This document shows positions 1 to 64,000 of a stretch of DNA of 64,000 nt, one piece after another. The translations under genes and the position numbers were made by a program. The stretch comes from Acutalibacteraceae bacterium (GTDB lineage Bacteria; Bacillota; Clostridia; Oscillospirales; Acutalibacteraceae). Location of the stretch: contig JAZNGF010000035.1 of NCBI GenBank assembly GCA_045576295.1, positions 58-64,057 on the forward strand. Reading direction: 5' to 3'. Every line of letters begins with the position of its first letter. Within the stretch, counting starts at the first letter, position 1. The notes under the pieces were generated by a model that had not been told where the DNA came from, made no database searches, and saw only the letters and a list, made by a program, of their open reading frames with translations.

Positions 1-14
1 AAGTATCACTTAAA

Positions 15-389
15 TTACTTAAGCTCAACCTTAGCGCCAACTTCTTCAAGTTTAGCTTTGATGCTTTCAGCATCTTCTTTAGAAGCTGCTTCTTTAAGAG
101 TTTTAGGAGCACCATCAACAAGAGCTTTAGCCTCTGCAAGGCCAAGACCTGTGATTTCGCGAACAGCCTTAATAACCTTAATCTTTTCTGCGCCTGCTTC
201 TGTAAGAACAACGTCGAATTCAGTTTTCTCTTCAGCTGCTGCTGCGCCTGCTGCAGGTGCTGCAACTGCAACTGCTGCTGCTGCAGATACGCCGAATTCA
301 TCCTCTACTGCCTTTACGAGCTCTGAAAGCTCTAATACTGTAAGAACCTTAATCTCTTCAATGAGAGCTGCAATCTTTTCTGATGCCAT
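15..389 (-). CDS. rplL: 50S ribosomal protein L7/L12
   Basis: The 124-aa ORF has the Ala-rich hinge ([19 protein letters not shown]) and the C-terminal [15 protein letters not shown] motif. It lies directly downstream of rplJ. Confidence 0.97.
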
Positions 390-434
390 TTTAATTTACC
401 TCCAAATATAAATTTAAGTTTTTGTTTTTTTAAA

Positions 435-950
435 TTATTCTGCTTCTGCGGCTGTTTCGCCGTCTTTATCAACAATTGCTTGAATTGCACGAGCAAATGA
501 TGCGATAGGTGCGTTGAACGCATTGCAAACTGTAGCAAGTAAAACATCCCTTGTGGGGAGCTTTGAAAGGCTTTCTACTGTAGCGAGGTCGATAACCTCG
601 CCATCGAGGAAACCTGATTTAATGGTGAAGTTTTCGTGAGATTCAGCGAACTTACCTAAAATTCTTGCAGCTGCAACGTGATCGTCTGCGCTTACTGCAA
701 CAGCAGTTGTTCCTTCTAATACTTCGCCAAGACCTTCAAGTTCAGTGTCGGCAATGGCAAGGCGGAGAAGGGTGTTCTTAGCAACAAAGTAATCAACGCC
801 TGCTTCACGGAGTTCTTTACGGAGAACTGTATCGTCAGCAACCGAGATACCTTTGTAGTCAACAACTACACCGGCAACAGCACCTGCGAATTTCTCTTTA
901 AGAGTAGCAACCTGCTGCTTCTTAGATTCTAAAACCTTTGCACTGGGCAT
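435..950 (-). CDS. rplJ: 50S ribosomal protein L10
   Basis: A 171-aa ORF in the canonical rplJ-rplL position with an L10-like N-terminus (KKQQVATLKEKF...GVVVDYKGISV). A GGAGGTGA RBS lies upstream. Confidence 0.95.
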   Translation of the reverse strand: MPSAKVLESKKQQVATLKEKFAGAVAGVVVDYKGISVADDTVLRKELREAGVDYFVAKNTLLRLAIADTELEGLGEVLEGTTAVAVSADDHVAAARILGKFAESHENFTIKSGFLDGEVIDLATVESLSKLPTRDVLLATVCNAFNAPIASFARAIQAIVDKDGETAAEAE

Positions 951-1129
951 TTAATTTCACCTCCGAAAATAAAACCTGCTCCCAAAAACATGGGAACAGG
1001 TTAAACACATAACGGGTTACGTTAAAAAATTTAACATATTCCTCGGTAGGCCTTAGTTTTAAGCCTTGCGGCACCTACTGTCTTTGGTAGTAATATAATT
1101 AGTTTATCACCTGAAAACAGGTTTGTCAA
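951..1129 (-). promoter_or_regulatory. rplJ promoter plus L10-leader-like attenuator
   Basis: On the minus strand: TTGACA (1129-1124), a 17-nt spacer, TAAACT (1106-1101). This is followed by a structured leader and a hairpin AACCTGTTCCCA...GGGAGCAGGTT (about 1002-973) with a U-rich tail just before the rplJ RBS. The position and architecture match the ribosomal L10 leader. Family assignment is from memory and was not searched. Confidence 0.55.
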
Positions 1130-1150
1130 CTAAAAATTTAAATAAGCTGA

Positions 1151-1846
1151 TTATGCGCCGAATTTAGCAACATTAATCTTAATGCCAGGGCCCATTGTTG
1201 TTGCAACAACGCAAGACTTAATGTACTGACCCTTTGCTGCCGCAGGCTTAGCCTTAACGATGGCTGTCATAAGAGTATCGAGGTTTTCCTGAAGCTTTTC
1301 AGGGCCGAATGATACCTTGCCGATTGGGCAGTGAATAATGTTGGTTTTGTCAAGACGGTACTCAATCTTACCTGCTTTTGCTTCGGTAACAGCCTTAGCA
1401 ACATCGGGTGTAACTGTACCTGCCTTGGGGTTAGGCATAAGTCCGCGAGGACCAAGAACCTTACCAAGACGGCCTACAAGACCCATCATATCAGGTGTTG
1501 CGATAACAACGTCGAAATCCATCCAGTTTTCGTTCTGGATTTTTGCAACGAGGTCTTCAGCGCCAACATAGTCAGCACCTGCAGCCTTTGCAGCTTCAAC
1601 CTTGTCTTCTTTACAGATAACAAGTGTTCTAACATTTTTACCGGTTCCGTTCGGGAGAACAACGGCGCCTCTAACCTGCTGGTCAGCGTGGCGTGAGTCA
1701 ACACCTAAACGAACGTGAATTTCAACGGTTTCGTCGAATTTTGCGGTTTTTGTTTTAACAGCAAGATCCATTGCTTCAGCAATGTCATACTGTTTGTTTC
1801 TTTCAACGAGCTTAGCGCTGTCGTTGTATTTCTTTCCATGTTTCAT
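1151..1846 (-). CDS. rplA: 50S ribosomal protein L1
   Basis: A 231-aa ORF with typical L1 sequence (MKHGKKY...[14 protein letters not shown]...[14 protein letters not shown]), downstream of rplK. Confidence 0.97.
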
Positions 1847-1904
1847 ACTACAATTCCTCCAATAGAGTGGTTAAATCGGATTTTTCCTCCCACCCTGAGC
1901 ATTA

Positions 1905-2330
1905 TTAATCGACTACTTCGATACCCATGCTTCTTGCTGTGCCGGCAATCATCGACATTGCTGATTCAACACTTGAAGCGTTAAGGTCGGGCATTTTAGT
2001 TTCTGCGATTTTTCTAACTTGCTCACTGGTGATCTTTGCGACCTTTGTTTTGTTAGGTACGCCTGAACCGCTTTCGATTCCGCAAGCCTTCTTAATAAGA
2101 ACAGCTGCAGGCGGAGTTTTGGTAACGAAGCTGAATGAACGGTCGGCATAAACTGTAATAACTACAGGGATGATTAAGCCTGCATCGTTCTTTGTGCGCT
2201 CGTTGAACTCTTTTGTGAAAGCCATGATGTTAACACCGTGCTGACCGAGAGCCGGACCAACAGGTGGTGCCGGAGTTGCCTTTCCGGCGGGAATTTGCAG
2301 TTTGATATAGCCAGTAACTTTCTGAGCCAT
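1905..2330 (-). CDS. rplK: 50S ribosomal protein L11
   Basis: A 141-aa ORF with the L11 signature ([28 protein letters not shown]). Confidence 0.97.
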
Positions 2331-2464
2331 TTATTTGCACCTCCAAAAATATGTGGTAGCAGCATACGTGCTATGCCTGACGGAATGAACGAATGTGTTA
2401 TTTTCATTCCTCCCACTGATACTGTAAAGGCAGTATCACGGCCTAACGGCCGGTTTTAATCGAA

Positions 2465-2995
2465 TTAATCGTCGGCAGTTTCGATTTGGTTTAACTCTAA
2501 TTCAACCTTTGTTTCTCTGCCGAACATTGAAATTGTTACAGAAACATTGTTGTCCTGTACGCTCATTTCATCAACAACACCCGTGAAGCCTTCAAGCGGA
2601 CCGTCGATAATTCTGACAGTGTCGCCAACCTGATAGCTTACCTCGACAACGCGCTTTTCTACGCCGAGTGCCGCAACCTCCTTTTCGGTAAGGGGGACCG
2701 GCTTGGAAGCAGGGCCAACAAAGCCCGTGCAGCCATGGATGTTCCTGACAACATACCATGAATCGTCGGTTACGATCATCTTAACAAGCACATATCCGGG
2801 AAAGATCTTCCTTTCAACTTCGCGCTTTTTATCACCGTTTATTTCGGTAACGGTTTCGGTTGGAACGCGGATGTCTTGAATTAAATCTTGCATACCGCGG
2901 TTTTCAACAACCTTTTCAAGATCGGTCATAACCTTGTTTTCATAGCCCGAATAGGTATGAATTACATACCACTTTGCATCACTGTACTCTGACAT
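2465..2995 (-). CDS. nusG: Transcription termination/antitermination factor NusG
   Basis: A 176-aa ORF with the NGN start (KWYVIHTYSGYENKV) and a C-terminal KOW motif (GDTVRIIDGPLEGFTGVV). Conserved secE-nusG-rplK order. Confidence 0.95.
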   Translation of the reverse strand: MSEYSDAKWYVIHTYSGYENKVMTDLEKVVENRGMQDLIQDIRVPTETVTEINGDKKREVERKIFPGYVLVKMIVTDDSWYVVRNIHGCTGFVGPASKPVPLTEKEVAALGVEKRVVEVSYQVGDTVRIIDGPLEGFTGVVDEMSVQDNNVSVTISMFGRETKVELELNQIETADD

Positions 2996-3017
2996 CTTGA
3001 GACCTCCTTAGCTTATC

Positions 3018-3710
3018 TTACAGTTTCCAAATAAGGTCAAGAAGTGAGGATAAGCCAAAGTCAAGAAGCCAAATAAATGCACCAATAATTGCGCATATAA
3101 TTAATACGACAATTGTGTTTTTAACCACAGACCTGGGGCCGGGCCAAACGATCTTTTTAATTTCTCCCTTATTATCTTTAAGGAACTTTACAACCTTTTG
3201 CACAATTGTAAGCTTTTTCTCACTTGATGCTGAAACCTCTAAATAGTTATCAGCAAGAATGAAAACAGCGTTTGCAATTACTGCAAGGAACAAGGCAATA
3301 GGAATTAAAATAACGAAGCTCGAATAGGTAACCTCGGTTACACCTGTGAGCGGGCGTGTATCAACAAATTTTGTTGCCTTGCTTAAAGCCATAACCAGCA
3401 TATAAACTGCTGAAATAAGGGTTGCTACAATGTGATACCAACGAGCAGCCTTAGCCTTTGTAAATGCTAAAGCAGAGGTTATAACAGAAATCGCTGTTAA
3501 GATGAAGCACAAAAGAACATCAGACGACTTAGCCATTTCATAGGTTACATCGTTTACTGTTATTTTGCCGCCAAAAGCGAGTTGTGTACCAACAAGCTCT
3601 GCTGTTCCGTTGGAGCTAACAATGGTTGCGAAGCTTAAAAAGAACAATACCAGTGCTGCAAGCGAGAAAACTATAGTCAGAATACGTGTGGAATTTTTTA
3701 ATAATTTCAT
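3018..3710 (-). CDS. secE: Preprotein translocase SecE domain fused to a long N-terminal polytopic membrane extension
   Basis: The C-terminal ~60 aa (KFLKDNKGEIKKIVWPGPRSVVKNTIVVLIICAIIGAFIWLLD) is a typical SecE. The preceding ~165 aa are hydrophobic helices in the same frame. A strong GGAGG RBS lies 8 nt upstream of the ATG at 3710. The gene sits between rpmG and nusG as secE normally does. Confidence 0.75.
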   Translation of the reverse strand: MKLLKNSTRILTIVFSLAALVLFFLSFATIVSSNGTAELVGTQLAFGGKITVNDVTYEMAKSSDVLLCFILTAISVITSALAFTKAKAARWYHIVATLISAVYMLVMALSKATKFVDTRPLTGVTEVTYSSFVILIPIALFLAVIANAVFILADNYLEVSASSEKKLTIVQKVVKFLKDNKGEIKKIVWPGPRSVVKNTIVVLIICAIIGAFIWLLDFGLSSLLDLIWKL

Positions 3711-3723
3711 TCTATATTCCTCC

Positions 3724-3873
3724 TTATTTAGTTTCTTTGTGAACAGTATGCTTTTTGCAGAACCTGCAGTACTTGTTCATCTCGAGCCTGTCAGGGTCAT
3801 TCTTCTTGTTCTTCATTGTGTTGTAGTTGCGCTGTTTGCATTCAGTGCAAGCAAGTGTGATTTTTACTCTCAT
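3724..3873 (-). CDS. rpmG: 50S ribosomal protein L33
   Basis: Internal start of the 77-aa track ORF, giving [49 protein letters not shown] (49 aa, CxxC...CxxC). A GGGAGG RBS precedes the ATG at 3873. Confidence 0.9.
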
Positions 3874-4050
3874 AACGGCACCTCCCGTTTTACGGAAATA
3901 TTTTTGCCCACCACTAAAAAGCGGGCTGGCCTCCCTCGTTTTAAGCAACCACTGCAAATCGGTAAAAGTTTCACCGAAGCGCGTTTTGCAGGTGGTAATG
4001 AACTGCTTAAAAAGCCCTTTTTTGCAAAAGAGCCTCGCAGAGGTAATAGC

Positions 4051-4079
4051 ATTATATCACAGCGCACCAAAAAGGTCAA
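4051..4079 (-). promoter_or_regulatory. Putative sigma-A promoter of the rpmG-secE-nusG unit
   Basis: On the minus strand: TTGACC (4079-4074), a 17-nt spacer, TGa-TATAAT (4056-4051). This leaves a ~170-nt untranslated leader before rpmG. Confidence 0.5.
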
Positions 4080-4128
4080 GCATTTTTATTTTTAAATTTT
4101 CGGCATTAGGCTTAAGGCATTCGATTGT

Positions 4129-4428
4129 TTAAATGCCGTATTTCTTTAAATCAACGCTACCGTCTTTTTCAAATACTATTCCCTCTTTTTCAAGCAATGC
4201 CTTTTGCGAGGCGCCTCCGCCAAAGGCAAAGGCTTCGGCCACACGGCCTTCGCGGTTCACAACCCTGTGGCAAGGGATAACCCCTGGCGCCGGATTATTA
4301 TGAAGCGCATAACCCACCACGCGCGCCCATCGAGGGTTGCCCGCAAGCAGCGCAACCTGCCCATAGGTTGCCACCTTTCCCTTTGGGATTTTCAAAACAA
4401 CATCGTATATTTTTTCAAAAACCGTCAT
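4129..4428 (-). CDS. MGMT-family protein (methylated-DNA-protein-cysteine methyltransferase DNA-binding/active-site domain only)
   Basis: A 99-aa ORF with the PCHRVV active-site motif and the helix-turn-wing region (ATYGQVALLAGNPRWARVVG). Confidence 0.8.
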   Translation of the reverse strand: MTVFEKIYDVVLKIPKGKVATYGQVALLAGNPRWARVVGYALHNNPAPGVIPCHRVVNREGRVAEAFAFGGGASQKALLEKEGIVFEKDGSVDLKKYGI

Positions 4429-4491
4429 AACGCACCTCGAAATTCAGCCGCTGTATTGCGGCATTTTTGCCGCCAAGGGCAGCTGCAACAA

Positions 4492-6651
4492 TTAATTATC
4501 GCCGCGCATTGTAAGGCTTATGCGTTTTTTTGCTTCATCAATCTCTAAAACTTTAACATTAACCACATCGCCAACCGTTAAAACCTCCGACGGGTGCTTA
4601 ATAAACCTATTGCATATCTGCGATATATGAACAAGCCCGTCTTGATGCACGCCTATATCAACAAAAGCGCCGAAATCAATAACATTTCTAACCGTGCCTT
4701 TAAGCGTCATTCCGGGTTTTAAGTCGCTTATATCTAAAACATCACTTTTAAGCTCGGTGGGCGGCAGTTCATCGCGCACATCCCTGCCCGGTTTCATAAG
4801 CTCTGCCACAACATCGCGAAGTGTGAAAACGCCTATTCCGGCTTCACTTGCAAGTTTTTCTTCGCCAAACGCTAAAACCTCATCTAAAAGGTTTTGAAGT
4901 TTGCCGTGCTTTACGTCGTCAATACTGTGCCCGGTGAGCGCCAAAATCTTTTCGGCCGCAGGGTAGGCCTCGGGGTGAACCGCTGTGTTATCAAGCACAT
5001 TTTTGCTTTCGCGTATTCTTAAAAAGCCTGCGCACTGCTCAAATGCTTTAGGCCCTAACTTTTTAACCTTTTTAAGCTGTGCGCGCGAAGTAAAAGCTCC
5101 GTTTTCTTCGCGGTAGGTAACAATATTTTTCGAAACCGCCGCATCAACGCCCGAAACTCGGCGAAGTAGTGAGGGCGATGCTGTGTTCAGGTCAACACCC
5201 ACGCTGTTAACGCAGTCTTCCACAACCGCATTTAGCGCTTCATCTAACCTTTTCGGCGGCATATCGTGCTGATATTGGCCAACGCCTATTGATTTCGGGT
5301 CGATTTTCACAAGCTCGGCAAGCGGGTCCTGAAGCCGCCTTGCTATCGACACCGCCGAACGCAGGTTAACATCGAACTGCGGAAATTCCTCGGCCGCAAG
5401 CTCACTTGCCGAATAAACCGAAGCACCCGCCTCCGACACAACGGCATAAGCGGCTTTAAAGCCCTCTTCGCTCACACGGCGGATAAGCTCGGCTGTCATA
5501 ATTTCAGTTTCTTTTCCTGCGGTTCCGTTGCCCACCGCAATGCTGCAAACGCCGTGCTTTTTAATTAATGCCGAAAGCAAATTAATGGCCTGCTCTTTTT
5601 TGGCTTCACCGTGGGTTGGGTAAACAACGGCCGTGTCGAGTACCTTGCCTGTTTCATCAACAACCGCAACCTTGCAACCCATGCGGTAACCCGGGTCGAG
5701 CCCCATTGTAACCTTGCCCTTAACAGGAGGCTGCATTAAAAGCGGCTTTAAGTTAAGCGCGAACTGATCTATCGCACCGTCGGCCGCGACATCGGTTAAG
5801 GTTGACCTTATCTCACGTTCGAGCGATGGGAATATAAGGCGGGTGTAAGCATCGATACACACGTTTTCCATTATTTCTTTCGCGGGGGTTATACCTTTAA
5901 TATATATGCGTTTGATTACATCTAAGCTTAAATCTTTATCAAGCTCTACGGCAACCTTTAAAAATTCTTCCTTTTCGCCGCGGTTAAGCGCCAGCACCTG
6001 GTAGCCCTTTATTCTTGAAACCGCCGCCGAAAATTCGTAATAATTGCTGTAGGGTGAGTCGGCATCGGTTGCCGCTGCCGAACTAATAACACCCTTTTGG
6101 TTAAGAAGCGCCCTTAATTTCTTTCTAAGCTCGGCGTCATCACTTATTATTTCGGCTATTATATCCTGCGCTCCCTGAAGCGCCTGCTCAACCGATTCAA
6201 CGCCTAATTCTTCCGAGAGATATTTTTCTGCCTCGGCGGAGGGGTTGCAGTCTGCCGCCTGGCTCAAAATATATTCAGCCAGCCCCTCAAGCCCCATTTC
6301 ACGCGCGGCCGACGCTCTTGTTCTGCGCTTCTTTTTATAGGGTGCGTATAAATCTTCAAGTTCGGTCATGGTGGCTGCAGCGCCAATGGCCGCCTGAAGT
6401 TCATCTGTGAGTTTGCCTTGCTCTTCTATACTTTTAAGTATTGCTTCTCTTCTATCTTCAAGCGCGCGAAGCTGCGCAAGGCGTTTTTCGAGTGTGCGAA
6501 GGCTTGTGTCGTCCATTGCGCCGTGCATTTCTTTTCTGTAGCGCGCTATAAACGGTATTGTGTTGCCTTCATCGATAAGTTTTATAACATTTTCTATGTG
6601 TGTTTGCTGTTTGCCGAGTTCCTCGGCCAAAATCTGCGAAATACCCTGCAT
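4492..6651 (-). CDS. tex: Tex-like transcription accessory protein with C-terminal S1 RNA-binding domain
   Basis: A ~719-aa protein counted from the internal ATG at 6651 (MQGISQILAEELGK). It has the Tex N-terminal motif (IPFIARYRKE), a YqgF-like core, HhH repeats, and a C-terminal S1 domain (GTVRNVIDFGAFVDIGVHQDGLVHIS). Confidence 0.9.
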   Translation of the reverse strand: MQGISQILAEELGKQQTHIENVIKLIDEGNTIPFIARYRKEMHGAMDDTSLRTLEKRLAQLRALEDRREAILKSIEEQGKLTDELQAAIGAAATMTELEDLYAPYKKKRRTRASAAREMGLEGLAEYILSQAADCNPSAEAEKYLSEELGVESVEQALQGAQDIIAEIISDDAELRKKLRALLNQKGVISSAAATDADSPYSNYYEFSAAVSRIKGYQVLALNRGEKEEFLKVAVELDKDLSLDVIKRIYIKGITPAKEIMENVCIDAYTRLIFPSLEREIRSTLTDVAADGAIDQFALNLKPLLMQPPVKGKVTMGLDPGYRMGCKVAVVDETGKVLDTAVVYPTHGEAKKEQAINLLSALIKKHGVCSIAVGNGTAGKETEIMTAELIRRVSEEGFKAAYAVVSEAGASVYSASELAAEEFPQFDVNLRSAVSIARRLQDPLAELVKIDPKSIGVGQYQHDMPPKRLDEALNAVVEDCVNSVGVDLNTASPSLLRRVSGVDAAVSKNIVTYREENGAFTSRAQLKKVKKLGPKAFEQCAGFLRIRESKNVLDNTAVHPEAYPAAEKILALTGHSIDDVKHGKLQNLLDEVLAFGEEKLASEAGIGVFTLRDVVAELMKPGRDVRDELPPTELKSDVLDISDLKPGMTLKGTVRNVIDFGAFVDIGVHQDGLVHISQICNRFIKHPSEVLTVGDVVNVKVLEIDEAKKRISLTMRGDN

Positions 6652-6797
6652 ATATGTTCCTCTTTCTTTTGTTTTGCTTACATTATATATAGGCGCGCAC
6701 CTTACGCTATTGCGCCGCAAAATTTAAGGTAATTATAACAAATTCAGGCTCAAAACACAACCGCCGCTAATAAATTTGTGGTTTATTAAAAAAAGTC

Positions 6798-6826
6798 TTG
6801 CAAAATAGTTTTTGCTGTGATATAAT
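6798..6826 (+). promoter_or_regulatory. Putative sigma-A promoter of rpsB-tsf
   Basis: TTGCAA (6798-6803), a 17-nt spacer, TGtgaTATAAT with the -10 at 6821-6826. Confidence 0.55.
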
Positions 6827-6962
6827 CAAACAGCTTAATGGTACGCCATACCACCAAGCGAAAAATACACACGCTTCTGCTTGATGTTAACGGGCAGGTG
6901 CCGCAAACTGCTTGCGGTCCCCGAACAGGCAGAACGGAGGAAAAACCGAGGAGGAAAATTTT

Positions 6963-7694
6963 ATGGCAGTAGTATCAATGAAACAGTTGCTCGAAGCAGG
7001 CGTTCACTTCGGCCACCAGACAAGACGTTGGAACCCCAAAATGGCTCCCTACATCTTCACAGAACGCAACGGTATTTACATTATTGACCTTCAGAAAACA
7101 TCAAAGAAGCTCAACGAAGCTTATGACTTCGTTCGCTCAATCGCTGCTGAAGGTAAAGAAATCCTTTTTGTAGGAACCAAGAAGCAGGCTCAGGATGCTA
7201 TCCGCGAAGAAGCTAAAAAATGCTCAATGCCTTACGTTAACGCACGTTGGCTCGGCGGTATGCTCACAAACTTCAAAACAATTCAGAGAAGAATTAAGAG
7301 ATTAGAGCAACTCCACAAAATGGATGAAGACGGCACATTCGATATGCTCCCCAAAAAGGAAGTTATCAAGCTCAACCTCGAAATCGAAAAGCTTGAAAAG
7401 TTCTTAGGCGGCATTAAAGATATGAAAGAAATGCCCGGCGCAATGTTCATCGTTGACCCGCGCAAGGAAAGAATCGCAGTTATGGAAGCTAAGAAGCTCA
7501 ACATCCCGATCATCGCTATCTGCGACACCAACTGCGACCCCGACGAAATCGACGCTGTTATCCCCGGTAACGACGATGCTATCCGTGCTGTAAACCTTAT
7601 CACTGCAACAATGGCTGCAGCTGTTATCGAAGGCAAGCAGGGCGAACAGGTTGAAGCTGAAGAAGCAGAAGCTCAAGAAGCAACCGAAGAATAA
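6963..7694 (+). CDS. rpsB: 30S ribosomal protein S2
   Basis: Start at the ATG at 6963 behind GAGGAGG. The sequence [27 protein letters not shown] is the canonical S2 N-terminus. Confidence 0.96.
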
Positions 7695-7768
7695 TTAACA
7701 TTAAACTAATCCCCAATGCTCGCATCTGCGGGCATTTTTGGGGTTAACATTTAAAGGAGGAAATAACA

Positions 7769-8680
7769 ATGGCATTTACAGCTAAAGACGTGCAGGCACT
7801 CCGCGAAAAAACCGGTTGCGGTATGATGGATTGCAAAAAGGCACTTACAGAATGCGACGGCAACATGGAAGCCGCTGTTGACTTTTTAAGAGAAAAGGGC
7901 TTAGCTTCACAGGCTAAGAAGGCAACAAGAGTTGCAGCTGAAGGCACCGTTACAACATTCGTTGGAAACGGCGTTGCAGCAGTTGTTGAGGTTAACACCG
8001 AAACCGACTTCGTTGCAAGTAACGATGAATTTAAGGCTTGCGCAGCAAAGATTGCTGAAATTGCAGCTACACAGAACCCCGCAGATGTTGACGCACTTTT
8101 AACCTGCAAAAACGAAAGCGGTGCAACAGTTGAAGAAATGATTCAGGAAATATTCCTTAAATTCCGCGAAAACATGAAGGTTCGCCGTTTTGAAAGATTT
8201 GAAGGCGACGTTGTAACCTATGTACACGCAGGCGGTAAGATTGGCGTTATGGTTCAGTTTGACACCGACGTTGCAGGCAAAGATGAATTCGTTGCTATGG
8301 GTAAAAACGTTGCAATGCAGATTGCTGCTATGAACCCTGCATTCCTCGATGAAGCTTCTGTTCCTGCAGAGGTTCTCGACAAAGAAAAGGAAATCCTCGT
8401 TGCTCAGATGAAGGAAGACCCAAAAATGGCTAACAAGCCCGATGCAGTTCTTGCAAAGATCGTTGAAGGTAAAGTTGGCAAATATTATAAAGAAAACTGC
8501 CTTGTTGAGCAGCAGTTCGTTGTTGACGGCGACTACACCGTTGGCAAGTATGTAGAAAAGGTTGCTAAAGATCTTGGCGGCAGCATTAAGATCAACAAGT
8601 TCGTTCGTTTTGAAAAGGGCGAAGGCATCCAAAAACGTGAAGATAACTTCGCTGATGAAGTTGCAAGCATGATCAACTAA
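7769..8680 (+). CDS. tsf: Elongation factor Ts
   Basis: A 303-aa ORF with the UBA-like N-terminus (AKDVQALREKTGCGMMDCKKAL) and an EF-Ts core. Canonical rpsB-tsf pairing. Confidence 0.96.
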   Translation: MAFTAKDVQALREKTGCGMMDCKKALTECDGNMEAAVDFLREKGLASQAKKATRVAAEGTVTTFVGNGVAAVVEVNTETDFVASNDEFKACAAKIAEIAATQNPADVDALLTCKNESGATVEEMIQEIFLKFRENMKVRRFERFEGDVVTYVHAGGKIGVMVQFDTDVAGKDEFVAMGKNVAMQIAAMNPAFLDEASVPAEVLDKEKEILVAQMKEDPKMANKPDAVLAKIVEGKVGKYYKENCLVEQQFVVDGDYTVGKYVEKVAKDLGGSIKINKFVRFEKGEGIQKREDNFADEVASMIN

Positions 8681-8687
8681 TTATTTT

Positions 8688-8716
8688 GGCTCGGCTGATT
8701 TCAGCCGAGCCTTTTT
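8688..8716 (+). terminator. Intrinsic terminator after tsf
   Basis: GGCTCGGCTG-attt-CAGCCGAGCC followed by TTTTT. Confidence 0.85.
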
Positions 8717-8723
8717 GTTGCGT

Positions 8724-9053
8724 TTACCAATCATCATGGGTTATAGCTTCGTGCGATTCGCGCCCAGCCCCCGGCACTTTCGGAAACCCCTGCGAAATTG
8801 CAGGGAATTCGTTACCCGAATCGTTAGTTGGCTGAATGTTATAGGTTCCGTATTTGTTAACAAGCTGCTCTGCACTTTGCGGTTGGCCCATAACAGGCTT
8901 TACTGATAGTTCTAAAACACCTGCATCAGCATGGTTTTTTAAAAAAGCAATTTTTTTATAATCGCAGCCGTCGGCATAATTATAAAGATAATTGTTGCCC
9001 GGTGCCGCCGATTTCTGTTTTGGTTGTTTTGTTTTTTTATACTTTTTGCTCAT
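8724..9053 (-). CDS. Hypothetical protein (109 aa, Lys-rich N-terminus)
   Basis: An ORF with an AGGTGGGGGA-type RBS upstream. I do not recognise a family. Confidence 0.45.
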   Translation of the reverse strand: MSKKYKKTKQPKQKSAAPGNNYLYNYADGCDYKKIAFLKNHADAGVLELSVKPVMGQPQSAEQLVNKYGTYNIQPTNDSGNEFPAISQGFPKVPGAGRESHEAITHDDW

Positions 9054-9221
9054 TTACACTTCCCCCACCTTATAATAAGGTTAATTTTTTCGCCGCAACA
9101 TTAATATTTTCTGCAAAAGCACCACTATAAGCCAAGAGAATTTGAAACAAATTTTAAAAATTTTTCTTATTAATATGTAAGCCCTGCCACAATACCGCGG
9201 CAGAGCGTAATGTTAAAAAGT

Positions 9222-9401
9222 TTATTTCATCATACAACCAAGGTCATCAAAAACATTGCCAATAGCCTTAACGGCTCTACCGGCCTTTTTCATAACAGTT
9301 TTTTTGTTTTTCATTGCGGCAGCCGAAACGGCAGCAACGGCAGCACCTGCAACCACGCCTGCTCCCATACCTTTAACAAAGCTTGAAACCATTCTTGACA
9401 T
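9222..9401 (-). CDS. Small Gly/Ala-rich membrane protein (59 aa; below the ORF-track cutoff)
   Basis: Hand translation gives MSRMVSSFVKGMGAGVVAGAAVAAVSAAAMKNKKTVMKKAGRAVKAIGNVFDDLGCMMK. A GGGGTGA RBS lies 6 nt upstream and a hairpin follows the stop. Confidence 0.45.
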   Translation of the reverse strand: MSRMVSSFVKGMGAGVVAGAAVAAVSAAAMKNKKTVMKKAGRAVKAIGNVFDDLGCMMK

Positions 9402-9507
9402 ATTTTCACCCCACTAATAAATTTGTTTATATTTTGCCCTTTGATTCTAACGTTATTCAGCAGTTAAAAAAATTATAAAAATATGTTAAATAAAAATAAA
9501 AAATGTG

Positions 9508-9536
9508 TTGACAATATGATATTTTTGTGATAAAAT
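9508..9536 (+). promoter_or_regulatory. Putative promoter of the tRNA-Thr/tRNA-Tyr pair
   Basis: TTGACA (9508-9513), a 17-nt spacer, TGtgaTAAAAT with the -10 at 9531-9536. Confidence 0.6.
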
Positions 9537-9561
9537 CTTACTTGTCGCTTGATAGTGATGC

Positions 9562-9637
9562 GCTGGTGTAGCTCAGTTGGTAGAGCAGCTGATTTGTAAT
9601 CAGCAGGTCGGGGGTTCGAGTCCGTCCACCAGCTCCA
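9562..9637 (+). tRNA. tRNA-Thr (anticodon TGT)
   Basis: Cloverleaf folded by hand: acceptor GCTGGTG/CACCAGC, D arm GCTCAGTTGGTAGAGC, anticodon arm GCTGA-TTTGTAA-TCAGC, T loop TTCGAGT, encoded CCA. Confidence 0.9.
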
Positions 9638-9656
9638 TTTTTTTGCAATTTAATAT

Positions 9657-9741
9657 GGGAGAGTTCCCGAGTGGCCAAAGGGGGCAGACTGTAAATCTGT
9701 TGCGTTTCGCTTCGATGGTTCGAATCCGTCCTCTCCCACCA
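9657..9741 (+). tRNA. tRNA-Tyr (anticodon GTA), class II with long variable arm
   Basis: Acceptor GGGAGAG/CTCTCCC, anticodon loop CTGTAAA, long variable arm, T loop TTCGAAT, encoded CCA. Confidence 0.9.
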
Positions 9742-9895
9742 AAACAAAAATCCTGTCGATTATTGTCGGCAGGATTTTCGTTTTATTATTCATTTTTCAT
9801 TATTCAATATTCATCATTCATTAAAACGGATTTTCGTAATGAATAATTGATGTAAGCTATCGTTTCTGATATAATGTAATAAAGGTGGTGGTTTA

Positions 9896-10264
9896 ATGAA
9901 TCAAGATCCGGCAGTTTATGTTATTACTATACTTTTTGCGGCGTGGGTGGCAGTTGTTGTTTTGATTTATCTGCGGCACCGCGCGAAACAGCGCCGTGAT
10001 TACGAACAAATGGCACGAGAAGAACAATACGTGCCCCAAACAGATGTGTGCAGGGCTGTTGTTGTTTCAAAGAACAGCGAAATAGTTTACACTAACCGCA
10101 ATCCGAAATACCCGCAACACAATATAATATTCACCGTTACCTTTTCAGTAGATGGCAAACAAGTAACCCACGAAGTAAGCAAACAGGTTTTTGAGCGCGT
10201 AAACATCGGGCAACAAGGTTCCATTATGACCGTGAACGGAAGTTTTTTCGATTTTGACGCATAA
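9896..10264 (+). CDS. DUF2500-like small membrane-anchored protein
   Basis: A 122-aa ORF with an N-terminal TM helix and a beta-rich C-terminal part ending GSIMTVNGSFFDFDA. Family assignment is from memory. Confidence 0.55.
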   Translation: MNQDPAVYVITILFAAWVAVVVLIYLRHRAKQRRDYEQMAREEQYVPQTDVCRAVVVSKNSEIVYTNRNPKYPQHNIIFTVTFSVDGKQVTHEVSKQVFERVNIGQQGSIMTVNGSFFDFDA

Positions 10265-10304
10265 ATTCGCCATTTAATCTTTACACCAATTTGGAGCTGT
10301 TTTT

Positions 10305-11012
10305 ATGAAACTTATGAGTTTTAACACACAGCACTGCCTGAATTTTCTTGAAGACAAAATTGATTTTCAAATTATGGCCGATGCAATAATCAAATGCGGC
10401 GCCGATATTGTTGGGCTCAACGAAATGTACGATAAGGGAGATGCCAAAGATTTTGTTGCGCAGGCCGAAATTTTAGCTGGTCTTACAGGGCTTAAACACT
10501 TCTATTTTGCCAAGGCTATTGATTATGAAGGCAACAACCCCTATGGCAATGCAATTTTATCGCGCTACACGATAGTGGCCGCCGAAACCATAGTGATTCC
10601 CGACCCTGAGCCCAAAGGTTATAACGGATATTACCAAACACGCTGCATTTTAAAAGCAACACTTAAAAACGGGCTCACGGTGCTTGTAACCCATTTTGGG
10701 CTTAACCCCGATGAACAGCAAAACGCGGCTGCCACCGTGCTTCAAAATTTAAGGGCTGAAAAATGCGTGCTTATGGGCGACTTTAACATAACACCCGATA
10801 ATGAGCTTTTAGCACCTATAAGAGAAAAAATGAAAGACACGGCAGATTATTTTAAAAAGCCACTTTTTAGTTTCCCGTCTGATAGGCCCCAAGAGAAAAT
10901 TGACTATATCTTTGTATCCCCCGATATTAAGGTAATAAACGCCGATATACCCGAAATTATCGTGTCTGACCACAGGCCGCACACGGCGGAAGTTAATATT
11001 ACTGAAATTTAA
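10305..11012 (+). CDS. Endonuclease/exonuclease/phosphatase (EEP) family protein
   Basis: A 235-aa ORF with EEP motifs (MSFNTQH..., GLNE, GDFN, SDHRP near the C-terminus). Confidence 0.8.
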   Translation: MKLMSFNTQHCLNFLEDKIDFQIMADAIIKCGADIVGLNEMYDKGDAKDFVAQAEILAGLTGLKHFYFAKAIDYEGNNPYGNAILSRYTIVAAETIVIPDPEPKGYNGYYQTRCILKATLKNGLTVLVTHFGLNPDEQQNAAATVLQNLRAEKCVLMGDFNITPDNELLAPIREKMKDTADYFKKPLFSFPSDRPQEKIDYIFVSPDIKVINADIPEIIVSDHRPHTAEVNITEI

Positions 11013-11018
11013 AAAGCA

Positions 11019-11052
11019 GCACCCGATTCCAAAACGGAGTTGGGTGCATTTT
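11019..11052 (+). terminator. Intrinsic terminator (copy 1 of a repeated terminator module)
   Basis: GCACCCGATTCC-aaaa-CGGAGTTGGGTGC followed by ATTTT. Nearly identical to 13439-13473. Confidence 0.75.
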
Positions 11053-11194
11053 CAAACTCTTTATATGTTCACATAAAAGCCATTGAACATTTTGCAGAAT
11101 GATGTTATAATGTGGCTTGTGCTAAAAATAGCATGCAGTTTATATTTAAATAATATATTTTAAATGATTTTACATTTTATCAAAAAGGGGTGTA

Positions 11195-12058
11195 TTGGTG
11201 CTGAAAATAGGTGTTGTATTATCAGGTTGCGCGGGCAAGGGCGCTTATGAAATTGGATGCATGAATGCGCTTTATGAATTCTTTGGCGAAAAAAGCATTT
11301 GTTGCATCAGTTCGGCATCGATGGGCTCGGTTGTTGGGCACCCTTTTGCACTTGGCAGAACAAAGGAATTAGACCACGGCTTCAGGCAGCTTGACAGCGG
11401 CAAATTCGGGCGGCAGATGCTTGCCATTTCAACCAACGAGGCCGCGATGAAAGAAATTGCAAATATGTTAGGCGAGGGTAATAACCCTATAGCCGAGCAC
11501 TATGTTAGCATTTGGAACTTCACCAAAAGAAAGGTGGAGTATATCCCCTTTCACACCCTTTCGGGCGAGCGTTTGTTACAATATGCTCAGGCGTCCATTT
11601 CTATCCCATTTTTCAGCAGGGGCGTTGTAATTGACGGCGAGCGAAAGTTAGATGGCGCCTTTTTAGATAATATCCCCATTTACCCTCTTGTTGATAAAGA
11701 TTTAGACATAATCTTCTGCATATATTTTGATAACGAAAGCTATATGTTCGAATCAAAAGAATTCGACCGCAAGATTGTTAAACTTAACGACTTCCCAAAT
11801 TCGGGGCGCCTTGAAACATTAACACAAGAGTTAGGTTCATACGAAAGGCAATGCCAATATGGTTTTAACTACACATATAGGGTTCTAAAAGAACTTTTCG
11901 ACGGCAAAAACGAATCTGAATGGCCAGCGGCCGTGGCCGAATATAAGCAACAAAAACATTATAAAAAGCGCCTAACGGTTGATGTGGTTTTAAACGGCAT
12001 TAACAGTGCGGTTAAAAACTATTCGGGCGTTTTAACCAAGCGCAAAAAAGTGAAATAA
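11195..12058 (+). CDS. Patatin-like phospholipase
   Basis: A glycine-rich oxyanion motif (LSGCAGKGAYEIG), a GxSxG-like nucleophile motif (SASMGS) and the catalytic Asp motif (DGAFLDN). The start is TTG at 11195 or GTG at 11198, behind AAGGGG. Confidence 0.8.
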   Translation: MVLKIGVVLSGCAGKGAYEIGCMNALYEFFGEKSICCISSASMGSVVGHPFALGRTKELDHGFRQLDSGKFGRQMLAISTNEAAMKEIANMLGEGNNPIAEHYVSIWNFTKRKVEYIPFHTLSGERLLQYAQASISIPFFSRGVVIDGERKLDGAFLDNIPIYPLVDKDLDIIFCIYFDNESYMFESKEFDRKIVKLNDFPNSGRLETLTQELGSYERQCQYGFNYTYRVLKELFDGKNESEWPAAVAEYKQQKHYKKRLTVDVVLNGINSAVKNYSGVLTKRKKVK

Positions 12059-12162
12059 AATCACATCTTAAACACCACAAAAATGCACCCATTCCTTTTT
12101 TGGATGGGTGCTTGTTTATTTTAAGATATACGTGTTATAATTAAATAAAGGTGGTGTTAATA

Positions 12163-12894
12163 ATGCATAAAGAATATAAGCGGATAGTAAAAAACTCTAA
12201 AAAAGCGGTGCTGTTTGTTCACGGCTTTGCAGGCACGCCCAACCATTTTGGCGCCTTTGTGGAATTAGTTCCACAAGATATATCGGTTTATAACATTCTG
12301 CTTGATGGCCACGGGAAAAGCGTTAAAGATTTTGCAAATGCATCTATATCCCAGTGGAAAGAGAACGTTACACATGCTGTAAACGAGCTGGCCGAAACCC
12401 ACGATGAAATATGCGTTGTTGCCCATTCGCTTGGTTGTTTGCTTAGCATTGAACAGGCGTTAAACAACGCTAAAATTTCTAAAATGTTTTTATTAGCGGT
12501 GCCGATAAAGTTGTTTTTAAAACCCAAGATGTATTCAATATCTAAAAAGGTGCAACACAACAAAATTGACCCAACAAACGAAGAACTTGTGGCCGCAAAA
12601 AACTGCTACAGCATAGAACCTGATAAAAATATATTTCATTATATTGGGTGGATACCCCGGTTTTTGGAACTGTTTTCAGAAATAAGCAAGGTTCGCAAAA
12701 TGCTTCCGCTAATAAACATTCCCTGCGAAATATATCAATCTTTAAACGATGAACTGGTTTCGAAAAATTCCATAAACATACTAAAACAAAACTATGGATT
12801 ATCTGTTACCCAGCTTCAAAACTCGGGGCACTTTTATTATAAAAAAGGCGACCTTGAACTACTAAAAAACAACTTTGTAGAATTTATTTCTTAA
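12163..12894 (+). CDS. Alpha/beta hydrolase (carboxylesterase-like)
   Basis: HGFAGTP oxyanion region and the nucleophile elbow AHSLG. The ATG at 12163 is preferred because of an AAAGGTGG RBS 6 nt upstream. Confidence 0.75.
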   Translation: MHKEYKRIVKNSKKAVLFVHGFAGTPNHFGAFVELVPQDISVYNILLDGHGKSVKDFANASISQWKENVTHAVNELAETHDEICVVAHSLGCLLSIEQALNNAKISKMFLLAVPIKLFLKPKMYSISKKVQHNKIDPTNEELVAAKNCYSIEPDKNIFHYIGWIPRFLELFSEISKVRKMLPLINIPCEIYQSLNDELVSKNSINILKQNYGLSVTQLQNSGHFYYKKGDLELLKNNFVEFIS

Positions 12895-13052
12895 ATTATT
12901 AAAATCGCGCGGCTAAAACTAAATGCCCTATTTCGTTTTGGTAAAAAGCCAAAATATCCCCTTGAATTACAACTATTGGCCTATTGGCCAAACAACCCCC
13001 TAATGTTATAATAATTTCAGAACCCGGGTTTAAAATTCAAGGAGGATAAACA

Positions 13053-13426
13053 ATGCAAAACAAACCAAATGTTGCCCTAACCGAGCCCCACAACCACCAA
13101 GATGAACTAAAAAACCAACCCTCGTTTTTGATGGTAAACTAATCGCTTTAATTGGCATTAACCTATTAACATCGTTTGTAAACTTTATTACCTTAGGGTT
13201 TGCATACCCTGCTATGTATTGCTTTAAAAAGCGCTGGATATATTCACACACCGTTATTAACGGCTACCGCCTGAAATTCACAGGAAAAGGCGGGCAGTTG
13301 TTTGGCAAATATATACTTTGGACATTTTTAGCCATTATAACCATTGGCGTTTACGCTTTTTGGCTCCCCATTAAATATCAAAAATGGGAAACAAAGCACG
13401 TTACAATTGATTCGAAAATAGTTTAA
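13053..13426 (+). pseudogene. Frameshifted small two-TM membrane protein gene (or a homopolymer sequencing error)
   Basis: GGAGG lies 7 nt upstream of the ATG at 13053, and this frame stops at 13140-13142. The rest of the protein (FDGKLIALIGINLLTSF...WLPIKYQKWETKHVTID) continues in the -1 frame through to 13426. The junction lies at A6 (13109-13114) or T5 (13125-13129). Confidence 0.5.
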
Positions 13427-13438
13427 AACTCAAAAACA

Positions 13439-13473
13439 GCACCTGATTCCAAAACGGAGTCGGGTGCTACTTT
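13439..13473 (+). terminator. Intrinsic terminator (copy 2 of the repeated terminator module)
   Basis: GCACCTGATTCC-aaaa-CGGAGTCGGGTGC followed by TACTTTT. It has the same loop and flanks as 11019-11052, with compensating stem changes. Confidence 0.7.
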
Positions 13474-13512
13474 TATGGTTTATATGAATTTTAATGCGAT
13501 CAACTTAAAACC

Positions 13513-13977
13513 TTAATCTTCTTTTTGAGATCGTTTGTAGATGATGTTGCATATTTCATATGCTATGAATATCAATACAATTATAACAATGGGTGAAACT
13601 ATTGCATAAACTTTACCTGTAACAATCATATCTAAAAACACATTGTTAATAGCAAGCGGTAACGTCAAAACACCCCAAAGAAATGTTACCCAAGCAAATT
13701 GATGATTAACAACCCCTTTTTTGCAAAACGCAACAAGCATACCAAAGCTTACCGAACCGATAATTAAAAGTATATGTTGTGAAGTTAATTTGAAATCTAA
13801 TATGATATCTAACGTGTCTGCTATTATGCCGCAAAAAACCATTATACCTGTTAAAATAGTAAAACCGCAATGTGTAATTTTATTTCTTTCATATATAATC
13901 ATTTCGTCTTTTTCGGCTTTTCCATTTAAAGTAGACTTCGAAAACAGTGTTTTTAATAAACTTGTTTTGTTTTTCAT
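13513..13977 (-). CDS. Polytopic membrane protein co-transcribed with a small XRE regulator
   Basis: A 154-aa ORF with about 4 hydrophobic helices. Its start is 2 nt after the stop of the upstream HTH gene. Confidence 0.6.
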   Translation of the reverse strand: MKNKTSLLKTLFSKSTLNGKAEKDEMIIYERNKITHCGFTILTGIMVFCGIIADTLDIILDFKLTSQHILLIIGSVSFGMLVAFCKKGVVNHQFAWVTFLWGVLTLPLAINNVFLDMIVTGKVYAIVSPIVIIVLIFIAYEICNIIYKRSQKED

Positions 13978-13979
13978 TT

Positions 13980-14183
13980 TTATTCCTCCCAGAAAATATC
14001 ATTCAAGGTTTTGTTAAGAACCTTACATATGGATACACATAAATTCAAACTTGGGTTATATTTGCCCTGTTCTATCATATTAATTGTTTGCCGTGTTACG
14101 CCCACTGCATCGGCCAATTCTTCTTGTGATAAATCCATTGCAACCCTTGCTAATTTAAATTTTAGATTTTTCAAAAGATTCAC
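13980..14183 (-). CDS. XRE-family helix-turn-helix transcriptional regulator (67 aa)
   Basis: Canonical HTH_3 sequence ([38 protein letters not shown]). Confidence 0.85.
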
Positions 14184-14322
14184 TCCCCATTGTTTTACAT
14201 ATTATAATATATATATTTCTAAATGTCAATTATATTTTACAAAAAACGCATTAATAACTGTATAGGCTTACCAATATTACAACAGGCTGCTTCACTTTAC
14301 CAGTAAAGCAGCCTGTTTAAGT

Positions 14323-14955
14323 TTATTTATTATCAAGTGATATTACAGCTTTAACCTTGGCTGCTATTTCGGTGGCAAGCATTTCTAAACCCTCGGAGGT
14401 GAAATGCACGCCGTCTTCTGCTAAAAATTCGGGGTGCTCGGCCGACACTTTATAAAGATTAATTATAGGCAGATTGTATTTTTCGGCAATTTCTTTGGCC
14501 GCATTATTTCGGGCGATAACCCTTTGTTCCCTTTCACAATCGGCAATATGGGTTGTTAAAACAACAAACAGCGGGGTGTTTTCAAACTCCTTTAAAAGAA
14601 ACATTATCAGCTCTTCATAAAGCTGTTTATACTCGGTTTCGTCACTCAAATGCCAGCCGTGAAGCCCGTTGTTAAACAGCACCGCTTCCCTTTTCCCTTC
14701 TTGGCGGGCGAACAACCTAACCGCATCTTTAAAAAATGGGTTATCAAGCGATTTTGAGGTTCCAAACCCGTCGAACAATATCTTCCAGCCCGATTTATCG
14801 GTTGCAACTGTCCTAACCCCGCAGGAAATGGAATCGCCTATATAAAGGGCGCGGGGAAGTTCGCGGTTATCGGCATGGTCGATCCAGGTGTTATCCCATT
14901 CGTAGGTTTCTAAGGTTTCGTTTCTGTCGGTTGCTTCATAGGTAAAGCGGCTCAT
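14323..14955 (-). CDS. SGNH/GDSL-type hydrolase
   Basis: Block I GDSIS (YIGDSISCG), followed by GTS, NNGLHG and DGVHFT blocks. The start at ATG 14955 was chosen because of its RBS (GGGTGA). Confidence 0.7.
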   Translation of the reverse strand: MSRFTYEATDRNETLETYEWDNTWIDHADNRELPRALYIGDSISCGVRTVATDKSGWKILFDGFGTSKSLDNPFFKDAVRLFARQEGKREAVLFNNGLHGWHLSDETEYKQLYEELIMFLLKEFENTPLFVVLTTHIADCEREQRVIARNNAAKEIAEKYNLPIINLYKVSAEHPEFLAEDGVHFTSEGLEMLATEIAAKVKAVISLDNK

Positions 14956-15109
14956 AAAATCACCCAAACTAAAAAATCTTTCATTAATTATAACATAAAT
15001 CCGCCAAGGCACAACACCTTGGCGGAGATTTATTTTTGCTTTAACAACTTAAATTTTGCTTTGCAGGCAGCATTTGCTTAAATAAAACGCCTAAAATTTA
15101 AAGCTCTAT

Positions 15110-15640
15110 TTATCTGCAAAACGACTCCACATAATGGTCGAGCGAGTTTTTAATTACCTCGGCTGCTGCTTTCGCGCCGTTAACCTCGCCTGCCACTGTT
15201 TCTTTTTCTTCAAGCGCCTTATACACTGTGAAGAAGTGTATCATTTCATTGAAAATATGGGGCGGCAAATCGGAAATATCCTTATATTTATTATAGGTTG
15301 GGTCGGCAAATGGAATCGCGATTATCTTTTCATCGTTGCGGCCGCCGTCAAGCATTGAAATATAACCAATTGGGTAGCAACGAACGAGTGTTAATGGCTC
15401 AAGAGACTCTGAACAGAGCACAAGCACATCAAGAGGGTCGTTATCGTCGCCGTAAGAACGCGGAATAAAACCATAGTTTGCGGGGTAATGGGTTGATGTG
15501 TAAAGCACACGGTCAAGCATTATAAGGCCCGTTTCTTTATCGAGCTCATACTTCTTTTTGCTGCCCTTTGAGATTTCTACTACTGCAACAAAATCATTTG
15601 GGTTAATTCTTTTTGGGTCAATATCGTGCCAGATGTTCAT
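15110..15640 (-). CDS. ppa: Inorganic pyrophosphatase (family I)
   Basis: A 176-aa ORF with family-I PPase motifs (VVEISKGSKKKYELD, YPANYGFIP, DDNDPLDVLVL). Confidence 0.93.
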   Translation of the reverse strand: MNIWHDIDPKRINPNDFVAVVEISKGSKKKYELDKETGLIMLDRVLYTSTHYPANYGFIPRSYGDDNDPLDVLVLCSESLEPLTLVRCYPIGYISMLDGGRNDEKIIAIPFADPTYNKYKDISDLPPHIFNEMIHFFTVYKALEEKETVAGEVNGAKAAAEVIKNSLDHYVESFCR

Positions 15641-15718
15641 AAAGGCCCCTCCTTTTTAACTAATTGTATCACAAGAAAATGTTTGTTACAAGAAAAATAT
15701 GCCTGCAAACTTAATTAA

Positions 15719-16081
15719 TTATTGTTTCCCGCCTGTTAATTTAAAGCTAATATCTAACAGCCACTTGATTTTATCATCGTGAACTGTGCCGTCAAGCAGA
15801 ACCGTTATCCAGTGGGTTTTGTTCATATGATAACCCCTAATTATGCCCTTTTCTTGAAGCAGCGAGCCAATAAGCAACGGGTCGCACTTAAGGTTCACCA
15901 CATTCACTGTGCCTTCGCCCGATAAGCCTAATTTCACTCTTGGCAGTTCCATTATAACGGCAAACCATTTCCTGCCTTTTTTGTGGCGGTAAACGGCAAA
16001 ACTCGGGTATTTTTGCCACAAATGCTCAGCATTCGCGTTATATACACAAGAAATGTGCTTGTCTAAATCTTGGTGGTTCAT
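15719..16081 (-). CDS. MmcQ/YjbR-family DNA-binding protein
   Basis: A 120-aa ORF with the typical family pattern (KWFAVIM...NLKCDP...GYHMNKTHWITVLLDG). Confidence 0.75.
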   Translation of the reverse strand: MNHQDLDKHISCVYNANAEHLWQKYPSFAVYRHKKGRKWFAVIMELPRVKLGLSGEGTVNVVNLKCDPLLIGSLLQEKGIIRGYHMNKTHWITVLLDGTVHDDKIKWLLDISFKLTGGKQ

Positions 16082-16108
16082 TAAATCACCTTTTATTAGT
16101 TTTATATA

Positions 16109-16474
16109 TCAACCAAGCGGCTCATACAGCTTTTTAGTTTCGCGGTTCCTAAATTCGTGCTTTTCATAATAGCCTATAAGTTCGCCACCCGAATCGCGCA
16201 ATGCAACCATATAAACATCCTTGTTTTCTTTATCATTGCGCGAAGTATACACTATGTTGTTATCTTTGCTTTCTTTGAACCAAGCAACAACTCTTTCAAT
16301 CTTTTGGTTCGATTCTGCGTTATGGCACTGTAAAAGGCTCTTCCCTGTAAGGTCGGTATGATAGCGTTTTATTGATGCTATATTCATATAAACCACCGTG
16401 TGCGAAAGGTCGCATATTACAACGGGCGCTGTGTCGGCATCTATTACACTTTTAAAAAACTGATTCAGGTTCAT
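16109..16474 (-). CDS. Small PAS-like domain protein
   Basis: A 121-aa ORF with a PAS-like core (PVVICDLSHTVVYMNIASIKRY...GKSLLQCHN). Weak assignment. Confidence 0.45.
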   Translation of the reverse strand: MNLNQFFKSVIDADTAPVVICDLSHTVVYMNIASIKRYHTDLTGKSLLQCHNAESNQKIERVVAWFKESKDNNIVYTSRNDKENKDVYMVALRDSGGELIGYYEKHEFRNRETKKLYEPLG

Positions 16475-16521
16475 AAAAAGGTTCTCCTTAAATAATCTTT
16501 GTTTATTTATATGCCCGAACC

Positions 16522-17706
16522 CTATTGGTTTGGTTTGCTATTTTTGATTATTCTGTTAAGCCTTTCTGACGATACAAGCATCAAAACCGCGAAAACGGCA
16601 AGAAACACGGGAAAAAGCGCCATTGAAATATGCTCTGCGGCCAGCCCGAAAAGCGGCGGCATAAAGGTAGTTCCACAATAGGCGCTTGCCATTTGTATGC
16701 CAACGAGTGACTGCGAGTTTTCCTTGCCGAAGTTTTCGGGGGTTGAATGAATAATGCAAGGGTAAACAGGAGCCGCGCCAAGCCCTATTACAACAAGCCC
16801 TGCAAGCGCTAAAGCGTTCGCGCTAACGGGCAATAAAATCATCAAAACGCCTATAAGCATCACAATTCCGCCTGCGCGAATCATAGTGCGGTCGCCAAAT
16901 TTATCGGCAATAAACCCGTTTGCAAAACGGCCTGCGGTTTGCCCTAAAAAGAAAAGCGCGGCAAAACGTGCGGCAGTTTCGGCATCTACACCTCGGTGCT
17001 CAACCATATAACTGCTGGCCCAGAGCCACGCGATTCCCTCAAATGCGCAAAACGCAAAAAACGCAATTAAAACGCTGGGAACACCCTTAATTTTAAGCGA
17101 CTGCTTAATGGTTAGCGGGTTAGGTGTAACCTCTCCCGCATCTTCGGTTTTTGGGGCGCGCCAAACTTTAAGCGACATAAACATTATAAATGTTAAAACA
17201 ATCTGAATAATCGCCACGCTTCTGTATCCCATATACCAGCCGTGATTGCCTGCAAGGCAATAGCCCATAATGTATGGGCTTATTGAAACACCAACGCCCC
17301 AAGAGGCATGAAGCCAGCTCATATGCCGCGAAGAATAATGAAGCGCAACAAAGTTATTAAGCGCCGCGTCAACCGCACCTGCCCCAAGGCCGTAAGGAAC
17401 AGCCCACAAACACATAACCCAAAACGAATGCGACACCGAAAACCCAAACAGCGCCACCGCAGTGCAGCCAATGCTGAGCGCCGTTACAAGCCCTGTTCCT
17501 AATTTTCTTGTTAGGCGGTCGGTAAACAGGCTTGATATTATGGTGCAGCCTGCAATAATCATGGATACAATCCCCGCCGAAGATAGTGGAACTTGGAGCT
17601 CTGCGTGCATAACGGGCCAACCTGCCCCAAGCAATGAATCGGGCAGGCCAAGGCTTATAAAAGCGATATAAATTATTGCAAGTAAAACCGAATACATTTG
17701 CATCAC
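16522..17706 (-). CDS. MFS transporter
   Basis: A 394-aa ORF with about 12 predicted hydrophobic helices and an MFS-like loop motif (TDRLTRKLG). Confidence 0.85.
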   Translation of the reverse strand: MMQMYSVLLAIIYIAFISLGLPDSLLGAGWPVMHAELQVPLSSAGIVSMIIAGCTIISSLFTDRLTRKLGTGLVTALSIGCTAVALFGFSVSHSFWVMCLWAVPYGLGAGAVDAALNNFVALHYSSRHMSWLHASWGVGVSISPYIMGYCLAGNHGWYMGYRSVAIIQIVLTFIMFMSLKVWRAPKTEDAGEVTPNPLTIKQSLKIKGVPSVLIAFFAFCAFEGIAWLWASSYMVEHRGVDAETAARFAALFFLGQTAGRFANGFIADKFGDRTMIRAGGIVMLIGVLMILLPVSANALALAGLVVIGLGAAPVYPCIIHSTPENFGKENSQSLVGIQMASAYCGTTFMPPLFGLAAEHISMALFPVFLAVFAVLMLVSSERLNRIIKNSKPNQ

Positions 17707-17857
17707 CCAATTACAAAGGTTTGAAAGTTATATGCATTTTACCGCCTCTCTCCCCCACTGTCAACCGAAATTTTAAGTTTTTATGGCGTTTTTTTAATGT
17801 TTTTAAACGGGTAAAATCACAAAAACAAAAACATTAATAAAATCAGTAAAATTATGC

Positions 17858-17886
17858 TTGACATTACCCAAATAGGGTGCTATAAT
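17858..17886 (+). promoter_or_regulatory. Promoter of the stand-alone tRNA-Leu gene
   Basis: TTGACA (17858-17863), a 17-nt spacer, TATAAT (17881-17886). Confidence 0.65.
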
Positions 17887-17913
17887 GTTTAGGCGTTCAA
17901 AAAGAATATATCT

Positions 17914-17997
17914 GCGAGTGTGCTGGAATAGGCAGACAGGCACGTTTGAGGGGCGTGTGTCTTCGACGTACGGGTTCAAGTCCCGTCACTCGCACCA
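17914..17997 (+). tRNA. tRNA-Leu (anticodon GAG), class II
   Basis: Acceptor GCGAGTG/CACTCGC, 3-bp D stem CTG/CAG with loop GAATAGG, anticodon arm CACGT-TTGAGGG-GCGTG (GAG at 17948-17950), variable arm GTC-TTC-GAC, T arm ACGGG-TTCAAGT-CCCGT, encoded CCA. By eye it aligns well with E. coli tRNA-Leu. Confidence 0.85.
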
Positions 17998-18001
17998 GTC
18001 G

Positions 18002-18046
18002 AGAACCTCGACACGCAAACGCGTAGTTGAGGTTCTTCTTTTTTTA
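18002..18046 (+). terminator. Intrinsic terminator after tRNA-Leu
   Basis: AGAACCTCGAC...GTTGAGGTTCT hairpin followed by a T-rich run (CTTCTTTTTTT). Confidence 0.8.
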
Positions 18047-18378
18047 GATTTTTCCTCGCGTCTTAAATCCGTTATGAACACTTGTCCCATTTAAAAAACC
18101 TTACAAACCGTTTGTTTATGCGGCTTGTGAGGTTTTCTTTTTGTTCAAAAGTGTTTATGTTCTTTACTTTGTTCTTTATTGTTCAGTGTTTTCAAGCAAT
18201 CCTGCCATTAAATTCAATGCTTTTACATTAGATTTTTGTACTGCATGTGCATAAGCTAATACTCAATTTCATTTTACTATTCATTCTATTCCTTTTTGAT
18301 TATCAGCTTGACTTCCGGCGTATTTGATTTTAAATAACAATCGAAATCGTTAACCTTTTGCACATTTTTAAAATTATA

Positions 18379-18632
18379 TTGAACTTTTGCCTTTAAAGTG
18401 GTATACTAACACTGCCAAACAAACTTAATAAACAGAAGCTGGGTATTTCCCCTTTGCGGGGGGTATTATGCTCTTTTTTGGTTATCTTATCGATATGAAT
18501 TTGGTAAAAACGCAAATTCCATCGGTGGGATGATCGGGTTATGATACCCCCATTCTGTTTGAGTTTGTTTGGCGACAATCGGGGTTTGCGTTTTTCGGTG
18601 CGTTCGACTTCGGTTGGCGCACTTTTTTGTTT
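18379..18632 (+). promoter_or_regulatory. Candidate structured 5' leader, copy a (promoter, nested helices, cUUCGg-loop terminator)
   Basis: Promoter: TTGAAC (18379-18384), 17-nt spacer, TGg-TATACT (18402-18407). Helices: GGGGGTATTATG 18459-18470 / TATGATACCCCC 18540-18551; ATCTTATCGAT 18484-18494 / ATCGGTGGGAT 18521-18531; GAATTTG 18497-18503 / CAAATTC 18513-18519. The terminator hairpin at 18597-18622 is followed by T6 at 18623-18628. The 3' module at 18576-18632 is nearly identical to 30564-30620 and 35104-35160. Confidence 0.6.
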
Positions 18633-18646
18633 TATGGGGTGTTTTT

Positions 18647-19102
18647 ATGACCGCAAAAAGACTAATGTTCTTGTTTTTATCCTTAACCATAATTTTATCT
18701 GCCTGCAAATATTCTAATAAAACGATTAGCGAAACCCCTGCCGAAGAGCCTGCATACGAAGTTTTTAAAATAAATATATATGCTGAATGTGTTTCAAACG
18801 ATTCGGTAGGCAATGAATGGGTTCAAGAATACTTTATGGATGGGCAAAGAATTTATAGTGGGCACCAAATAACACTGCCGTTAAATGAGCCACCCGTTTT
18901 TAAAACCATAACCGCAACTATCGAAGAGGTTGACAAGTACCCCGATATATCATCAAAAGATATATCCTTTGAAATAAAAGACGGCAAAGAAAGCCACAAA
19001 ACGGTGGTTGTTACCGAAGGCGATGGATGCCATAAAGGCCGCGAAGCAGTTTGGAATGTAAAGGTATCGGTTGAAAAATTGTTGAATGAAGAATTGCCAT
19101 AA
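18647..19102 (+). CDS. Lipoprotein of unknown function
   Basis: ATG at 18647 behind a GGGGTG RBS. Signal peptide with lipobox: MTAKRLMFLFLSLTIILSAC. The longer track ORF (18569) would read through the terminator hairpin and is unlikely. Confidence 0.7.
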   Translation: MTAKRLMFLFLSLTIILSACKYSNKTISETPAEEPAYEVFKINIYAECVSNDSVGNEWVQEYFMDGQRIYSGHQITLPLNEPPVFKTITATIEEVDKYPDISSKDISFEIKDGKESHKTVVVTEGDGCHKGREAVWNVKVSVEKLLNEELP

Positions 19103-19106
19103 ACTG

Positions 19107-19268
19107 TTGACTTGATATTTTTTATGTGGTATAATGATCGGCGTGAAATGAACAAATAATAATCTTTAAGAACGGTACAGAGATGCCGGCAAGGTTAGCA
19201 ATTTTGCGCAATATGTTTTTGCGCTCGTTTTGGTATGCACAGCCTTGCTTAAAGCAAGGCTTTTTTTG
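19107..19268 (+). promoter_or_regulatory. pyr operon promoter plus PyrR-type binding loop and attenuator terminator
   Basis: Promoter: TTGACT (19107-19112), 17-nt spacer, TGg-TATAAT (19130-19135). The motif CTTTAAGAAC-GGTA-CAGAGA-TGCC-GGCAAGG (19163-19197) matches the PyrR motif (UUUAA...stem-CAGAGA-stem...AAGG), with a compensated stem. The terminator is CAGCCTTGCTT-aa-AGCAAGGCT followed by T7 (19240-19268). Confidence 0.65.
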
Positions 19269-19302
19269 TGCCGTAAACATAGAAAGATAGAAAGGTGCAA
19301 CA

Positions 19303-20562
19303 ATGAAAGCGATTTTTGAAGGCGGAAAGGTTTATATGGGCGGCAAGTTTTCATGTGCCCCCCTTTTTGTTGATGATAAAAAAGTATCTGAGCCGATTTC
19401 AGGCGGCAGTGTTGCTATTTATAATGTTAATAATTCTATTATTGTTCCCGGCTTTACAGATGTTCATGTTCATCTGCGTGAGCCGGGCTTTTCATATAAA
19501 GAAACAATCGAAAGCGGAACGCGCGCAGCCGCTGCCGGCGGCTACACCACGGTTTGCTCTATGCCAAACCTGAACCCCGCACCTGACAGCGCTGAAGCTA
19601 TAAAACAGCAGCTTAATGCAATAAAAAAAGGCGCCGCGATTAGGGTTTACCCCTACGCTTCGATAACCAAAGGGCTGAAAGGTGAGGCTCTTTCAGATAT
19701 GGAAGAACTAGCCCCGCTTTGCATTGCCTTTACGGATGATGGCAAGGGCGTTCAAAAAAATGAAATGATGCTTGAAGCAATGAAAACCGCAAAAGCTTTA
19801 GGCAAAATGATAGTTGCCCACTGTGAAGACGAAAGCCTTTTAATCGGTGGCTGTATACACGACGGCGAGTTTGCCCGCAAAAACGGTTTCCGCGGAATAT
19901 CGAGCGAGAGCGAATGGCGCCAGGTTGAGCGCGACTTAGAGCTTGCTGCCGCCACAGGATGCAAATATCATGTTTGCCACATTTCGACGAAGGAAACGGT
20001 TGGACTTATACGCCAGGCTAAAAAATCAGGCGTTGACGTTACCTGCGAAACAGCGCCACATTACCTGATTCTTTGCGACCAAGACCTTAAAGACGAAGGC
20101 AGATTTAAAATGAACCCGCCCATTAGAAGTGAGGCTGACCGCGAAGCACTTGTTGAAGGACTGATTGACGGAACGATTGATATGATAGCAACCGATCACG
20201 CGCCACATTCGGCCGAAGAAAAGAGTAAAGGGCTTAAAGGCAGTTTAATGGGGGTTTCGGGGCTTGAATGCGCATTTGCGGCGGTTTACACAAACCTTGT
20301 TAAACCGGGTGTTTTACCGCTTGAAAGGCTGATTGATGCTATGAGCATTACCCCGCGCCGCCGATTTGGAATCCCAGGCGGCACCGAAATTGGCGACGAC
20401 GCCGATTTCACGGTTATTAATTTAGATGAATCGTTCACCGTTCGCGGAGAAGATTTTATTTCAAAAGGAAAGTTCACCCCGTTTGAAGGGCGCAAATTTT
20501 ATGGAAAAGTTAAGCTAACAGCAGTGAAAGGAGAAATAGTGTGGCAAGCCACACTACACTAA
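19303..20562 (+). CDS. pyrC: Dihydroorotase
   Basis: A 419-aa ORF with the metal-binding DVHVHLREPG, the AAAGGYTTV motif and an amidohydrolase fold signature. Confidence 0.93.
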   Translation: MKAIFEGGKVYMGGKFSCAPLFVDDKKVSEPISGGSVAIYNVNNSIIVPGFTDVHVHLREPGFSYKETIESGTRAAAAGGYTTVCSMPNLNPAPDSAEAIKQQLNAIKKGAAIRVYPYASITKGLKGEALSDMEELAPLCIAFTDDGKGVQKNEMMLEAMKTAKALGKMIVAHCEDESLLIGGCIHDGEFARKNGFRGISSESEWRQVERDLELAAATGCKYHVCHISTKETVGLIRQAKKSGVDVTCETAPHYLILCDQDLKDEGRFKMNPPIRSEADREALVEGLIDGTIDMIATDHAPHSAEEKSKGLKGSLMGVSGLECAFAAVYTNLVKPGVLPLERLIDAMSITPRRRFGIPGGTEIGDDADFTVINLDESFTVRGEDFISKGKFTPFEGRKFYGKVKLTAVKGEIVWQATLH

Positions 20563-20612
20563 ATTTAAAAGCCGTGCCGTTCCTACCATTGTCGAACCAC
20601 GGCACACGGCGA

Positions 20613-20644
20613 AAATCTCCAACGCGCCGCTAATGGAGATTTTT
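20613..20644 (+). terminator. Possible internal attenuator/terminator between pyrC and carA
   Basis: AAATCTCCA-acgcgccgcta-ATGGAGATTTTT. The stem is short and only four or five U follow, so this is weak. Confidence 0.35.
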
Positions 20645-20689
20645 ATGTGCCACATACATTGATATTTTAGCGGCAGATAGGAGATTAAT

Positions 20690-21787
20690 ATGGCAGACAA
20701 AATAAACAGGAAATTAGTTTTAGAAGACGGCAGCGAATTCTATGGCACAGGCTTTGGTGATATGGGAGAACGCGTTTTTGAAATCGTTTTCAACACCTCT
20801 ATGGCAGGGTATCAAGAAATAGTATCCGACCCATCATACACAGGCCAGGGCCTTGTTATGACCTACCCGCTTATTGGCACATACGGCATAACCGACGACG
20901 ACTTTGAAAGCAAAGATATAACAATAAGCGCGCTTATCGTTAGCGAATATAACGACACTCCTTCAAACTTCCGCTACACCAAAACACTATCGGAAACACT
21001 TGAAGAAAGCCACATCCCCGGCATTCAAGGGTTCGACACAAGGATGTTAGCCAAAAAGATACGCGACAACGGAAGCTGCCGCGCAATTATAACCGATTCG
21101 TTCGTTAAAACAGAAGACGCCCTTGCAAAGATAGCCAAGGCACCCCAAAACAACAACCTTGCCGAAAAGGTTAGCTGCAAAAAGCGCTGGTATTCAAGAA
21201 CACCTAACCACAAGCTTAATGTGGTTGCGGTTGACTGCGGAATTAAACTTAGCTTCATAAAAGCGCTCAACGCTGAGCACTGCAACGTTACAATAGTTCC
21301 CTTTGGCACCACTGCCGAAGAAATTGAACTTATGAAACCCGATGGCGTGTTTATTTCAAACGGCCCCGGAAACCCGAAAGATGCCGCTGCGGTTTGCGAA
21401 CTTATTAAAGGCATTCGCGGTAAATACCCAATCTTCGGCACAGGCCTTGGCCACCAGCTTATAGGGCTTGCCTTCGGCGGCGACACATTTAAACTAAAGC
21501 CCGGCCACCGCGGCAGCACCCACGCTGTTAAAAATGTTATAACCGGCAAGTTTGATAACCCCGCGCAAAACCATGGCTACGCCGTAGATGAAGAATCACT
21601 TAAAGGCACCGGCCTTACAGTTACACACATAAACCTGTTTGATAAAACGGTTGAAGGAATGATGAACGAAGAAGAACGCATTTACAGTGTTCAGTTCCAC
21701 CCCGAAACCGCATCAGGCACAGGAGAAAGCTCACTTTTATTTAACAAATTTATTAAAGCAATGATGGAGGCGAAGAAGAATGCCTAA
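20690..21787 (+). CDS. carA: Carbamoyl-phosphate synthase small (glutaminase) subunit
   Basis: A 365-aa ORF with GATase class I motifs (GHQL variant of the GICLGHQ motif, and HPE near the C-terminus). Confidence 0.95.
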
Positions 21788-24700
21788 GCGCACAGATATT
21801 AAAAAAGTAATGGTAATAGGCTCTGGCCCTATCGTAATCGGCCAGGCAGCAGAATTCGACTATGCGGGAACACAGGCCTGCTTAGCACTTAAAGAGGAAG
21901 GCTATGAGGTTGTTCTTGTTAACTCAAACCCTGCAACAATAATGACCGACAAAGCAATTGCCGACAAGATTTATATGGAGCCGTTAACCCTTGAATATGT
22001 TGCAAAGATTATCCGCCGCGAGCGCCCCGATGCAATTGTTCCCGGCATTGGCGGCCAAACAGGCCTTAACCTTGCAATGCAACTTGAAAAGAAGGGTATT
22101 CTTGAAGAATGCCAGGTTGAACTGCTTGGAACCAGCAGCGACAGCATCGACTGCGCTGAAGACAGAGAACGCTTTAAAAACCTTTGCGAAGATTTAGGTG
22201 AGCCTGTTTTACCTTCAATCACATCGCACTCAATTGAAGAATGCTTTGAAGCCGCAAGAAAGATTGGCTTCCCCGTTGTTTTGCGCCCTGCCTTCACCCT
22301 TGGCGGAACAGGCGGCGGCTTTGCCGAAAACGAAGAAGAACTCTATGAGCTTGCTAAAAACGCACTTCGCCTTTCACCCGTAAGCGAAGTTTTGGTTGAA
22401 AAGAGCATTAAAGGCTATAAAGAAATTGAGTACGAAGTAATGCGCGACGCTAACGACACCGCCATTGCAATATGCAATATGGAAAATATCGACCCTGTTG
22501 GAATTCACACAGGCGACTCGGTTGTTGTTTGCCCTTGCCAAACACTTACCCACAAGGAATGCGCATTCCTTCGCGAGAGCGCACTTAAAATCATCCGCGC
22601 ACTTAAAATCGAGGGTGGCTGCAACGTTCAGTTCGCGCTTGACCCGCAATCGTTCGATTATTTCCTTATTGAGGTTAACCCCCGAGTTTCGCGTTCATCG
22701 GCGCTCGCATCAAAGGCAAGTGGCTACCCCATTGCAAGGGTTACCGCAAAGGTTGCCGTTGGAATGACACTTGATGAAATTATGCTTTCCAACACACCTG
22801 CCGCATTTGAACCAACACTTGACTATGTTGTTACCAAAATGCCCCGCTTCCCCTTTGATAAGTTTGTTGATGCAAACAACAGCCTTTCAACCCAGATGAA
22901 GGCAACAGGCGAAGTTATGGCAATTGGCCGCAGCATTGAAGAAAGCCTTCTTAAAGCCGTTCGCTCGCTTGAAATCGGCGTTTGCCACCTTTATATGAAG
23001 AAGTTCGATTCATACACCGAAGATGAACTTTTACAGTATATCCGCACCGGAACCGACGACCGTTTTTATGCGATTGCAGAGCTTTTCCGCCGCGGAACCG
23101 ACATTGGCCGAGTTTGCGATGCAACACAGATTGATATGTTCTTCCTTGAAAAACTTCGCCACATCACCGAGCTTGAAAACGAAGGTAAACAGAACCCGAT
23201 GGATGCCGAAACACTTAAAAAGCTTAAAAAATACGGTTTTTCTGACAAGTATATAGCCCAGCTTTGGAATGTTAGCGAGCTTGACGTTTGGAACTTCAGA
23301 AGAGAAAGCGGCATAACACCTGTTTACAAAATGATTGACACCTGCGCCGGCGAATTCAAAAGCTACACCCCATACTTCTATTCAACCTATGAAACCGAAA
23401 ACGAGCTTCAAATATCAGATAAGAAAAAAATTATCGTTTTAGGTTCGGGCCCCATCAGAATAGGCCAGGGCGTTGAGTTCGACTATTCAACAGTTCACGC
23501 AGTTATGACCATCAAGCAGATGGGCTGCGAAGCTATAATCATCAATAACAACCCCGAAACCGTATCAACCGACTACACCTGTTCTGATAAATTATATTTC
23601 GAGCCGCTCACTGTAGAAGATGTTATGAACATCATTGAGCTTGAAAAGCCCTATGGCGTTATTGCATCACTTGGCGGACAAACCGCAATTAACCTTGCAG
23701 AACCGCTTATGAACCGCGGCGTTAACATTATTGGCACAGGTGTTGAAGCTATCGACCGCGCCGAAAACCGCGACAGCTTTGAAAAACTTCTAAGCGAACT
23801 CGGAATCCCACAGCCACCCGGCCGCGCCGTTACAACAATTGAAGACGGCGTTAAAGCCGCTGCTGATATTGGCTACCCTGTTCTTGTTCGCCCAAGCTTT
23901 GTTCTTGGCGGACGCGCTATGCAGATTGTTGCAAACGAAGAAATGCTTCGCCACTACCTTAAAACTGCGGTTGAAATCGATGCTGATCGCCCCGTTCTTG
24001 TTGACAGATATATTTCGGGTAAAGAGGTTGAAATCGACGCCGTTTGCGACGGAACCGACGTTTTCGCACCCGGTATTATGGAACTTGTTGAGCGCACTGG
24101 CGTTCACTCGGGCGACTCGATAAGCGTTTATCCAACCTTCAGCATTTCACAAAAGGTTAAAGATACTATTCTTGACTACACCAAGAAATTAGGCCTTGGA
24201 ATTGGCATTGTTGGCCTATTCAACATTCAGTTTATTGTTGATGCAAACGAAGATGTTTACGTAATCGAAGTAAACCCGCGTTCTTCAAGAACCGTTCCAT
24301 TCCTTTCAAAATCAACAGGCTACAACCTTGCCGACATTGGAACACTTGTAATTTTAGGCCATTCACTTAAAGACCAGGGCTTCACAACATCTTACCCCGA
24401 AGAAAAGCCAAGATGGTATGTTAAAACTCCTGCCTTCTCGTTCTCGAAACTTCGCGGGCTTGATGCCTACCTTTCACCCGAAATGAAATCAACAGGTGAA
24501 GCTATAGGTTACGACGACAGCATGACCCGCGCGCTTTACAAATCACTTCGTGCATCGGGTATGAGCGTTGTGAACTACGGCACAGTGCTTGTAACCATCA
24601 ACGATAGCGACAAAGAGGAAGCACTTCCCCTTATTAAGCGTTTTTATGATATGGGCTTTAACATTGAAGCCACAAGCGGCACAGCCCAGTTCTTAAAAGA

Positions 24701-24953
24701 GCACGGCATTCGCACAAGAATTCGCAAGAAGATAAGCGAAGGCAGTGAAGAAATTTTAGATTCTATCCGCCAAGGCTATGTAAGCTATGTTATCAACACG
24801 CGTGATGTTAACTCTTCGGGCGTACTGTCAGACGGGTATGAAATTCGCCGCTGCGCCTGCGAAAACAACATCACCACCTTTACTTCACTCGACACTGTAA
24901 AGGCGCTCTTAGATGTTCTTGAAGAAACAACAATGAAGGTTTCGGAAATTTAG
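21780..24953 (+). CDS. carB: Carbamoyl-phosphate synthase large subunit
   Basis: A 1057-aa ORF with duplicated ATP-grasp halves ([20 protein letters not shown] and [20 protein letters not shown]) and a C-terminal MGS-like domain. It overlaps carA by 8 nt. Confidence 0.97.
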
Positions 24954-24977
24954 TTTTTCGGCTGAATGGAGATTATA

Positions 24978-25718
24978 ATGAAACAAGAATTTTTTACGGT
25001 TGAATCAACAAGATTCCTTGCTAAAAACACCTTTGAAACGGTGCTTGCAGGCAATACCGACGGCATAAGGCCCGGGCAGTTTGTTAACATTATGCTATCT
25101 GGCAAATACCTGCGCCGCCCCATTTCGGTTTGTAATTCTGAGGCAGGAAAGCTCACTATTGTTTACAAAACCGTGGGAGATGGCACCAAGGCTTTAAGCG
25201 AAGTAAAAATCGGCGAAAAGCTCGATTTATTAACACAACTTGGAAATGGATACGATTTAAGTACTAGCGGAGATACCCCCCTGCTTATCGGCGGAGGGGT
25301 TGGCATACCGCCGCTTTATATGCTTTGCAAGGAACTTTTAAAAAAGGGCGTTACACCCAGCGTTATTTTAGGTTTTAATTCTGCCGATGAGGTTTTTTAT
25401 GAAGAAGAATTCTCGGCTCTTGGAGTTCACGTTTACATCGCAACGGCCGACGGCAGCCGTGGAACAAAAGGTTTTGTTACCGATGTTATGAAAAACCTTA
25501 ATTATTCATACTTTTACACCTGTGGGCCAATGCCTATGTTTAGGGCAATAAATGCAGTTGCCACAACCGAAGGGCAGTTAAGCTTTGAAGAGCGAATGGG
25601 CTGCGGCTTTGGCGCATGCATGGGCTGCAGCTGCAAAACACTAACAGGCAATAAGCGCATTTGCCGCGAAGGCCCCGTTATGAAAAGGAGCGAGATAATA
25701 TGGCAGACACAAGAGTAA
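24978..25718 (+). CDS. pyrK: Dihydroorotate dehydrogenase B electron-transfer subunit
   Basis: FAD/NAD-binding fold (RRPISV) and a C-terminal 2Fe-2S cysteine cluster (CGFGACMGCSC...C). ATG 24978 is preferred over 24966 because of the GGAGA RBS. Confidence 0.88.
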   Translation: MKQEFFTVESTRFLAKNTFETVLAGNTDGIRPGQFVNIMLSGKYLRRPISVCNSEAGKLTIVYKTVGDGTKALSEVKIGEKLDLLTQLGNGYDLSTSGDTPLLIGGGVGIPPLYMLCKELLKKGVTPSVILGFNSADEVFYEEEFSALGVHVYIATADGSRGTKGFVTDVMKNLNYSYFYTCGPMPMFRAINAVATTEGQLSFEERMGCGFGACMGCSCKTLTGNKRICREGPVMKRSEIIWQTQE

Positions 25719-26611
25719 CCCTTGGCGGCATCGAACTGCAAAACCCTGTTATCCCCGCGAGCGGAACCTTTGGCTACGGGCGCGAGTTTGTCGAGCTTTA
25801 CGATATTAGCATTTTAGGCTCAATCTCACTTAAGGGAACAACACTTGAGCCGCGCTTTGGCAACCCAACACCCAGAATTGCCGAATGCCCAAACGGAATG
25901 CTTAACAGCGTTGGGCTTCAAAACCCCGGAATTGAAGCGGTTTTACGCGATGAAATTCCAAACCTTAAAAAGATTTACGGAAAACCCGTTGTGCTTAATG
26001 TTGGCGGCTTTAGCGAAGAAGAATTTGCAAAGGTTTGCGCCGCAGCCGACAAGGAAGACAGCATTGGCATAATTGAACTTAACATAAGCTGCCCCAACCT
26101 TCACGCAGGCGGCAAAAACTTCGGCGTTTCGGCCGAGGGCGCAACCCGCGCAACCCGCGCAGCAAAATCGGCAACAAGCAAACCCGTTTTTGTAAAGCTC
26201 ACCCCCAATGTTACCGACATAACCGAAATCGCCGTTGCCTGTGAAGAGGCAGGGGCCGATGGCATCAGCCTTATAAACACACTGCTTGGAATGAGAATTG
26301 ACCTTAAAACCAACAAGCCTGTGCTTTATAACAAAATGGGCGGTTTTTCAGGCCCTGCAATACTTCCTGTTGCACTTCGCATGGTTTACCAGGTTTATGA
26401 AGCGGTTAAAATCCCGATTATCGGCATGGGCGGCGTTTCTACTGCGGCCGATGTTATCGAAATGATGTTAGCAGGCGCCACCGCAGTTCAGGTAGGGGCT
26501 GCAAACCTTGTGAACCCCTTTGCCTGCCGCGATATTATAAACGACCTGCCCCACACTATGGAGCAGTATGGAATAAACAGTTTAACTGAAATTATAGGAG
26601 GAGCACACTAA
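25700..26611 (+). CDS. pyrD: Dihydroorotate dehydrogenase B catalytic subunit
   Basis: ATG at 25700 behind AAGGAG. Class 1 DHODH motifs are present (NPVIPASGTFGYG, NISCPN). Confidence 0.93.
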   Translation: MADTRVTLGGIELQNPVIPASGTFGYGREFVELYDISILGSISLKGTTLEPRFGNPTPRIAECPNGMLNSVGLQNPGIEAVLRDEIPNLKKIYGKPVVLNVGGFSEEEFAKVCAAADKEDSIGIIELNISCPNLHAGGKNFGVSAEGATRATRAAKSATSKPVFVKLTPNVTDITEIAVACEEAGADGISLINTLLGMRIDLKTNKPVLYNKMGGFSGPAILPVALRMVYQVYEAVKIPIIGMGGVSTAADVIEMMLAGATAVQVGAANLVNPFACRDIINDLPHTMEQYGINSLTEIIGGAH

Positions 26612-26612
26612 T

Positions 26613-27311
26613 ATGGGAAAAGACGTTATGATAGCTTGCGACTTTTCGAGCGCAAAAGAAACTATCGAATTTTTAGACAAGTTTACAGGCAGAAAGCCTT
26701 TTGTTAAAATCGGAATGGAGCTTTTTTATGCCGAAGGCCCCGAAATCATTAAACAGATTAAAAGCCGCGGCCACAAAATATTTTTAGATTTAAAACTTCA
26801 CGATATACCGAACACCGTTAAAAAAGCAATGAACGTTTTATCGAAGCTCGATGTTGATATGTGCAACCTTCACGCCGCAGGAACATCGGCTATGATGAAG
26901 GCAGCAATTGAGGGCTTAACAAGAGAAGACGGCACCCGCCCCCTGCTTGTTGCTGTTACACAGCTTACTTCAACCGATGAAGCACGTATGCAAAACGAAC
27001 TTCTTATTAACGAAACAATGGAAAACACCGTTGTGAAATATGCGCAGAACGCAAAAGCATCGGGCCTTGACGGCGTTGTTTGCTCACCGCTTGAAGCAGG
27101 CCTTGTTCACGAAAACTGTGGCAAAGGATTTGTAACCGTAACCCCCGGAATTCGCTTCGCGGGGGACAGCGTTGGCGATCAGTCGCGCATTACAACCCCA
27201 TTAAAGGCAAAAGAAATCGGCTCTGACTATATTGTTGTTGGCCGTTCTATTACCGCAGCAGAAGACCCGGTTGCTGCATACAACCGCTGTGTTGAAGAAT
27301 TTATTGACTAA
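26613..27311 (+). CDS. pyrF: Orotidine-5'-phosphate decarboxylase
   Basis: A 232-aa ORF with the DLKLHDIPNT motif. Confidence 0.94.
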   Translation: MGKDVMIACDFSSAKETIEFLDKFTGRKPFVKIGMELFYAEGPEIIKQIKSRGHKIFLDLKLHDIPNTVKKAMNVLSKLDVDMCNLHAAGTSAMMKAAIEGLTREDGTRPLLVAVTQLTSTDEARMQNELLINETMENTVVKYAQNAKASGLDGVVCSPLEAGLVHENCGKGFVTVTPGIRFAGDSVGDQSRITTPLKAKEIGSDYIVVGRSITAAEDPVAAYNRCVEEFID

Positions 27312-27332
27312 TTAAAACATAAGGAGAAAGTT

Positions 27333-27980
27333 ATGAACGGAAATGTTAAAACACTCATAGCAAAAGACTTACTTTCAATCAAGGCTGTATTTTTAAGCCC
27401 TAACGAACCCTTCACATGGGCAAGCGGCATTAAAAGCCCCATTTACTGCGATAACCGCTTAACACTTACAGCGCCCGAGGTTAGAAACGACATTGAAAAC
27501 GCACTTGCAGAATCGGTGAAGGCTAACTTCCCCGAATGCGAAGTTCTTATGGGAACATCAACTGCAGGTATTGCTCACGCCGCTATCACAGGCCACATTT
27601 TAGGGCTTCCTATGGGCTATGTTCGCGGTTCAAGCAAAGATCACGGCCGCCAGAACAGAATTGAAGGCAGGCTTGAAAAGGGCCAAAAGGTTGTTGTTGT
27701 TGAAGACCTTATTTCAACAGGCGGCAGCGTTATCGACGTTGTTGAAGCGCTTCGCGAAGCAGGCGCCGAGGTTCTTGGCATTGTTAGCATCTTCACCTAT
27801 GGCATGAAAAAAGGACTTGAAAGGCTTGCAGCCGCTAATGTTACAAACTACAGCTTAACCGATTTCGACGAAATCGTTGCAGTTGCCGCCGCTGAAGGCT
27901 ACATTGAAGAAGGCGACACCGCAAGGCTTAAGGCATTCCGCGACAACCCGTCTGACGAGTCGTGGATAGGTGGCAAATAA
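27333..27980 (+). CDS. pyrE: Orotate phosphoribosyltransferase
   Basis: A 215-aa ORF with the PRPP-binding motif [13 protein letters not shown]. Confidence 0.93.
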
Positions 27981-28894
27981 TGAGAAGCCTTATAGACATT
28001 AGGGAGCTTTCGGCTGAAGAGATTAACAGCCTTATAGACTGCGCTAAAGATATTATCGCAAACCCCGAAAAATACAGCGAAAAATGCAAGGGTAAAAAGC
28101 TGGCATCGCTGTTTTTTGAACCGTCAACCAGAACCCGCCTTAGCTTTGAGGCGGCTATGTATGAGCTTGGCGGCAATGTTCTTGGCTTTTCAGAAGCAAT
28201 GAGCAGCTCTGCCGCAAAGGGCGAAAGCGTTGCCGACACGGCTAAAACAGTTAGCTGTTACGCCGATATTATTGCAATGCGCCACCCGAAAGAGGGCGCT
28301 CCGCTTGTGGCTTCGATGAACGCATCAATCCCCGTTATAAACGCGGGCGACGGCGGCCACAACCACCCAACCCAAACCCTTGCCGACCTTTGCACAATAA
28401 GCCTTGAAAAAGGCAGGCTACACGACCTAAAGGTGGGCTTCTGCGGTGACTTAAAGTTTGGCCGCACAGTTCATTCGCTAATTTCGGCCCTTTCAAGGTA
28501 CACAGGAATTAAGGTTTACCTTATTTCGCCCGAAGAACTTAAACTGCCAAGCTATATTAAAAACGGCGTGCTTCAAAAATGCGGCATTGAATACGTTCAA
28601 ACAACCGATTTAGACAGTGTTATCGGCGAGCTTGACATTTTATATATGACAAGGGTTCAGCGCGAACGCTTCTTCAGCGAAGAGGAATATTTGCGCCTTA
28701 AAGACAGTTACATTTTAACCGAAGAAAAACTTTTAGGCGCGAAGGAAGACCTTTGCATTATGCATCCGCTGCCGCGCGTTAACGAAATTTCGGTTGGAAT
28801 TGACAACGATAAAAGGGCTTGCTACTTTAAGCAGGTGCTTTACGGCAAGTATATGAGAATGGCGCTTATTATGATGCTTTTGGGGGTGGAATAA
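27980..28894 (+). CDS. pyrB: Aspartate carbamoyltransferase catalytic subunit
   Basis: The ATG overlaps the pyrE stop (TAATG). Motifs: [24 protein letters not shown]. Confidence 0.94.
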
Positions 28895-29326
28895 TTGAAC
28901 ATTGACTCAATTAAAAACGGCATAGTTATCGACCATATTACTGCAGGCCGCGGAATGGAGATTTACAGGCTTTTGAATTTAGAAGAGCTTGACTGCCCCG
29001 TTGCCATAATCAAAAATGTGTTGAGCGCCAAGGCAGGAAAAAAAGATATTATCAAGATCGACAGTGAGATGCCGATTGATTTTAACCTGTTAGGCTATGT
29101 TGACCCAGGCATCACAGTTAACATTATTAAAGATTCAAAGGTTGCCGAAAAGGTGCACCCAACCCTTCCAACAAGGCTCACAGGGGTTTTAAAATGCAAA
29201 AACCCCCGTTGCATTACCTCAACCGAGCAGGAGCTGCAACAGATTTTCTATCTTGACGACAGCAACAACGCAATTTACCGTTGCCTATACTGCGAATCTA
29301 AAAGCGATAAAATGTTTAATAAATAA
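28895..29326 (+). CDS. pyrI: Aspartate carbamoyltransferase regulatory subunit
   Basis: A 143-aa ORF with a TTG start directly after the pyrB stop. It has the C-terminal zinc motif CKNPRC...CLYC. Confidence 0.88.
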   Translation: MNIDSIKNGIVIDHITAGRGMEIYRLLNLEELDCPVAIIKNVLSAKAGKKDIIKIDSEMPIDFNLLGYVDPGITVNIIKDSKVAEKVHPTLPTRLTGVLKCKNPRCITSTEQELQQIFYLDDSNNAIYRCLYCESKSDKMFNK

Positions 29327-29343
29327 TATTTTCGTGCAAACAA

Positions 29344-29382
29344 ACCCCGTGTGTTGCTAACCTGTAACACGCGGGGATTTTA
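29344..29382 (+). terminator. Intrinsic terminator ending the pyr operon
   Basis: CCCCGTGTGTT...AACACGCGGGG followed by ATTTT. Confidence 0.75.
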
Positions 29383-29563
29383 AATTTTACTGAACTAATT
29401 ATAAATATTAAAATGCAATAGAAAGTATCAGCATTTCAAGTAAGCAAACACGCAATAAAAATACGCAAATTTTGCATTCCAACCGAAAACTAAATATACA
29501 ATTTTTGCATAAAATTATTGCCTAATACATAAAATAGTGATATAATACGTATGAGGTGATGTT

Positions 29564-30034
29564 ATGACATTACGAGAACTTAGAAAAATCAAAGGGATAA
29601 CACAGCAAGAAGCCGCAGATTATGTAGGGGTGCCATTAAGGACTTACTCTAATTATGAAAACGATCCTCAAAAGCAGTCCAGCATTAAATATAAGTATAT
29701 AATGGAAAAACTATATACCCACGGATATATCGATGAAGAAAACGGGGTGCTGACATTAGAAGAGATCAAAAAGACCTGTGTAAATATTCTTTCCAAATAT
29801 CCTGTTGAATATTGCTATTTGTTTGGGTCATACGCAAAGGGCAACGCAAAACCATCAAGTGATGTGGATTTACTAATCCACACCACTCTTTCAGGATTAA
29901 AGTTCTACGGTTTGGTTGAAGAACTGCGCGAACAGTTGAAGAAAAAGGTTGATGTGCTTGACCAAAAACAAATAATGGGTAACTTTGAACTTACAAATGA
30001 AATACTGAAGGATGGCGTAAAGATTTATGGATAA
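29564..30034 (+). CDS. mntA: MntA-type nucleotidyltransferase antitoxin with fused N-terminal XRE HTH domain
   Basis: The N-terminus is an HTH (LRELRKIKGITQQEAADYVGVPLRTYSNYE). The C-terminus carries the minimal NTase motif (LFGSYAKGNAKPSSDVDLLI). It overlaps the downstream DUF86 gene by 8 nt. Confidence 0.8.
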   Translation: MTLRELRKIKGITQQEAADYVGVPLRTYSNYENDPQKQSSIKYKYIMEKLYTHGYIDEENGVLTLEEIKKTCVNILSKYPVEYCYLFGSYAKGNAKPSSDVDLLIHTTLSGLKFYGLVEELREQLKKKVDVLDQKQIMGNFELTNEILKDGVKIYG

Positions 30035-30362
30035 TATAAAAAATGACGCTTACTATATTAAGAAAATGCTAAAGGACATTAAGTTTATTATAAATAACAC
30101 AAAGGGAATAACACTTGACGAGCTTGAAGCAAACGAGGTGCTGTGCGACTCTGTTCTTTTTCGTTTGATACAAATCTCTGAAAACTCAGTGAAACTTACC
30201 CCTGATTTTAAGGCAAGGCACAACGATATTCCTTGGCAGGCCATCAAGGGTATGAGAAACAAAATTGTTCACGAATACGGCGATGTTGAGTTTGATATTG
30301 TTCATCAAACAGTTACAGAGGATATACCCGAAATTTGTAAGAAGCTTGACAGTCTTGTGTGA
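30027..30362 (+). CDS. hepT: HepT-type (DUF86) RNase toxin
   Basis: A 111-aa ORF with the Rx4HxY motif (RNKIVHEY), paired with the NTase gene. Confidence 0.85.
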   Translation: MDNIKNDAYYIKKMLKDIKFIINNTKGITLDELEANEVLCDSVLFRLIQISENSVKLTPDFKARHNDIPWQAIKGMRNKIVHEYGDVEFDIVHQTVTEDIPEICKKLDSLV

Positions 30363-30419
30363 TTGTTTTATAAGGAAATGATAACCAAGATTGCAGAAGT
30401 ATGTGTTTAAATTATTTTG

Positions 30420-30620
30420 TTGTAAAAGCGTTAAAAGTGTGATAAAATAAACTCACCACACAAATCATTATAGGCGTATTACAAGAGAATGTTTTTTGTT
30501 TCGGCAAAAACACATTCTCCGCTTGTGCATTCCTTGTGATATGCCAAAAGATTTGTGTGGTAACAATCTGGAGCTATGTGTTTTTCGGTGCGTAGCTTCG
30601 GTTGCGCACTTTTTTGTTTT
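30420..30620 (+). promoter_or_regulatory. Candidate structured 5' leader, copy b (promoter, nested helices, cUUCGg-loop terminator)
   Basis: Promoter: TTGTAA (30420-30425), 17-nt spacer, TGtgaTAAAAT (30443-30448). Helices: P1 30456-30466/30550-30560; P2 30473-30484/30534-30545; P3 30485-30498/30505-30519. The terminator hairpin at 30587-30609 is followed by T6 at 30610-30615. Confidence 0.65.
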
Positions 30621-30633
30621 TACGAGGTATTAA

Positions 30634-30867
30634 ATGAAAGACAAGTCAGAGATTTACAAAACATTCGGCAAAAGATTAAAGGCAATAAGAAAAGAACTTA
30701 AAATGACTCAGATTGATTTTTCGAAGCACTTGTCGATAGATAGAAGCCTTTACACAAAGTATGAAACCGGAGCATCTATGCCACCCGGCTATAAGCTATA
30801 TGAAATGGCTAAAAATCTTGGTGTATCAACTGATTTTTTATTAGGGCTTAACGATAATGATAATTAG
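30634..30867 (+). CDS. Small XRE-family HTH regulator (77 aa), paralog of 35176-35418
   Basis: HTH_3 sequence (LKAIRKELKMTQIDFSKHLSIDRSLYTKYETG) and the shared tail DFLLGLNDNDN. A GAGG RBS precedes it. Confidence 0.85.
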   Translation: MKDKSEIYKTFGKRLKAIRKELKMTQIDFSKHLSIDRSLYTKYETGASMPPGYKLYEMAKNLGVSTDFLLGLNDNDN

Positions 30868-30883
30868 TGTTTTACATAAAATG

Positions 30884-30907
30884 CGGTGCCACACGGCACC
30901 GTTTTTT
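30884..30907 (+). terminator. Intrinsic terminator after the XRE gene
   Basis: CGGTGCC-acac-GGCACCG followed by T6. Confidence 0.8.
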
Positions 30908-30968
30908 AGTATCGTTTTTTAATTGTTAACAAATAGTAAAAAGTGCGTGAAATATGGTGCTCTTCCCG

Positions 30969-30997
30969 TTGACATATAATTTTTAGGGTGTTAAAAT
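30969..30997 (+). promoter_or_regulatory. Putative promoter of the ABC exporter pair
   Basis: TTGACA (30969-30974), a 17-nt spacer, TAAAAT (30992-30997). Confidence 0.55.
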
Positions 30998-31055
30998 ATA
31001 CTAATATGTTAGATTTAATATGAAATTTTAACGTTCAACCACGGGGGTTCAACAA

Positions 31056-32795
31056 ATGATTTTAAAATTACTAAAATGTGTGCGAGAATACAAAAAAACC
31101 TCGATACTCACGCCGATTTTGGTTACAGGCGAGGTTATTCTTGAATGCTTAATACCGTTTATTATTGCAAAGCTGGTTTCGGCAATTCAGGCCGGTGCAA
31201 CGGTTGGCGAAATTGCTAAATACGGCGGTGTTTTAACCGTTATGGCGGCGTTATCACTCATATTCGGTGCGGTTGCAGGTTCAACTGCCGCAACAGCTTC
31301 TTGCGGTTTTGCAAAGAATATACGAAAAGATCTATTTTATAAAATTCAAGACTTTTCGTTTGCGAATATCGACAGGTTTTCAACCTCATCGCTGGTTACA
31401 AGGCTCACAACCGACATAACCAATGTTCAAATGTCGTATATGATGATTATCAGAACCGCGGTTAGAGGCCCGCTTATGATAATTTTCTCGTTTGTTATGG
31501 CGGCCGTTATGGGCGGAAAGCTCGCGTTCATTTTTGCCTGTCTTTTACCTGTTTTGGCGTTCTTCTTCCTTTTTATCATCAAAAAGGTTATGCCTATATT
31601 TAAGCGAGCCTTTAAAAAATACGATAACCTCAACCGCGAAATTCAAGAAAACGTTCGCGGAATAAGGGTTGTTAAATCATTTGTTAGAGAAGACTACGAA
31701 AAGAAAAAATTCAACACCGCATCTGACGGGGTTAGAGAAGACTTCACAGTGGCTGATAAAATTATGGTGCTTTCAAACCCGCTTTTGCAGCTCTGCCTTT
31801 ATATTAATATGATAGCCATTATGTTCTTTGGCTCTAAAATCATAATTTCGGGCGGCGCGCTTAACGTTGGCCAGCTTTCGGCACTTATCACCTACGGCTT
31901 CCAGATTTTAATGAGCCTTATGATGATTTCGATGGTTTTTGTTATGATAACAATTTCAGGCGAATCGGCCGCGCGTATTGTTGAGGTGCTGGGCGAAAAA
32001 TCAACAATCACAAACCCCGAAAACCCCGAAATGCAGGTTAAAAACGGCAGCATTGACTTTAACGGTGTTTCGTTTAAATATTCCGAAAAGGCCAAAGAAA
32101 TGGCGCTTTCAAGCATCGAGCTTCACATTAAATCGGGCGAAACCATTGGAATTATTGGCGGAACAGGGTCGGGCAAAAGCTCGCTTATACAGTTAATACC
32201 CCGCCTTTACGATGCAACCGAGGGCTCAGTTATGGTTGGCGGACGTGATGTTAGAAAGTACGACATTGAATCGCTTCGAAATGCGGTTTCGGTTGTTTTG
32301 CAGAAAAACGAGCTCTTTTCGGGAACAATTAAAGAAAACCTTCGCTGGGGCAACCCCGACGCGAGCGATGAAGAGCTGATTGAAGCCTGCAAAATGGCGG
32401 CGGCACACGAGTTTGTGTCATCCTTCCCCGATGGATACGACACATTCATTGAGCAGGGCGGCGCCAATGTTTCGGGCGGGCAGAAACAGCGCCTTTGCAT
32501 TGCAAGGGCATTGCTTAAAAAGCCTAAGATTTTAATTTTAGATGATTCCACAAGCGCGGTTGACACCAAAACCGATGCAATGATTCGCGCCGCGTTTGAA
32601 AAATATATTCCCGAAACCACAAAGCTTATCATCGCTCAACGCATTTCTTCAGTTGAAAAGGCCGACCGCATTGTGGTTATGGACGACGGCAAGATAAACG
32701 ACGTTGGCACCCACGAAGAGCTGCTAAAGCGCAATGAAATCTACAAAGATGTTTACGAATCTCAAAACAAGGCAGGTGTTAGCGATGAGAGGTAG
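31056..32795 (+). CDS. ABC exporter half-transporter (TMD-NBD), degenerate-site subunit
   Basis: Six-helix TMD, Walker A GGTGSGKSS, signature VSGGQKQR, and Walker B ILILDD followed by S instead of the catalytic E. Confidence 0.9.
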   Translation: MILKLLKCVREYKKTSILTPILVTGEVILECLIPFIIAKLVSAIQAGATVGEIAKYGGVLTVMAALSLIFGAVAGSTAATASCGFAKNIRKDLFYKIQDFSFANIDRFSTSSLVTRLTTDITNVQMSYMMIIRTAVRGPLMIIFSFVMAAVMGGKLAFIFACLLPVLAFFFLFIIKKVMPIFKRAFKKYDNLNREIQENVRGIRVVKSFVREDYEKKKFNTASDGVREDFTVADKIMVLSNPLLQLCLYINMIAIMFFGSKIIISGGALNVGQLSALITYGFQILMSLMMISMVFVMITISGESAARIVEVLGEKSTITNPENPEMQVKNGSIDFNGVSFKYSEKAKEMALSSIELHIKSGETIGIIGGTGSGKSSLIQLIPRLYDATEGSVMVGGRDVRKYDIESLRNAVSVVLQKNELFSGTIKENLRWGNPDASDEELIEACKMAAAHEFVSSFPDGYDTFIEQGGANVSGGQKQRLCIARALLKKPKILILDDSTSAVDTKTDAMIRAAFEKYIPETTKLIIAQRISSVEKADRIVVMDDGKINDVGTHEELLKRNEIYKDVYESQNKAGVSDER

Positions 32796-34719
32796 ACCGA
32801 ATATGAAGCAAATGCCCAAAGGCGGGCCGCGACCTGCACCAAAAAAAGGCGTGTTCGGCAGGCTTATTAAAGAGTTGTTCCGCGCCTACCCCGTAGCGCT
32901 GCCTATTGTTATTGTTGCAATTTTAGTAAACGCTATTGTTTCATCAATTCCTGCAGTGTTTATGCAAAACATTTACAAGCTTATCGAAGAGTCACTTAAA
33001 GATTCAACCCCTTGGGCAAAAGCCTCAGGCGAAATTATCAAATTCGTTATTATGCTGGCGACTCTTTACCTTATTTCTATCATTTTAGGCTTTTTATATA
33101 ACCGAATGATGGCAACCATCACCCAAGGCTTTTTGCACAAAATGCGCCTTAAAATGTTTGGCGTTATGCAAGGGCTTCCTGTTAAGTTTTTCGATTCTAA
33201 CAATAATGGCGATATTATGAGTTATTACACCAACGACGTTGACACTATGCGCCAGTTGGTATCACAAAGCCTGCCGCACATTTTAACATCGGTTACAACC
33301 GTTTTAACCGTTGCCTTTTTAATGCTTTACTATAGCGTTTGGCTATTCCTTGTTGTATGCGTTGGCGTTGTTGCAATGCTTATGGTTACTTCAAAGGTGG
33401 GCGGAAATTCCTCGAAATACTTTATCGGCCAGCAACGTTCGGTTGCAGGCACCGAAGGCTATGTTGAAGAAATGATGAACGGCCAAAAGGTTGTTAAGGT
33501 TTTCTGCCACGAAAAGGAAAGCCGCGAAGGATTCGACAAGCTTAACGACGAGCTGTTTGAAAACTCACGAAAAGCCCATAAATACGCAAACATTTTAATG
33601 CCCATTCTTGGAAATATAGGCAACATTCTTTATGTTATTGTTGCGCTCGTTGGCGGAACACTTTTGGTTTTAAATGTTCCGAATGTTTCAATTTCGGGGC
33701 TTGCTTTAGGCATAAACATTGTGGTTCCCTTCCTTAATATGACCAAGCAGTTTTCGGGCAATATTGGGCAGGTTTCATCGCAAATCAACTCAATCATAAT
33801 GGGCCTTGCAGGTGCATCGCGCGTGTTTGAGCTTATTGATGAAAAGCCCGAGGTAGACAACGGCTATGTAACACTTGTTAATGTTCGCGAAGAAAACGGC
33901 AAACTTACCGAATGCAAAGAAAAAACAGGAATGTGGGCTTGGAAACACCCCCACTCGGCCGACGGCTCGGTTACCTATACAAAGCTTTTGGGCGATGTTA
34001 GAATGAACGAGGTTGATTTTGGCTATGTTCCCGAAAAAATCGTGCTTAAAAATGTTTCGCTTTATGCTAAGCCCGGGCAAAAGGTTGCCTTTGTTGGCGC
34101 AACAGGCGCCGGCAAAACAACCATAACCAACCTTATTAACAGGTTTTACGACATTGCCGACGGTAAGATTAGGTATGACGGCATTAACATTAACAAAATC
34201 AAAAAGGCCGACCTTCGCCGTTCGCTTGGCATTGTTCTGCAAGATATTAACCTTTTCACCGGAACGGTTATGGATAACATCCGCTACGGCAAGCTTGACG
34301 CAACTGATGAAGAATGCATTGCCGCCGCACGCCTTGCCGGGGCCGACAGTTTTATTAGGCGCCTGCCCGATGGCTATAACACGCAGCTTTCGGCCAGCAG
34401 TGCCAACCTTTCGCAAGGCCAGCGCCAGCTTATTGCCATAGCGCGCGCCGCCGTTAACGACCCACCCGTTATGATTATGGACGAGGCAACATCTTCAATC
34501 GATACCAGAACCGAGGCTATAGTTCAGCGCGGAATGGACGCTTTAATGAAGGGCAGAACCGTTTTTGTTATTGCGCACCGCCTTTCAACCATTAAAAATT
34601 CCGATGTTATTATGATGCTTGATCACGGCGAGATAATCGAGCGCGGAAGCCACGATGAGCTTATGGCCAAAAAGGGCAAATACTACGAGCTTTACACCGG
34701 CGCATTCGAGCTTGATTGA
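32785..34719 (+). CDS. ABC exporter half-transporter (TMD-NBD), consensus-site subunit
   Basis: Walker A GATGAGKTT, non-canonical signature LSQGQRQ, and Walker B VMIMDEATS with the catalytic E. The start is ATG 32785 (overlapping) or 32803. Confidence 0.9.
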   Translation: MRGRPNMKQMPKGGPRPAPKKGVFGRLIKELFRAYPVALPIVIVAILVNAIVSSIPAVFMQNIYKLIEESLKDSTPWAKASGEIIKFVIMLATLYLISIILGFLYNRMMATITQGFLHKMRLKMFGVMQGLPVKFFDSNNNGDIMSYYTNDVDTMRQLVSQSLPHILTSVTTVLTVAFLMLYYSVWLFLVVCVGVVAMLMVTSKVGGNSSKYFIGQQRSVAGTEGYVEEMMNGQKVVKVFCHEKESREGFDKLNDELFENSRKAHKYANILMPILGNIGNILYVIVALVGGTLLVLNVPNVSISGLALGINIVVPFLNMTKQFSGNIGQVSSQINSIIMGLAGASRVFELIDEKPEVDNGYVTLVNVREENGKLTECKEKTGMWAWKHPHSADGSVTYTKLLGDVRMNEVDFGYVPEKIVLKNVSLYAKPGQKVAFVGATGAGKTTITNLINRFYDIADGKIRYDGININKIKKADLRRSLGIVLQDINLFTGTVMDNIRYGKLDATDEECIAAARLAGADSFIRRLPDGYNTQLSASSANLSQGQRQLIAIARAAVNDPPVMIMDEATSSIDTRTEAIVQRGMDALMKGRTVFVIAHRLSTIKNSDVIMMLDHGEIIERGSHDELMAKKGKYYELYTGAFELD

Positions 34720-34740
34720 TTAAACTGAATACACGTATAG

Positions 34741-34777
34741 TCAAGGCATTTCACTGTGTGGAGTGCCTTGATTTTTT
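34741..34777 (+). terminator. Intrinsic terminator after the ABC pair
   Basis: TCAAGGCATT...AGTGCCTTGA followed by T6. Confidence 0.8.
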
Positions 34778-34800
34778 ATAAATCTACCGTCTGCATCGTT

Positions 34801-34897
34801 GGGGCGGATGCCCTCATCCGCCCGTGCAGAGCTATGCTTTTGAATTCCCCTTGTATATCACATTAATTGCCCGCGGGACGATGTGGGCATCGTCCCC
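34801..34897. repeat. Pair of inverted, homologous GC-rich hairpins (REP/MITE-like)
   Basis: GGGGCGGATG-ccctc-ATCCGCCCG (34801-34824) and, in opposite orientation, CGGGACGATG-tgggc-ATCGTCCCC (34874-34897), separated by about 49 nt. Confidence 0.6.
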
Positions 34898-34958
34898 TAC
34901 AAGATAAATGATAAACCCCCTTTTATTTTTACAGTAAATGAATTATTAAATAAATTTA

Positions 34959-35160
34959 TTGTAAAGTGATGAAAAATGTGGTAAACTAATCTTGCGACGT
35001 AACTTCATTTGAATATTACCCAGTCGAGAGGTGCATTTTACTAAGGTAAAAATGCATACTCTTTTTCGTGCATTCTTGATTGGGTGCTGAAGTTGCGTCG
35101 CAGCAATTGGAGTTATGCGTTTTTCGGTGCGCTTAACTTCGGTTGGCGCACTTTTTTGTT
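34959..35160 (+). promoter_or_regulatory. Candidate structured 5' leader, copy c (promoter, nested helices, cUUCGg-loop terminator)
   Basis: Promoter: TTGTAA (34959-34964), 17-nt spacer, TAAACT (34982-34987). Helices: P1 34993-35007/35088-35102; P2 35018-35028/35075-35085; P3 about 35033-35041/35046-35055. The terminator hairpin at 35126-35151 is followed by T6 at 35152-35157. Confidence 0.65.
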
Positions 35161-35175
35161 TAAGAGGTTATTTTG

Positions 35176-35418
35176 ATGTTGGAATATGAAGAAATGCACA
35201 AAAACTTTTGCACAAATTTAAAGGATATGCGCAAGCAAATGCAAATGACACAAGAAGATTTTGCAAGGTTTATTGGCATTGGGCGCACATTATATACTAA
35301 ATATGAAACGTGTGCGGCAACACCCACATTTATAAAACTGCTCAAAATAATATCTGCTTTAAATGTATCAGCAGATTTTTTGTTCGGAATAAAAGCCAAC
35401 GATAATATAGATAAATAA
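35176..35418 (+). CDS. Small XRE-family HTH regulator (80 aa), paralog of 30634-30867
   Basis: ATG at 35176 behind an AGAGG RBS. HTH sequence LKDMRKQMQMTQEDFARFIGIGRTLYTKYET and tail DFLFGIKANDN. Confidence 0.85.
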   Translation: MLEYEEMHKNFCTNLKDMRKQMQMTQEDFARFIGIGRTLYTKYETCAATPTFIKLLKIISALNVSADFLFGIKANDNIDK

Positions 35419-35421
35419 TTT

Positions 35422-35460
35422 AAAAGGGTTCCCCACTAAACCGTGAGGAACCCTTGTTTT
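35422..35460. terminator. Bidirectional terminator shared by the XRE gene and murA
   Basis: AAGGGTTCC...GGAACCCTT, flanked by an A-run on one side and a T-run on the other. Confidence 0.75.
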
Positions 35461-35471
35461 AATGTAAACCA

Positions 35472-36770
35472 CTATATTGCTTTTTTGTTTTCATAATCAT
35501 CGGGCACGTAAACGCGCTTAATATCAGCGCCAACTGCCGTTAACTTATCAACTATTGTTTCATAGCCGCGATCGATATACTGAATATCTAAAACCTCAGT
35601 TTTTCCATTAGCCATTAAGCCTGCCATAATCATAGCGGCACCTGCGCGAAGATCGGTTGCGTGAACGCGTGAAGGCTTTAATTCTTCAACGCCTTTTATA
35701 ATAGCATTCTTGCCGTCAACCTGAATTTCAACACCCATTGACGAAAGCTGGTCGACATATCTGAAACGGTTGTCCCACACGCCTTCGCTTACAATGCTAA
35801 CGCCTTCGGCAACCGAAAGCAGCGTTGTCATCTGCGGTTGCATATCGGTTGGGAAGCCCGGGTGCGGCTGGGTTGTAACATTGCAGGCCTTGGGACGCCC
35901 GTTTGCTATAACCCTAACAGCTTCGTCAAATTCTTGAACTATTGCGCCCGATTCGATAATTTTTGCAGTTATCGATTCCAAGTGCTTCGGGATAACATTT
36001 TTAATTAAAAGGTTGCTTTTTGTTGCGGCGGCAAGCGCCATATATGTTCCAGCCTCAATCTGGTCGGGTATAATGCTGTAGGTTGTGCCGTTTAAGTGGT
36101 CAACCCCGCGGATTTTAATAATATTAGTGCCCGCGCCCATAATATCGGCACCCATTGAGTTTAAGAAGTTTGCAAGGTCAACAATGTGCGGTTCGCGTGC
36201 GGCGTTTTCAATAACAGTCATACCATTAGCGCGAACGGCTGCCAGCATAATGTTAATTGTTGCCCCAACCGAAACCTTATCGAGGTATACCGAGTTGCCG
36301 TTAAGCTCTTTAGCAGATGCAACCACCATACCATCTTCATAAGTTACCTTTGCGCCAAGCGCTTCAAAGCCCTTTATGTGCTGGTCGATCGGCCTTGTGC
36401 CGAAATCGCACCCGCCGGGGGGCGCTACTTTTGCCTTATTAAAACGGCCTAAAAATGCGCCTATAAAATAACTGCTTGCACGCATATTTGAGGTTAAACT
36501 GTGCGGCAAAACGGCTGAATTTATGTTTCTTGGGTCAATTTCAATAGTGTGTGCATCAAGCGCGATAACTGAAGCCCCAAGTTTATATATTATATTTATA
36601 ATATCATTAACATCGGAAATATCGGGGATATTTTCAATACGGCATACTCCACCCGACAAAATAACTGCCGGAAGAATTGCCACTGCAGCATTTTTAGCGC
36701 CGCTGATACATATTTCACCATGCAGGCGCTTACCGCCGTTTATTATGAACTTTTCCAATCTACACGGCAC
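35472..36770 (-). CDS. murA: UDP-N-acetylglucosamine 1-carboxyvinyltransferase
   Basis: A 432-aa ORF with the EPSP-synthase-like fold, a GAKNAA N-terminal motif and the active-site region PGGCDFGTRPID. The exact start is uncertain within the first about 5 codons. Confidence 0.93.
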   Translation of the reverse strand: MPCRLEKFIINGGKRLHGEICISGAKNAAVAILPAVILSGGVCRIENIPDISDVNDIINIIYKLGASVIALDAHTIEIDPRNINSAVLPHSLTSNMRASSYFIGAFLGRFNKAKVAPPGGCDFGTRPIDQHIKGFEALGAKVTYEDGMVVASAKELNGNSVYLDKVSVGATINIMLAAVRANGMTVIENAAREPHIVDLANFLNSMGADIMGAGTNIIKIRGVDHLNGTTYSIIPDQIEAGTYMALAAATKSNLLIKNVIPKHLESITAKIIESGAIVQEFDEAVRVIANGRPKACNVTTQPHPGFPTDMQPQMTTLLSVAEGVSIVSEGVWDNRFRYVDQLSSMGVEIQVDGKNAIIKGVEELKPSRVHATDLRAGAAMIMAGLMANGKTEVLDIQYIDRGYETIVDKLTAVGADIKRVYVPDDYENKKAI

Positions 36771-36905
36771 TCCTAACCTAAATTATTTGCAAAAACCCAT
36801 TTAATCATAATACAACATTTATATTATACCACTAAATGCCCAAAAGTCAAACTGTAATTACTTTACACCCGGCTTTTTGTTAATAATATTGAATTTTGCA
36901 CAGCG

Positions 36906-37214
36906 CTATCCTAAAATCATTCCCAATATTGCCGAAACCACAGCCACCACACATAGCGCAAAGCCGGCGATTGTTGGAATAACAAATCGGGCGTTAAAAC
37001 TGCGGTCGAAATCGTCGTATTTCCAATCGAAAGCGAATTTGGGCGGTTGCGATTCGCTTCCACCACCTAAAGCCGAAGATTCGTTTTCAATTCGCATGCG
37101 CGAAAGCCTGCTGCTGTTCACCTTTTTTGATATCAAAAGGTATATGGTAACGCTAAGCCCTAAAACTGCCGCTGCTACCGAAACTATAAAAAGTATATCA
37201 GATGCTAATTTCAT
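36906..37214 (-). CDS. Small two-TM membrane protein, translationally coupled to uvrB
   Basis: A 102-aa ORF whose ATG overlaps the uvrB stop (ATGA). It has hydrophobic N- and C-terminal helices. Confidence 0.55.
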
Positions 37215-39190
37215 TTGTTTGTACCTCGAAGTTTGTTAATTCTATCGCGAAGATATGCCGCGTGCTCAAATTCAAGCATTTTGGCTGCCTGCCGCATTTC
37301 GCTTGTTAAGCGTTTTATAAGCATCTCGCGCTCGGCCTTTGTTAGGTGCTTTTCACTCTTATCATCGCCCTTTGAACGCGGCGTGATTTCGATAATTTCC
37401 CTAACATCTTTAATAATCGTTTTTGGCGTTATGCCGTGCCGCTTGTTATACTCGGTTTGTATTTCGCGGCGGCGGTTGGTTTCGCGTATTGCGCGCTCCA
37501 TTGAGCCTGTAACACTATCGGCATACATTATAACGGTGCCGCCTGCATTTCGAGCCGCACGGCCAATGGTTTGTATAAGCGAGGTTTCAGAACGCAGAAA
37601 GCCCTCTTTATCGGCATCGAGAATGGCAACCAACGATACTTCGGGAATATCAAGCCCTTCGCGCAAAAGGTTAATGCCAACCAAGGCATCAAATTCGCCT
37701 GTTCGAAGGTCGCGGATTATTTCCATTCTCTCGATAGTGTCGATATCATAGTGCATATAGCGCACGCGAATACCCACATTTTCAAGGTATTCGGTAAGGT
37801 CTTCGGCCATTTTTTTGGTGAGCGTTGTTATAAGCACGCGCTCATTTTTTGCCGCCCTTTGATTTATTTCGCCAACAAGGTCGTCAATCTGGCCGTCGAC
37901 CGGTTTAACTATAATTTGCGGGTCTAAAAGCCCGGTTGGCCTTATAACCTGCTCGACAGTTTGGGCAGAAACGCTCTTTTCAAGCTCGCCCGGTGTTGCC
38001 GAAACAAAAACCGCCTGATTTATGTGGGAATAGAATTCATCGAAATTCAATGGGCGGTTATCAAAGGCCGAAGGCAGCCTAAAGCCATAGTTCACAAGGT
38101 TCTCTTTTCGCGATCTATCTCCGCCGAACATTCCCCTAACCTGCGGCAATGTAACGTGAGATTCGTCAACAAATAATAGGTAATCATCATAAAAATAATC
38201 AAGAAGCGTAAATGGCACGCTGCCTGCAGGGCGGCGCGAAAGTATTCTTGAATAGTTTTCAACGCCCTTGCACATACCAATCTCTTTGAGCATTTCAACA
38301 TCGTATTCGGTTCGCTGGCGAATTCGTTGCGCTTCAATGAACATTTTTTTATCAAGAAAATATTTTTCGCGTTCTTCCATTTCGGCTAAAATTTCTTTCA
38401 GCGCCTGCTCCTTTTTATCTTCGGGAACAATATAGTGCGATGCAGGGTAGATTGCCACGTGGGATAAAAGGCCTTTAACCTCGCCTGTAACGGTGTTGAT
38501 TTCGCTTATTCTGTCAACCTCGTCACCAAAAAATTCAACCCTAATGGCATTGTCAGACGAATAGGCAGGGAAAATTTCAACAACATCACCGCGAACGCGG
38601 AACTTGTTACGGGTGAAGTTAATGTCGTTACGGTCATACTGCAGTTCAATCAGCTTTCTTATAAGCTCGTCGCGGTCTTTCTCCATTCCAACGCGAAGCG
38701 AAATAACCATATTGCGGTAGTCGATTGGGTTGCCAAGGCTATATATGCACGAAACACTGGCAACTATAATAACGTCGCGCCTCTCACTTAGCGCGCAGGT
38801 GGCAGAATGGCGAAGCTTGTCGATTTCGTCGTTAATGGCTGAATCTTTTTCAATATAAGTGTCGCTCCCCGGGATGTAGGCTTCGGGCTGGTAATAATCG
38901 TAGTAAGAAACAAAATACTCAACCGCATTATTGGGGAAGAACTCGCGAAACTCTGAGCACAACTGTGCCGCAAGGGTTTTATTGTGCGCCAGCACCAGGG
39001 TTGGCTTATTAACGCCTGCAATAATGTTGGCCATTGTGAAGGTTTTGCCCGAACCCGTAACGCCTAAGAGAACCTGCTCTTTTAAGCCGCTGTTGATGCC
39101 GTTTATAAGCTTTTCGATCGCCTCGGGCTGGTCGCCCGTTGGTTTATAAGGTGATACTAATTCGAACCTTTCCAAAGCCTTTCCTCCCAT
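37211..39190 (-). CDS. uvrB: Excinuclease ABC subunit B
   Basis: A 659-aa ORF with Walker A GVTGSGKT, helicase motifs, and the C-terminal UVR domain ([17 protein letters not shown]). Confidence 0.97.
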
Positions 39191-39518
39191 TTTACACTTT
39201 TATTTTAGTATACCACAAAAATTTTATAAGTAAATAAAATAGCAGATGCTTTTTCGCACCTGCTATTAATAATTATTTGGTTTTGAAAAATGCTGTTTTT
39301 ATTTATATTATACATAATTTGAACAACTTCACAGCGCTGTGCAATGCTTCTAATTATCAGCAACAGCATTTTACCATAATTACTTTAGTTTCACAATAAT
39401 TAACAAAACTTATAAACCTGCAAAAACGGCGAAAACACCACGGTTTACCTTGTGTTTTCGTGGGCAGTGCACTAATTTTTATTAAAGCAACAAGCAAGGT
39501 TTTAGGCATAATATACTC

Positions 39519-39547
39519 TTGAAAAAGCGCGTAATATGAGGTATAAT
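39519..39547 (+). promoter_or_regulatory. Putative promoter of the zinc-ribbon/acyl-transfer operon
   Basis: TTGAAA (39519-39524), a 17-nt spacer, TATAAT (39542-39547). Confidence 0.55.
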
Positions 39548-39579
39548 GTACTAAATATGTATTATGAGGTGGTATTGCT

Positions 39580-40254
39580 ATGTATACTTGTTCAAAATGT
39601 AATTTTAAAACCGAAACTGCTATAAATTATTGCCCGCAGTGCGGCGGCGGAATGTTGTTTGTTAAACCTATGGTTCAAAAGCCGGCTGAACCCACCTTCG
39701 CGCAGCCTGTACAGCAAAATGTTCAACCACCTGTTCAGCCACAGCCTGCAAATCAAGCATACACTACACAAAGCGCACCCGCTGAGCCTATGCATAATCA
39801 ATATAATACACAGGGTTATAGCCAGCCCACCGCGCAATTTCAGGCTGAACCTACATACGCACCGCCTTCTGCGCCGCAACAAAATCAATACAACGCATAT
39901 AATTCGCATAATTATTCGGCTCAAAACAATAATTTCTACCAGCCCGTTAACGAGCCAAAGGTTTCGGTGGGCCGCAAAATCGCCGGCATGGTTCTTTCGA
40001 TTATCGGTGCTGCTTTCGCGTTCTTTACCTTCATTGGCACATTAGATTCAATGGGCTACGAAGATGCATTCGACGGCGCCTTTATTTTAACACTTTTATT
40101 CGGCGCGCTTCCTATTATTGGGCTTGTGCTTTCAAACAAATGCCGAAACGACGGCGACACATCGCCCATTTCCAAGGTTGGTAAAATCCTTGGCATAGTG
40201 GGCCTTGCGTTGTTTGGTTTAAGCCTGTTCTTTGGTTTTGTTAGTTTAGCCTAA
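39580..40254 (+). CDS. Zinc-ribbon membrane protein, paralog 1 (long Q/P-rich linker)
   Basis: N-terminal CxxC-x13-CxxC (MYTCSKCNF...NYCPQCGG), a Q/P/A/Y-rich low-complexity linker, and about 3 TM helices with the conserved LSNKCRNDGD loop. Confidence 0.8.
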   Translation: MYTCSKCNFKTETAINYCPQCGGGMLFVKPMVQKPAEPTFAQPVQQNVQPPVQPQPANQAYTTQSAPAEPMHNQYNTQGYSQPTAQFQAEPTYAPPSAPQQNQYNAYNSHNYSAQNNNFYQPVNEPKVSVGRKIAGMVLSIIGAAFAFFTFIGTLDSMGYEDAFDGAFILTLLFGALPIIGLVLSNKCRNDGDTSPISKVGKILGIVGLALFGLSLFFGFVSLA

Positions 40255-40313
40255 TACGCTTGATTGGTTTAATTTATTTAATTGAATTTAGAATTTAAAA
40301 AGGTGGAATTATT

Positions 40314-40838
40314 ATGTATACTTGTTCAAAATGTGATTTTAAAACTGAAACCGCTATAAATTATTGCCCCGAGTGCGGCGGCACAATGGTTTATGTTCAG
40401 CCAGCAGCGCAGCAATCGGCCGAACCCACCTATGCACCGCCCACTTACTCGCAACCTGCTTACACACAGCATAGTTCTAACACCTATGCACCTTATCAAG
40501 ATGTGTATACTACACCCACCGCACCCAAAAAACCGCACTTAGCATTTAAAATTGTTTCAATGGCTTTATCTATTGGCGGCTTTGTTCTTGCTCTTGTTAC
40601 TTTCTTTTACACACTTTTCGGCCTAATTGAGCCACCCGTTGCGTTTGTTTTTTCATTTATTTTTTCAATTTTCTATTCGCCGCTTTCGATTGTTGGCCTT
40701 ATTCTTTCAAACAAATGCCAAAACGCAGGCGATAACTCGGCCTTTTCGAAGGTTGGCAAAATTTTAGGGCTTATTGGCGTTATTATTTATGGCGTTAGCC
40801 TGTTTATCGGCGTTATGTCGCTTGGTGCAGGTTTTTAA
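40314..40838 (+). CDS. Zinc-ribbon membrane protein, paralog 2
   Basis: Same architecture. The 5' end is nearly identical to paralog 1, and the 3' end is nearly identical to paralog 3. Confidence 0.8.
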   Translation: MYTCSKCDFKTETAINYCPECGGTMVYVQPAAQQSAEPTYAPPTYSQPAYTQHSSNTYAPYQDVYTTPTAPKKPHLAFKIVSMALSIGGFVLALVTFFYTLFGLIEPPVAFVFSFIFSIFYSPLSIVGLILSNKCQNAGDNSAFSKVGKILGLIGVIIYGVSLFIGVMSLGAGF

Positions 40839-40856
40839 TTCAAATTTATAGTTTTG
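40721..40856 (+). repeat. Direct repeat unit A (3' end of paralog 2 plus 18 nt of downstream flank)
   Basis: Aligns without gaps to 41222-41357. I count 4 mismatches in 136 nt. Confidence 0.9.
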
Positions 40857-40895
40857 GTTAGTTAAATAAAGCACTTCTCGAAAGGGGCAACTACT

Positions 40896-41339
40896 GTGTA
40901 TACTTGTTCAAAATGCGGTTTTACAAACAATTCTGAATTGAATTTTTGCCCCATGTGCGGAGCACAGGTTGTTTCGAAACAAAACACGACCGAGCAACCT
41001 ATTGAGTCGGCAAGTGGCACTACCGTTAAAAAGCCGCATCTTGCATTTAAAATTATCTCAATGGTTTTATCTATTGAGGGTTTTTATGCAGCTTATGTAA
41101 CCTTAATATTAACACTTGTGGGCCTTATTCAACAGCCGTTTTCTTTCGAATTTTCAGTTGGTTTTTCGTTATTCTATGCGCCACTTTCGGTTGTTGGACT
41201 TATATTTTCAAATAAATGCCGAAACGCAGGCGATAACTTAGCCTTTTCGAAGGTTGGCAAAATTTTAGGGCTTATTGGCATTATTCTTTATGGCGTTAGC
41301 CTGTTTATCGGCGTTATGTCGCTTGGTGCAGGTTTTTAA
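40896..41339 (+). CDS. Zinc-ribbon membrane protein, paralog 3 (GTG start, short linker)
   Basis: MYTCSKCGF...NFCPMCG and the same C-terminal TM module ending GVMSLGAGF. Confidence 0.78.
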   Translation: MYTCSKCGFTNNSELNFCPMCGAQVVSKQNTTEQPIESASGTTVKKPHLAFKIISMVLSIEGFYAAYVTLILTLVGLIQQPFSFEFSVGFSLFYAPLSVVGLIFSNKCRNAGDNLAFSKVGKILGLIGIILYGVSLFIGVMSLGAGF

Positions 41340-41357
41340 TTCAAATTTATAGTTTTG
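41222..41357 (+). repeat. Direct repeat unit B (3' end of paralog 3 plus 18 nt of downstream flank)
   Basis: See 40721-40856. The offset is exactly 501 nt. Confidence 0.9.
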
Positions 41358-41367
41358 TGAGGCCGAT

Positions 41368-43281
41368 ATGAACAAAAACCTTAAAAAAGTTATTTCTTAT
41401 AATCGCGATGCGCTTGTTAATTCGCAAAAAAATCTTAGCGATATTTTTAAAGTTATGTTCCACTGCGAAGATAATATTTTATGCGAATATAACGATGGTT
41501 TTAGAATTAAAAAAGAAACCTACCGCGATGTTTTAAAAAAAATTGAAACTGCTGCTTCGGGGCTTTACCAAAAAATCGGCGCAACACATAGCTACATAGC
41601 CCTTGCAATAGATAATTCACCCGAATGGATAGTTGCGTTTTGGGCTATTTTAAAAAGCGGCAACAAACCCTACCTTGTTAACCTGCGTTACCCCGATTCG
41701 TTAACTAATGGGATTTTAAAAACGCTTAACATTAAATATGCCGTTTGCTCGGCAGAAACGTCTTTAAATGCCGAAGATATTCTTGTTTCTTCGCTAAGTG
41801 GCGATGTTTCGGTGCCCGAAGGCGAATTTGAAAACGAAATTGCCTTTTCATCATCGGCAACCTCAATGAACGAGGTGGTTTGCTTTTACACAGGGCAACA
41901 AATAGCCGAACAGATTTTAAACTTTGAAGATATTATTAAGTTAGAACCACGCATGATAAAGCATTATAAAGGCTATTTAAAGCAGCTTGCTTTCTTGCCG
42001 TTTTACCATGTGTTTGGGCTTTTTGCGGTTTATTTTTGGTTCACCTTTTTTGGAAGAACGCTGGTGTTCCTGCGTGATTACTCGGCAGATACTATTCTTA
42101 AAACCTGCCGCAAGCACTGCGTTACTCATATTTTTGCGGTGCCCGTTTTATGGCACACTGTTGAAGCCGGCATAATTGCCGCCGCAAAAGACGGAGGCGA
42201 AAAGAAATATAATAAACTTATGCGCGCCATTAAGTTTACAACCGCAATTCAAAACATTTTCCCAAGTTTTGGCCCCGAAATTGCAAAGAAAATCACAAGC
42301 GAGGTTACCGAAAAGGTTTTTGGTAAATCGGTTATGTTTTGCATAAACGGCGGAAGCTACCTTAAAGACAGCACGCTGAAACTTTTAAACGGCATTGGTT
42401 ACAGCACCTATAACGGCTACGGAATGAGCGAAATAGGAATAACCTCGGTTGAGCTTGGAAGAAAGGCAAAACAGCGCAACCTTAATTCTATCGGCAGGCC
42501 GTTTACATCGGTTGAATATAAAATAGATAACAACGGCATTTTGCTTGTTAAGGGCAGTTCGCTATGTGTTAGAAAATTAGTGAACGGCGAAGAACAAAAA
42601 ATCGGCGGCTGGTTCTACACCGGCGATAAAATGGAATGCCGAAACGGCGACTATTACATCCTTGGCCGACTTGGCGATATGGTTATTGGTGAAAACGGCG
42701 AAAACATTAATCCCGACAGCATTGAAAAGTTAATAACCGTGCCCGACGCGAGCGCATTTTCGGTTTTAGGGATGGATGGCGAAAACGGGCAGGAATTATC
42801 GATAGTTGTTCAGGTTAATAATTTTATTTCTGACAATAAACTTTCTAAAATTCGAAACGATATTTACGAAATTAACGATACGCTCCCCAAAGCCACCGCA
42901 ATTAAAAAGTTCTATTTTACAACCGACAATCTGTGCCCGCCAAATGCCATTAAGGTTAGCCGTGCACAGCTTGTTAAAAAAATAAATAATGGAGAAATTA
43001 AACTTACATTATTCGCAGATATGAAGGCAAATGCCGGCAGCGGCGAAGATTCACCCCTTACCGAAAAGGTTAAAGAAATCGTTGCCGAAGCACTTGCTAT
43101 GAACCCCGCCGATGTTAGCAGCACCGCCCACATTTTCTACGACCTTGGCGCAACAAGCATTCAATACTTTTCAATCATTGCAAGCCTTTCAAAAGAGTTT
43201 GAAGTTCCCGATTACCAGCAAGATGATAAGTATTGCTACACGGTTAAAGACATTTGCGAATATTTAGAAAAACGTATTTAG
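41368..43281 (+). CDS. Adenylate-forming (ANL superfamily) enzyme with fused C-terminal carrier-protein domain
   Basis: ANL core motifs are present: YGMSEIG, GWFYTGDK, GENINPDSIE. The C-terminal ~75 aa resemble a PCP/ACP, with DLGATSIQYF as the putative phosphopantetheine serine. The canonical P-loop appears degenerate (SSSATSMNEVV). Confidence 0.75.
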   Translation: MNKNLKKVISYNRDALVNSQKNLSDIFKVMFHCEDNILCEYNDGFRIKKETYRDVLKKIETAASGLYQKIGATHSYIALAIDNSPEWIVAFWAILKSGNKPYLVNLRYPDSLTNGILKTLNIKYAVCSAETSLNAEDILVSSLSGDVSVPEGEFENEIAFSSSATSMNEVVCFYTGQQIAEQILNFEDIIKLEPRMIKHYKGYLKQLAFLPFYHVFGLFAVYFWFTFFGRTLVFLRDYSADTILKTCRKHCVTHIFAVPVLWHTVEAGIIAAAKDGGEKKYNKLMRAIKFTTAIQNIFPSFGPEIAKKITSEVTEKVFGKSVMFCINGGSYLKDSTLKLLNGIGYSTYNGYGMSEIGITSVELGRKAKQRNLNSIGRPFTSVEYKIDNNGILLVKGSSLCVRKLVNGEEQKIGGWFYTGDKMECRNGDYYILGRLGDMVIGENGENINPDSIEKLITVPDASAFSVLGMDGENGQELSIVVQVNNFISDNKLSKIRNDIYEINDTLPKATAIKKFYFTTDNLCPPNAIKVSRAQLVKKINNGEIKLTLFADMKANAGSGEDSPLTEKVKEIVAEALAMNPADVSSTAHIFYDLGATSIQYFSIIASLSKEFEVPDYQQDDKYCYTVKDICEYLEKRI

Positions 43282-43282
43282 T

Positions 43283-44566
43283 ATGAAGAATAAATGGTTT
43301 GTTAGATTTTTTCTTATAATTACAAAGCTTACAGGATTTATACCTACACTTATATTTTTTAAGCCTAAAGTGTATACTGAAGATGGGGCAAAAAGGCGCT
43401 TGCCTAAAAATTGCATTTTGGTTTCTAACCATAAATCAATTTTCGATTTTGCTTTATACCTTATTATATTCCCCTTTAGAACTATACACTTTTTAATGGC
43501 CGAAGTGCTTTATAACAAAAGCAAGTTTTTTGCATTTTTGCTTAATTCCTGGGGCGGAATAAGGGTTGAGCGCGACGCTCACGATTTTTCCTTTGTTTCT
43601 GAATCTATTGAAGTTTTAGATAGAGGCGGCATAGTTGGCATTTTCCCCGAAGGCAGGCTACCCGTTAATAACAAGCCCTGGCCCTTTACAACAAGTACCG
43701 CTTTTATTGCCATACATTCAGATGCACCCATTGTTCCCATTTACACAAACGGCAATTATGGCCTTTTCAAGCGAGCAAAGGTGTGCATAGGAAAGCCTTT
43801 TTATGTTTCAGATTATTATAAAGAAGGCCTTGAAGAGAAAGACCAAATCAAGCACCTTACCGAACTCACCGAAAAAAAGGTGTATGACCTTAAGAACACA
43901 ATCGAAAATGCCGACAAACTGCACAGTTTTTTTAGTTTTAAGCATTTTCCAATGGATATGGCGCGATTGGTTTGCAGCGTTCTCCCACCTATTCTTCGCA
44001 TTAGGCGCCTAACACCGGGCGGCGAAAAATACAAAAACAAATTAAAGGGCGGTGCCATTATTACCGCCAATCACACTTCGTTTATCGACCCGTTTTTGGT
44101 TGGCGTTACCTTTTGGTACAGAAGGCTTTACTTTTTAGCCGCTGAAACGGTTATGAAGGGTAAACTGCGCTCGCTTTTATTAAAGGGAATCGGTTCAATT
44201 AAGATTGACCGCCAGGCGGCCGACATTGAAGCAATAAACAAATCGGTTGAAAAGCTTAAAAAAGGTTACCTTTTAGCCGTTTTCCCGCAGGGTGGAATTA
44301 AAAAAGACGATAACGTTGAATCGGTAAAATCGGGCGCGATTCTTATGGCTATTCGAGCAGGCGTGCCCATTGTTCCAATGCACATTGCCCCGCGCAAGCA
44401 CTGGTATAACAAACGCAACGTAATTATTGGCAAAACCATTAACCCAAAAGAATTTTGCAAGGGTAAATTCCCCAGCACAACTGATATTAAAAACATAACC
44501 GATGCACTAATTTTCGAACTTAAAAGGTGCAAATCGGCAAGTGATGCCACATTATCGGAGGAATAA
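43283..44566 (+). CDS. Tandem PlsC-type (LPLAT) acyltransferase, two catalytic domains
   Basis: Two HX4D motifs (NHKSIFD and NHTSFID), each followed by an FPEG-type block (FPEGR, FPQGG). There is an N-terminal membrane anchor. Confidence 0.8.
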   Translation: MKNKWFVRFFLIITKLTGFIPTLIFFKPKVYTEDGAKRRLPKNCILVSNHKSIFDFALYLIIFPFRTIHFLMAEVLYNKSKFFAFLLNSWGGIRVERDAHDFSFVSESIEVLDRGGIVGIFPEGRLPVNNKPWPFTTSTAFIAIHSDAPIVPIYTNGNYGLFKRAKVCIGKPFYVSDYYKEGLEEKDQIKHLTELTEKKVYDLKNTIENADKLHSFFSFKHFPMDMARLVCSVLPPILRIRRLTPGGEKYKNKLKGGAIITANHTSFIDPFLVGVTFWYRRLYFLAAETVMKGKLRSLLLKGIGSIKIDRQAADIEAINKSVEKLKKGYLLAVFPQGGIKKDDNVESVKSGAILMAIRAGVPIVPMHIAPRKHWYNKRNVIIGKTINPKEFCKGKFPSTTDIKNITDALIFELKRCKSASDATLSEE

Positions 44567-44568
44567 TA

Positions 44569-44808
44569 ATGAACACATTTGAAAGATTATTAAATGTTTG
44601 CACTGCCGTTTTTGAAGGCGATATTGACACATCTGCAATTAAACCCGAAGCAAGGCTTCGCGAAGATATTAATATTAACTCAATTGGCATTTTGTATATG
44701 GCGTTGGCCATTGAAGAAGAATTCGGCATTAAATTCACTAACGAAGACTTCACCGATATTACCACCGTTAACGATGTTATTGCCATAATTGAAAAGAAGG
44801 TTTCATAA
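44569..44808 (+). CDS. Stand-alone acyl carrier protein
   Basis: A 79-aa acidic four-helix-type protein with DININSIGILYMALAIEEEFGI (Ser in a DxxS-like context). It starts 2 nt after the upstream gene. Confidence 0.7.
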   Translation: MNTFERLLNVCTAVFEGDIDTSAIKPEARLREDININSIGILYMALAIEEEFGIKFTNEDFTDITTVNDVIAIIEKKVS

Positions 44809-45212
44809 TGGAGTGGACTGTTAACACCCCAGAGCCTGCCCAAATAATCAGAACCAAGGTTAGCTTTTATTATCATTATGGCATTTTTATTAGCGAAGAC
44901 GAGGTTATTCAGTTCGGCCTGCCCGATGACCCGGGCAAGCCTGCAGAACAAATAAAGGTGCTTTCAACCGACATTTACACTTTTTTGGGCGGTGGCGAGC
45001 TTGAAACTGCGGCACCAAGCAGCAGCGAAAGAAAGCGTATGAGAAGCCCGGAAGATATAATAAAAATCGCCCGCTCACGAATCGGAGAGGGCGGATACGA
45101 CATTCTTCACAATAACTGCGAACACTTTGTGAACGAGTGCGTTTTTGGCGAAAGCAGTTCATCGTTCCTGAACAGTGTGCGCGATAAAATTCGAAAAAAA
45201 TTAAACAAATAG
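44808..45212 (+). CDS. LRAT/PLAAT-like (NlpC/P60 superfamily) thiol acyltransferase/phospholipase
   Basis: A 134-aa ORF with a His in HYGIFIS and the NCEHFVNEC catalytic-cysteine motif. The ATG overlaps the ACP stop. Confidence 0.7.
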   Translation: MEWTVNTPEPAQIIRTKVSFYYHYGIFISEDEVIQFGLPDDPGKPAEQIKVLSTDIYTFLGGGELETAAPSSSERKRMRSPEDIIKIARSRIGEGGYDILHNNCEHFVNECVFGESSSSFLNSVRDKIRKKLNK

Positions 45213-45268
45213 CGCGTTTGCGTTTTATGGCGAGCGCGCAACATTTTTATCATGTTTTGCGGCAAAAG

Positions 45269-45817
45269 TTATATTATAGTGATAATATAATCGCCGCTTA
45301 TAAAGACCTGCTTTTTAAGCGAAAGGGTTTCTATTGGCCGAAGGCCGGCAACATCGCCGCCCTTTTTAAAACGGGCTTCCTTTGCTGTCCACACTTTGAA
45401 AAATCTGCGGTTAACATCATCAGGTTCGTTATTTTTAAGCACATATTCCCTTTCGCTTTCTGTGCAAACATATTCAACTAATTTTCGGCTAACGGGCCGT
45501 ATTTTTTCTATATCTATGCCTATGGGCTCGGCGCTTATTGCGCACGCAACCATATCGAAGCTGTGAGAAATGCTCACAAACAAATTGCAGCCTTTTAAAT
45601 AAGGCTTCCCATTCTCGTGCATTTCGATGGGCACGCTTCTGCCAAGTTCTTTTAAAACAAGCTGGTTTAAAAGGTGGGTTGCCATTAGCGAACACCTGCG
45701 TGCTTCTTCTTTTTTCATTCTGTCGATATGTGCTTTTCTTGAAGGCGAAAGCGAAGCATACACGGCGCTATACTGCTCGGCAGTTAAGTTGGTAGTTTGG
45801 CCTGTTAACCAGTTCAA
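45269..45817 (-). CDS. Sfp-type 4'-phosphopantetheinyl transferase
   Basis: A 182-aa ORF with the motifs SISHS, GIDIE and WTAKEARFK. Confidence 0.85.
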   Translation of the reverse strand: MNWLTGQTTNLTAEQYSAVYASLSPSRKAHIDRMKKEEARRCSLMATHLLNQLVLKELGRSVPIEMHENGKPYLKGCNLFVSISHSFDMVACAISAEPIGIDIEKIRPVSRKLVEYVCTESEREYVLKNNEPDDVNRRFFKVWTAKEARFKKGGDVAGLRPIETLSLKKQVFISGDYIITII

Positions 45818-45870
45818 TGCAATTTCTCCTTAAACATTTGTGAACAACTACAATACAAAAACGAGGGGCG

Positions 45871-46524
45871 GTGAAGGTTATGTGGATTTTCCTTGGTATA
45901 CTCGCATTTATAGTTATTCTTATTACTGTAATTTTGCTGTTGCCGGTTTATATTATATTTAAATCAGACGATGACGGCGAGTTAATGATTAGGTATAAAA
46001 TACTGTTCAAAACCTTTGGCGAAGACCCAGACCCTAACCAGCCCATTGTTAAAGCATTAAAAGAAATTTCGGGTGTTTCAAGGCTTAGCAAAGAAAAGCT
46101 TCAAAAAAGCGCAAAAGCAAGCAGTTGGTTTGAAACCTTAAAAGACAGTTTTTCGCTCATAGTGGGGCTGTTAAAAAGGTTGCTTGCACTGGTTAAAATT
46201 TGCAAAATAAAGGTTTTGCGCATTAACATTGTTTGCGCCGAAGGCGAACCCGACAAAACCGCAATTAACTATGGAACCTGCTATGCGGTTATTTCGCCTA
46301 TTTTGAACTTTTTGCATTCTTCAATGAAGGTTAGAAGCCGCGGTGAAAGCATTAATATTTCCTGCGACTTCGAAAGCAGCGAAAGCTCTTATGACTATGA
46401 AGTTGTTTTAACCATTCCGTTTTACAAGGTTGTTGATGCTCTTTTACGCGCCGCGTTTGATGAAGCAAAGCGAATATCAAAAAAGAACACCCAGAGAATT
46501 ATTTCGAATAAAAATCGAAAGTGA
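45871..46524 (+). CDS. DUF2953-like membrane-anchored protein
   Basis: A 217-aa ORF with an N-terminal TM helix and a repetitive beta-rich body. Family name is from memory. The start is GTG 45871 or ATG 45880. Confidence 0.5.
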   Translation: MKVMWIFLGILAFIVILITVILLLPVYIIFKSDDDGELMIRYKILFKTFGEDPDPNQPIVKALKEISGVSRLSKEKLQKSAKASSWFETLKDSFSLIVGLLKRLLALVKICKIKVLRINIVCAEGEPDKTAINYGTCYAVISPILNFLHSSMKVRSRGESINISCDFESSESSYDYEVVLTIPFYKVVDALLRAAFDEAKRISKKNTQRIISNKNRK

Positions 46525-47476
46525 GATTTACTATTTTTGTTAATGTTTCATTGTTGCTGGCTAAAAGCGCATGTGTTTCGTTTTCTATATTAACTAAACG
46601 GCAACCGCTGTATTTTTCGGCAAACTTATAATGAAGTTCATTGTTTACCACTGTATCATTTCCGGCCGAAATTAAAAGAATGGGCGTTTTTATATTATTT
46701 ATAACCTTTTTACTTAAAATTTTGCGGCCGATATTAATGGAATTATCGGTCCAGCTAAAACTCATTGGGGTTGACCTGTAGTTGAGGTTATCTATTCTCA
46801 TTTTAAGGTTATATTCAAACCTTACCCTGCTTGAACCGTGAGATTCCTTATACTGCACATTAGGGTTAAACTCGTGAGATAACGGGAATTTTTTTTTCTT
46901 ACCTAAAAACAGTTTGCCCATTTTAACGCCACCGCGTGCTATCGGCATGGGAACACAATCAACTATTGGCTCGAACATAGGTGCCGCAAGAACTGCACGT
47001 TTTATTTTGTTTGGGTGTTGCGATAAATAGAATGTGCTTATTGCGCCACCCATTGAATGTGAATATAAATATAGCGGCTTGTCTTCGGTTTTTAGAACAA
47101 TGTCATCAACAAACTGCGCCAAATCGCGAACGTAGTCGTTAAATTTATCAACGTGAAGCAAATCCATTTCCTTGGTTAATCTTCCCGAAAGGCCATGGCA
47201 ACGCTGATCGTAAATAAACACATTAAACCCGCGGTTTAAAAGGTAATAGGCAAACTCATAAAACTTTTTTGTGAATTCGCTTAGCCCGTGAACTATAACA
47301 ACCGAGGCTGTGCTGTTTTCGGCCAAAAAGTATTCGTAATACATATTAGTACCGTCAAAAGCCTTAAAGTTTCCGCTAACCTTAATTTCTTCGAGCTTTT
47401 GCTCAATATCTTTAATGGCTGTAGGAAACTCCTCTTCGGGAATAACACTGAACTTGTAACTGGGAATAAACTTCAT
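46499..47476 (-). CDS. Alpha/beta hydrolase (lysophospholipase/monoacylglycerol-lipase-like)
   Basis: HGLSEF oxyanion region and nucleophile elbow SHSMGG. The 3' end overlaps the convergent gene by 26 nt. Confidence 0.8.
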   Translation of the reverse strand: MKFIPSYKFSVIPEEEFPTAIKDIEQKLEEIKVSGNFKAFDGTNMYYEYFLAENSTASVVIVHGLSEFTKKFYEFAYYLLNRGFNVFIYDQRCHGLSGRLTKEMDLLHVDKFNDYVRDLAQFVDDIVLKTEDKPLYLYSHSMGGAISTFYLSQHPNKIKRAVLAAPMFEPIVDCVPMPIARGGVKMGKLFLGKKKKFPLSHEFNPNVQYKESHGSSRVRFEYNLKMRIDNLNYRSTPMSFSWTDNSINIGRKILSKKVINNIKTPILLISAGNDTVVNNELHYKFAEKYSGCRLVNIENETHALLASNNETLTKIVNLTFDFYSK

Positions 47477-47519
47477 TTTTCTCTCCTTTGCTTAAAAAAA
47501 CAAAAAAATGGTGATAATA

Positions 47520-48464
47520 ATGATATCAAACAAAAAAATTAAAAAGGTACTGATAACCATTATTATTGCTGTTTTATTATTTACCGCCGTTTCATTTACC
47601 GCAACAAAAATTATATACGATAACATTTTTTCGCGTTATGATTGCGGCGTAACTTCTTATTCAAGCGAGCTTGAACAAACCGTTGCCCTGCGCAAAAGTG
47701 TGAGCTACCCTTCGGGCGAAAACACCCTTTTAGCTTATTTATACGAAAGCACCGCCGAAAACCGTAAAGACACGCTTATTGTGTTAGCGCCGGGGCACAA
47801 CGCCTGCTCTGACAGTTATTTGTGGCAAATACAAGAGCTTTTGGCCTATGGATGGTCGGTTTTTGCTTTTGATGCAACCGGTTGCTGCCGCTCGGGCGGC
47901 GATTCATCGGTTGGGTTTCCGCAAGAGGTGCTTGATTTAAAATCTACACTTGAATATCTTGAAAAAAACAATAAATTGAATTATAATAATATTGCCCTGC
48001 TTGGGCATAGCTGCGGCGGATATGCGGCCTGTTGCAGCCTTGCCTACGGTTATGATGTTGCGGCCGTTGTTTCGGTTAGCGGCATTAACAGCGCAATGGA
48101 GGGCGTTATTGGCACAAGCACACAGTATGTTGGCAACTTGGCCTACGGTAATTACGGGTTTTTGTGGCTCTATCAAGCCATGCTGTTTGGAAGCAGCACC
48201 GTAAACCTTCGCGCCGATAAGGTTTTATCATCAACCGATGTTCCCGTTTTACTTATACACGGTGAAGGCGATAAACAGGTTCCAATTGATAAATATTCTA
48301 TTATTTCGCATAAAGCCGAAATAAAGAATAAAAACGCTGAGTATTTTGTGCGTAATTCGCCCGATAATTCAGGGCATACAAACCTACTTTTTTCAAAAGA
48401 CGGCACAGCCGACGATGAAGTGATTGAGAAGATTAATGATTTTTTAATAAAAAACATTAAATAG
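47520..48464 (+). CDS. Membrane-anchored alpha/beta hydrolase
   Basis: N-terminal TM helix and nucleophile elbow GHSCGG. ATG 47520 is preferred (GGTGA RBS). Confidence 0.75.
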   Translation: MISNKKIKKVLITIIIAVLLFTAVSFTATKIIYDNIFSRYDCGVTSYSSELEQTVALRKSVSYPSGENTLLAYLYESTAENRKDTLIVLAPGHNACSDSYLWQIQELLAYGWSVFAFDATGCCRSGGDSSVGFPQEVLDLKSTLEYLEKNNKLNYNNIALLGHSCGGYAACCSLAYGYDVAAVVSVSGINSAMEGVIGTSTQYVGNLAYGNYGFLWLYQAMLFGSSTVNLRADKVLSSTDVPVLLIHGEGDKQVPIDKYSIISHKAEIKNKNAEYFVRNSPDNSGHTNLLFSKDGTADDEVIEKINDFLIKNIK

Positions 48465-48481
48465 GGATGGAGGGGCCCCTA

Positions 48482-49504
48482 ATGGATGTGATTCTGATAC
48501 CGGCGTATGAGCCCGGCGAAGAACTAATTGGGCTTGTTAACGAGCTTAGAAAAAATGATTTTGAAATAGTTGTGGTTAACGACGGCAGCGGAAAAGACTA
48601 TACCCATATTTTTGAAGCTGTAAGCGTTAGCGCACATATAGTAACACTTGAAACCAACAGCGGCAAAGGCGCGGCACTGAAAGCCGGCATGCGCTATATA
48701 AAAGATAGCCTTCCTGAATGCGAAAACTTTATAACCTGCGATGCCGACGGCCAGCACCTGCCAAAAGATGTTGTTCGCGTTAGCGAGCAACTACATAAAG
48801 GAAGCAAGTTTGTTTTAACCGTTAGGCAGCGAAAAGGTAAAATCCCGCTACGCTCACGATTCGGCAACGACCTTTCGAAGTTTGTTTACACATTGCTAAC
48901 CAACCGCTATTTATCAGATAATCAATCGGGGCTTCGCGGTTTTGCCCGCAGCAACCTTGATTGGCTTATAAAGGTTGAAAAAAACAACTACGATTATGAA
49001 ATGAACGTTTTATATTATGCCGCTAAAATGGGGCTTAAAATCACAACACTTACTATCGATGCCATATACATTGAAAACAACGCTTCATCACACTTCAACC
49101 CCATTGGAGATACACTTAAAATTTATAAAAGCCTGTTTTCATTAGCGCGCGCAACATTTCTTTCGCTTTTAACGGCCGAGCTTTTAATACTTATTGCATC
49201 ACTGTTTTTAAATAACCGTTACATAAACATCGTTATTCCATCGGTTGGTGCGATTTCGTTGTTTACCTATATTATACTTAATAAATTTGTTTTCTTTAAG
49301 CATATATCGGTGGGCGAATACCTTACCACCACAGGGTATACAATAATTTATTATTTTGTATACACACTGCTTTGCCATTTATGCACGTTTATATTCCCTA
49401 ACATTTCACTGTTTATTAACTTCAATCTGGTGTTTTTAATTTGCTTGCCGTTAAGGTATTTCTTGCACCAGCTATTATTTATAGCATCTGTAACAAGAGA
49501 ATAA
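48482..49504 (+). CDS. Family-2 glycosyltransferase fused to a C-terminal polytopic membrane domain
   Basis: GT-A N-terminus (ILIPAYEP, VVVNDGS, CDADGQH). The C-terminal ~120 aa are hydrophobic and GtrA-like. ATG 48482 lies behind GGAGGGG. Confidence 0.8.
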   Translation: MDVILIPAYEPGEELIGLVNELRKNDFEIVVVNDGSGKDYTHIFEAVSVSAHIVTLETNSGKGAALKAGMRYIKDSLPECENFITCDADGQHLPKDVVRVSEQLHKGSKFVLTVRQRKGKIPLRSRFGNDLSKFVYTLLTNRYLSDNQSGLRGFARSNLDWLIKVEKNNYDYEMNVLYYAAKMGLKITTLTIDAIYIENNASSHFNPIGDTLKIYKSLFSLARATFLSLLTAELLILIASLFLNNRYINIVIPSVGAISLFTYIILNKFVFFKHISVGEYLTTTGYTIIYYFVYTLLCHLCTFIFPNISLFINFNLVFLICLPLRYFLHQLLFIASVTRE

Positions 49505-49510
49505 TAATAT

Positions 49511-49546
49511 AAAGACAAACTTAAAACGTTTGTCTTTATTTTTTTA
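49511..49546. terminator. Bidirectional terminator between the GT2 gene and plsX
   Basis: AAAGACAAAC-ttaaaac-GTTTGTCTTT followed by ATTTTTTT. Confidence 0.8.
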
Positions 49547-50521
49547 GTTCGATAATATATTTGACATTTCGGCAGAAAAACCTGCCTTTTCTAAGCGCAA
49601 AATCTGCTCAACCGATGCAAAGGTTGTATCGGCATTTGCGCAGCCGTGCATTTTAACAACAATTTTTTTAGTACCTAAAAATGTTGCCGCACCGCGAGAA
49701 TTGAAATCGAAAAAGCCGAGCAAGGCTGCCCTTGCCTTTTGGATAAGCTCGGGGTGGCCGCTTAACACGCTTTCAACAATTTCTAATGCTTTTTTGCCCG
49801 AGGCTTCGGTGTTTTTAAGAAGTATATTGCCCGAAAAACCATCGGTAACTACAACATCGGCATAGCTCGAAACCATATCGCTGCCCTCAAGGTTGCCTAT
49901 AAAGTTAATATCAAGCTCCTTAAGTTTGCCAAAGGCTTCGGTTGTTAAGGCGTTGCCTTTTGAATCTTCCCGCCCTACCGACATCAAACCAATGCGGGGG
50001 CTTTCTATCCCACAATAGCATTTTGCAAAAACATGGCCCATTTTTGCAAAGCGCACCAAATCGTTAGCGGTGCAATCAATTACTGCTCCGCAATCAACAA
50101 GGCAAAGAAGATTATCTTCTTTGCAGGGAAGCGCACTGCAAAGAGAGGGGAATTTAACCGAAGGCAAAAGCCCTAAACGGCAGATTGACCCAACAAGCAC
50201 AGCACCTGTGTTTCCTGCCGAAAGCATTGCAATGCAGTCGCTGTCTTCTTTAAGTTTTTTATATGCCAAGGCAATTGAGCTTTCGTCTCTTCCACCAAAT
50301 ATAACCGTTGCGGGTTCGTTGTTGGTTATAAAATCGGTTGTGTGGATGATTTCATACCTGCTTTGCGAAATGCCGCAAGCATCCATTCCCTGCTTTATAA
50401 GTTCGCTATCGCCAACCATTACAGGGAAAATATCAAGCTCTTTCACAGCTTTTGCAATGCCTGTAATCACCACGTCGGTGCCGGCATCTGCACCATAAAT
50501 ATCAACAACAATTTTTTTCAT
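49544..50521 (-). CDS. plsX: Phosphate acyltransferase PlsX
   Basis: Internal start MKKIVVDIYGADAG. The PlsX pattern is present throughout (SAGNTGA, VVKMHGCANA). Confidence 0.92.
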   Translation of the reverse strand: MKKIVVDIYGADAGTDVVITGIAKAVKELDIFPVMVGDSELIKQGMDACGISQSRYEIIHTTDFITNNEPATVIFGGRDESSIALAYKKLKEDSDCIAMLSAGNTGAVLVGSICRLGLLPSVKFPSLCSALPCKEDNLLCLVDCGAVIDCTANDLVRFAKMGHVFAKCYCGIESPRIGLMSVGREDSKGNALTTEAFGKLKELDINFIGNLEGSDMVSSYADVVVTDGFSGNILLKNTEASGKKALEIVESVLSGHPELIQKARAALLGFFDFNSRGAATFLGTKKIVVKMHGCANADTTFASVEQILRLEKAGFSAEMSNILSN

Positions 50522-50528
50522 ACGGCAC

Positions 50529-52160
50529 CTATTCCATAGAAATAATATAATCGTATATGTCTTGCTTGCCTTCGATAAACCCAACATCAGTAAGCGGGTA
50601 TTCGTTTTCAATGTGTTCTTTTAAACTATCTGCTTCTTGTTCACTAACATTTTTGCCATAGAAAACAATTATAACCGCCTTTTCATCTTCAGCCATAATT
50701 TGGTCAATCAAATTGGTTGCGGCTTCAAATCTATCACTGCAAGAAAGCAAAATATCTTTGTTTTTAATACCTAAATATTCGCCCTGTTTAATTTCAACAT
50801 CGCCAATATTAGCATCTCTTGTTGCGGTGGTAACGCTGGCAGAAACAACCGTTTCAAGCCCTGAAGACATATCTTCAATAAGGGTTTCAACGCTGTCGCT
50901 CCAAAGGTCCATCATTGAAATGGCACTGTAGCCCTCAACAATTGATTTTGTTGGTATAACGTGAACAGGGGTGTCTTTATAAATTTGAGCAACCTGATTA
51001 GCGGTTAAAATAATATTAGAATTATTCGGAAGCAACACAATATGCTCGGCTTCGAATGCTTCAAATGCTTTTAAGAAATCCTCAACCGAGGGGTTGTTGG
51101 TTTGGCCGCCGTTAATAACCGCGGTTGCACCAATGCTGTAAAAGTAATCAATGATTCCCTCACCCGAAGCCACGGTTACAATTGCATATTTAACCTTTTC
51201 TTTTTTAACTTCGGTTTGAATTTCGCTATGCTGAACCGACATATTTTCTATTTTTAAGGTAACAAATTCGCCATAATTTCTGGCATAGGCCAACACCTTT
51301 TCGGGTGTGAAGGTGTGAATATGTACCTTTACGATTCCGCCGCTTACTGCTGCTACAATCGAATCGCCCATGGCCTCAAGCGGTTTTACAAAATCGTCTC
51401 TTGAAAAGGCGCTAATATCGGTTTTGGCATTCATTAATTGAAGTATGAATTCTGTGCAATAGCCGTATTCCATAACACTATCGGGCCCGAAGTTTGCGCT
51501 GCCATTCGGCTTGAAGGCCGAAAAATCAATCTCGCCAACATCTTCGATTGAAACACCGCAAAAATATGCATGCATACCCTCAAAAAAGCAGATAAAACCT
51601 GCCGCACCGCTATCAACTACTCCCGCTTCTTTTAAAACGGGTAGCATATCGGGTGTTCTTGCAAGGGTGTCTTTCATACATTTAATTAGCGCTTCTATCC
51701 CCGATTTAAAATCGTCATATTTATTGGCATTATTATCTAAAAACTCGGCAGCTTCACGAATAACGGTTAATATTGTTCCTTCGGTTGGCGTAATGATCGA
51801 CTTATATGCGTCTTCCTTAGCGCATTCGAACGAAAGCTTTAAATCGTTAAAGCAAATTTTATCTTTGCCTTCCAATCCTCGCGCAAGCCCACCAACAAAC
51901 TGCGAAAATATAACACCGGAATTTCCCCTGGCGCTAAGCAAAACGGCCTGCGAAAGCTCCCTCATATATTCACCAACATTATTTTGCGGTGTAACAGAAG
52001 CAAGGCCGCCGCCAAAGGTGTGAACCATGTTTGTTCCCGTGTCTCCATCCGGAACGGGGAATACATTCAGGTCGTTAATTGCCGACATATTCTTTTTAAG
52101 GTTTCGATATCCAACGGTAAATATGTAATTAAGCGTTATACCGTCAATATAGTTTTGCAT
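50529..52160 (-). CDS. fakA: Fatty acid kinase catalytic subunit (DAK2/DhaL-domain protein, YloV/FakA type)
   Basis: A 543-aa ORF with the DhaL motif (NVFPVPDGDTGTNM) and the FakA-type length and architecture. It ends 7 nt before plsX. Confidence 0.85.
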   Translation of the reverse strand: MQNYIDGITLNYIFTVGYRNLKKNMSAINDLNVFPVPDGDTGTNMVHTFGGGLASVTPQNNVGEYMRELSQAVLLSARGNSGVIFSQFVGGLARGLEGKDKICFNDLKLSFECAKEDAYKSIITPTEGTILTVIREAAEFLDNNANKYDDFKSGIEALIKCMKDTLARTPDMLPVLKEAGVVDSGAAGFICFFEGMHAYFCGVSIEDVGEIDFSAFKPNGSANFGPDSVMEYGYCTEFILQLMNAKTDISAFSRDDFVKPLEAMGDSIVAAVSGGIVKVHIHTFTPEKVLAYARNYGEFVTLKIENMSVQHSEIQTEVKKEKVKYAIVTVASGEGIIDYFYSIGATAVINGGQTNNPSVEDFLKAFEAFEAEHIVLLPNNSNIILTANQVAQIYKDTPVHVIPTKSIVEGYSAISMMDLWSDSVETLIEDMSSGLETVVSASVTTATRDANIGDVEIKQGEYLGIKNKDILLSCSDRFEAATNLIDQIMAEDEKAVIIVFYGKNVSEQEADSLKEHIENEYPLTDVGFIEGKQDIYDYIISME

Positions 52161-52163
52161 TGA

Positions 52164-53051
52164 TTACTCAATCCCTTCAATAGTAACTTCCTTACCGAAA
52201 GTAAACGCAATAACAGTGCCCGGTCCAACAGATGCACCAACGATTGGGCCTATGTAGCCTAATATAACCTCTTTAAATTCTGCCCTTTTTAATATTTCAT
52301 CACGAAGAAGCAATGCTTCATCTAAGCAATCTGCGTGGGCAATTAAAAGTGTGTCGTAAACGCCGTTAGCCGCTTCAACAACATCTTCTGCAATTGCGGC
52401 ACGGGCCTTTGCAGTGCCCTTAACCTTTTTATATGCAAAATTTTGGCCTTTAATATCTGAAATGATGATTGGTTTAACGCCAAAAAGGTTGCCGAAAAAG
52501 GCTTTTGAAGCCTTAATTCTTCCTGCACGGCGAAGGTATTCCATAGAATCAACAGTGCCGAACTGGTTAACCTTTAAGCGAATATCTTCAATGTATTTTG
52601 CAGTTTCTGTAACGCTTAATCCCTTAGCGCGCTGCTTTGAAGCCTCAATTAACAAATAACCTTGGCCAAGCGAGCTGATAAGAGAGTCAACACAGCAAAT
52701 TTCAGCTTCGGGGAATTCTTTTTTAAGTTCTTTTGCAACTATAATTCCGGTGTTGATAGAGGCAGAAAGCGCCGATGAACAAGAAATGTAAAGTATATCT
52801 TTGCCTTCCTCTAATGCCGCTTTGAAGCTTTCGTAATACACATTTTGGGGAACCTGGTTTGTGAACACGCGCTTTCCGGCACGCATAATATCGTAATGCT
52901 CTTTAACGCTAAAGGTTTCCCAATCGAGCGATGCAACATATTCTTTATCGTCTATCGAAAAGTTCATTGCAACATAGTCTATACCGTATTTTTCACGTAG
53001 CTCTTTATCTAAATCGCAGGTTGAATCACCAAAAATAACAAATTCTCTCAT
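52164..53051 (-). CDS. DegV-family fatty-acid-binding protein (FakB type)
   Basis: A 295-aa ORF with the DegV N-terminal motif (VIFGDSTCDL) and a C-terminal GPGTVIAF. Confidence 0.88.
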   Translation of the reverse strand: MREFVIFGDSTCDLDKELREKYGIDYVAMNFSIDDKEYVASLDWETFSVKEHYDIMRAGKRVFTNQVPQNVYYESFKAALEEGKDILYISCSSALSASINTGIIVAKELKKEFPEAEICCVDSLISSLGQGYLLIEASKQRAKGLSVTETAKYIEDIRLKVNQFGTVDSMEYLRRAGRIKASKAFFGNLFGVKPIIISDIKGQNFAYKKVKGTAKARAAIAEDVVEAANGVYDTLLIAHADCLDEALLLRDEILKRAEFKEVILGYIGPIVGASVGPGTVIAFTFGKEVTIEGIE

Positions 53052-53066
53052 AATGTTCTCCTCACC

Positions 53067-54002
53067 TTATTGGTTGTTAATTATTTCTTCCATTATTGCC
53101 TTTTCATTAGCCATATCTTCACTTATTTCTTCGCCCCAATAAAATGCCGCACAGAGCCCCGGGCCAACCGAAACACCGCAAGACATTCCAACGTGGTTAA
53201 TAATAACCTCTTTCGGGTTGAATTCTTTAATAATCATATCGCGCAAAACCTCTGCCGCTGCAGGGCGGTTAGAATGGGCAACGAACATAATTTGCTCGCT
53301 TGGGTTTTTAACTGTTTTGCGCATATATTTAATAACTGCATCAAATGCAGCCTTTTTGCCCTTGAACTTGCCAAGCACTTCGGCCAAGCCTTTGCGGTTA
53401 AAGTCGGCCATTGGGTTAATGCCAACCAGTGTGCCGAAAAAGGCCTTGAAGTTTGAAATTCTGCCTGTTTTGCAAAGGAAGAATAAATCATCCATAGGGC
53501 CAATTTGGTGTAACTTATGCTTGTTAGCTTCAATGTAATCGGCAGTTTCTTGGAGTGTTAAACCTTCGCCCCTTTTAAGCGCCGCTTCTATAACAAGCAT
53601 TGATAATGCTGTTGAATAACGCATTGAATCTATGCAAATGATTTTTCTTTCAGGGTATTTTTCAAGAAGTTGGTTTTTAACCATTTCGCAGGTTTGGAAT
53701 GTGGCCGAAAGAGCCGATGATAATGTTATACACAAAATATCCTTTCCTGCCATAAGCTGTTTTTCAAAAACATTAATAATATCGCCCGTTGGCGCGCAAG
53801 AGGTTTTGTATTGCACCTTTTTATCTTTCATTGATTCGTAGAAATCTTTTGGGTTGTATTTTTCCCAGTCGAGGTCAGACTTTTCGCATCTTCCATCGGG
53901 GAAATACACAAGCCCGCTAATATAGTCATCAATTCCAAACCTTTCCCTTAAGGGTTTAGTAAGGTCGCAAGATGTATCAGGTATAATTGCAAAATTCGGC
54001 AT
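53067..54002 (-). CDS. DegV-family fatty-acid-binding protein (FakB type), second paralog
   Basis: ATG at 54002, giving MPNFAIIPDTSCDL. DegV fold motifs and a C-terminal GPGLCAAF. Confidence 0.88.
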   Translation of the reverse strand: MPNFAIIPDTSCDLTKPLRERFGIDDYISGLVYFPDGRCEKSDLDWEKYNPKDFYESMKDKKVQYKTSCAPTGDIINVFEKQLMAGKDILCITLSSALSATFQTCEMVKNQLLEKYPERKIICIDSMRYSTALSMLVIEAALKRGEGLTLQETADYIEANKHKLHQIGPMDDLFFLCKTGRISNFKAFFGTLVGINPMADFNRKGLAEVLGKFKGKKAAFDAVIKYMRKTVKNPSEQIMFVAHSNRPAAAEVLRDMIIKEFNPKEVIINHVGMSCGVSVGPGLCAAFYWGEEISEDMANEKAIMEEIINNQ

Positions 54003-54152
54003 AACTATCCTCCAATAATACATTAAAAAATAAACATATATTACAGTTTATCACTATTTCGCTAATTTTTCAACATTTTTTAAATAAAATTGATGAAATT
54101 CCAAAAATTATGTGTTATAATAATTTGGATTATTTTTGTCTTGGAGGATTTT

Positions 54153-55109
54153 ATGAACCCATTCCTAATTGTTCTTTTAATTATATTAGGTCTGCTTTTA
54201 GGCGGCCTTGGGTTTATGTTAATATACACCTACCCTATTTCAAAAAAGGTGTATCACACCCAGCTTGTTAGAACAAGCAACGAAAAGTGGGGCCGCGTGT
54301 GCTCTGCGCCCGAAAACGAAGAACAACTTGCAATGTGGAATGCAGGGCTTGAATGGGCAAACGAAAACCGCAGCTTTTCATCAGAGGTTCATATCGAGAA
54401 CGATGGTTTCAACCTTTACGGTGAATACTTTGATTTTGGCGCTAAACGCTGCATTATAATAATTCCGGGCAGGTGCGAAAGCCTTATATATTCGTATTAT
54501 TTTGCACCACCATACAAACAGGCGGGCTTTAATGTTCTGGTGATTGACACAAGGTGCCACGGAAAAAGCGACGGCACCTACAACACAATCGGCGTTAAAG
54601 AATCAAGAGATGTAATTGCTTGGTCGAGATTTGCTAAAGAGCAGCTTGGCAACGAGCAGGTTTGGTACCACGGGATATGCATTGGCACTGCTTCGGCCAT
54701 TTTTGCCCTAACCGATAAAACCTGCCCCGATTATGTAAAAGGGTTTGTAACCGAAGGTTGTTTTGTTTCATTTCGCGAAACATTTAAACGCCACATGATT
54801 GCCGACAAGCGCCCGTTGTTCCCGGTTTTAGACCTTGTAATGCTGCACATAAACCGCTATACGGGCACAAATGTTTATAAAGATACACCCATATCGGCAA
54901 TGAAGAAAATTAAAAAAGACTCACGCGCGCTGTTCCTTTACGGCGAAAAAGATATTTTCTCATTACCCGAAAAATCGCAAAAACTGTTTGATGCCTGCGA
55001 AGCATCAGATAAAAAACTTGTTTGGTTTTCAAAGGGCGGTCACTCGCACCTTAGAATAAACAACACCCAAGAGTACGACAACGCTATTATTAATTTTTTC
55101 AAGGAATAG
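54153..55109 (+). CDS. Membrane-anchored alpha/beta hydrolase
   Basis: ATG at 54153 behind GGAGG. N-terminal TM helix and the nucleophile-elbow-like GICIGTAS. Confidence 0.7.
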   Translation: MNPFLIVLLIILGLLLGGLGFMLIYTYPISKKVYHTQLVRTSNEKWGRVCSAPENEEQLAMWNAGLEWANENRSFSSEVHIENDGFNLYGEYFDFGAKRCIIIIPGRCESLIYSYYFAPPYKQAGFNVLVIDTRCHGKSDGTYNTIGVKESRDVIAWSRFAKEQLGNEQVWYHGICIGTASAIFALTDKTCPDYVKGFVTEGCFVSFRETFKRHMIADKRPLFPVLDLVMLHINRYTGTNVYKDTPISAMKKIKKDSRALFLYGEKDIFSLPEKSQKLFDACEASDKKLVWFSKGGHSHLRINNTQEYDNAIINFFKE

Positions 55110-55112
55110 ATT

Positions 55113-55985
55113 ATGCTTAAAAAGAAATACGCTGTTTTAACAATGGATGTAGAATCGTTCACCGATACCGAATGTGTTGCAAATTCGGCCCATGACGTTG
55201 ATGTTGACCTTTTAGACGGTTTCGATGAATACATTAAAATACTTGATAAACACAATATTAAAAGCACCCTTTTCACGGTTGGCTCACTTGCGCCTAAAAT
55301 GATTAGCAAGCTTAAAAGCTGCATTAAAAACGGGCACAAGCTTGCTTTGCACAATTACGAGCATATAGCACCGCTTGATGTTAGCCCCGAAACCTTTAAA
55401 ACCGAAATTTCAAAGGCGAAAGATAATTTATCAAACCTCTTTGGCACCGAAATTTCAGGGTTTCGTGCGCCTTTTTTCAGCCTTGATAACCAAAGGCTTA
55501 ACATTCTTAAGGAATTAGGCTTTAAATACGATTCAAGCCACCTTGATTTTACAAAAGCGCGGCACACCGTTAAGCTTGATATGAACGGCTTTAAAAGCAT
55601 TTCAAAAAGCATTTTTTACGACGGCGATTTTTTCGAATTCGGGCTTTCAAAGCATAAGATTTTTGGTGTTCCCTTTCCTATTTCGGGTGGGGGGTATGTT
55701 CGCCTTAACAACTGGCCGTTTATTAAAAGCGTTATTAAACAATATTTGCAGCATAATGATTTTTATGTTTTTTATTTGCACCCGTTTGAACTCACAAACC
55801 AAAAGGTTCCAACCCTGAAAGATTTAAAACTGCACGACCAATATTATTTAAAATATGGAATTAAAAGCTACGGCAAGCATATTGAACAGCTTATTTTAAT
55901 GCTTAAAAAATTAGGCTACAGTTTTATAACCTTTGAAGAACTTTTTGAAAAATTAAATAAAGATGTAAAGCTCGCCAAATGTTAA
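55113..55985 (+). CDS. Polysaccharide deacetylase (CE4) family protein
   Basis: A 290-aa ORF with NodB-like motifs (TMDVESF, HNYEH, FRAPFF). Confidence 0.75.
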   Translation: MLKKKYAVLTMDVESFTDTECVANSAHDVDVDLLDGFDEYIKILDKHNIKSTLFTVGSLAPKMISKLKSCIKNGHKLALHNYEHIAPLDVSPETFKTEISKAKDNLSNLFGTEISGFRAPFFSLDNQRLNILKELGFKYDSSHLDFTKARHTVKLDMNGFKSISKSIFYDGDFFEFGLSKHKIFGVPFPISGGGYVRLNNWPFIKSVIKQYLQHNDFYVFYLHPFELTNQKVPTLKDLKLHDQYYLKYGIKSYGKHIEQLILMLKKLGYSFITFEELFEKLNKDVKLAKC

Positions 55986-56080
55986 TTGGCGAGCTTTTTA
56001 ATCAGCACGGTATTAGGCTACAACAAAAATCTGCCGCTTCAAAACTAAGTGAAGCGGCAGATTTTACATTTTAAAAACAA

Positions 56081-57439
56081 TTATTTCGAATGATCTTCAA
56101 TCCATTTTTTATACCAATAGAATGAATCTTTAGGTATGCGCTTTTGGGTTAAATAATCAACATAAATAAGGCCAAAACGCTCGCCATAGCCGCACTCCCA
56201 TTCGAAGTTATCCATAAGCGACCATAAGAAGTAACCGCCAATATCGGCGCCGTCGTCGGCCGCCTTTTCGAGCTCGTTTAAATAACGGGTTACAAAGTCG
56301 ATTCGCGACTGATCGTGAACCTTGCCGTCGAGAGCTACCCAGTCGTTCGAGGCCATACCGTTTTCGGAAATAAATATCGGCAGCTTATAGCGCTCGTATA
56401 AAAACCTTGCGCCCCAACGAATGCACTTAGGCGAAATCGACCAGTACATTGATGTTTTTGAAGAGCCAAGCTCACGCGGAACGAGCTGAAGATTGCCGTT
56501 TTCATCAAGTCTCATTTCCTTGCCGTTATAGATGTTTTGAGCATAAAAATCAAGCGGCTGGTTAATGAGCTTCATATCTTCTTCAGTGATTTCGGGAAGG
56601 TAGTCTTTATATAACTTTAAGCCATCTTCAGGGTAGCGGCCGAGAATAACAGGGTCGCTCCACCAGGATACATTCCACATAACATTGCGGCCATCGGCCG
56701 GTTCACACGAGAACATCTGCTTGCGAACCGCTTCGATATTTTCGGGGGTTTCTTCGGCAGGGTAGTTCGGTGTGCTGGTTGGGGCAAAGCCTATGCGAAT
56801 GGGCTGTTTTGCGGCTTCGCGCATTGCCTTAACAGCCGCACCATGAGCCTTTAAAACATTGTGGCACATTTGGAAAATATCTTTATATGTTGAGCGAAGG
56901 CCGGGCGCGTGATTACCCATAAGGTAGCCCGAGCCGATAAAGCATTGCGGCTCGTTAAAGGTTATGAAATTAACAGCCCTGTCGGAATAAAGTTCAACAA
57001 CCTTGGCAGCGTAATCGGCAAACCATTTAACGCTGTCGGGATTGAGCCAACCGCCTAATTTATGAAGCTCATATGGGTAGTCCCAATGGAATAATGTTAT
57101 ATAAGGCTCGATTCCGTTTGCAAGCAGTTCATCAATAAGATCGGAATAAAACTGTGCGCCCTTTTCATTAAATTCGCCTGTGCCTGAGGGGAAAAGCCTT
57201 GTCCAGCTCATAGAAAAGCGGTATGCCTTGATGCCAAGCTCCTTCATCAGTTTAACATCTTCTTTATAACGGTTATAATGGTCGCATGCTACATCGCCCG
57301 TTTCGCCGCGGTGCACGCGCCCCGGGTTATGCGAAAACACATCCCAAACGCTCAGTCCCCTGCCGTCTGTATCATATGCGCCTTCTATTTGGTAAGATGA
57401 GGTTGCCGCACCCCAAACAAAATCTTTCTTAAAGCCCAT
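56081..57439 (-). CDS. Glycoside hydrolase family 1 beta-glucosidase (or 6-phospho-beta-glucosidase)
   Basis: A 452-aa ORF with the GH1 motifs FVWGAATSSYQIEGA, TFNEP (acid/base) and ISENG (nucleophile). Confidence 0.93.
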   Translation of the reverse strand: MGFKKDFVWGAATSSYQIEGAYDTDGRGLSVWDVFSHNPGRVHRGETGDVACDHYNRYKEDVKLMKELGIKAYRFSMSWTRLFPSGTGEFNEKGAQFYSDLIDELLANGIEPYITLFHWDYPYELHKLGGWLNPDSVKWFADYAAKVVELYSDRAVNFITFNEPQCFIGSGYLMGNHAPGLRSTYKDIFQMCHNVLKAHGAAVKAMREAAKQPIRIGFAPTSTPNYPAEETPENIEAVRKQMFSCEPADGRNVMWNVSWWSDPVILGRYPEDGLKLYKDYLPEITEEDMKLINQPLDFYAQNIYNGKEMRLDENGNLQLVPRELGSSKTSMYWSISPKCIRWGARFLYERYKLPIFISENGMASNDWVALDGKVHDQSRIDFVTRYLNELEKAADDGADIGGYFLWSLMDNFEWECGYGERFGLIYVDYLTQKRIPKDSFYWYKKWIEDHSK

Positions 57440-57592
57440 ATATGTATTCCTCCGTGTAAAATTTAAGTTTGCTATTTATTATAATACATTAATACCCAGC
57501 TTTTTTCAAGTAATATTAACAGTTATAAGAAAATTACCCCACAAAAAGCACGCCCCAAAAAGAAGGCGTGCTTTTAAAGCGCTTAATATGCG

Positions 57593-58447
57593 TTAGATTG
57601 TTCCTGTAACTACTAATGTTGCGGTGCCGGGGGTTACGGTGTATTCGCCGGTTACAGGGTTTATAACAACGGTTGCCGCAGGCACTGTGATTTGACCTGC
57701 CGCTGTTGTGAATAAGCCTGTAGCTTCATTGTAATTATACTGAACACCTTCGGCCCACGTAGCGCCACCGAAGGTTACTGCAAGGTCGGTTAAAATTGGG
57801 TTGAAGGTGTCGGTTATAACTGCGTTATCGGTTGCAACAACCGCTGCGGTTCCAAAGTTTTGAATAACAAAGGTGTAGGTTACGCGGTCGTTATCTACAA
57901 CCTGTGAAGGTGTTATTGATTTAGTGATGGTAAGCTGGGCTCTCGCCGAGCTTTCAACAGTTTCGGTTGCGGTAATGGGTGTGTTTATGCCATCACCGGT
58001 TACTGTTACAGTGTTAACGATTGTGCCGCCCTCGGCAGGGTTTGCAAAACCGTTAGCGCGGGCTTGGTATACTATAACTGTACTGCCGCTTGCGGGAACA
58101 TTAATGCCTGTTATAACAAGGGGCGGGCCTGCTGTTACTGCAGGGTCAGCCTCGGGCACACCGTCGACAAACAAAGCCACTGAACCTTCTTCATAGGTTA
58201 GCGGATAGCGTGTTACGCCACCGGCGTCATACCCGCCAAGGTCATCGGTTACCGTAAGGTCGGTAAGGGCGGCTGTGCCTGTGTTGCGAAGGGTTACAAC
58301 ATAAGTTACGAGTTCGCCTTGCTCATAGGTGCCTTCAATCGACGTTTTTGTGGCTGTTAAAACGTCGAGAATTTCGCCGAAAGCAACATTCGAATTTGTT
58401 GTTATTCCGTTATAGGTTAAGGTTGCCTGATTTGAAAATATCGCCAC
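57593..58447 (-). CDS. DUF11 / conserved-repeat-domain protein without a signal peptide
   Basis: GTG start at 58447, 8 nt after AGGAGG. Two repeat cores are present (VTYVVTLRNTGTAALTDLTVTDDLG and VTYTFVIQNFGTAAVVATDNAVITD). Confidence 0.75.
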   Translation of the reverse strand: MAIFSNQATLTYNGITTNSNVAFGEILDVLTATKTSIEGTYEQGELVTYVVTLRNTGTAALTDLTVTDDLGGYDAGGVTRYPLTYEEGSVALFVDGVPEADPAVTAGPPLVITGINVPASGSTVIVYQARANGFANPAEGGTIVNTVTVTGDGINTPITATETVESSARAQLTITKSITPSQVVDNDRVTYTFVIQNFGTAAVVATDNAVITDTFNPILTDLAVTFGGATWAEGVQYNYNEATGLFTTAAGQITVPAATVVINPVTGEYTVTPGTATLVVTGTI

Positions 58448-58602
58448 TTGAATTACCTCCTTTTCTTTTTGGGTCTTGGCCTCCCCTAAATATTTTATGT
58501 GCGCGAGTGCCCAGTTGTTACGGGAGAAAGGGCATAAAAAAGCGGAAAGCACCCACCCTTTCGGGCGAGCGCTCTCCTTATATGGGGATGAATATGGGTG
58601 GG

Positions 58603-59445
58603 CTAAATTAAATCGGGCATTTTAAGCTGGCGCGAATCACTGCGCTTGGCCTGAGGCTTATCGATAATTATTCTATACTCAATTTTCATTGCCGTTTCGT
58701 TGCGAAGTGTGTGGGCCTTTACGCCCGATTTTTTTATTGAATCAACCATTTTATCAATGCTGTTCGATATTATCCTTATATCGCCCATTGCATAGCCTTT
58801 AATATGCGGCTTTTTTTCGGCCTCGCGCGGGGTGAGTGTGCGCTCAACAAGCGCATCGGTTTCGGCAACCGTTAGGCCCTCGGCGATAATAATATCTAAT
58901 ATTTCATCTCGATTTTTTTCATTCAAGCGAACAAGCGCCCTTGCGTGCCGCTCCGAAAGGCGGGCGGCAACCATTCTTTTGCGCTGTTCTTCGGTTAAAC
59001 TTAAAATTTTAAGCTTATTCGAAAGCGTTGAGGGTGCAATGCCAATCTGCGCTGCGGCTTCAGTACCGCTTAAAGAGAAGGTTTGCATAATTTTTAAAAT
59101 TCCCTCGGCCTCTTCAAACATGCTAAGGTTCTGCCGCTGCAGGTTTTCAATCAACGAAAGGATAGCGGCACTCTGTGCTTGCGGTGTGATTATAATTGCA
59201 TCAATCTGGCGGTGTCCAAGCTGGCGAACCGCGCGAAGCCGACGCTCACCCGCAACTAATTCATACCTGCCACCGGGCATTTGCCGAACGGTTACCGGCT
59301 GCAATAAACCATTTTGCTTAATGCTAAGCGATAGGCGATTAAGCTCATATTCATCGAAGATTTTTCTCGGCTGCAAGGGGTTTGGGTCGATTAAATCAAC
59401 CGATATTGAAACAAGGCGCGAAGCCGCCATCCTCTTTTTGACCAT
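58603..59445 (-). CDS. ParB/Noc-like DNA-binding protein
   Basis: ParB N-terminal box (LLQPVTVRQMPGGRYELVAGERRLRA) and an HTH (AAAQIGIAPSTLSNKL). It lies directly downstream of rsmG, as noc does in Bacillus. The start is ambiguous (59463, 59445 or 59430). Confidence 0.8.
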   Translation of the reverse strand: MVKKRMAASRLVSISVDLIDPNPLQPRKIFDEYELNRLSLSIKQNGLLQPVTVRQMPGGRYELVAGERRLRAVRQLGHRQIDAIIITPQAQSAAILSLIENLQRQNLSMFEEAEGILKIMQTFSLSGTEAAAQIGIAPSTLSNKLKILSLTEEQRKRMVAARLSERHARALVRLNEKNRDEILDIIIAEGLTVAETDALVERTLTPREAEKKPHIKGYAMGDIRIISNSIDKMVDSIKKSGVKAHTLRNETAMKIEYRIIIDKPQAKRSDSRQLKMPDLI

Positions 59446-59572
59446 AAACAAACCTTGCACCACCTAACTTGTCCAAACATTGTTCTTACAATGTTTATTA
59501 TACCCAAATTGGTAAATATTTCAATAAAAACAGTATGACAAAACCGGACAGTTACCTGCCCGGTTTGATAAT

Positions 59573-60295
59573 TTAAAGCGGCTTTTTAGCAATTTCAGAA
59601 TTCTTTCTTGGGTATTTTGGCGGAGTTTGCGAAACTTTTTTGGTTATAACTGCGGCTCTGCTGTCGCCATTTGGCAGTTCATAGCTTTCTACCGAATGAA
59701 GCTTGCCTCCAAGAAGTTCTATGGCGCGAGCAGCGTCTTCTGCCTCCCCCACACCTGAAGGTCCTTTAAGCGAAATAAATGCGCCGCCCTTTTTAACATA
59801 GGGCAGGCAAAATTCAGTTAGCGTTGGGAGCGCCGCCACAGCCCTTGCCACAGCTATATCAAAGCTCTCACGAAGTTTGGTTTTTGAGCCTTCTTCGGCA
59901 CGGGCGTGAACAAGCTCAACCTCGCACCCCACAGCTTCGCTCACCGCATTTAAAAAGTTTAAACGTTTATTAAGCGAATCAAGCAATGTAACCTTTAAGT
60001 CGGGGCGGGCTATCTTCATAACCATTCCGGGGAAGCCTGCGCCCGTTCCAACATCGATAACCGATGCGCCATAGGGGATATCATACATTTTAAAAACCAA
60101 AAGCGAATCATAAAAATGCTTAAGCATAACCTCGTTTTCTTCGGTGATTGCGGTGAGATTCATTTTCTCGTTCCATTCGCGAAGCAGTTTTGAATAGACA
60201 CGAAGCCCGTTTGCGGCGTCATCAGTAAGCTCCAGGCCGAATTTATTGCACTCGTTTTTTAAATCGTTTATTGTGAAAACCATAATTTTCTCCAT
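59573..60295 (-). CDS. rsmG: 16S rRNA (guanine527-N7)-methyltransferase
   Basis: A 240-aa ORF with the SAM motif VIDVGTGAGFPG and a typical GidB length. Confidence 0.92.
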   Translation of the reverse strand: MEKIMVFTINDLKNECNKFGLELTDDAANGLRVYSKLLREWNEKMNLTAITEENEVMLKHFYDSLLVFKMYDIPYGASVIDVGTGAGFPGMVMKIARPDLKVTLLDSLNKRLNFLNAVSEAVGCEVELVHARAEEGSKTKLRESFDIAVARAVAALPTLTEFCLPYVKKGGAFISLKGPSGVGEAEDAARAIELLGGKLHSVESYELPNGDSRAAVITKKVSQTPPKYPRKNSEIAKKPL

Positions 60296-60474
60296 TCAGA
60301 TAAATTCATCTTCTACACCAACTATTCTAAACTAAAAGCCGAGCTTTTTCAATACGAAAATGGGAACAAAAGAACACCCAGGGCATAAAATGTTATAAAC
60401 TAAAAAGCTATGAAAGGCGGCCGCGGCCTTAAAGCACACAAAGCGTAATTAAGCGCGGCAGAATGGGGAATTGT

Positions 60475-61752
60475 ATGTATATTTACACCGTAAACCCAGG
60501 CGACACACTTTATTCGATTGCGCAAAAATTCGGAATTCCACCTGCAAGGCTTGCCGAAGATAACGGCATAACAAACCTTGAAAACTTGGTTGTGGGGCAA
60601 GATATTCTAATTCCAAATGGCAGGTTTTACGAAGTAAAACGGGGTGATTCGCTTTATTCGGTGGCACTGCTTGAGGGCACGAACATCAGCGAGCTTTTAA
60701 GGATAAACCCGAATATTACCGAACCCTTTGTAATCTACCCCGGGCAGATTATAAGGCTGCCTGAGCAAAACACCCCCAAACGCGACATTGAAGTTAACGG
60801 CTACGCCTACCCGAACATATCACGTTCAGTGTTAGACGCAAGCCTGCCCTACCTTACCTATCTTTCAATTTTCAGCTACAGCGTAAATGCAGATGGCACA
60901 CTGAATAACATTAACGATGATGATTTAGTTACCCGCGCCAAAAACGGGGGCGTTGCACCTGTTATGGTTATAACAAACACGGTTGCGGGCGGCGGGTTCG
61001 ACAGCGACCTTGTTAGCAGCATTTTAAATTCATCCACCGCGATAGACACCTTACTTAACGCCTGCATAACTATTATGAACCAAAAGGGCTACTACGCGCT
61101 CGACGTAGATTTTGAATACATCCCCCCTGCCGACCGCGAGGCGTATAACTCATTTTTAGATCGGGCAGGCGATATTTTAAGAGAAAACGGTTTTAAACTG
61201 TTCACTGCAATAGCACCTAAACTAAGCGCTACGCAGGTTGGCACATTATATGAAGCACACGACTACGCGGCTCACGGCCGTTTTGCCGACCGAATTACAA
61301 TTATGACCTATGAATGGGGTTACCTTTACGGCCCGCCGCTTGCCATTGCACCTTACAGCGAAGTACGCAAGGTTATAAGCTACGCGGTAACCGAAATACC
61401 GCCGCGAAAAATACTTATGGGTATGCCAAACTATGCCTATGATTGGACTCTGCCCTATGTAGAGGGCCGCCCAGCAAGGTACCTTTCGGTGAACGAAGCG
61501 CGAGACTTGGCCTTCACGGTTGGCGCCAGAATTCAGTATAGCGAAGGAGCACAGGCACCATTTTTTGAATACACAGATTCAACGGGTGCCGAACATATAG
61601 TATGGTTCGATAACGCGCGAAGCACCAATGCGCGGCTGAACCTTGTTGAAGAATTCGGCCTTGCAGGGGTTAGTTTTTGGCCAATAATGCGGCTAAACAT
61701 AGTTAACTTTAAGCTGATAGATGCGAGGTTTAATATTGTAAAAGTGATTTAA
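60475..61752 (+). CDS. Two-LysM plus GH18 protein (YaaH/SleL-like spore peptidoglycan hydrolase type)
   Basis: Two LysM repeats (YTVNPGDTLYSIAQKFG and YEVKRGDSLYSVA) followed by a GH18 barrel (LDVDFEYIP). Confidence 0.82.
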   Translation: MYIYTVNPGDTLYSIAQKFGIPPARLAEDNGITNLENLVVGQDILIPNGRFYEVKRGDSLYSVALLEGTNISELLRINPNITEPFVIYPGQIIRLPEQNTPKRDIEVNGYAYPNISRSVLDASLPYLTYLSIFSYSVNADGTLNNINDDDLVTRAKNGGVAPVMVITNTVAGGGFDSDLVSSILNSSTAIDTLLNACITIMNQKGYYALDVDFEYIPPADREAYNSFLDRAGDILRENGFKLFTAIAPKLSATQVGTLYEAHDYAAHGRFADRITIMTYEWGYLYGPPLAIAPYSEVRKVISYAVTEIPPRKILMGMPNYAYDWTLPYVEGRPARYLSVNEARDLAFTVGARIQYSEGAQAPFFEYTDSTGAEHIVWFDNARSTNARLNLVEEFGLAGVSFWPIMRLNIVNFKLIDARFNIVKVI

Positions 61753-61759
61753 AGCAAAA

Positions 61760-61797
61760 AAACACCACAGCCTGAAAATCAGGCTGTGGTGTGATTT
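61760..61797. terminator. Bidirectional terminator between the GH18 gene and rplQ
   Basis: ACACCACAGCCTGA-aaa-TCAGGCTGTGGTGT, flanked by A- and T-runs. Confidence 0.8.
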
Positions 61798-61811
61798 TCT
61801 CTAAAGAGAAA

Positions 61812-62156
61812 TTATTTTACAAGCTCAATAATAGCCATTTCTGCAGCGTCACCACGGCGGGGACCTGTTTTAGTGATACGGCAGTAACCGCCGTTCCTAT
61901 CTGCATAAGAGGGAGCGATTTCGTTGAATAATTTCTTAACAACGTCTTCTTTAGTGATAAAAGCATACGCCCTTCTCTTGCTGTTTAAACTATTATCTTT
62001 AGCGAGTGTGATATATTTCTCGGCCATTGAACTTACCTCTTTAGCGCGAGTAACGGTTGTTTCTATCTTGCCGTTTTCAAGCAAGTAGGTAACCATTGCG
62101 CGAAGCATAGCGATTCTGTGATCGCTCGTTCTTCCGAGTTTTCTGGTTCCAGGCAT
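61812..62156 (-). CDS. rplQ: 50S ribosomal protein L17
   Basis: A 114-aa ORF ([16 protein letters not shown]...), downstream of rpoA. Confidence 0.96.
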
Positions 62157-62177
62157 TTATAACACTCCTTCAACTCA

Positions 62178-63125
62178 TTATTCTTCTTCGCTTGCAAGGG
62201 CAAAACCGAGTGAATCGAGTTTTGCAATAACCTCTTCAAGCGATTTACGGCCAAGGTTGCGAACCTTCATCATATCATCTTCTGTTTTGGTGATAAGGTC
62301 TTCAACCGTGTTTATTCCGGCTCTCTTTAAGCAGTTAAAGCTACGAACCGACAGATCAAGTTCCTCAATGGTCATCTCAAGAACTTTTTCCTTATCATCG
62401 CCCTGCTTTTCAACCATGATACTGCTTTCAAACGCAGTATCTGAAAGGCCTACGAACAGGTTGAGATGTTCAGTGAGAATCTTGGCTGATAAAGATATTG
62501 CCTCAGATGCTGTAATCGTTCCGTTTGTCCAAACCTCGATAATTAAGCGGTCGTAATCGATCTGCTGGCCAACACGGGTGTTCTCAACCGAATAGTTCAC
62601 CTTAACAACAGGTGTAAAGATTGAGTCAACCGAGATGGTGCCAATCGGGTTCTGTTCGCTCTTATTGCGGTCTGACGGAACGTAACCTCTGCCCTTATCT
62701 ATGGTCATTTCCATATAAAGCTTTCCGCCTTCATCAACCGTTGCGATGTGAAGCTCGGGGTTTAAAATCTCAACCTCGCTGTCGCATTTAATCTGCGCGC
62801 CTGTAACACGGCAGGGGCCCTCGGCTTCAATGTAAACCGTTTTGGGGCCTTCGCTATGAAGGTTGGCAATTAAGCTTTTGATGTTAAGAACAATTTCGGT
62901 TACATCTTCCTTAACATGGGGTATTGTGGAAAATTCGTGCTGAACACCTTCGATTTTAACGCTGGTTACAGCAACACCAGGCAGAGATGACATAAGCACC
63001 CTGCGAAGGCTGTTACCAAGTGTTGTACCGTAGCCGCCCTCGAGCGGTTCTAATGTGAACTTTCCATAAGTGCCATCATCAGTTAAATCCAGTGTATCTA
63101 TTCTGGGCTTTTCTATTTCGATCAT
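62178..63125 (-). CDS. rpoA: DNA-directed RNA polymerase alpha subunit
   Basis: ATG at 63125, giving MIEIEKPRI. Typical NTD, and a CTD with [16 protein letters not shown]. Confidence 0.96.
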
Positions 63126-63242
63126 AAAAGCTCCATTTCTCCGCACATGTTTAAATTCATCGAATTAGACTATGCAAAGCTTAGTGCGGCTAAGCCTTGC
63201 AGAGTAACAATGTTTGAAAACAATGCAGGCAAAAAACCTCGA

Positions 63243-63869
63243 TTATTTCGAATAGAATTCGACGATGAGCTGTTCCTCGATAGGAGCATCAATCATCTCG
63301 CGAGCAGGAAGGTTAATAACCTTTGCTTCAAGCGCATCGCGGTTTACATCAATCCACTGGGGAACAGGGCGAGCACTGTTTGCTTCGATAACAGCCTTGA
63401 TTTTTTCGCTCTTACGTGCCTTTTCGCAGATTGCGATTACATCGCCTGCTTTAACAAGGTAAGAAGCTATATCAACGCGCTTACCGTTTACTTCAAAATG
63501 ACCGTGACCAACAAGCTGCCTTGCTTCTGCACGGGATGAAGCGAAACCAACCCTGTAAACAATGTTATCTAAACGGCTTTCGAGGATTCTTAAAAGGTTT
63601 TCACCAGTTACGCCAACCTTGCGTTCAGCAATTTCGAAGTAGTGGTGGAACTGAACCTCGTTAACTCCGTAGTAACGCCTTGCTTTCTGCTTAGCACGGA
63701 GCTGAAGACCGTATTCTGAAGACTTTTTACGTCCTTGACCGTGTTGACCGGGTGCATATGACCTACGTCCCACGGAACATTTATCGGAATAGCAGCGTTC
63801 ACCCTTTAAGAATAATTTCTCACCCTCGCGGCGGCAAAGTCTGCATACCGGACCAGTATATCTAGCCAT
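63243..63869 (-). CDS. rpsD: 30S ribosomal protein S4
   Basis: A 208-aa ORF with [16 protein letters not shown] and an S4 domain. Confidence 0.96.
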
Positions 63870-63892
63870 TCATTACACCTCCAAAAATTAGG

Positions 63893-64000
63893 TTATACAC
63901 GCCTTCTCTTAGGCGGACGGCAACCGTTATGCGGAATTGGGGTAACATCCTTAATCATGCTAACCTCAAGGCCGGCCGATTGTAATGCACGGATTGCAGC
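63893..64000 (-). CDS. rpsK: 30S ribosomal protein S11 (3' fragment; runs off the window)
   Basis: Hand translation of the last 35 codons gives ...[35 protein letters not shown]. Confidence 0.9.

What the first reader, a model, noticed from the sequence alone, without database searches (positions are those of the whole stretch)
39580..45817. Operon coupling three zinc-ribbon membrane paralogs to a carrier-protein-dependent acyl-transfer set (ANL enzyme-CP fusion, double PlsC, ACP, LRAT-like) plus a convergent PPTase
- Seven genes sit behind one promoter (39519-39547) with no internal terminator that I can see. The last four have tight or overlapping junctions (1-nt gap at 43281/43283, 2-nt gap at 44566/44569, 1-nt overlap at 44808).
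- The set contains two carrier domains (one fused, one free), two HX4D acyltransferase domains in one polypeptide, an adenylating enzyme, a Cys-His LRAT/PLAAT-type enzyme and a dedicated Sfp-type PPTase.
- There is no ketosynthase, condensation or thioesterase domain. It therefore looks like activation of a pre-made (fatty) acid and its transfer to two acceptor positions, i.e. synthesis or remodelling of an unusual acylated lipid or lipidated product.
- It resembles a split and expanded version of the Aas (acyl-ACP synthetase / 2-acyl-GPE acyltransferase) logic. I do not recognise the combination with an LRAT-like protein and Zn-ribbon membrane proteins as a described pathway.
- A speculative possibility is that the Zn-ribbon proteins, with their conserved LSNKC(R/Q)N(A/D)GD cytoplasmic loop, are partners or substrates.
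Basis: inference. Interest (0 to 1): 0.7.

Follow-up and report, generated by a model that had tools for sequence, protein, structure and literature searches.

The report
Carrier-protein lipid acylation module beside Fak/PlsX
This is a real, widely conserved but uncharacterised gene set in gut Firmicutes that probably attaches scavenged fatty acids to two positions of a membrane-lipid backbone, and it almost always sits next to the known fatty-acid uptake genes fakA, fakB and plsX.

Summary

- **Conserved core.** The core is ANL-carrier fusion, then tandem PlsC-type acyltransferase (often two genes), then ACP, then an LRAT/PLAAT-like Cys-His enzyme. In 80 species-level genomes of Clostridia and Bacilli (including cultured Anaeroplasma bactoclasticum), the ANL-CP gene lies upstream in 69/69 loci. 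ACP is present in 74/78 and LRAT in 62/72.
- **Fusions.** Fusion proteins tie the parts together: ANL-CP-AT-AT, AT2-ACP and LRAT-AT1-AT2.
The module is almost always within 10 kb of plsX-fakA-degV-degV (32/34 full-flank loci). In this window those genes lie at 49.5-54.0 kb. In Bacilli-type genomes everything forms one operon.
- **Variants.** The variants not linked to fak/plsX carry a second, canonical ANL enzyme. Several variants embed an MFS_2 transporter, and one type also a patatin phospholipase.
- **Zn-ribbon proteins.** They are module-specific but restricted to some lineages (35/63 loci), and their motif cysteine is not conserved.

Best reading: an Aas/LplT-like system in Gram-positive bacteria that salvages or remodels exogenous lipid and depends on carrier proteins. 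No description was found in four literature searches. The acceptor lipid, the acid substrate and the LRAT role remain inferred. I rate it a new variant of a known kind, interest about 0.62.

The parts
39519..39547 (+). sigma-70-type promoter-like site (TTGAAA-17-TATAAT)
   Evidence: Scores 11 of 12, one of the two top-scoring matches in 39000-50000. Sequence read. A consensus match only; not tested.
39580..40254 (+). Zn-ribbon/3-TM membrane protein, paralog A (224 aa)
   Evidence: ORF. N-terminal CxxC...CxxC, a P/Q-rich linker and 3 hydrophobic helices. No Pfam family for the membrane part.
40314..40838 (+). Zn-ribbon/3-TM membrane protein, paralog B (174 aa)
   Evidence: Of the 13 homologs found by sequence alone, those whose context is known lie in this module, directly upstream of ANL-CP.
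40896..41339 (+). Zn-ribbon/3-TM membrane protein, paralog C (147 aa)
   Evidence: Sub-threshold Pfam hits to DZR, Zn_Ribbon_1 and Zn_ribbon_3. 55% identical to paralog B.
41368..43281 (+). ANL (AMP-binding) enzyme fused to an ACP-like carrier domain (637 aa), with a non-canonical P-loop
   Evidence: Pfam AMP-binding 8.6e-31 plus PP-binding 1.4e-6. The carrier domain resembles FAS-type ACPs. Motifs A5, A7, A8 and the A10 Lys are conserved, but motif A3 reads SSSATSMNEVV. The family has 327 clusters at 50% identity with E<=1e-30.
43283..44566 (+). Tandem PlsC/LPLAT acyltransferase (AT1 residues 1-213, AT2 residues 214-427)
   Evidence: PF01553, two stretches. Both HX4D motifs (H50/D55, H264/D269) and both FPxG motifs are invariant in 18 diverse homologs. 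AlphaFold2 model has mean pLDDT 85, and the best fold match is T. maritima PlsC 5kym. AT1 and AT2 are separate old lineages. The protein is split into two genes in 43/80 genomes.
44569..44808 (+). Free acyl carrier protein (79 aa), below the curated AcpP cut-offs
   Evidence: PP-binding 4.2e-8. NCBIfam ACP models score 41.7-50.9 bits against cut-offs of 70-71. Present downstream of the acyltransferase in 74/78 loci. Fused to AT2 in P0083/L006.
44808..45212 (+). LRAT/PLAAT-like Cys-His enzyme (134 aa), soluble
   Evidence: PF04970 6.3e-19. Aligns to human PLAAT2/3/4 structures. His23 and the NCEHF Cys104 are invariant in 71/71 homologs. Present in 62/72 loci. Fused to AT1-AT2 in P0101/P0102.
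45212..45239 (.). Terminator-like hairpin between the convergent genes
   Evidence: 10-bp stem with 7 GC pairs, followed by a T-run. Sequence read.
45269..45817 (-). Sfp-type 4'-phosphopantetheinyl transferase (182 aa)
   Evidence: ACPS 1.8e-12, with AASDHPPT_N below its cut-off. Closest NCBIfam models are AusB, AcpT and HetI, all sub-threshold. Linked in 30/54 loci. Lies directly upstream and co-directional in Anaeroplasma-type loci.
45871..46524 (+). DUF2953-like membrane protein; syntenic, role unknown
   Evidence: Weak Pfam hit. Syntenic only in Oscillospirales relatives.
46499..47476 (-). Lysophospholipase-L2-like alpha/beta hydrolase
   Evidence: Hydrolase_4 1.6e-41. NCBIfam lysophospholipase L2 2.1e-43, sub-threshold. 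Travels with the next two genes as a trio.
47508..48464 (+). Alpha/beta hydrolase with an N-terminal membrane helix
   Evidence: Conserved trio.
48467..49504 (+). GT2 glycosyltransferase with C-terminal membrane helices
   Evidence: Glycos_transf_2 2.1e-14. Conserved trio.
49544..50611 (-). PlsX (acyl-ACP:phosphate transacylase)
   Evidence: FA_synthesis 8.6e-69. Linked to the module in 31/34 full-flank loci.
50529..52160 (-). FakA (fatty acid kinase, ATP-binding subunit)
   Evidence: Dak2, FakA-like_M and FakA-like_C domains. Linked in 32/34 full-flank loci.
52164..53051 (-). DegV/FakB fatty-acid-binding protein 1
   Evidence: DegV 9.1e-52.
53067..54023 (-). DegV/FakB fatty-acid-binding protein 2
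   Evidence: DegV 1.4e-50.
54090..55109 (+). Alpha/beta hydrolase divergent from degV, conserved next to the locus
   Evidence: Hydrolase_4 and Abhydrolase_1. Homologs flank the fak genes, or lie directly upstream of ANL-CP, in most loci.

Best explanation
The region is one arm of a conserved chromosomal locus for salvaging or remodelling exogenous lipid, found in gut Firmicutes.

**Proposed working** (established for the families = E; inferred here = I).
1. FakB/DegV proteins bind free fatty acids and FakA phosphorylates them (E).
2. PlsX interconverts acyl-phosphate and acyl-ACP (E). The free 79-aa ACP is its dedicated partner (I).
3. The PPTase makes both carriers holo (I).
4. The ANL-CP protein activates a carboxylic acid, most likely a fatty acid, and parks it on its own carrier arm (I).
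5. The tandem acyltransferase uses the two carrier-bound acyl groups to esterify two positions of a glycerol-based acceptor. The pairing is AT1 with ANL-CP and AT2 with the free ACP. The acceptor would be a lysophospholipid, a glycerophosphodiester or G3P (I).
6. The LRAT/PLAAT-like enzyme forms an acyl-Cys intermediate. It either makes the lyso-acceptor (phospholipase A action) or moves or hydrolyses acyl groups on the carrier thioesters (I, least certain).
7. The Zn-ribbon membrane proteins are lineage-specific membrane partners (I).

Functionally it works like the Gram-negative LplT/Aas lysophospholipid re-acylation system, but it is built from different, split parts.
For: **Conserved gene order.** In 80 species-level genomes, ANL-CP lies upstream of the acyltransferase in 69/69 loci, ACP is present in 74/78 and LRAT in 62/72.

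**Fusion proteins.**
- ANL-CP-AT-AT in one polypeptide (P0376).
- AT2-ACP (P0083/L006).
- LRAT-AT1-AT2 (P0101).

**Catalytic residues.**
- Both HX4D motifs are invariant.
- AT1 and AT2 are distinct old lineages.
- The model shows two LPLAT folds.
- The LRAT His and Cys are invariant.

**Link to fak/plsX.**
- FakA lies within 10 kb in 32/34 full-flank loci, including this window.
- In Bacilli-type genomes the genes form one co-directional operon, degV-fakA-plsX-...-ANLCP-PlsC2-ACP(-LRAT).

**Complementary distribution.**
- The loci with a second, canonical ANL gene between AT2 and ACP are the ones with no fakA or plsX nearby.
- Fisher's exact test gives p about 9e-5, not corrected for phylogeny.
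- This fits the free ACP being loaded either by ANL2 or by Fak/PlsX.

**Other lipid genes in the module.**
- MFS_2 transporters are embedded in 8 loci of 3-4 arrangements, three of them also with a patatin phospholipase.
- A lipid kinase (DAGK_cat) follows the module in L002.

**Similarity to Aas.** Both AT halves match the acyltransferase domain of Aas-type models.

**Precedents in the literature.** LplT/Aas (PMC11416262) and AcpB beside plsX in E. faecalis (PMC6509188).
Against: - No biochemical or genetic data exist for any member.
- The ANL substrate is unknown. The closest solved structures by sequence are aryl-acid ligases (4-chlorobenzoate CoA ligase, MenE), matched only over the conserved C-terminal core.
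- The ANL P-loop is non-canonical in this lineage, so ATP-dependent adenylation is not assured.
- The acceptor lipid is unknown.
- This window has no MFS_2 transporter inside the module.
- The LRAT-like gene is missing from about 14% of loci, and the free ACP is missing from Anaeroplasma-type loci. Neither is therefore indispensable.
- Gene linkage to fak/plsX could partly reflect shared ancestry of chromosome organisation, not function.
- All matches to Aas and PlsC equivalog models are far below the curated cut-offs.
Confidence: 0.55

Rival explanations
1. This is the housekeeping route to phosphatidic acid. AT1 acts as a G3P acyltransferase and AT2 as an LPA acyltransferase, replacing or duplicating PlsY and PlsC. 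The cluster ACP and PPTase are the cell's main acyl carrier system.
For: - In Bacilli-type genomes the module sits where acpP and other phospholipid-synthesis genes usually follow plsX.
- The whole protein passes the TIGR00530 AGP_acyltrn domain cut-off (117 against 102.95 bits).
- Fold matches include both PlsC and GPATs.
- No other PlsC or PlsY gene is present in this 64-kb window.
Against: - The pattern scan found the module in only 230 of 185,579 species genomes (a lower bound). That is not the distribution expected of an essential core pathway.
- The ACP scores below the AcpP cut-offs.
- An ANL-CP fusion and a PLAAT-like enzyme are not needed for de novo PA synthesis.
- Variants carry lysolipid-type transporters and phospholipases.
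Confidence: 0.15
2. The module makes a specialised, non-standard acylated product. Candidates are an acylated glycolipid or LTA anchor, an N-acyl or triacylated phospholipid, or a lipidated protein. The LRAT-like enzyme would be a third acyltransferase that uses acyl-carrier thioesters.
For: - Three potential acyl-transfer catalysts and two carriers are present.
- A GT2 glycosyltransferase and hydrolases are syntenic.
- PLAAT enzymes carry out N- and O-acyl transfer through an acyl-Cys intermediate (established family knowledge).
- Papain-fold enzymes that use acyl-ACP donors exist, for example BtrH, mentioned in PMC10318531.
- ANL-CP relatives are fused to an aminotransferase class I/II domain (Pfam Aminotran_1_2) in other pathways (P0332).
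Against: - The GT2/hydrolase trio separates from the core in Lachnospiraceae and other loci.
- The LRAT gene is dispensable in 10/72 loci.
- Nothing in the locus specifies an unusual head group.
- The strongest and most universal linkage is to the ordinary Fak/PlsX pathway.
Confidence: 0.17
3. The Zn-ribbon membrane proteins are the substrates, S- or O-acylated on the conserved cytoplasmic loop, and the enzymes form a protein-lipidation system.
For: - Zn-ribbon genes lie directly upstream of ANL-CP, in the same orientation and with short gaps, in 35/63 loci.
- In L087 the gene overlaps the start of the ANL-CP gene.
- Homologs found by sequence alone lie in the module wherever context is known.
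- The loop between the last two helices is the best-conserved part of the protein.
Against: - The Cys of LSNKC is replaced by A, S, N or G in many homologs.
- The genes are absent from 28/63 loci that keep the full enzyme set.
- PlsC-type enzymes are not known to acylate proteins (family knowledge).
Confidence: 0.05
4. This is an NRPS-like secondary-metabolite cluster on a mobile island.
For: It contains an A-T-like didomain, a free carrier and an Sfp-type PPTase.
Against: - No C, KS, TE or reductase domain is present.
- The chromosomal context is housekeeping: ribosomal proteins, nusG, the pyr operon, uvrB and parB/gidB.
- GC content does not depart from the surroundings.
- Synteny is conserved across families.
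Confidence: 0.03

Closest known systems
E. coli Aas with LplT (2-acyl-GPE acyltransferase/acyl-ACP synthetase plus lysophospholipid flippase; PMC11416262)
   Same: - An ANL enzyme makes a carrier-bound acyl group that a PlsC-type HX4D acyltransferase puts onto a lysolipid.
- Both AT halves match the acyltransferase domain of Aas-type models such as PRK08633.
- Some variants embed an MFS transporter, and one relative fuses ANL-CP-AT-AT.
   Different: - Here the carrier is covalently fused to the ANL enzyme, and a second free ACP is present.
- There are two acyltransferase domains, not one.
- The parts are split over several genes.
- A PLAAT-like enzyme, a PPTase and Zn-ribbon proteins are added.
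- The transporter, where present, is MFS_2 type.
- The hosts are Gram-positive.
- Scores are far below the Aas equivalog cut-offs.
FakAB-PlsX-PlsY/PlsC exogenous fatty acid pathway of Firmicutes, and the auxiliary ACP AcpB beside plsX in E. faecalis (PMC6509188, PMC10146087)
   Same: - The module is physically linked to fakA, two degV genes and plsX.
- A non-housekeeping ACP encoded close to plsX is a known theme.
   Different: The described pathway has no ANL-CP fusion, tandem acyltransferase or LRAT-like protein.
Mammalian PLAAT/HRASLS and LRAT enzymes (PDB 4fa0, 4dot, 7zom, 2kyt)
   Same: - Matches Pfam LRAT.
- Carries the NCEHF catalytic Cys and the His23 equivalent.
- Aligns over the whole soluble domain.
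   Different: - It has no C-terminal membrane anchor.
- The third catalytic His is Gln in 62/71 homologs.
- Its gene overlaps the ACP gene by one nucleotide (TAATG junction), and in some relatives it is fused to LPLAT domains.
ANL-ACP didomain loaders and Myxococcus ElbD (ANL-ACP-reductase-AGPAT); recalled from memory, not tested here
   Same: A fatty-acid-activating domain, a fused carrier and a PlsC-type acyltransferase act in one pathway.
   Different: There is no reductase or other tailoring domain, and the setting is primary lipid metabolism.
GPC double-acylation pathway of mitis-group streptococci and Xanthomonas (PMC6805115)
   Same: Scavenged glycerophosphodiester or lysolipid is acylated twice. 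That paper states that the transporters and acyltransferases of the pathway in streptococci still need to be identified.
   Different: There is no evidence here for choline lipids. The link is an analogy only.

Membership tests
Aas (bifunctional acyl-ACP synthetase / acyl-[ACP]-phospholipid O-acyltransferase) | Score at or above the NCBIfam equivalog cut-off (PRK08633, PRK08043, PRK06814) | tested here: not met
   Scores of 99.1, 59.9 and 51.4 bits against cut-offs of 1221, 886 and 1349. Only the acyltransferase domain aligns.
Aas | PlsC-type HX4D acyltransferase domain and ANL domain in one polypeptide, using non-covalently bound AcpP | tested here: not met
   They are separate genes in the window. 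The carrier is fused to the ANL enzyme. A fused ANL-CP-AT-AT relative exists (P0376).
Aas | Partner MFS lysophospholipid transporter (LplT) | tested here: not met
   The window's module has none. MFS_2 transporters are embedded in 8 variant loci.
PlsC/LPLAT (AGPAT) superfamily | Pfam PF01553 or TIGR00530 above cut-off | tested here: met
   PF01553 scores 135.4 bits against a cut-off of 23. TIGR00530 scores 117 against 102.95 for the whole protein. Each half alone scores 49.1 and 71.3, below the cut-off.
PlsC/LPLAT superfamily | Catalytic HX4D (motif I) and FPEG-type motif III in each domain | tested here: met
   H50/D55, H264/D269, F121/P122 and F334/P335/G337 are invariant in 18 diverse homologs.
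PlsC/LPLAT superfamily | LPLAT fold | tested here: met
   AlphaFold2 model with mean pLDDT 85. Foldseek top hits are 5kym (PlsC, E 7.5e-9), then GPAT1, PatA, squash GPAT and LpxM.
PlsC (LPA acyltransferase, equivalog) | Acceptor is 1-acyl-G3P | not testable with these tools
   PRK15018 scores 32.9 bits against a cut-off of 501. Acceptor specificity needs an enzyme assay.
LRAT/PLAAT (PF04970) | Pfam score above cut-off | tested here: met
   68.9 bits against 24.3. phmmer hits to PLAAT2/3/4 and LRAT-chimera structures.
LRAT/PLAAT | Catalytic Cys in NCEHF and the first His | tested here: met
   Cys104 and His23 are invariant in 71/71 homologs.
LRAT/PLAAT | Second His of the Cys-His-His triad (PLAAT3 His35) | tested here: not met
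   Gln in the window protein and in 62/71 homologs; His in 6/71.
LRAT/PLAAT | C-terminal membrane anchor | tested here: not met
   The protein ends about 30 residues after the catalytic Cys with a charged tail.
ANL superfamily (PF00501) | Pfam score above cut-off and core motifs A5, A7, A8 and the A10 Lys | tested here: met
   107.5 bits against 29.9. GYGMSE, T418/D420, G433/R434 and K529 are conserved in 72 homologs.
ANL superfamily | Canonical A3 P-loop ([ST][ST]G[ST][ST]GxPKG) | tested here: not met
   The window has SSSATSMNEVV. The loop is degenerate in 84 of 143 family representatives and near-canonical in the ANL2-carrying variants.
Carrier proteins (PF00550) | Pfam score above cut-off and a conserved phosphopantetheine-attachment Ser | tested here: met
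   28.9 and 33.8 bits against 20.8. S597 of DLGATS is conserved. Holo formation was not tested.
Housekeeping AcpP | NCBIfam ACP equivalog cut-off | tested here: not met
   TIGR00517 scores 41.7 against 70.45, and PRK00982.1-2 scores 50.9 against 71.
Sfp-type PPTase | ACPS domain plus the N-terminal pseudo-repeat domain | tested here: inconclusive
   ACPS scores 47.7 against 25, which is met. AASDHPPT_N scores 22.8 against 27, which is below the cut-off.
FakA / FakB / PlsX | Pfam domains above cut-off | tested here: met
   Dak2, FakA-like_M, FakA-like_C, DegV (twice) and FA_synthesis are all well above their cut-offs.
NRPS/PKS biosynthetic cluster | Condensation, ketosynthase, thioesterase or reductase domain | tested here: not met
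   No such domain in any gene from 39.5 to 55.1 kb.

The most novel reading that the evidence does not exclude
The module is the missing Gram-positive counterpart of LplT/Aas and of the bacterial glycerophosphodiester/lysolipid double-acylation route, and it contains two unprecedented steps.
1. A PLAAT/LRAT-type Cys enzyme works on acyl-carrier-protein thioesters, not only on phospholipids.
2. In the Fak/PlsX-linked lineages, an ANL-carrier fusion whose ATP-phosphate-binding loop has diverged no longer adenylates with ATP. It takes its acyl group from Fak-made acyl-phosphate or through PlsX.
Probability: 0.15. Interest if true: 0.85.

Novelty: new variant of a known kind. Interest (0 to 1): 0.62.

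Why it matters
**How gut anaerobes build membranes.**
- Many gut anaerobes and wall-less Bacilli build membranes from host and dietary lipids.
- In Firmicutes the only described entry route is FakAB-PlsX-PlsY/PlsC. Lysophospholipid re-acylation (LplT/Aas) is described as a Gram-negative system (PMC11416262).
- This module is found in at least 230 species and is welded to the fak/plsX genes. It would add an ATP- or acyl-phosphate-driven, carrier-protein-dependent branch with two dedicated acyltransferases.

**Open questions it could address.**
- It offers candidate genes for bacterial double acylation of scavenged glycerophosphodiesters and lysolipids, whose enzymes are unknown (PMC6805115).
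- It gives the first operon context for a bacterial PLAAT/LRAT homolog.

**Practical relevance.**
- Fatty-acid salvage lets bacteria bypass FASII inhibitors.
- The membrane lipids of gut commensals are seen by the host.
- A cultured carrier, Anaeroplasma bactoclasticum ATCC 27112, makes the system testable.

Tried and rejected
**Searches that failed or found nothing**
- The genome scan with the 18-sequence alignment A1 failed because no stretch was conserved enough. I repeated it with the 8-sequence alignment A2.
- Four literature searches for the module or for bacterial LRAT operons returned nothing relevant. One search was rejected for syntax.
- The exact cluster look-up gave no names or accessions for the window proteins.
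- The LRAT homolog search listed only close relatives, so it gave no information on distant architectures.
- Pfam at E up to 10 on the membrane halves of the Zn-ribbon proteins gave only noise, such as MpPF26 at E 0.009-0.05.
- Rfam found no riboswitch or leader near the cluster.

**Ideas considered and rejected or downgraded**
- NRPS-like secondary metabolism: rejected, because there are no C, KS or TE domains and the context is housekeeping.
- A mobile island: rejected, because GC content does not depart from the surroundings and synteny is conserved.
- S-acylation of the LSNKC cysteine: rejected, because the Cys is not conserved.
- Membership of the LysoPL-hydrolase-GT2 trio in the core: rejected, because it sits about 8 kb away in L035, L037, L043 and L080.
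- A strong form of the acyl-phosphate hypothesis for ANL-CP: downgraded. The P-loop divergence is graded across the wider family, and Lys is often retained.

**Could not be tested**
- Whether the host genomes also carry plsY, plsC, acpP or FASII.

Full report

Yes. The six-frame ORF list reproduces every coordinate and junction in the finding.
- There are three small paralogous genes at 39580-40254, 40314-40838 and 40896-41339.
- They are followed by 41368-43281, 43283-44566, 44569-44808 and 44808-45212 on the + strand, and by a convergent gene at 45269-45817.
- The last four + strand genes are separated by a 1-nt gap, a 2-nt gap and a 1-nt TAATG overlap.

Pfam and NCBIfam confirm the domain calls.
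- 637-aa protein: AMP-binding (8.6e-31) plus PP-binding.
- 427-aa protein: two PF01553 acyltransferase stretches.
- 79-aa protein: PP-binding.
- 134-aa protein: LRAT (6.3e-19).
- 182-aa protein: an ACPS-type PPTase.
- No ketosynthase, condensation, thioesterase or reductase domain appears anywhere.

The signals also hold up.
- The promoter-like site at 39519-39547 is one of the two top-scoring matches in 11 kb, at 11 of 12.
- A GC-rich hairpin with a T-run at 45212-45239 separates the convergent genes.
- The window is ordinary chromosome: rplJ/rplA with an L10 leader, nusG, secE, rpsB, tsf, the pyr operon, uvrB, parB and gidB. GC content does not shift at the cluster.

**2. Is the gene set conserved?**

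The tandem acyltransferase has 214 detectable relatives at 90% clustering, almost all from gut metagenomes. A pattern scan of one genome per species found relatives in 230 genomes, and I examined the best 80 loci. They come from Acutalibacteraceae, Oscillospiraceae, Faecousia, Ruminococcus, Lachnospiraceae, Erysipelotrichaceae, Acholeplasmatales and uncultured Bacilli. One is the cultured Anaeroplasma bactoclasticum ATCC 27112.

I searched the window proteins against six-frame ORFs of these loci.

| Feature | Loci with it / loci with enough flank |
|---|---|
| ANL-CP directly upstream of the acyltransferase | 69/69 |
| ACP downstream | 74/78 |
| LRAT-like gene downstream | 62/72 |
| PPTase nearby | 30/54 |
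| Zn-ribbon membrane gene upstream | 35/63 |
| Acyltransferase split into two adjacent genes | 43/80 |

- In Anaeroplasma-type loci the PPTase lies directly upstream and co-directional.
- Metagenome contigs carrying homologs of 29-41% identity show the same core.

Fusion proteins tie the parts together.
- ANL-CP-AT-AT occurs as one 1101-aa protein (P0376).
- AT2 is fused to ACP (P0083).
- LRAT is fused to AT1-AT2 (P0101 and P0102).

The would-refute condition 'genes do not co-occur' is therefore not met.

**3.

The core is almost always within 10 kb of plsX, fakA and two degV (fakB) genes, plus a conserved alpha/beta hydrolase. FakA is present in 32 of the 34 loci that have 9 kb or more on both sides.

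In this window the linked genes are:
- plsX at 49544-50611
- fakA at 50529-52160
- degV at 52164-53051 and 53067-54023
- the hydrolase at 54090-55109

Between these genes and the core lie a DUF2953-like gene, a lysophospholipase-L2-like hydrolase, another membrane-anchored hydrolase and a GT2 glycosyltransferase. That hydrolase-hydrolase-GT2 trio is conserved but separates from the core in some lineages.

In Bacilli-type genomes everything is one co-directional operon, for example degV-fakA-plsX-(Zn-ribbon or PPTase)-ANLCP-AT1AT2-ACP(-LRAT). In L045, L048 and L049 a patatin phospholipase and an MFS_2 transporter sit between fakA and plsX.

**4. Variants that inform mechanism**

- Six loci (L002, L003, L004, L047, L083, L088) carry a second ANL gene of about 500 aa between AT2 and the ACP.
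  - It has a canonical P-loop and is FadD-like (5e-57).
  - These are exactly the loci with no fakA or plsX in the 5-10 kb of flank held.
  - They include both exceptions among the full-flank loci. Fisher's exact test gives p about 9e-5, uncorrected for relatedness, and the loci probably represent about two clades.
  - The simplest reading is that the free ACP is charged either by ANL2 or by Fak/PlsX.
- The AT2-ACP fusion pairs the free ACP with AT2. ANL-CP abuts AT1.
- AT1 and AT2 are distinct old lineages: 34 of 36 halves have a nearest neighbour of their own type.
- Both HX4D motifs and both FPxG motifs are invariant.
- The AlphaFold2 model (mean pLDDT 85) shows two LPLAT folds whose best match is T. 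maritima PlsC. GPAT1, PatA, plant GPAT and LpxM follow.
- MFS_2 transporters are embedded in eight loci of three or four different arrangements.

**5. The individual proteins**

*LRAT-like protein.*
- It aligns over its whole length to human PLAAT3, PLAAT2 and PLAAT4.
- His23 and the NCEHF cysteine are invariant in 71 homologs.
- The second triad histidine is Gln in 62 of them.
- There is no membrane anchor.

*ANL-CP.*
- It keeps motifs A5, A7, A8 and the A10 lysine, and the carrier serine.
- Its A3 P-loop reads SSSATSMNEVV instead of the canonical SSGTTGxPKG type.
- In the ANL2-carrying variants that are not linked to fak, the ANL-CP P-loop is close to canonical.
- Across 143 family representatives the divergence is graded: 84 degenerate and 59 canonical-like, often with the Lys retained.
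- I therefore treat loss of ATP use as a low-probability idea that can be tested.

*Carriers.* The fused carrier and the free ACP resemble FAS-type ACPs but fall below the AcpP cut-offs.

*Zn-ribbon proteins.*
- They share CxxC...CxxC, a low-complexity linker, three helices and a conserved loop (S.K..N.GD.S..S[KR]..GK).
- The cysteine of LSNKC is not conserved.
- Of the 13 homologs found by sequence alone, those whose context is known sit directly upstream of ANL-CP.
- Many loci with the full enzyme set lack them.

**6. Most likely mechanism**

The locus handles exogenous lipid.
1. Fak and PlsX provide acyl-phosphate and acyl-ACP. This is established for those families.
2. ANL-CP provides a second acyl group held on its own carrier arm.
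3. The two acyltransferase domains esterify two positions of a glycerol-based acceptor.
4. The PLAAT-like enzyme either generates lyso-acceptors or edits and moves carrier-bound acyl groups.
5. The hydrolases, and in some variants patatin and MFS_2, supply substrates.

Steps 2-5 are inferred from architecture, fusions and linkage, not shown.

The rivals are housekeeping PA synthesis, a specialised acylated product, protein lipidation of the Zn-ribbon proteins, and an NRPS-like metabolite. I rank them lower for the reasons given under each.

**7. Comparison with known systems**

The module works like LplT/Aas (PMC11416262) but is not a member of that family.
- Scores are far below the equivalog cut-offs.
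- The architecture is split.
- The carrier is fused, and there are two acyltransferase domains.

It overlaps conceptually with FakAB-PlsX and with the auxiliary ACP AcpB beside plsX (PMC6509188). Four literature searches found no description of this combination or of a bacterial LRAT operon.

**8. Verdict**

This is a real and strongly conserved module. It is an uncharacterised new variant of acyl-carrier-dependent lipid acylation, with several unusual parts. It matters for how gut Firmicutes and Mollicutes-like bacteria use host and dietary lipids.

Noticed in passing
window 41368-43281, residues 158-174 of the protein: The ANL-CP P-loop (motif A3) reads SSSATSMNEVV instead of the canonical SSGTTGxPKG type, while motifs A5, A7, A8 and A10 are conserved. 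The degenerate form is found in the fak/plsX-linked loci, and a near-canonical form in the ANL2-carrying variants.
   Followed up: yes
window 49544-55109: plsX, fakA, two degV/fakB genes and a divergent alpha/beta hydrolase lie just outside the finding's coordinates. They turn out to be the most conserved neighbours of the module.
   Followed up: yes
window 49544-50611 and 50529-52160 (- strand): The mechanical plsX ORF (TTG start) overlaps the end of fakA by about 80 nt. The true plsX start is probably further downstream, because the Pfam match begins at residue 33.
   Followed up: no
window 11195-12058, 12151-12894, 14323-15012, 16522-17706: A second group of lipid-related genes lies 25 kb upstream: a patatin-like phospholipase, an alpha/beta serine hydrolase, a weak GDSL-lipase-like ORF and an MFS transporter. 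In other genomes, patatin and an MFS_2 transporter sit inside the module.
   Followed up: partly
L045 4855-7111, L047 7518-9416, L088 10848-12802, L005 2077-4044: MFS_2 transporters are embedded in module variants. They occur with patatin in three loci and with an extra ANL-CP and a single PlsC in two. These may be lysolipid transporters analogous to LplT.
   Followed up: partly
protein P0332 (1087 aa, metagenomic): A 34%-identical relative of ANL-CP is fused to a class I/II aminotransferase domain. This suggests the same loader family feeds a different kind of downstream reaction in other pathways.
   Followed up: no
window 45871-46524: A DUF2953-like membrane protein is conserved between the PPTase and the lysophospholipase-like gene in Oscillospirales relatives. 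Its function is unknown and it may be unrelated to lipid metabolism.
   Followed up: no
L075 (Anaeroplasma bactoclasticum), L058, L061: In these loci the order is fakA-PPTase-ANLCP-AT1AT2-LRAT. No plsX and no free ACP was detected within the locus, so the PPTase occupies the position plsX has in related Bacilli.
   Followed up: partly
window 960-1105, 9562-9741, 17914-17997: An L10 ribosomal leader lies upstream of rplJ. tRNA-Thr, tRNA-Tyr and tRNA-Leu genes are also present. All are ordinary.
   Followed up: no
window 3018-3710 (- strand): The ORF containing SecE is 230 aa, but the SecE domain occupies only its last 55 residues. This is either an upstream false start or an unusual N-terminal extension.
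   Followed up: no
window 29564-30034: A small HTH plus nucleotidyltransferase (Pol-beta type) protein follows the pyr operon. It may be a toxin-antitoxin-type element.
   Followed up: no
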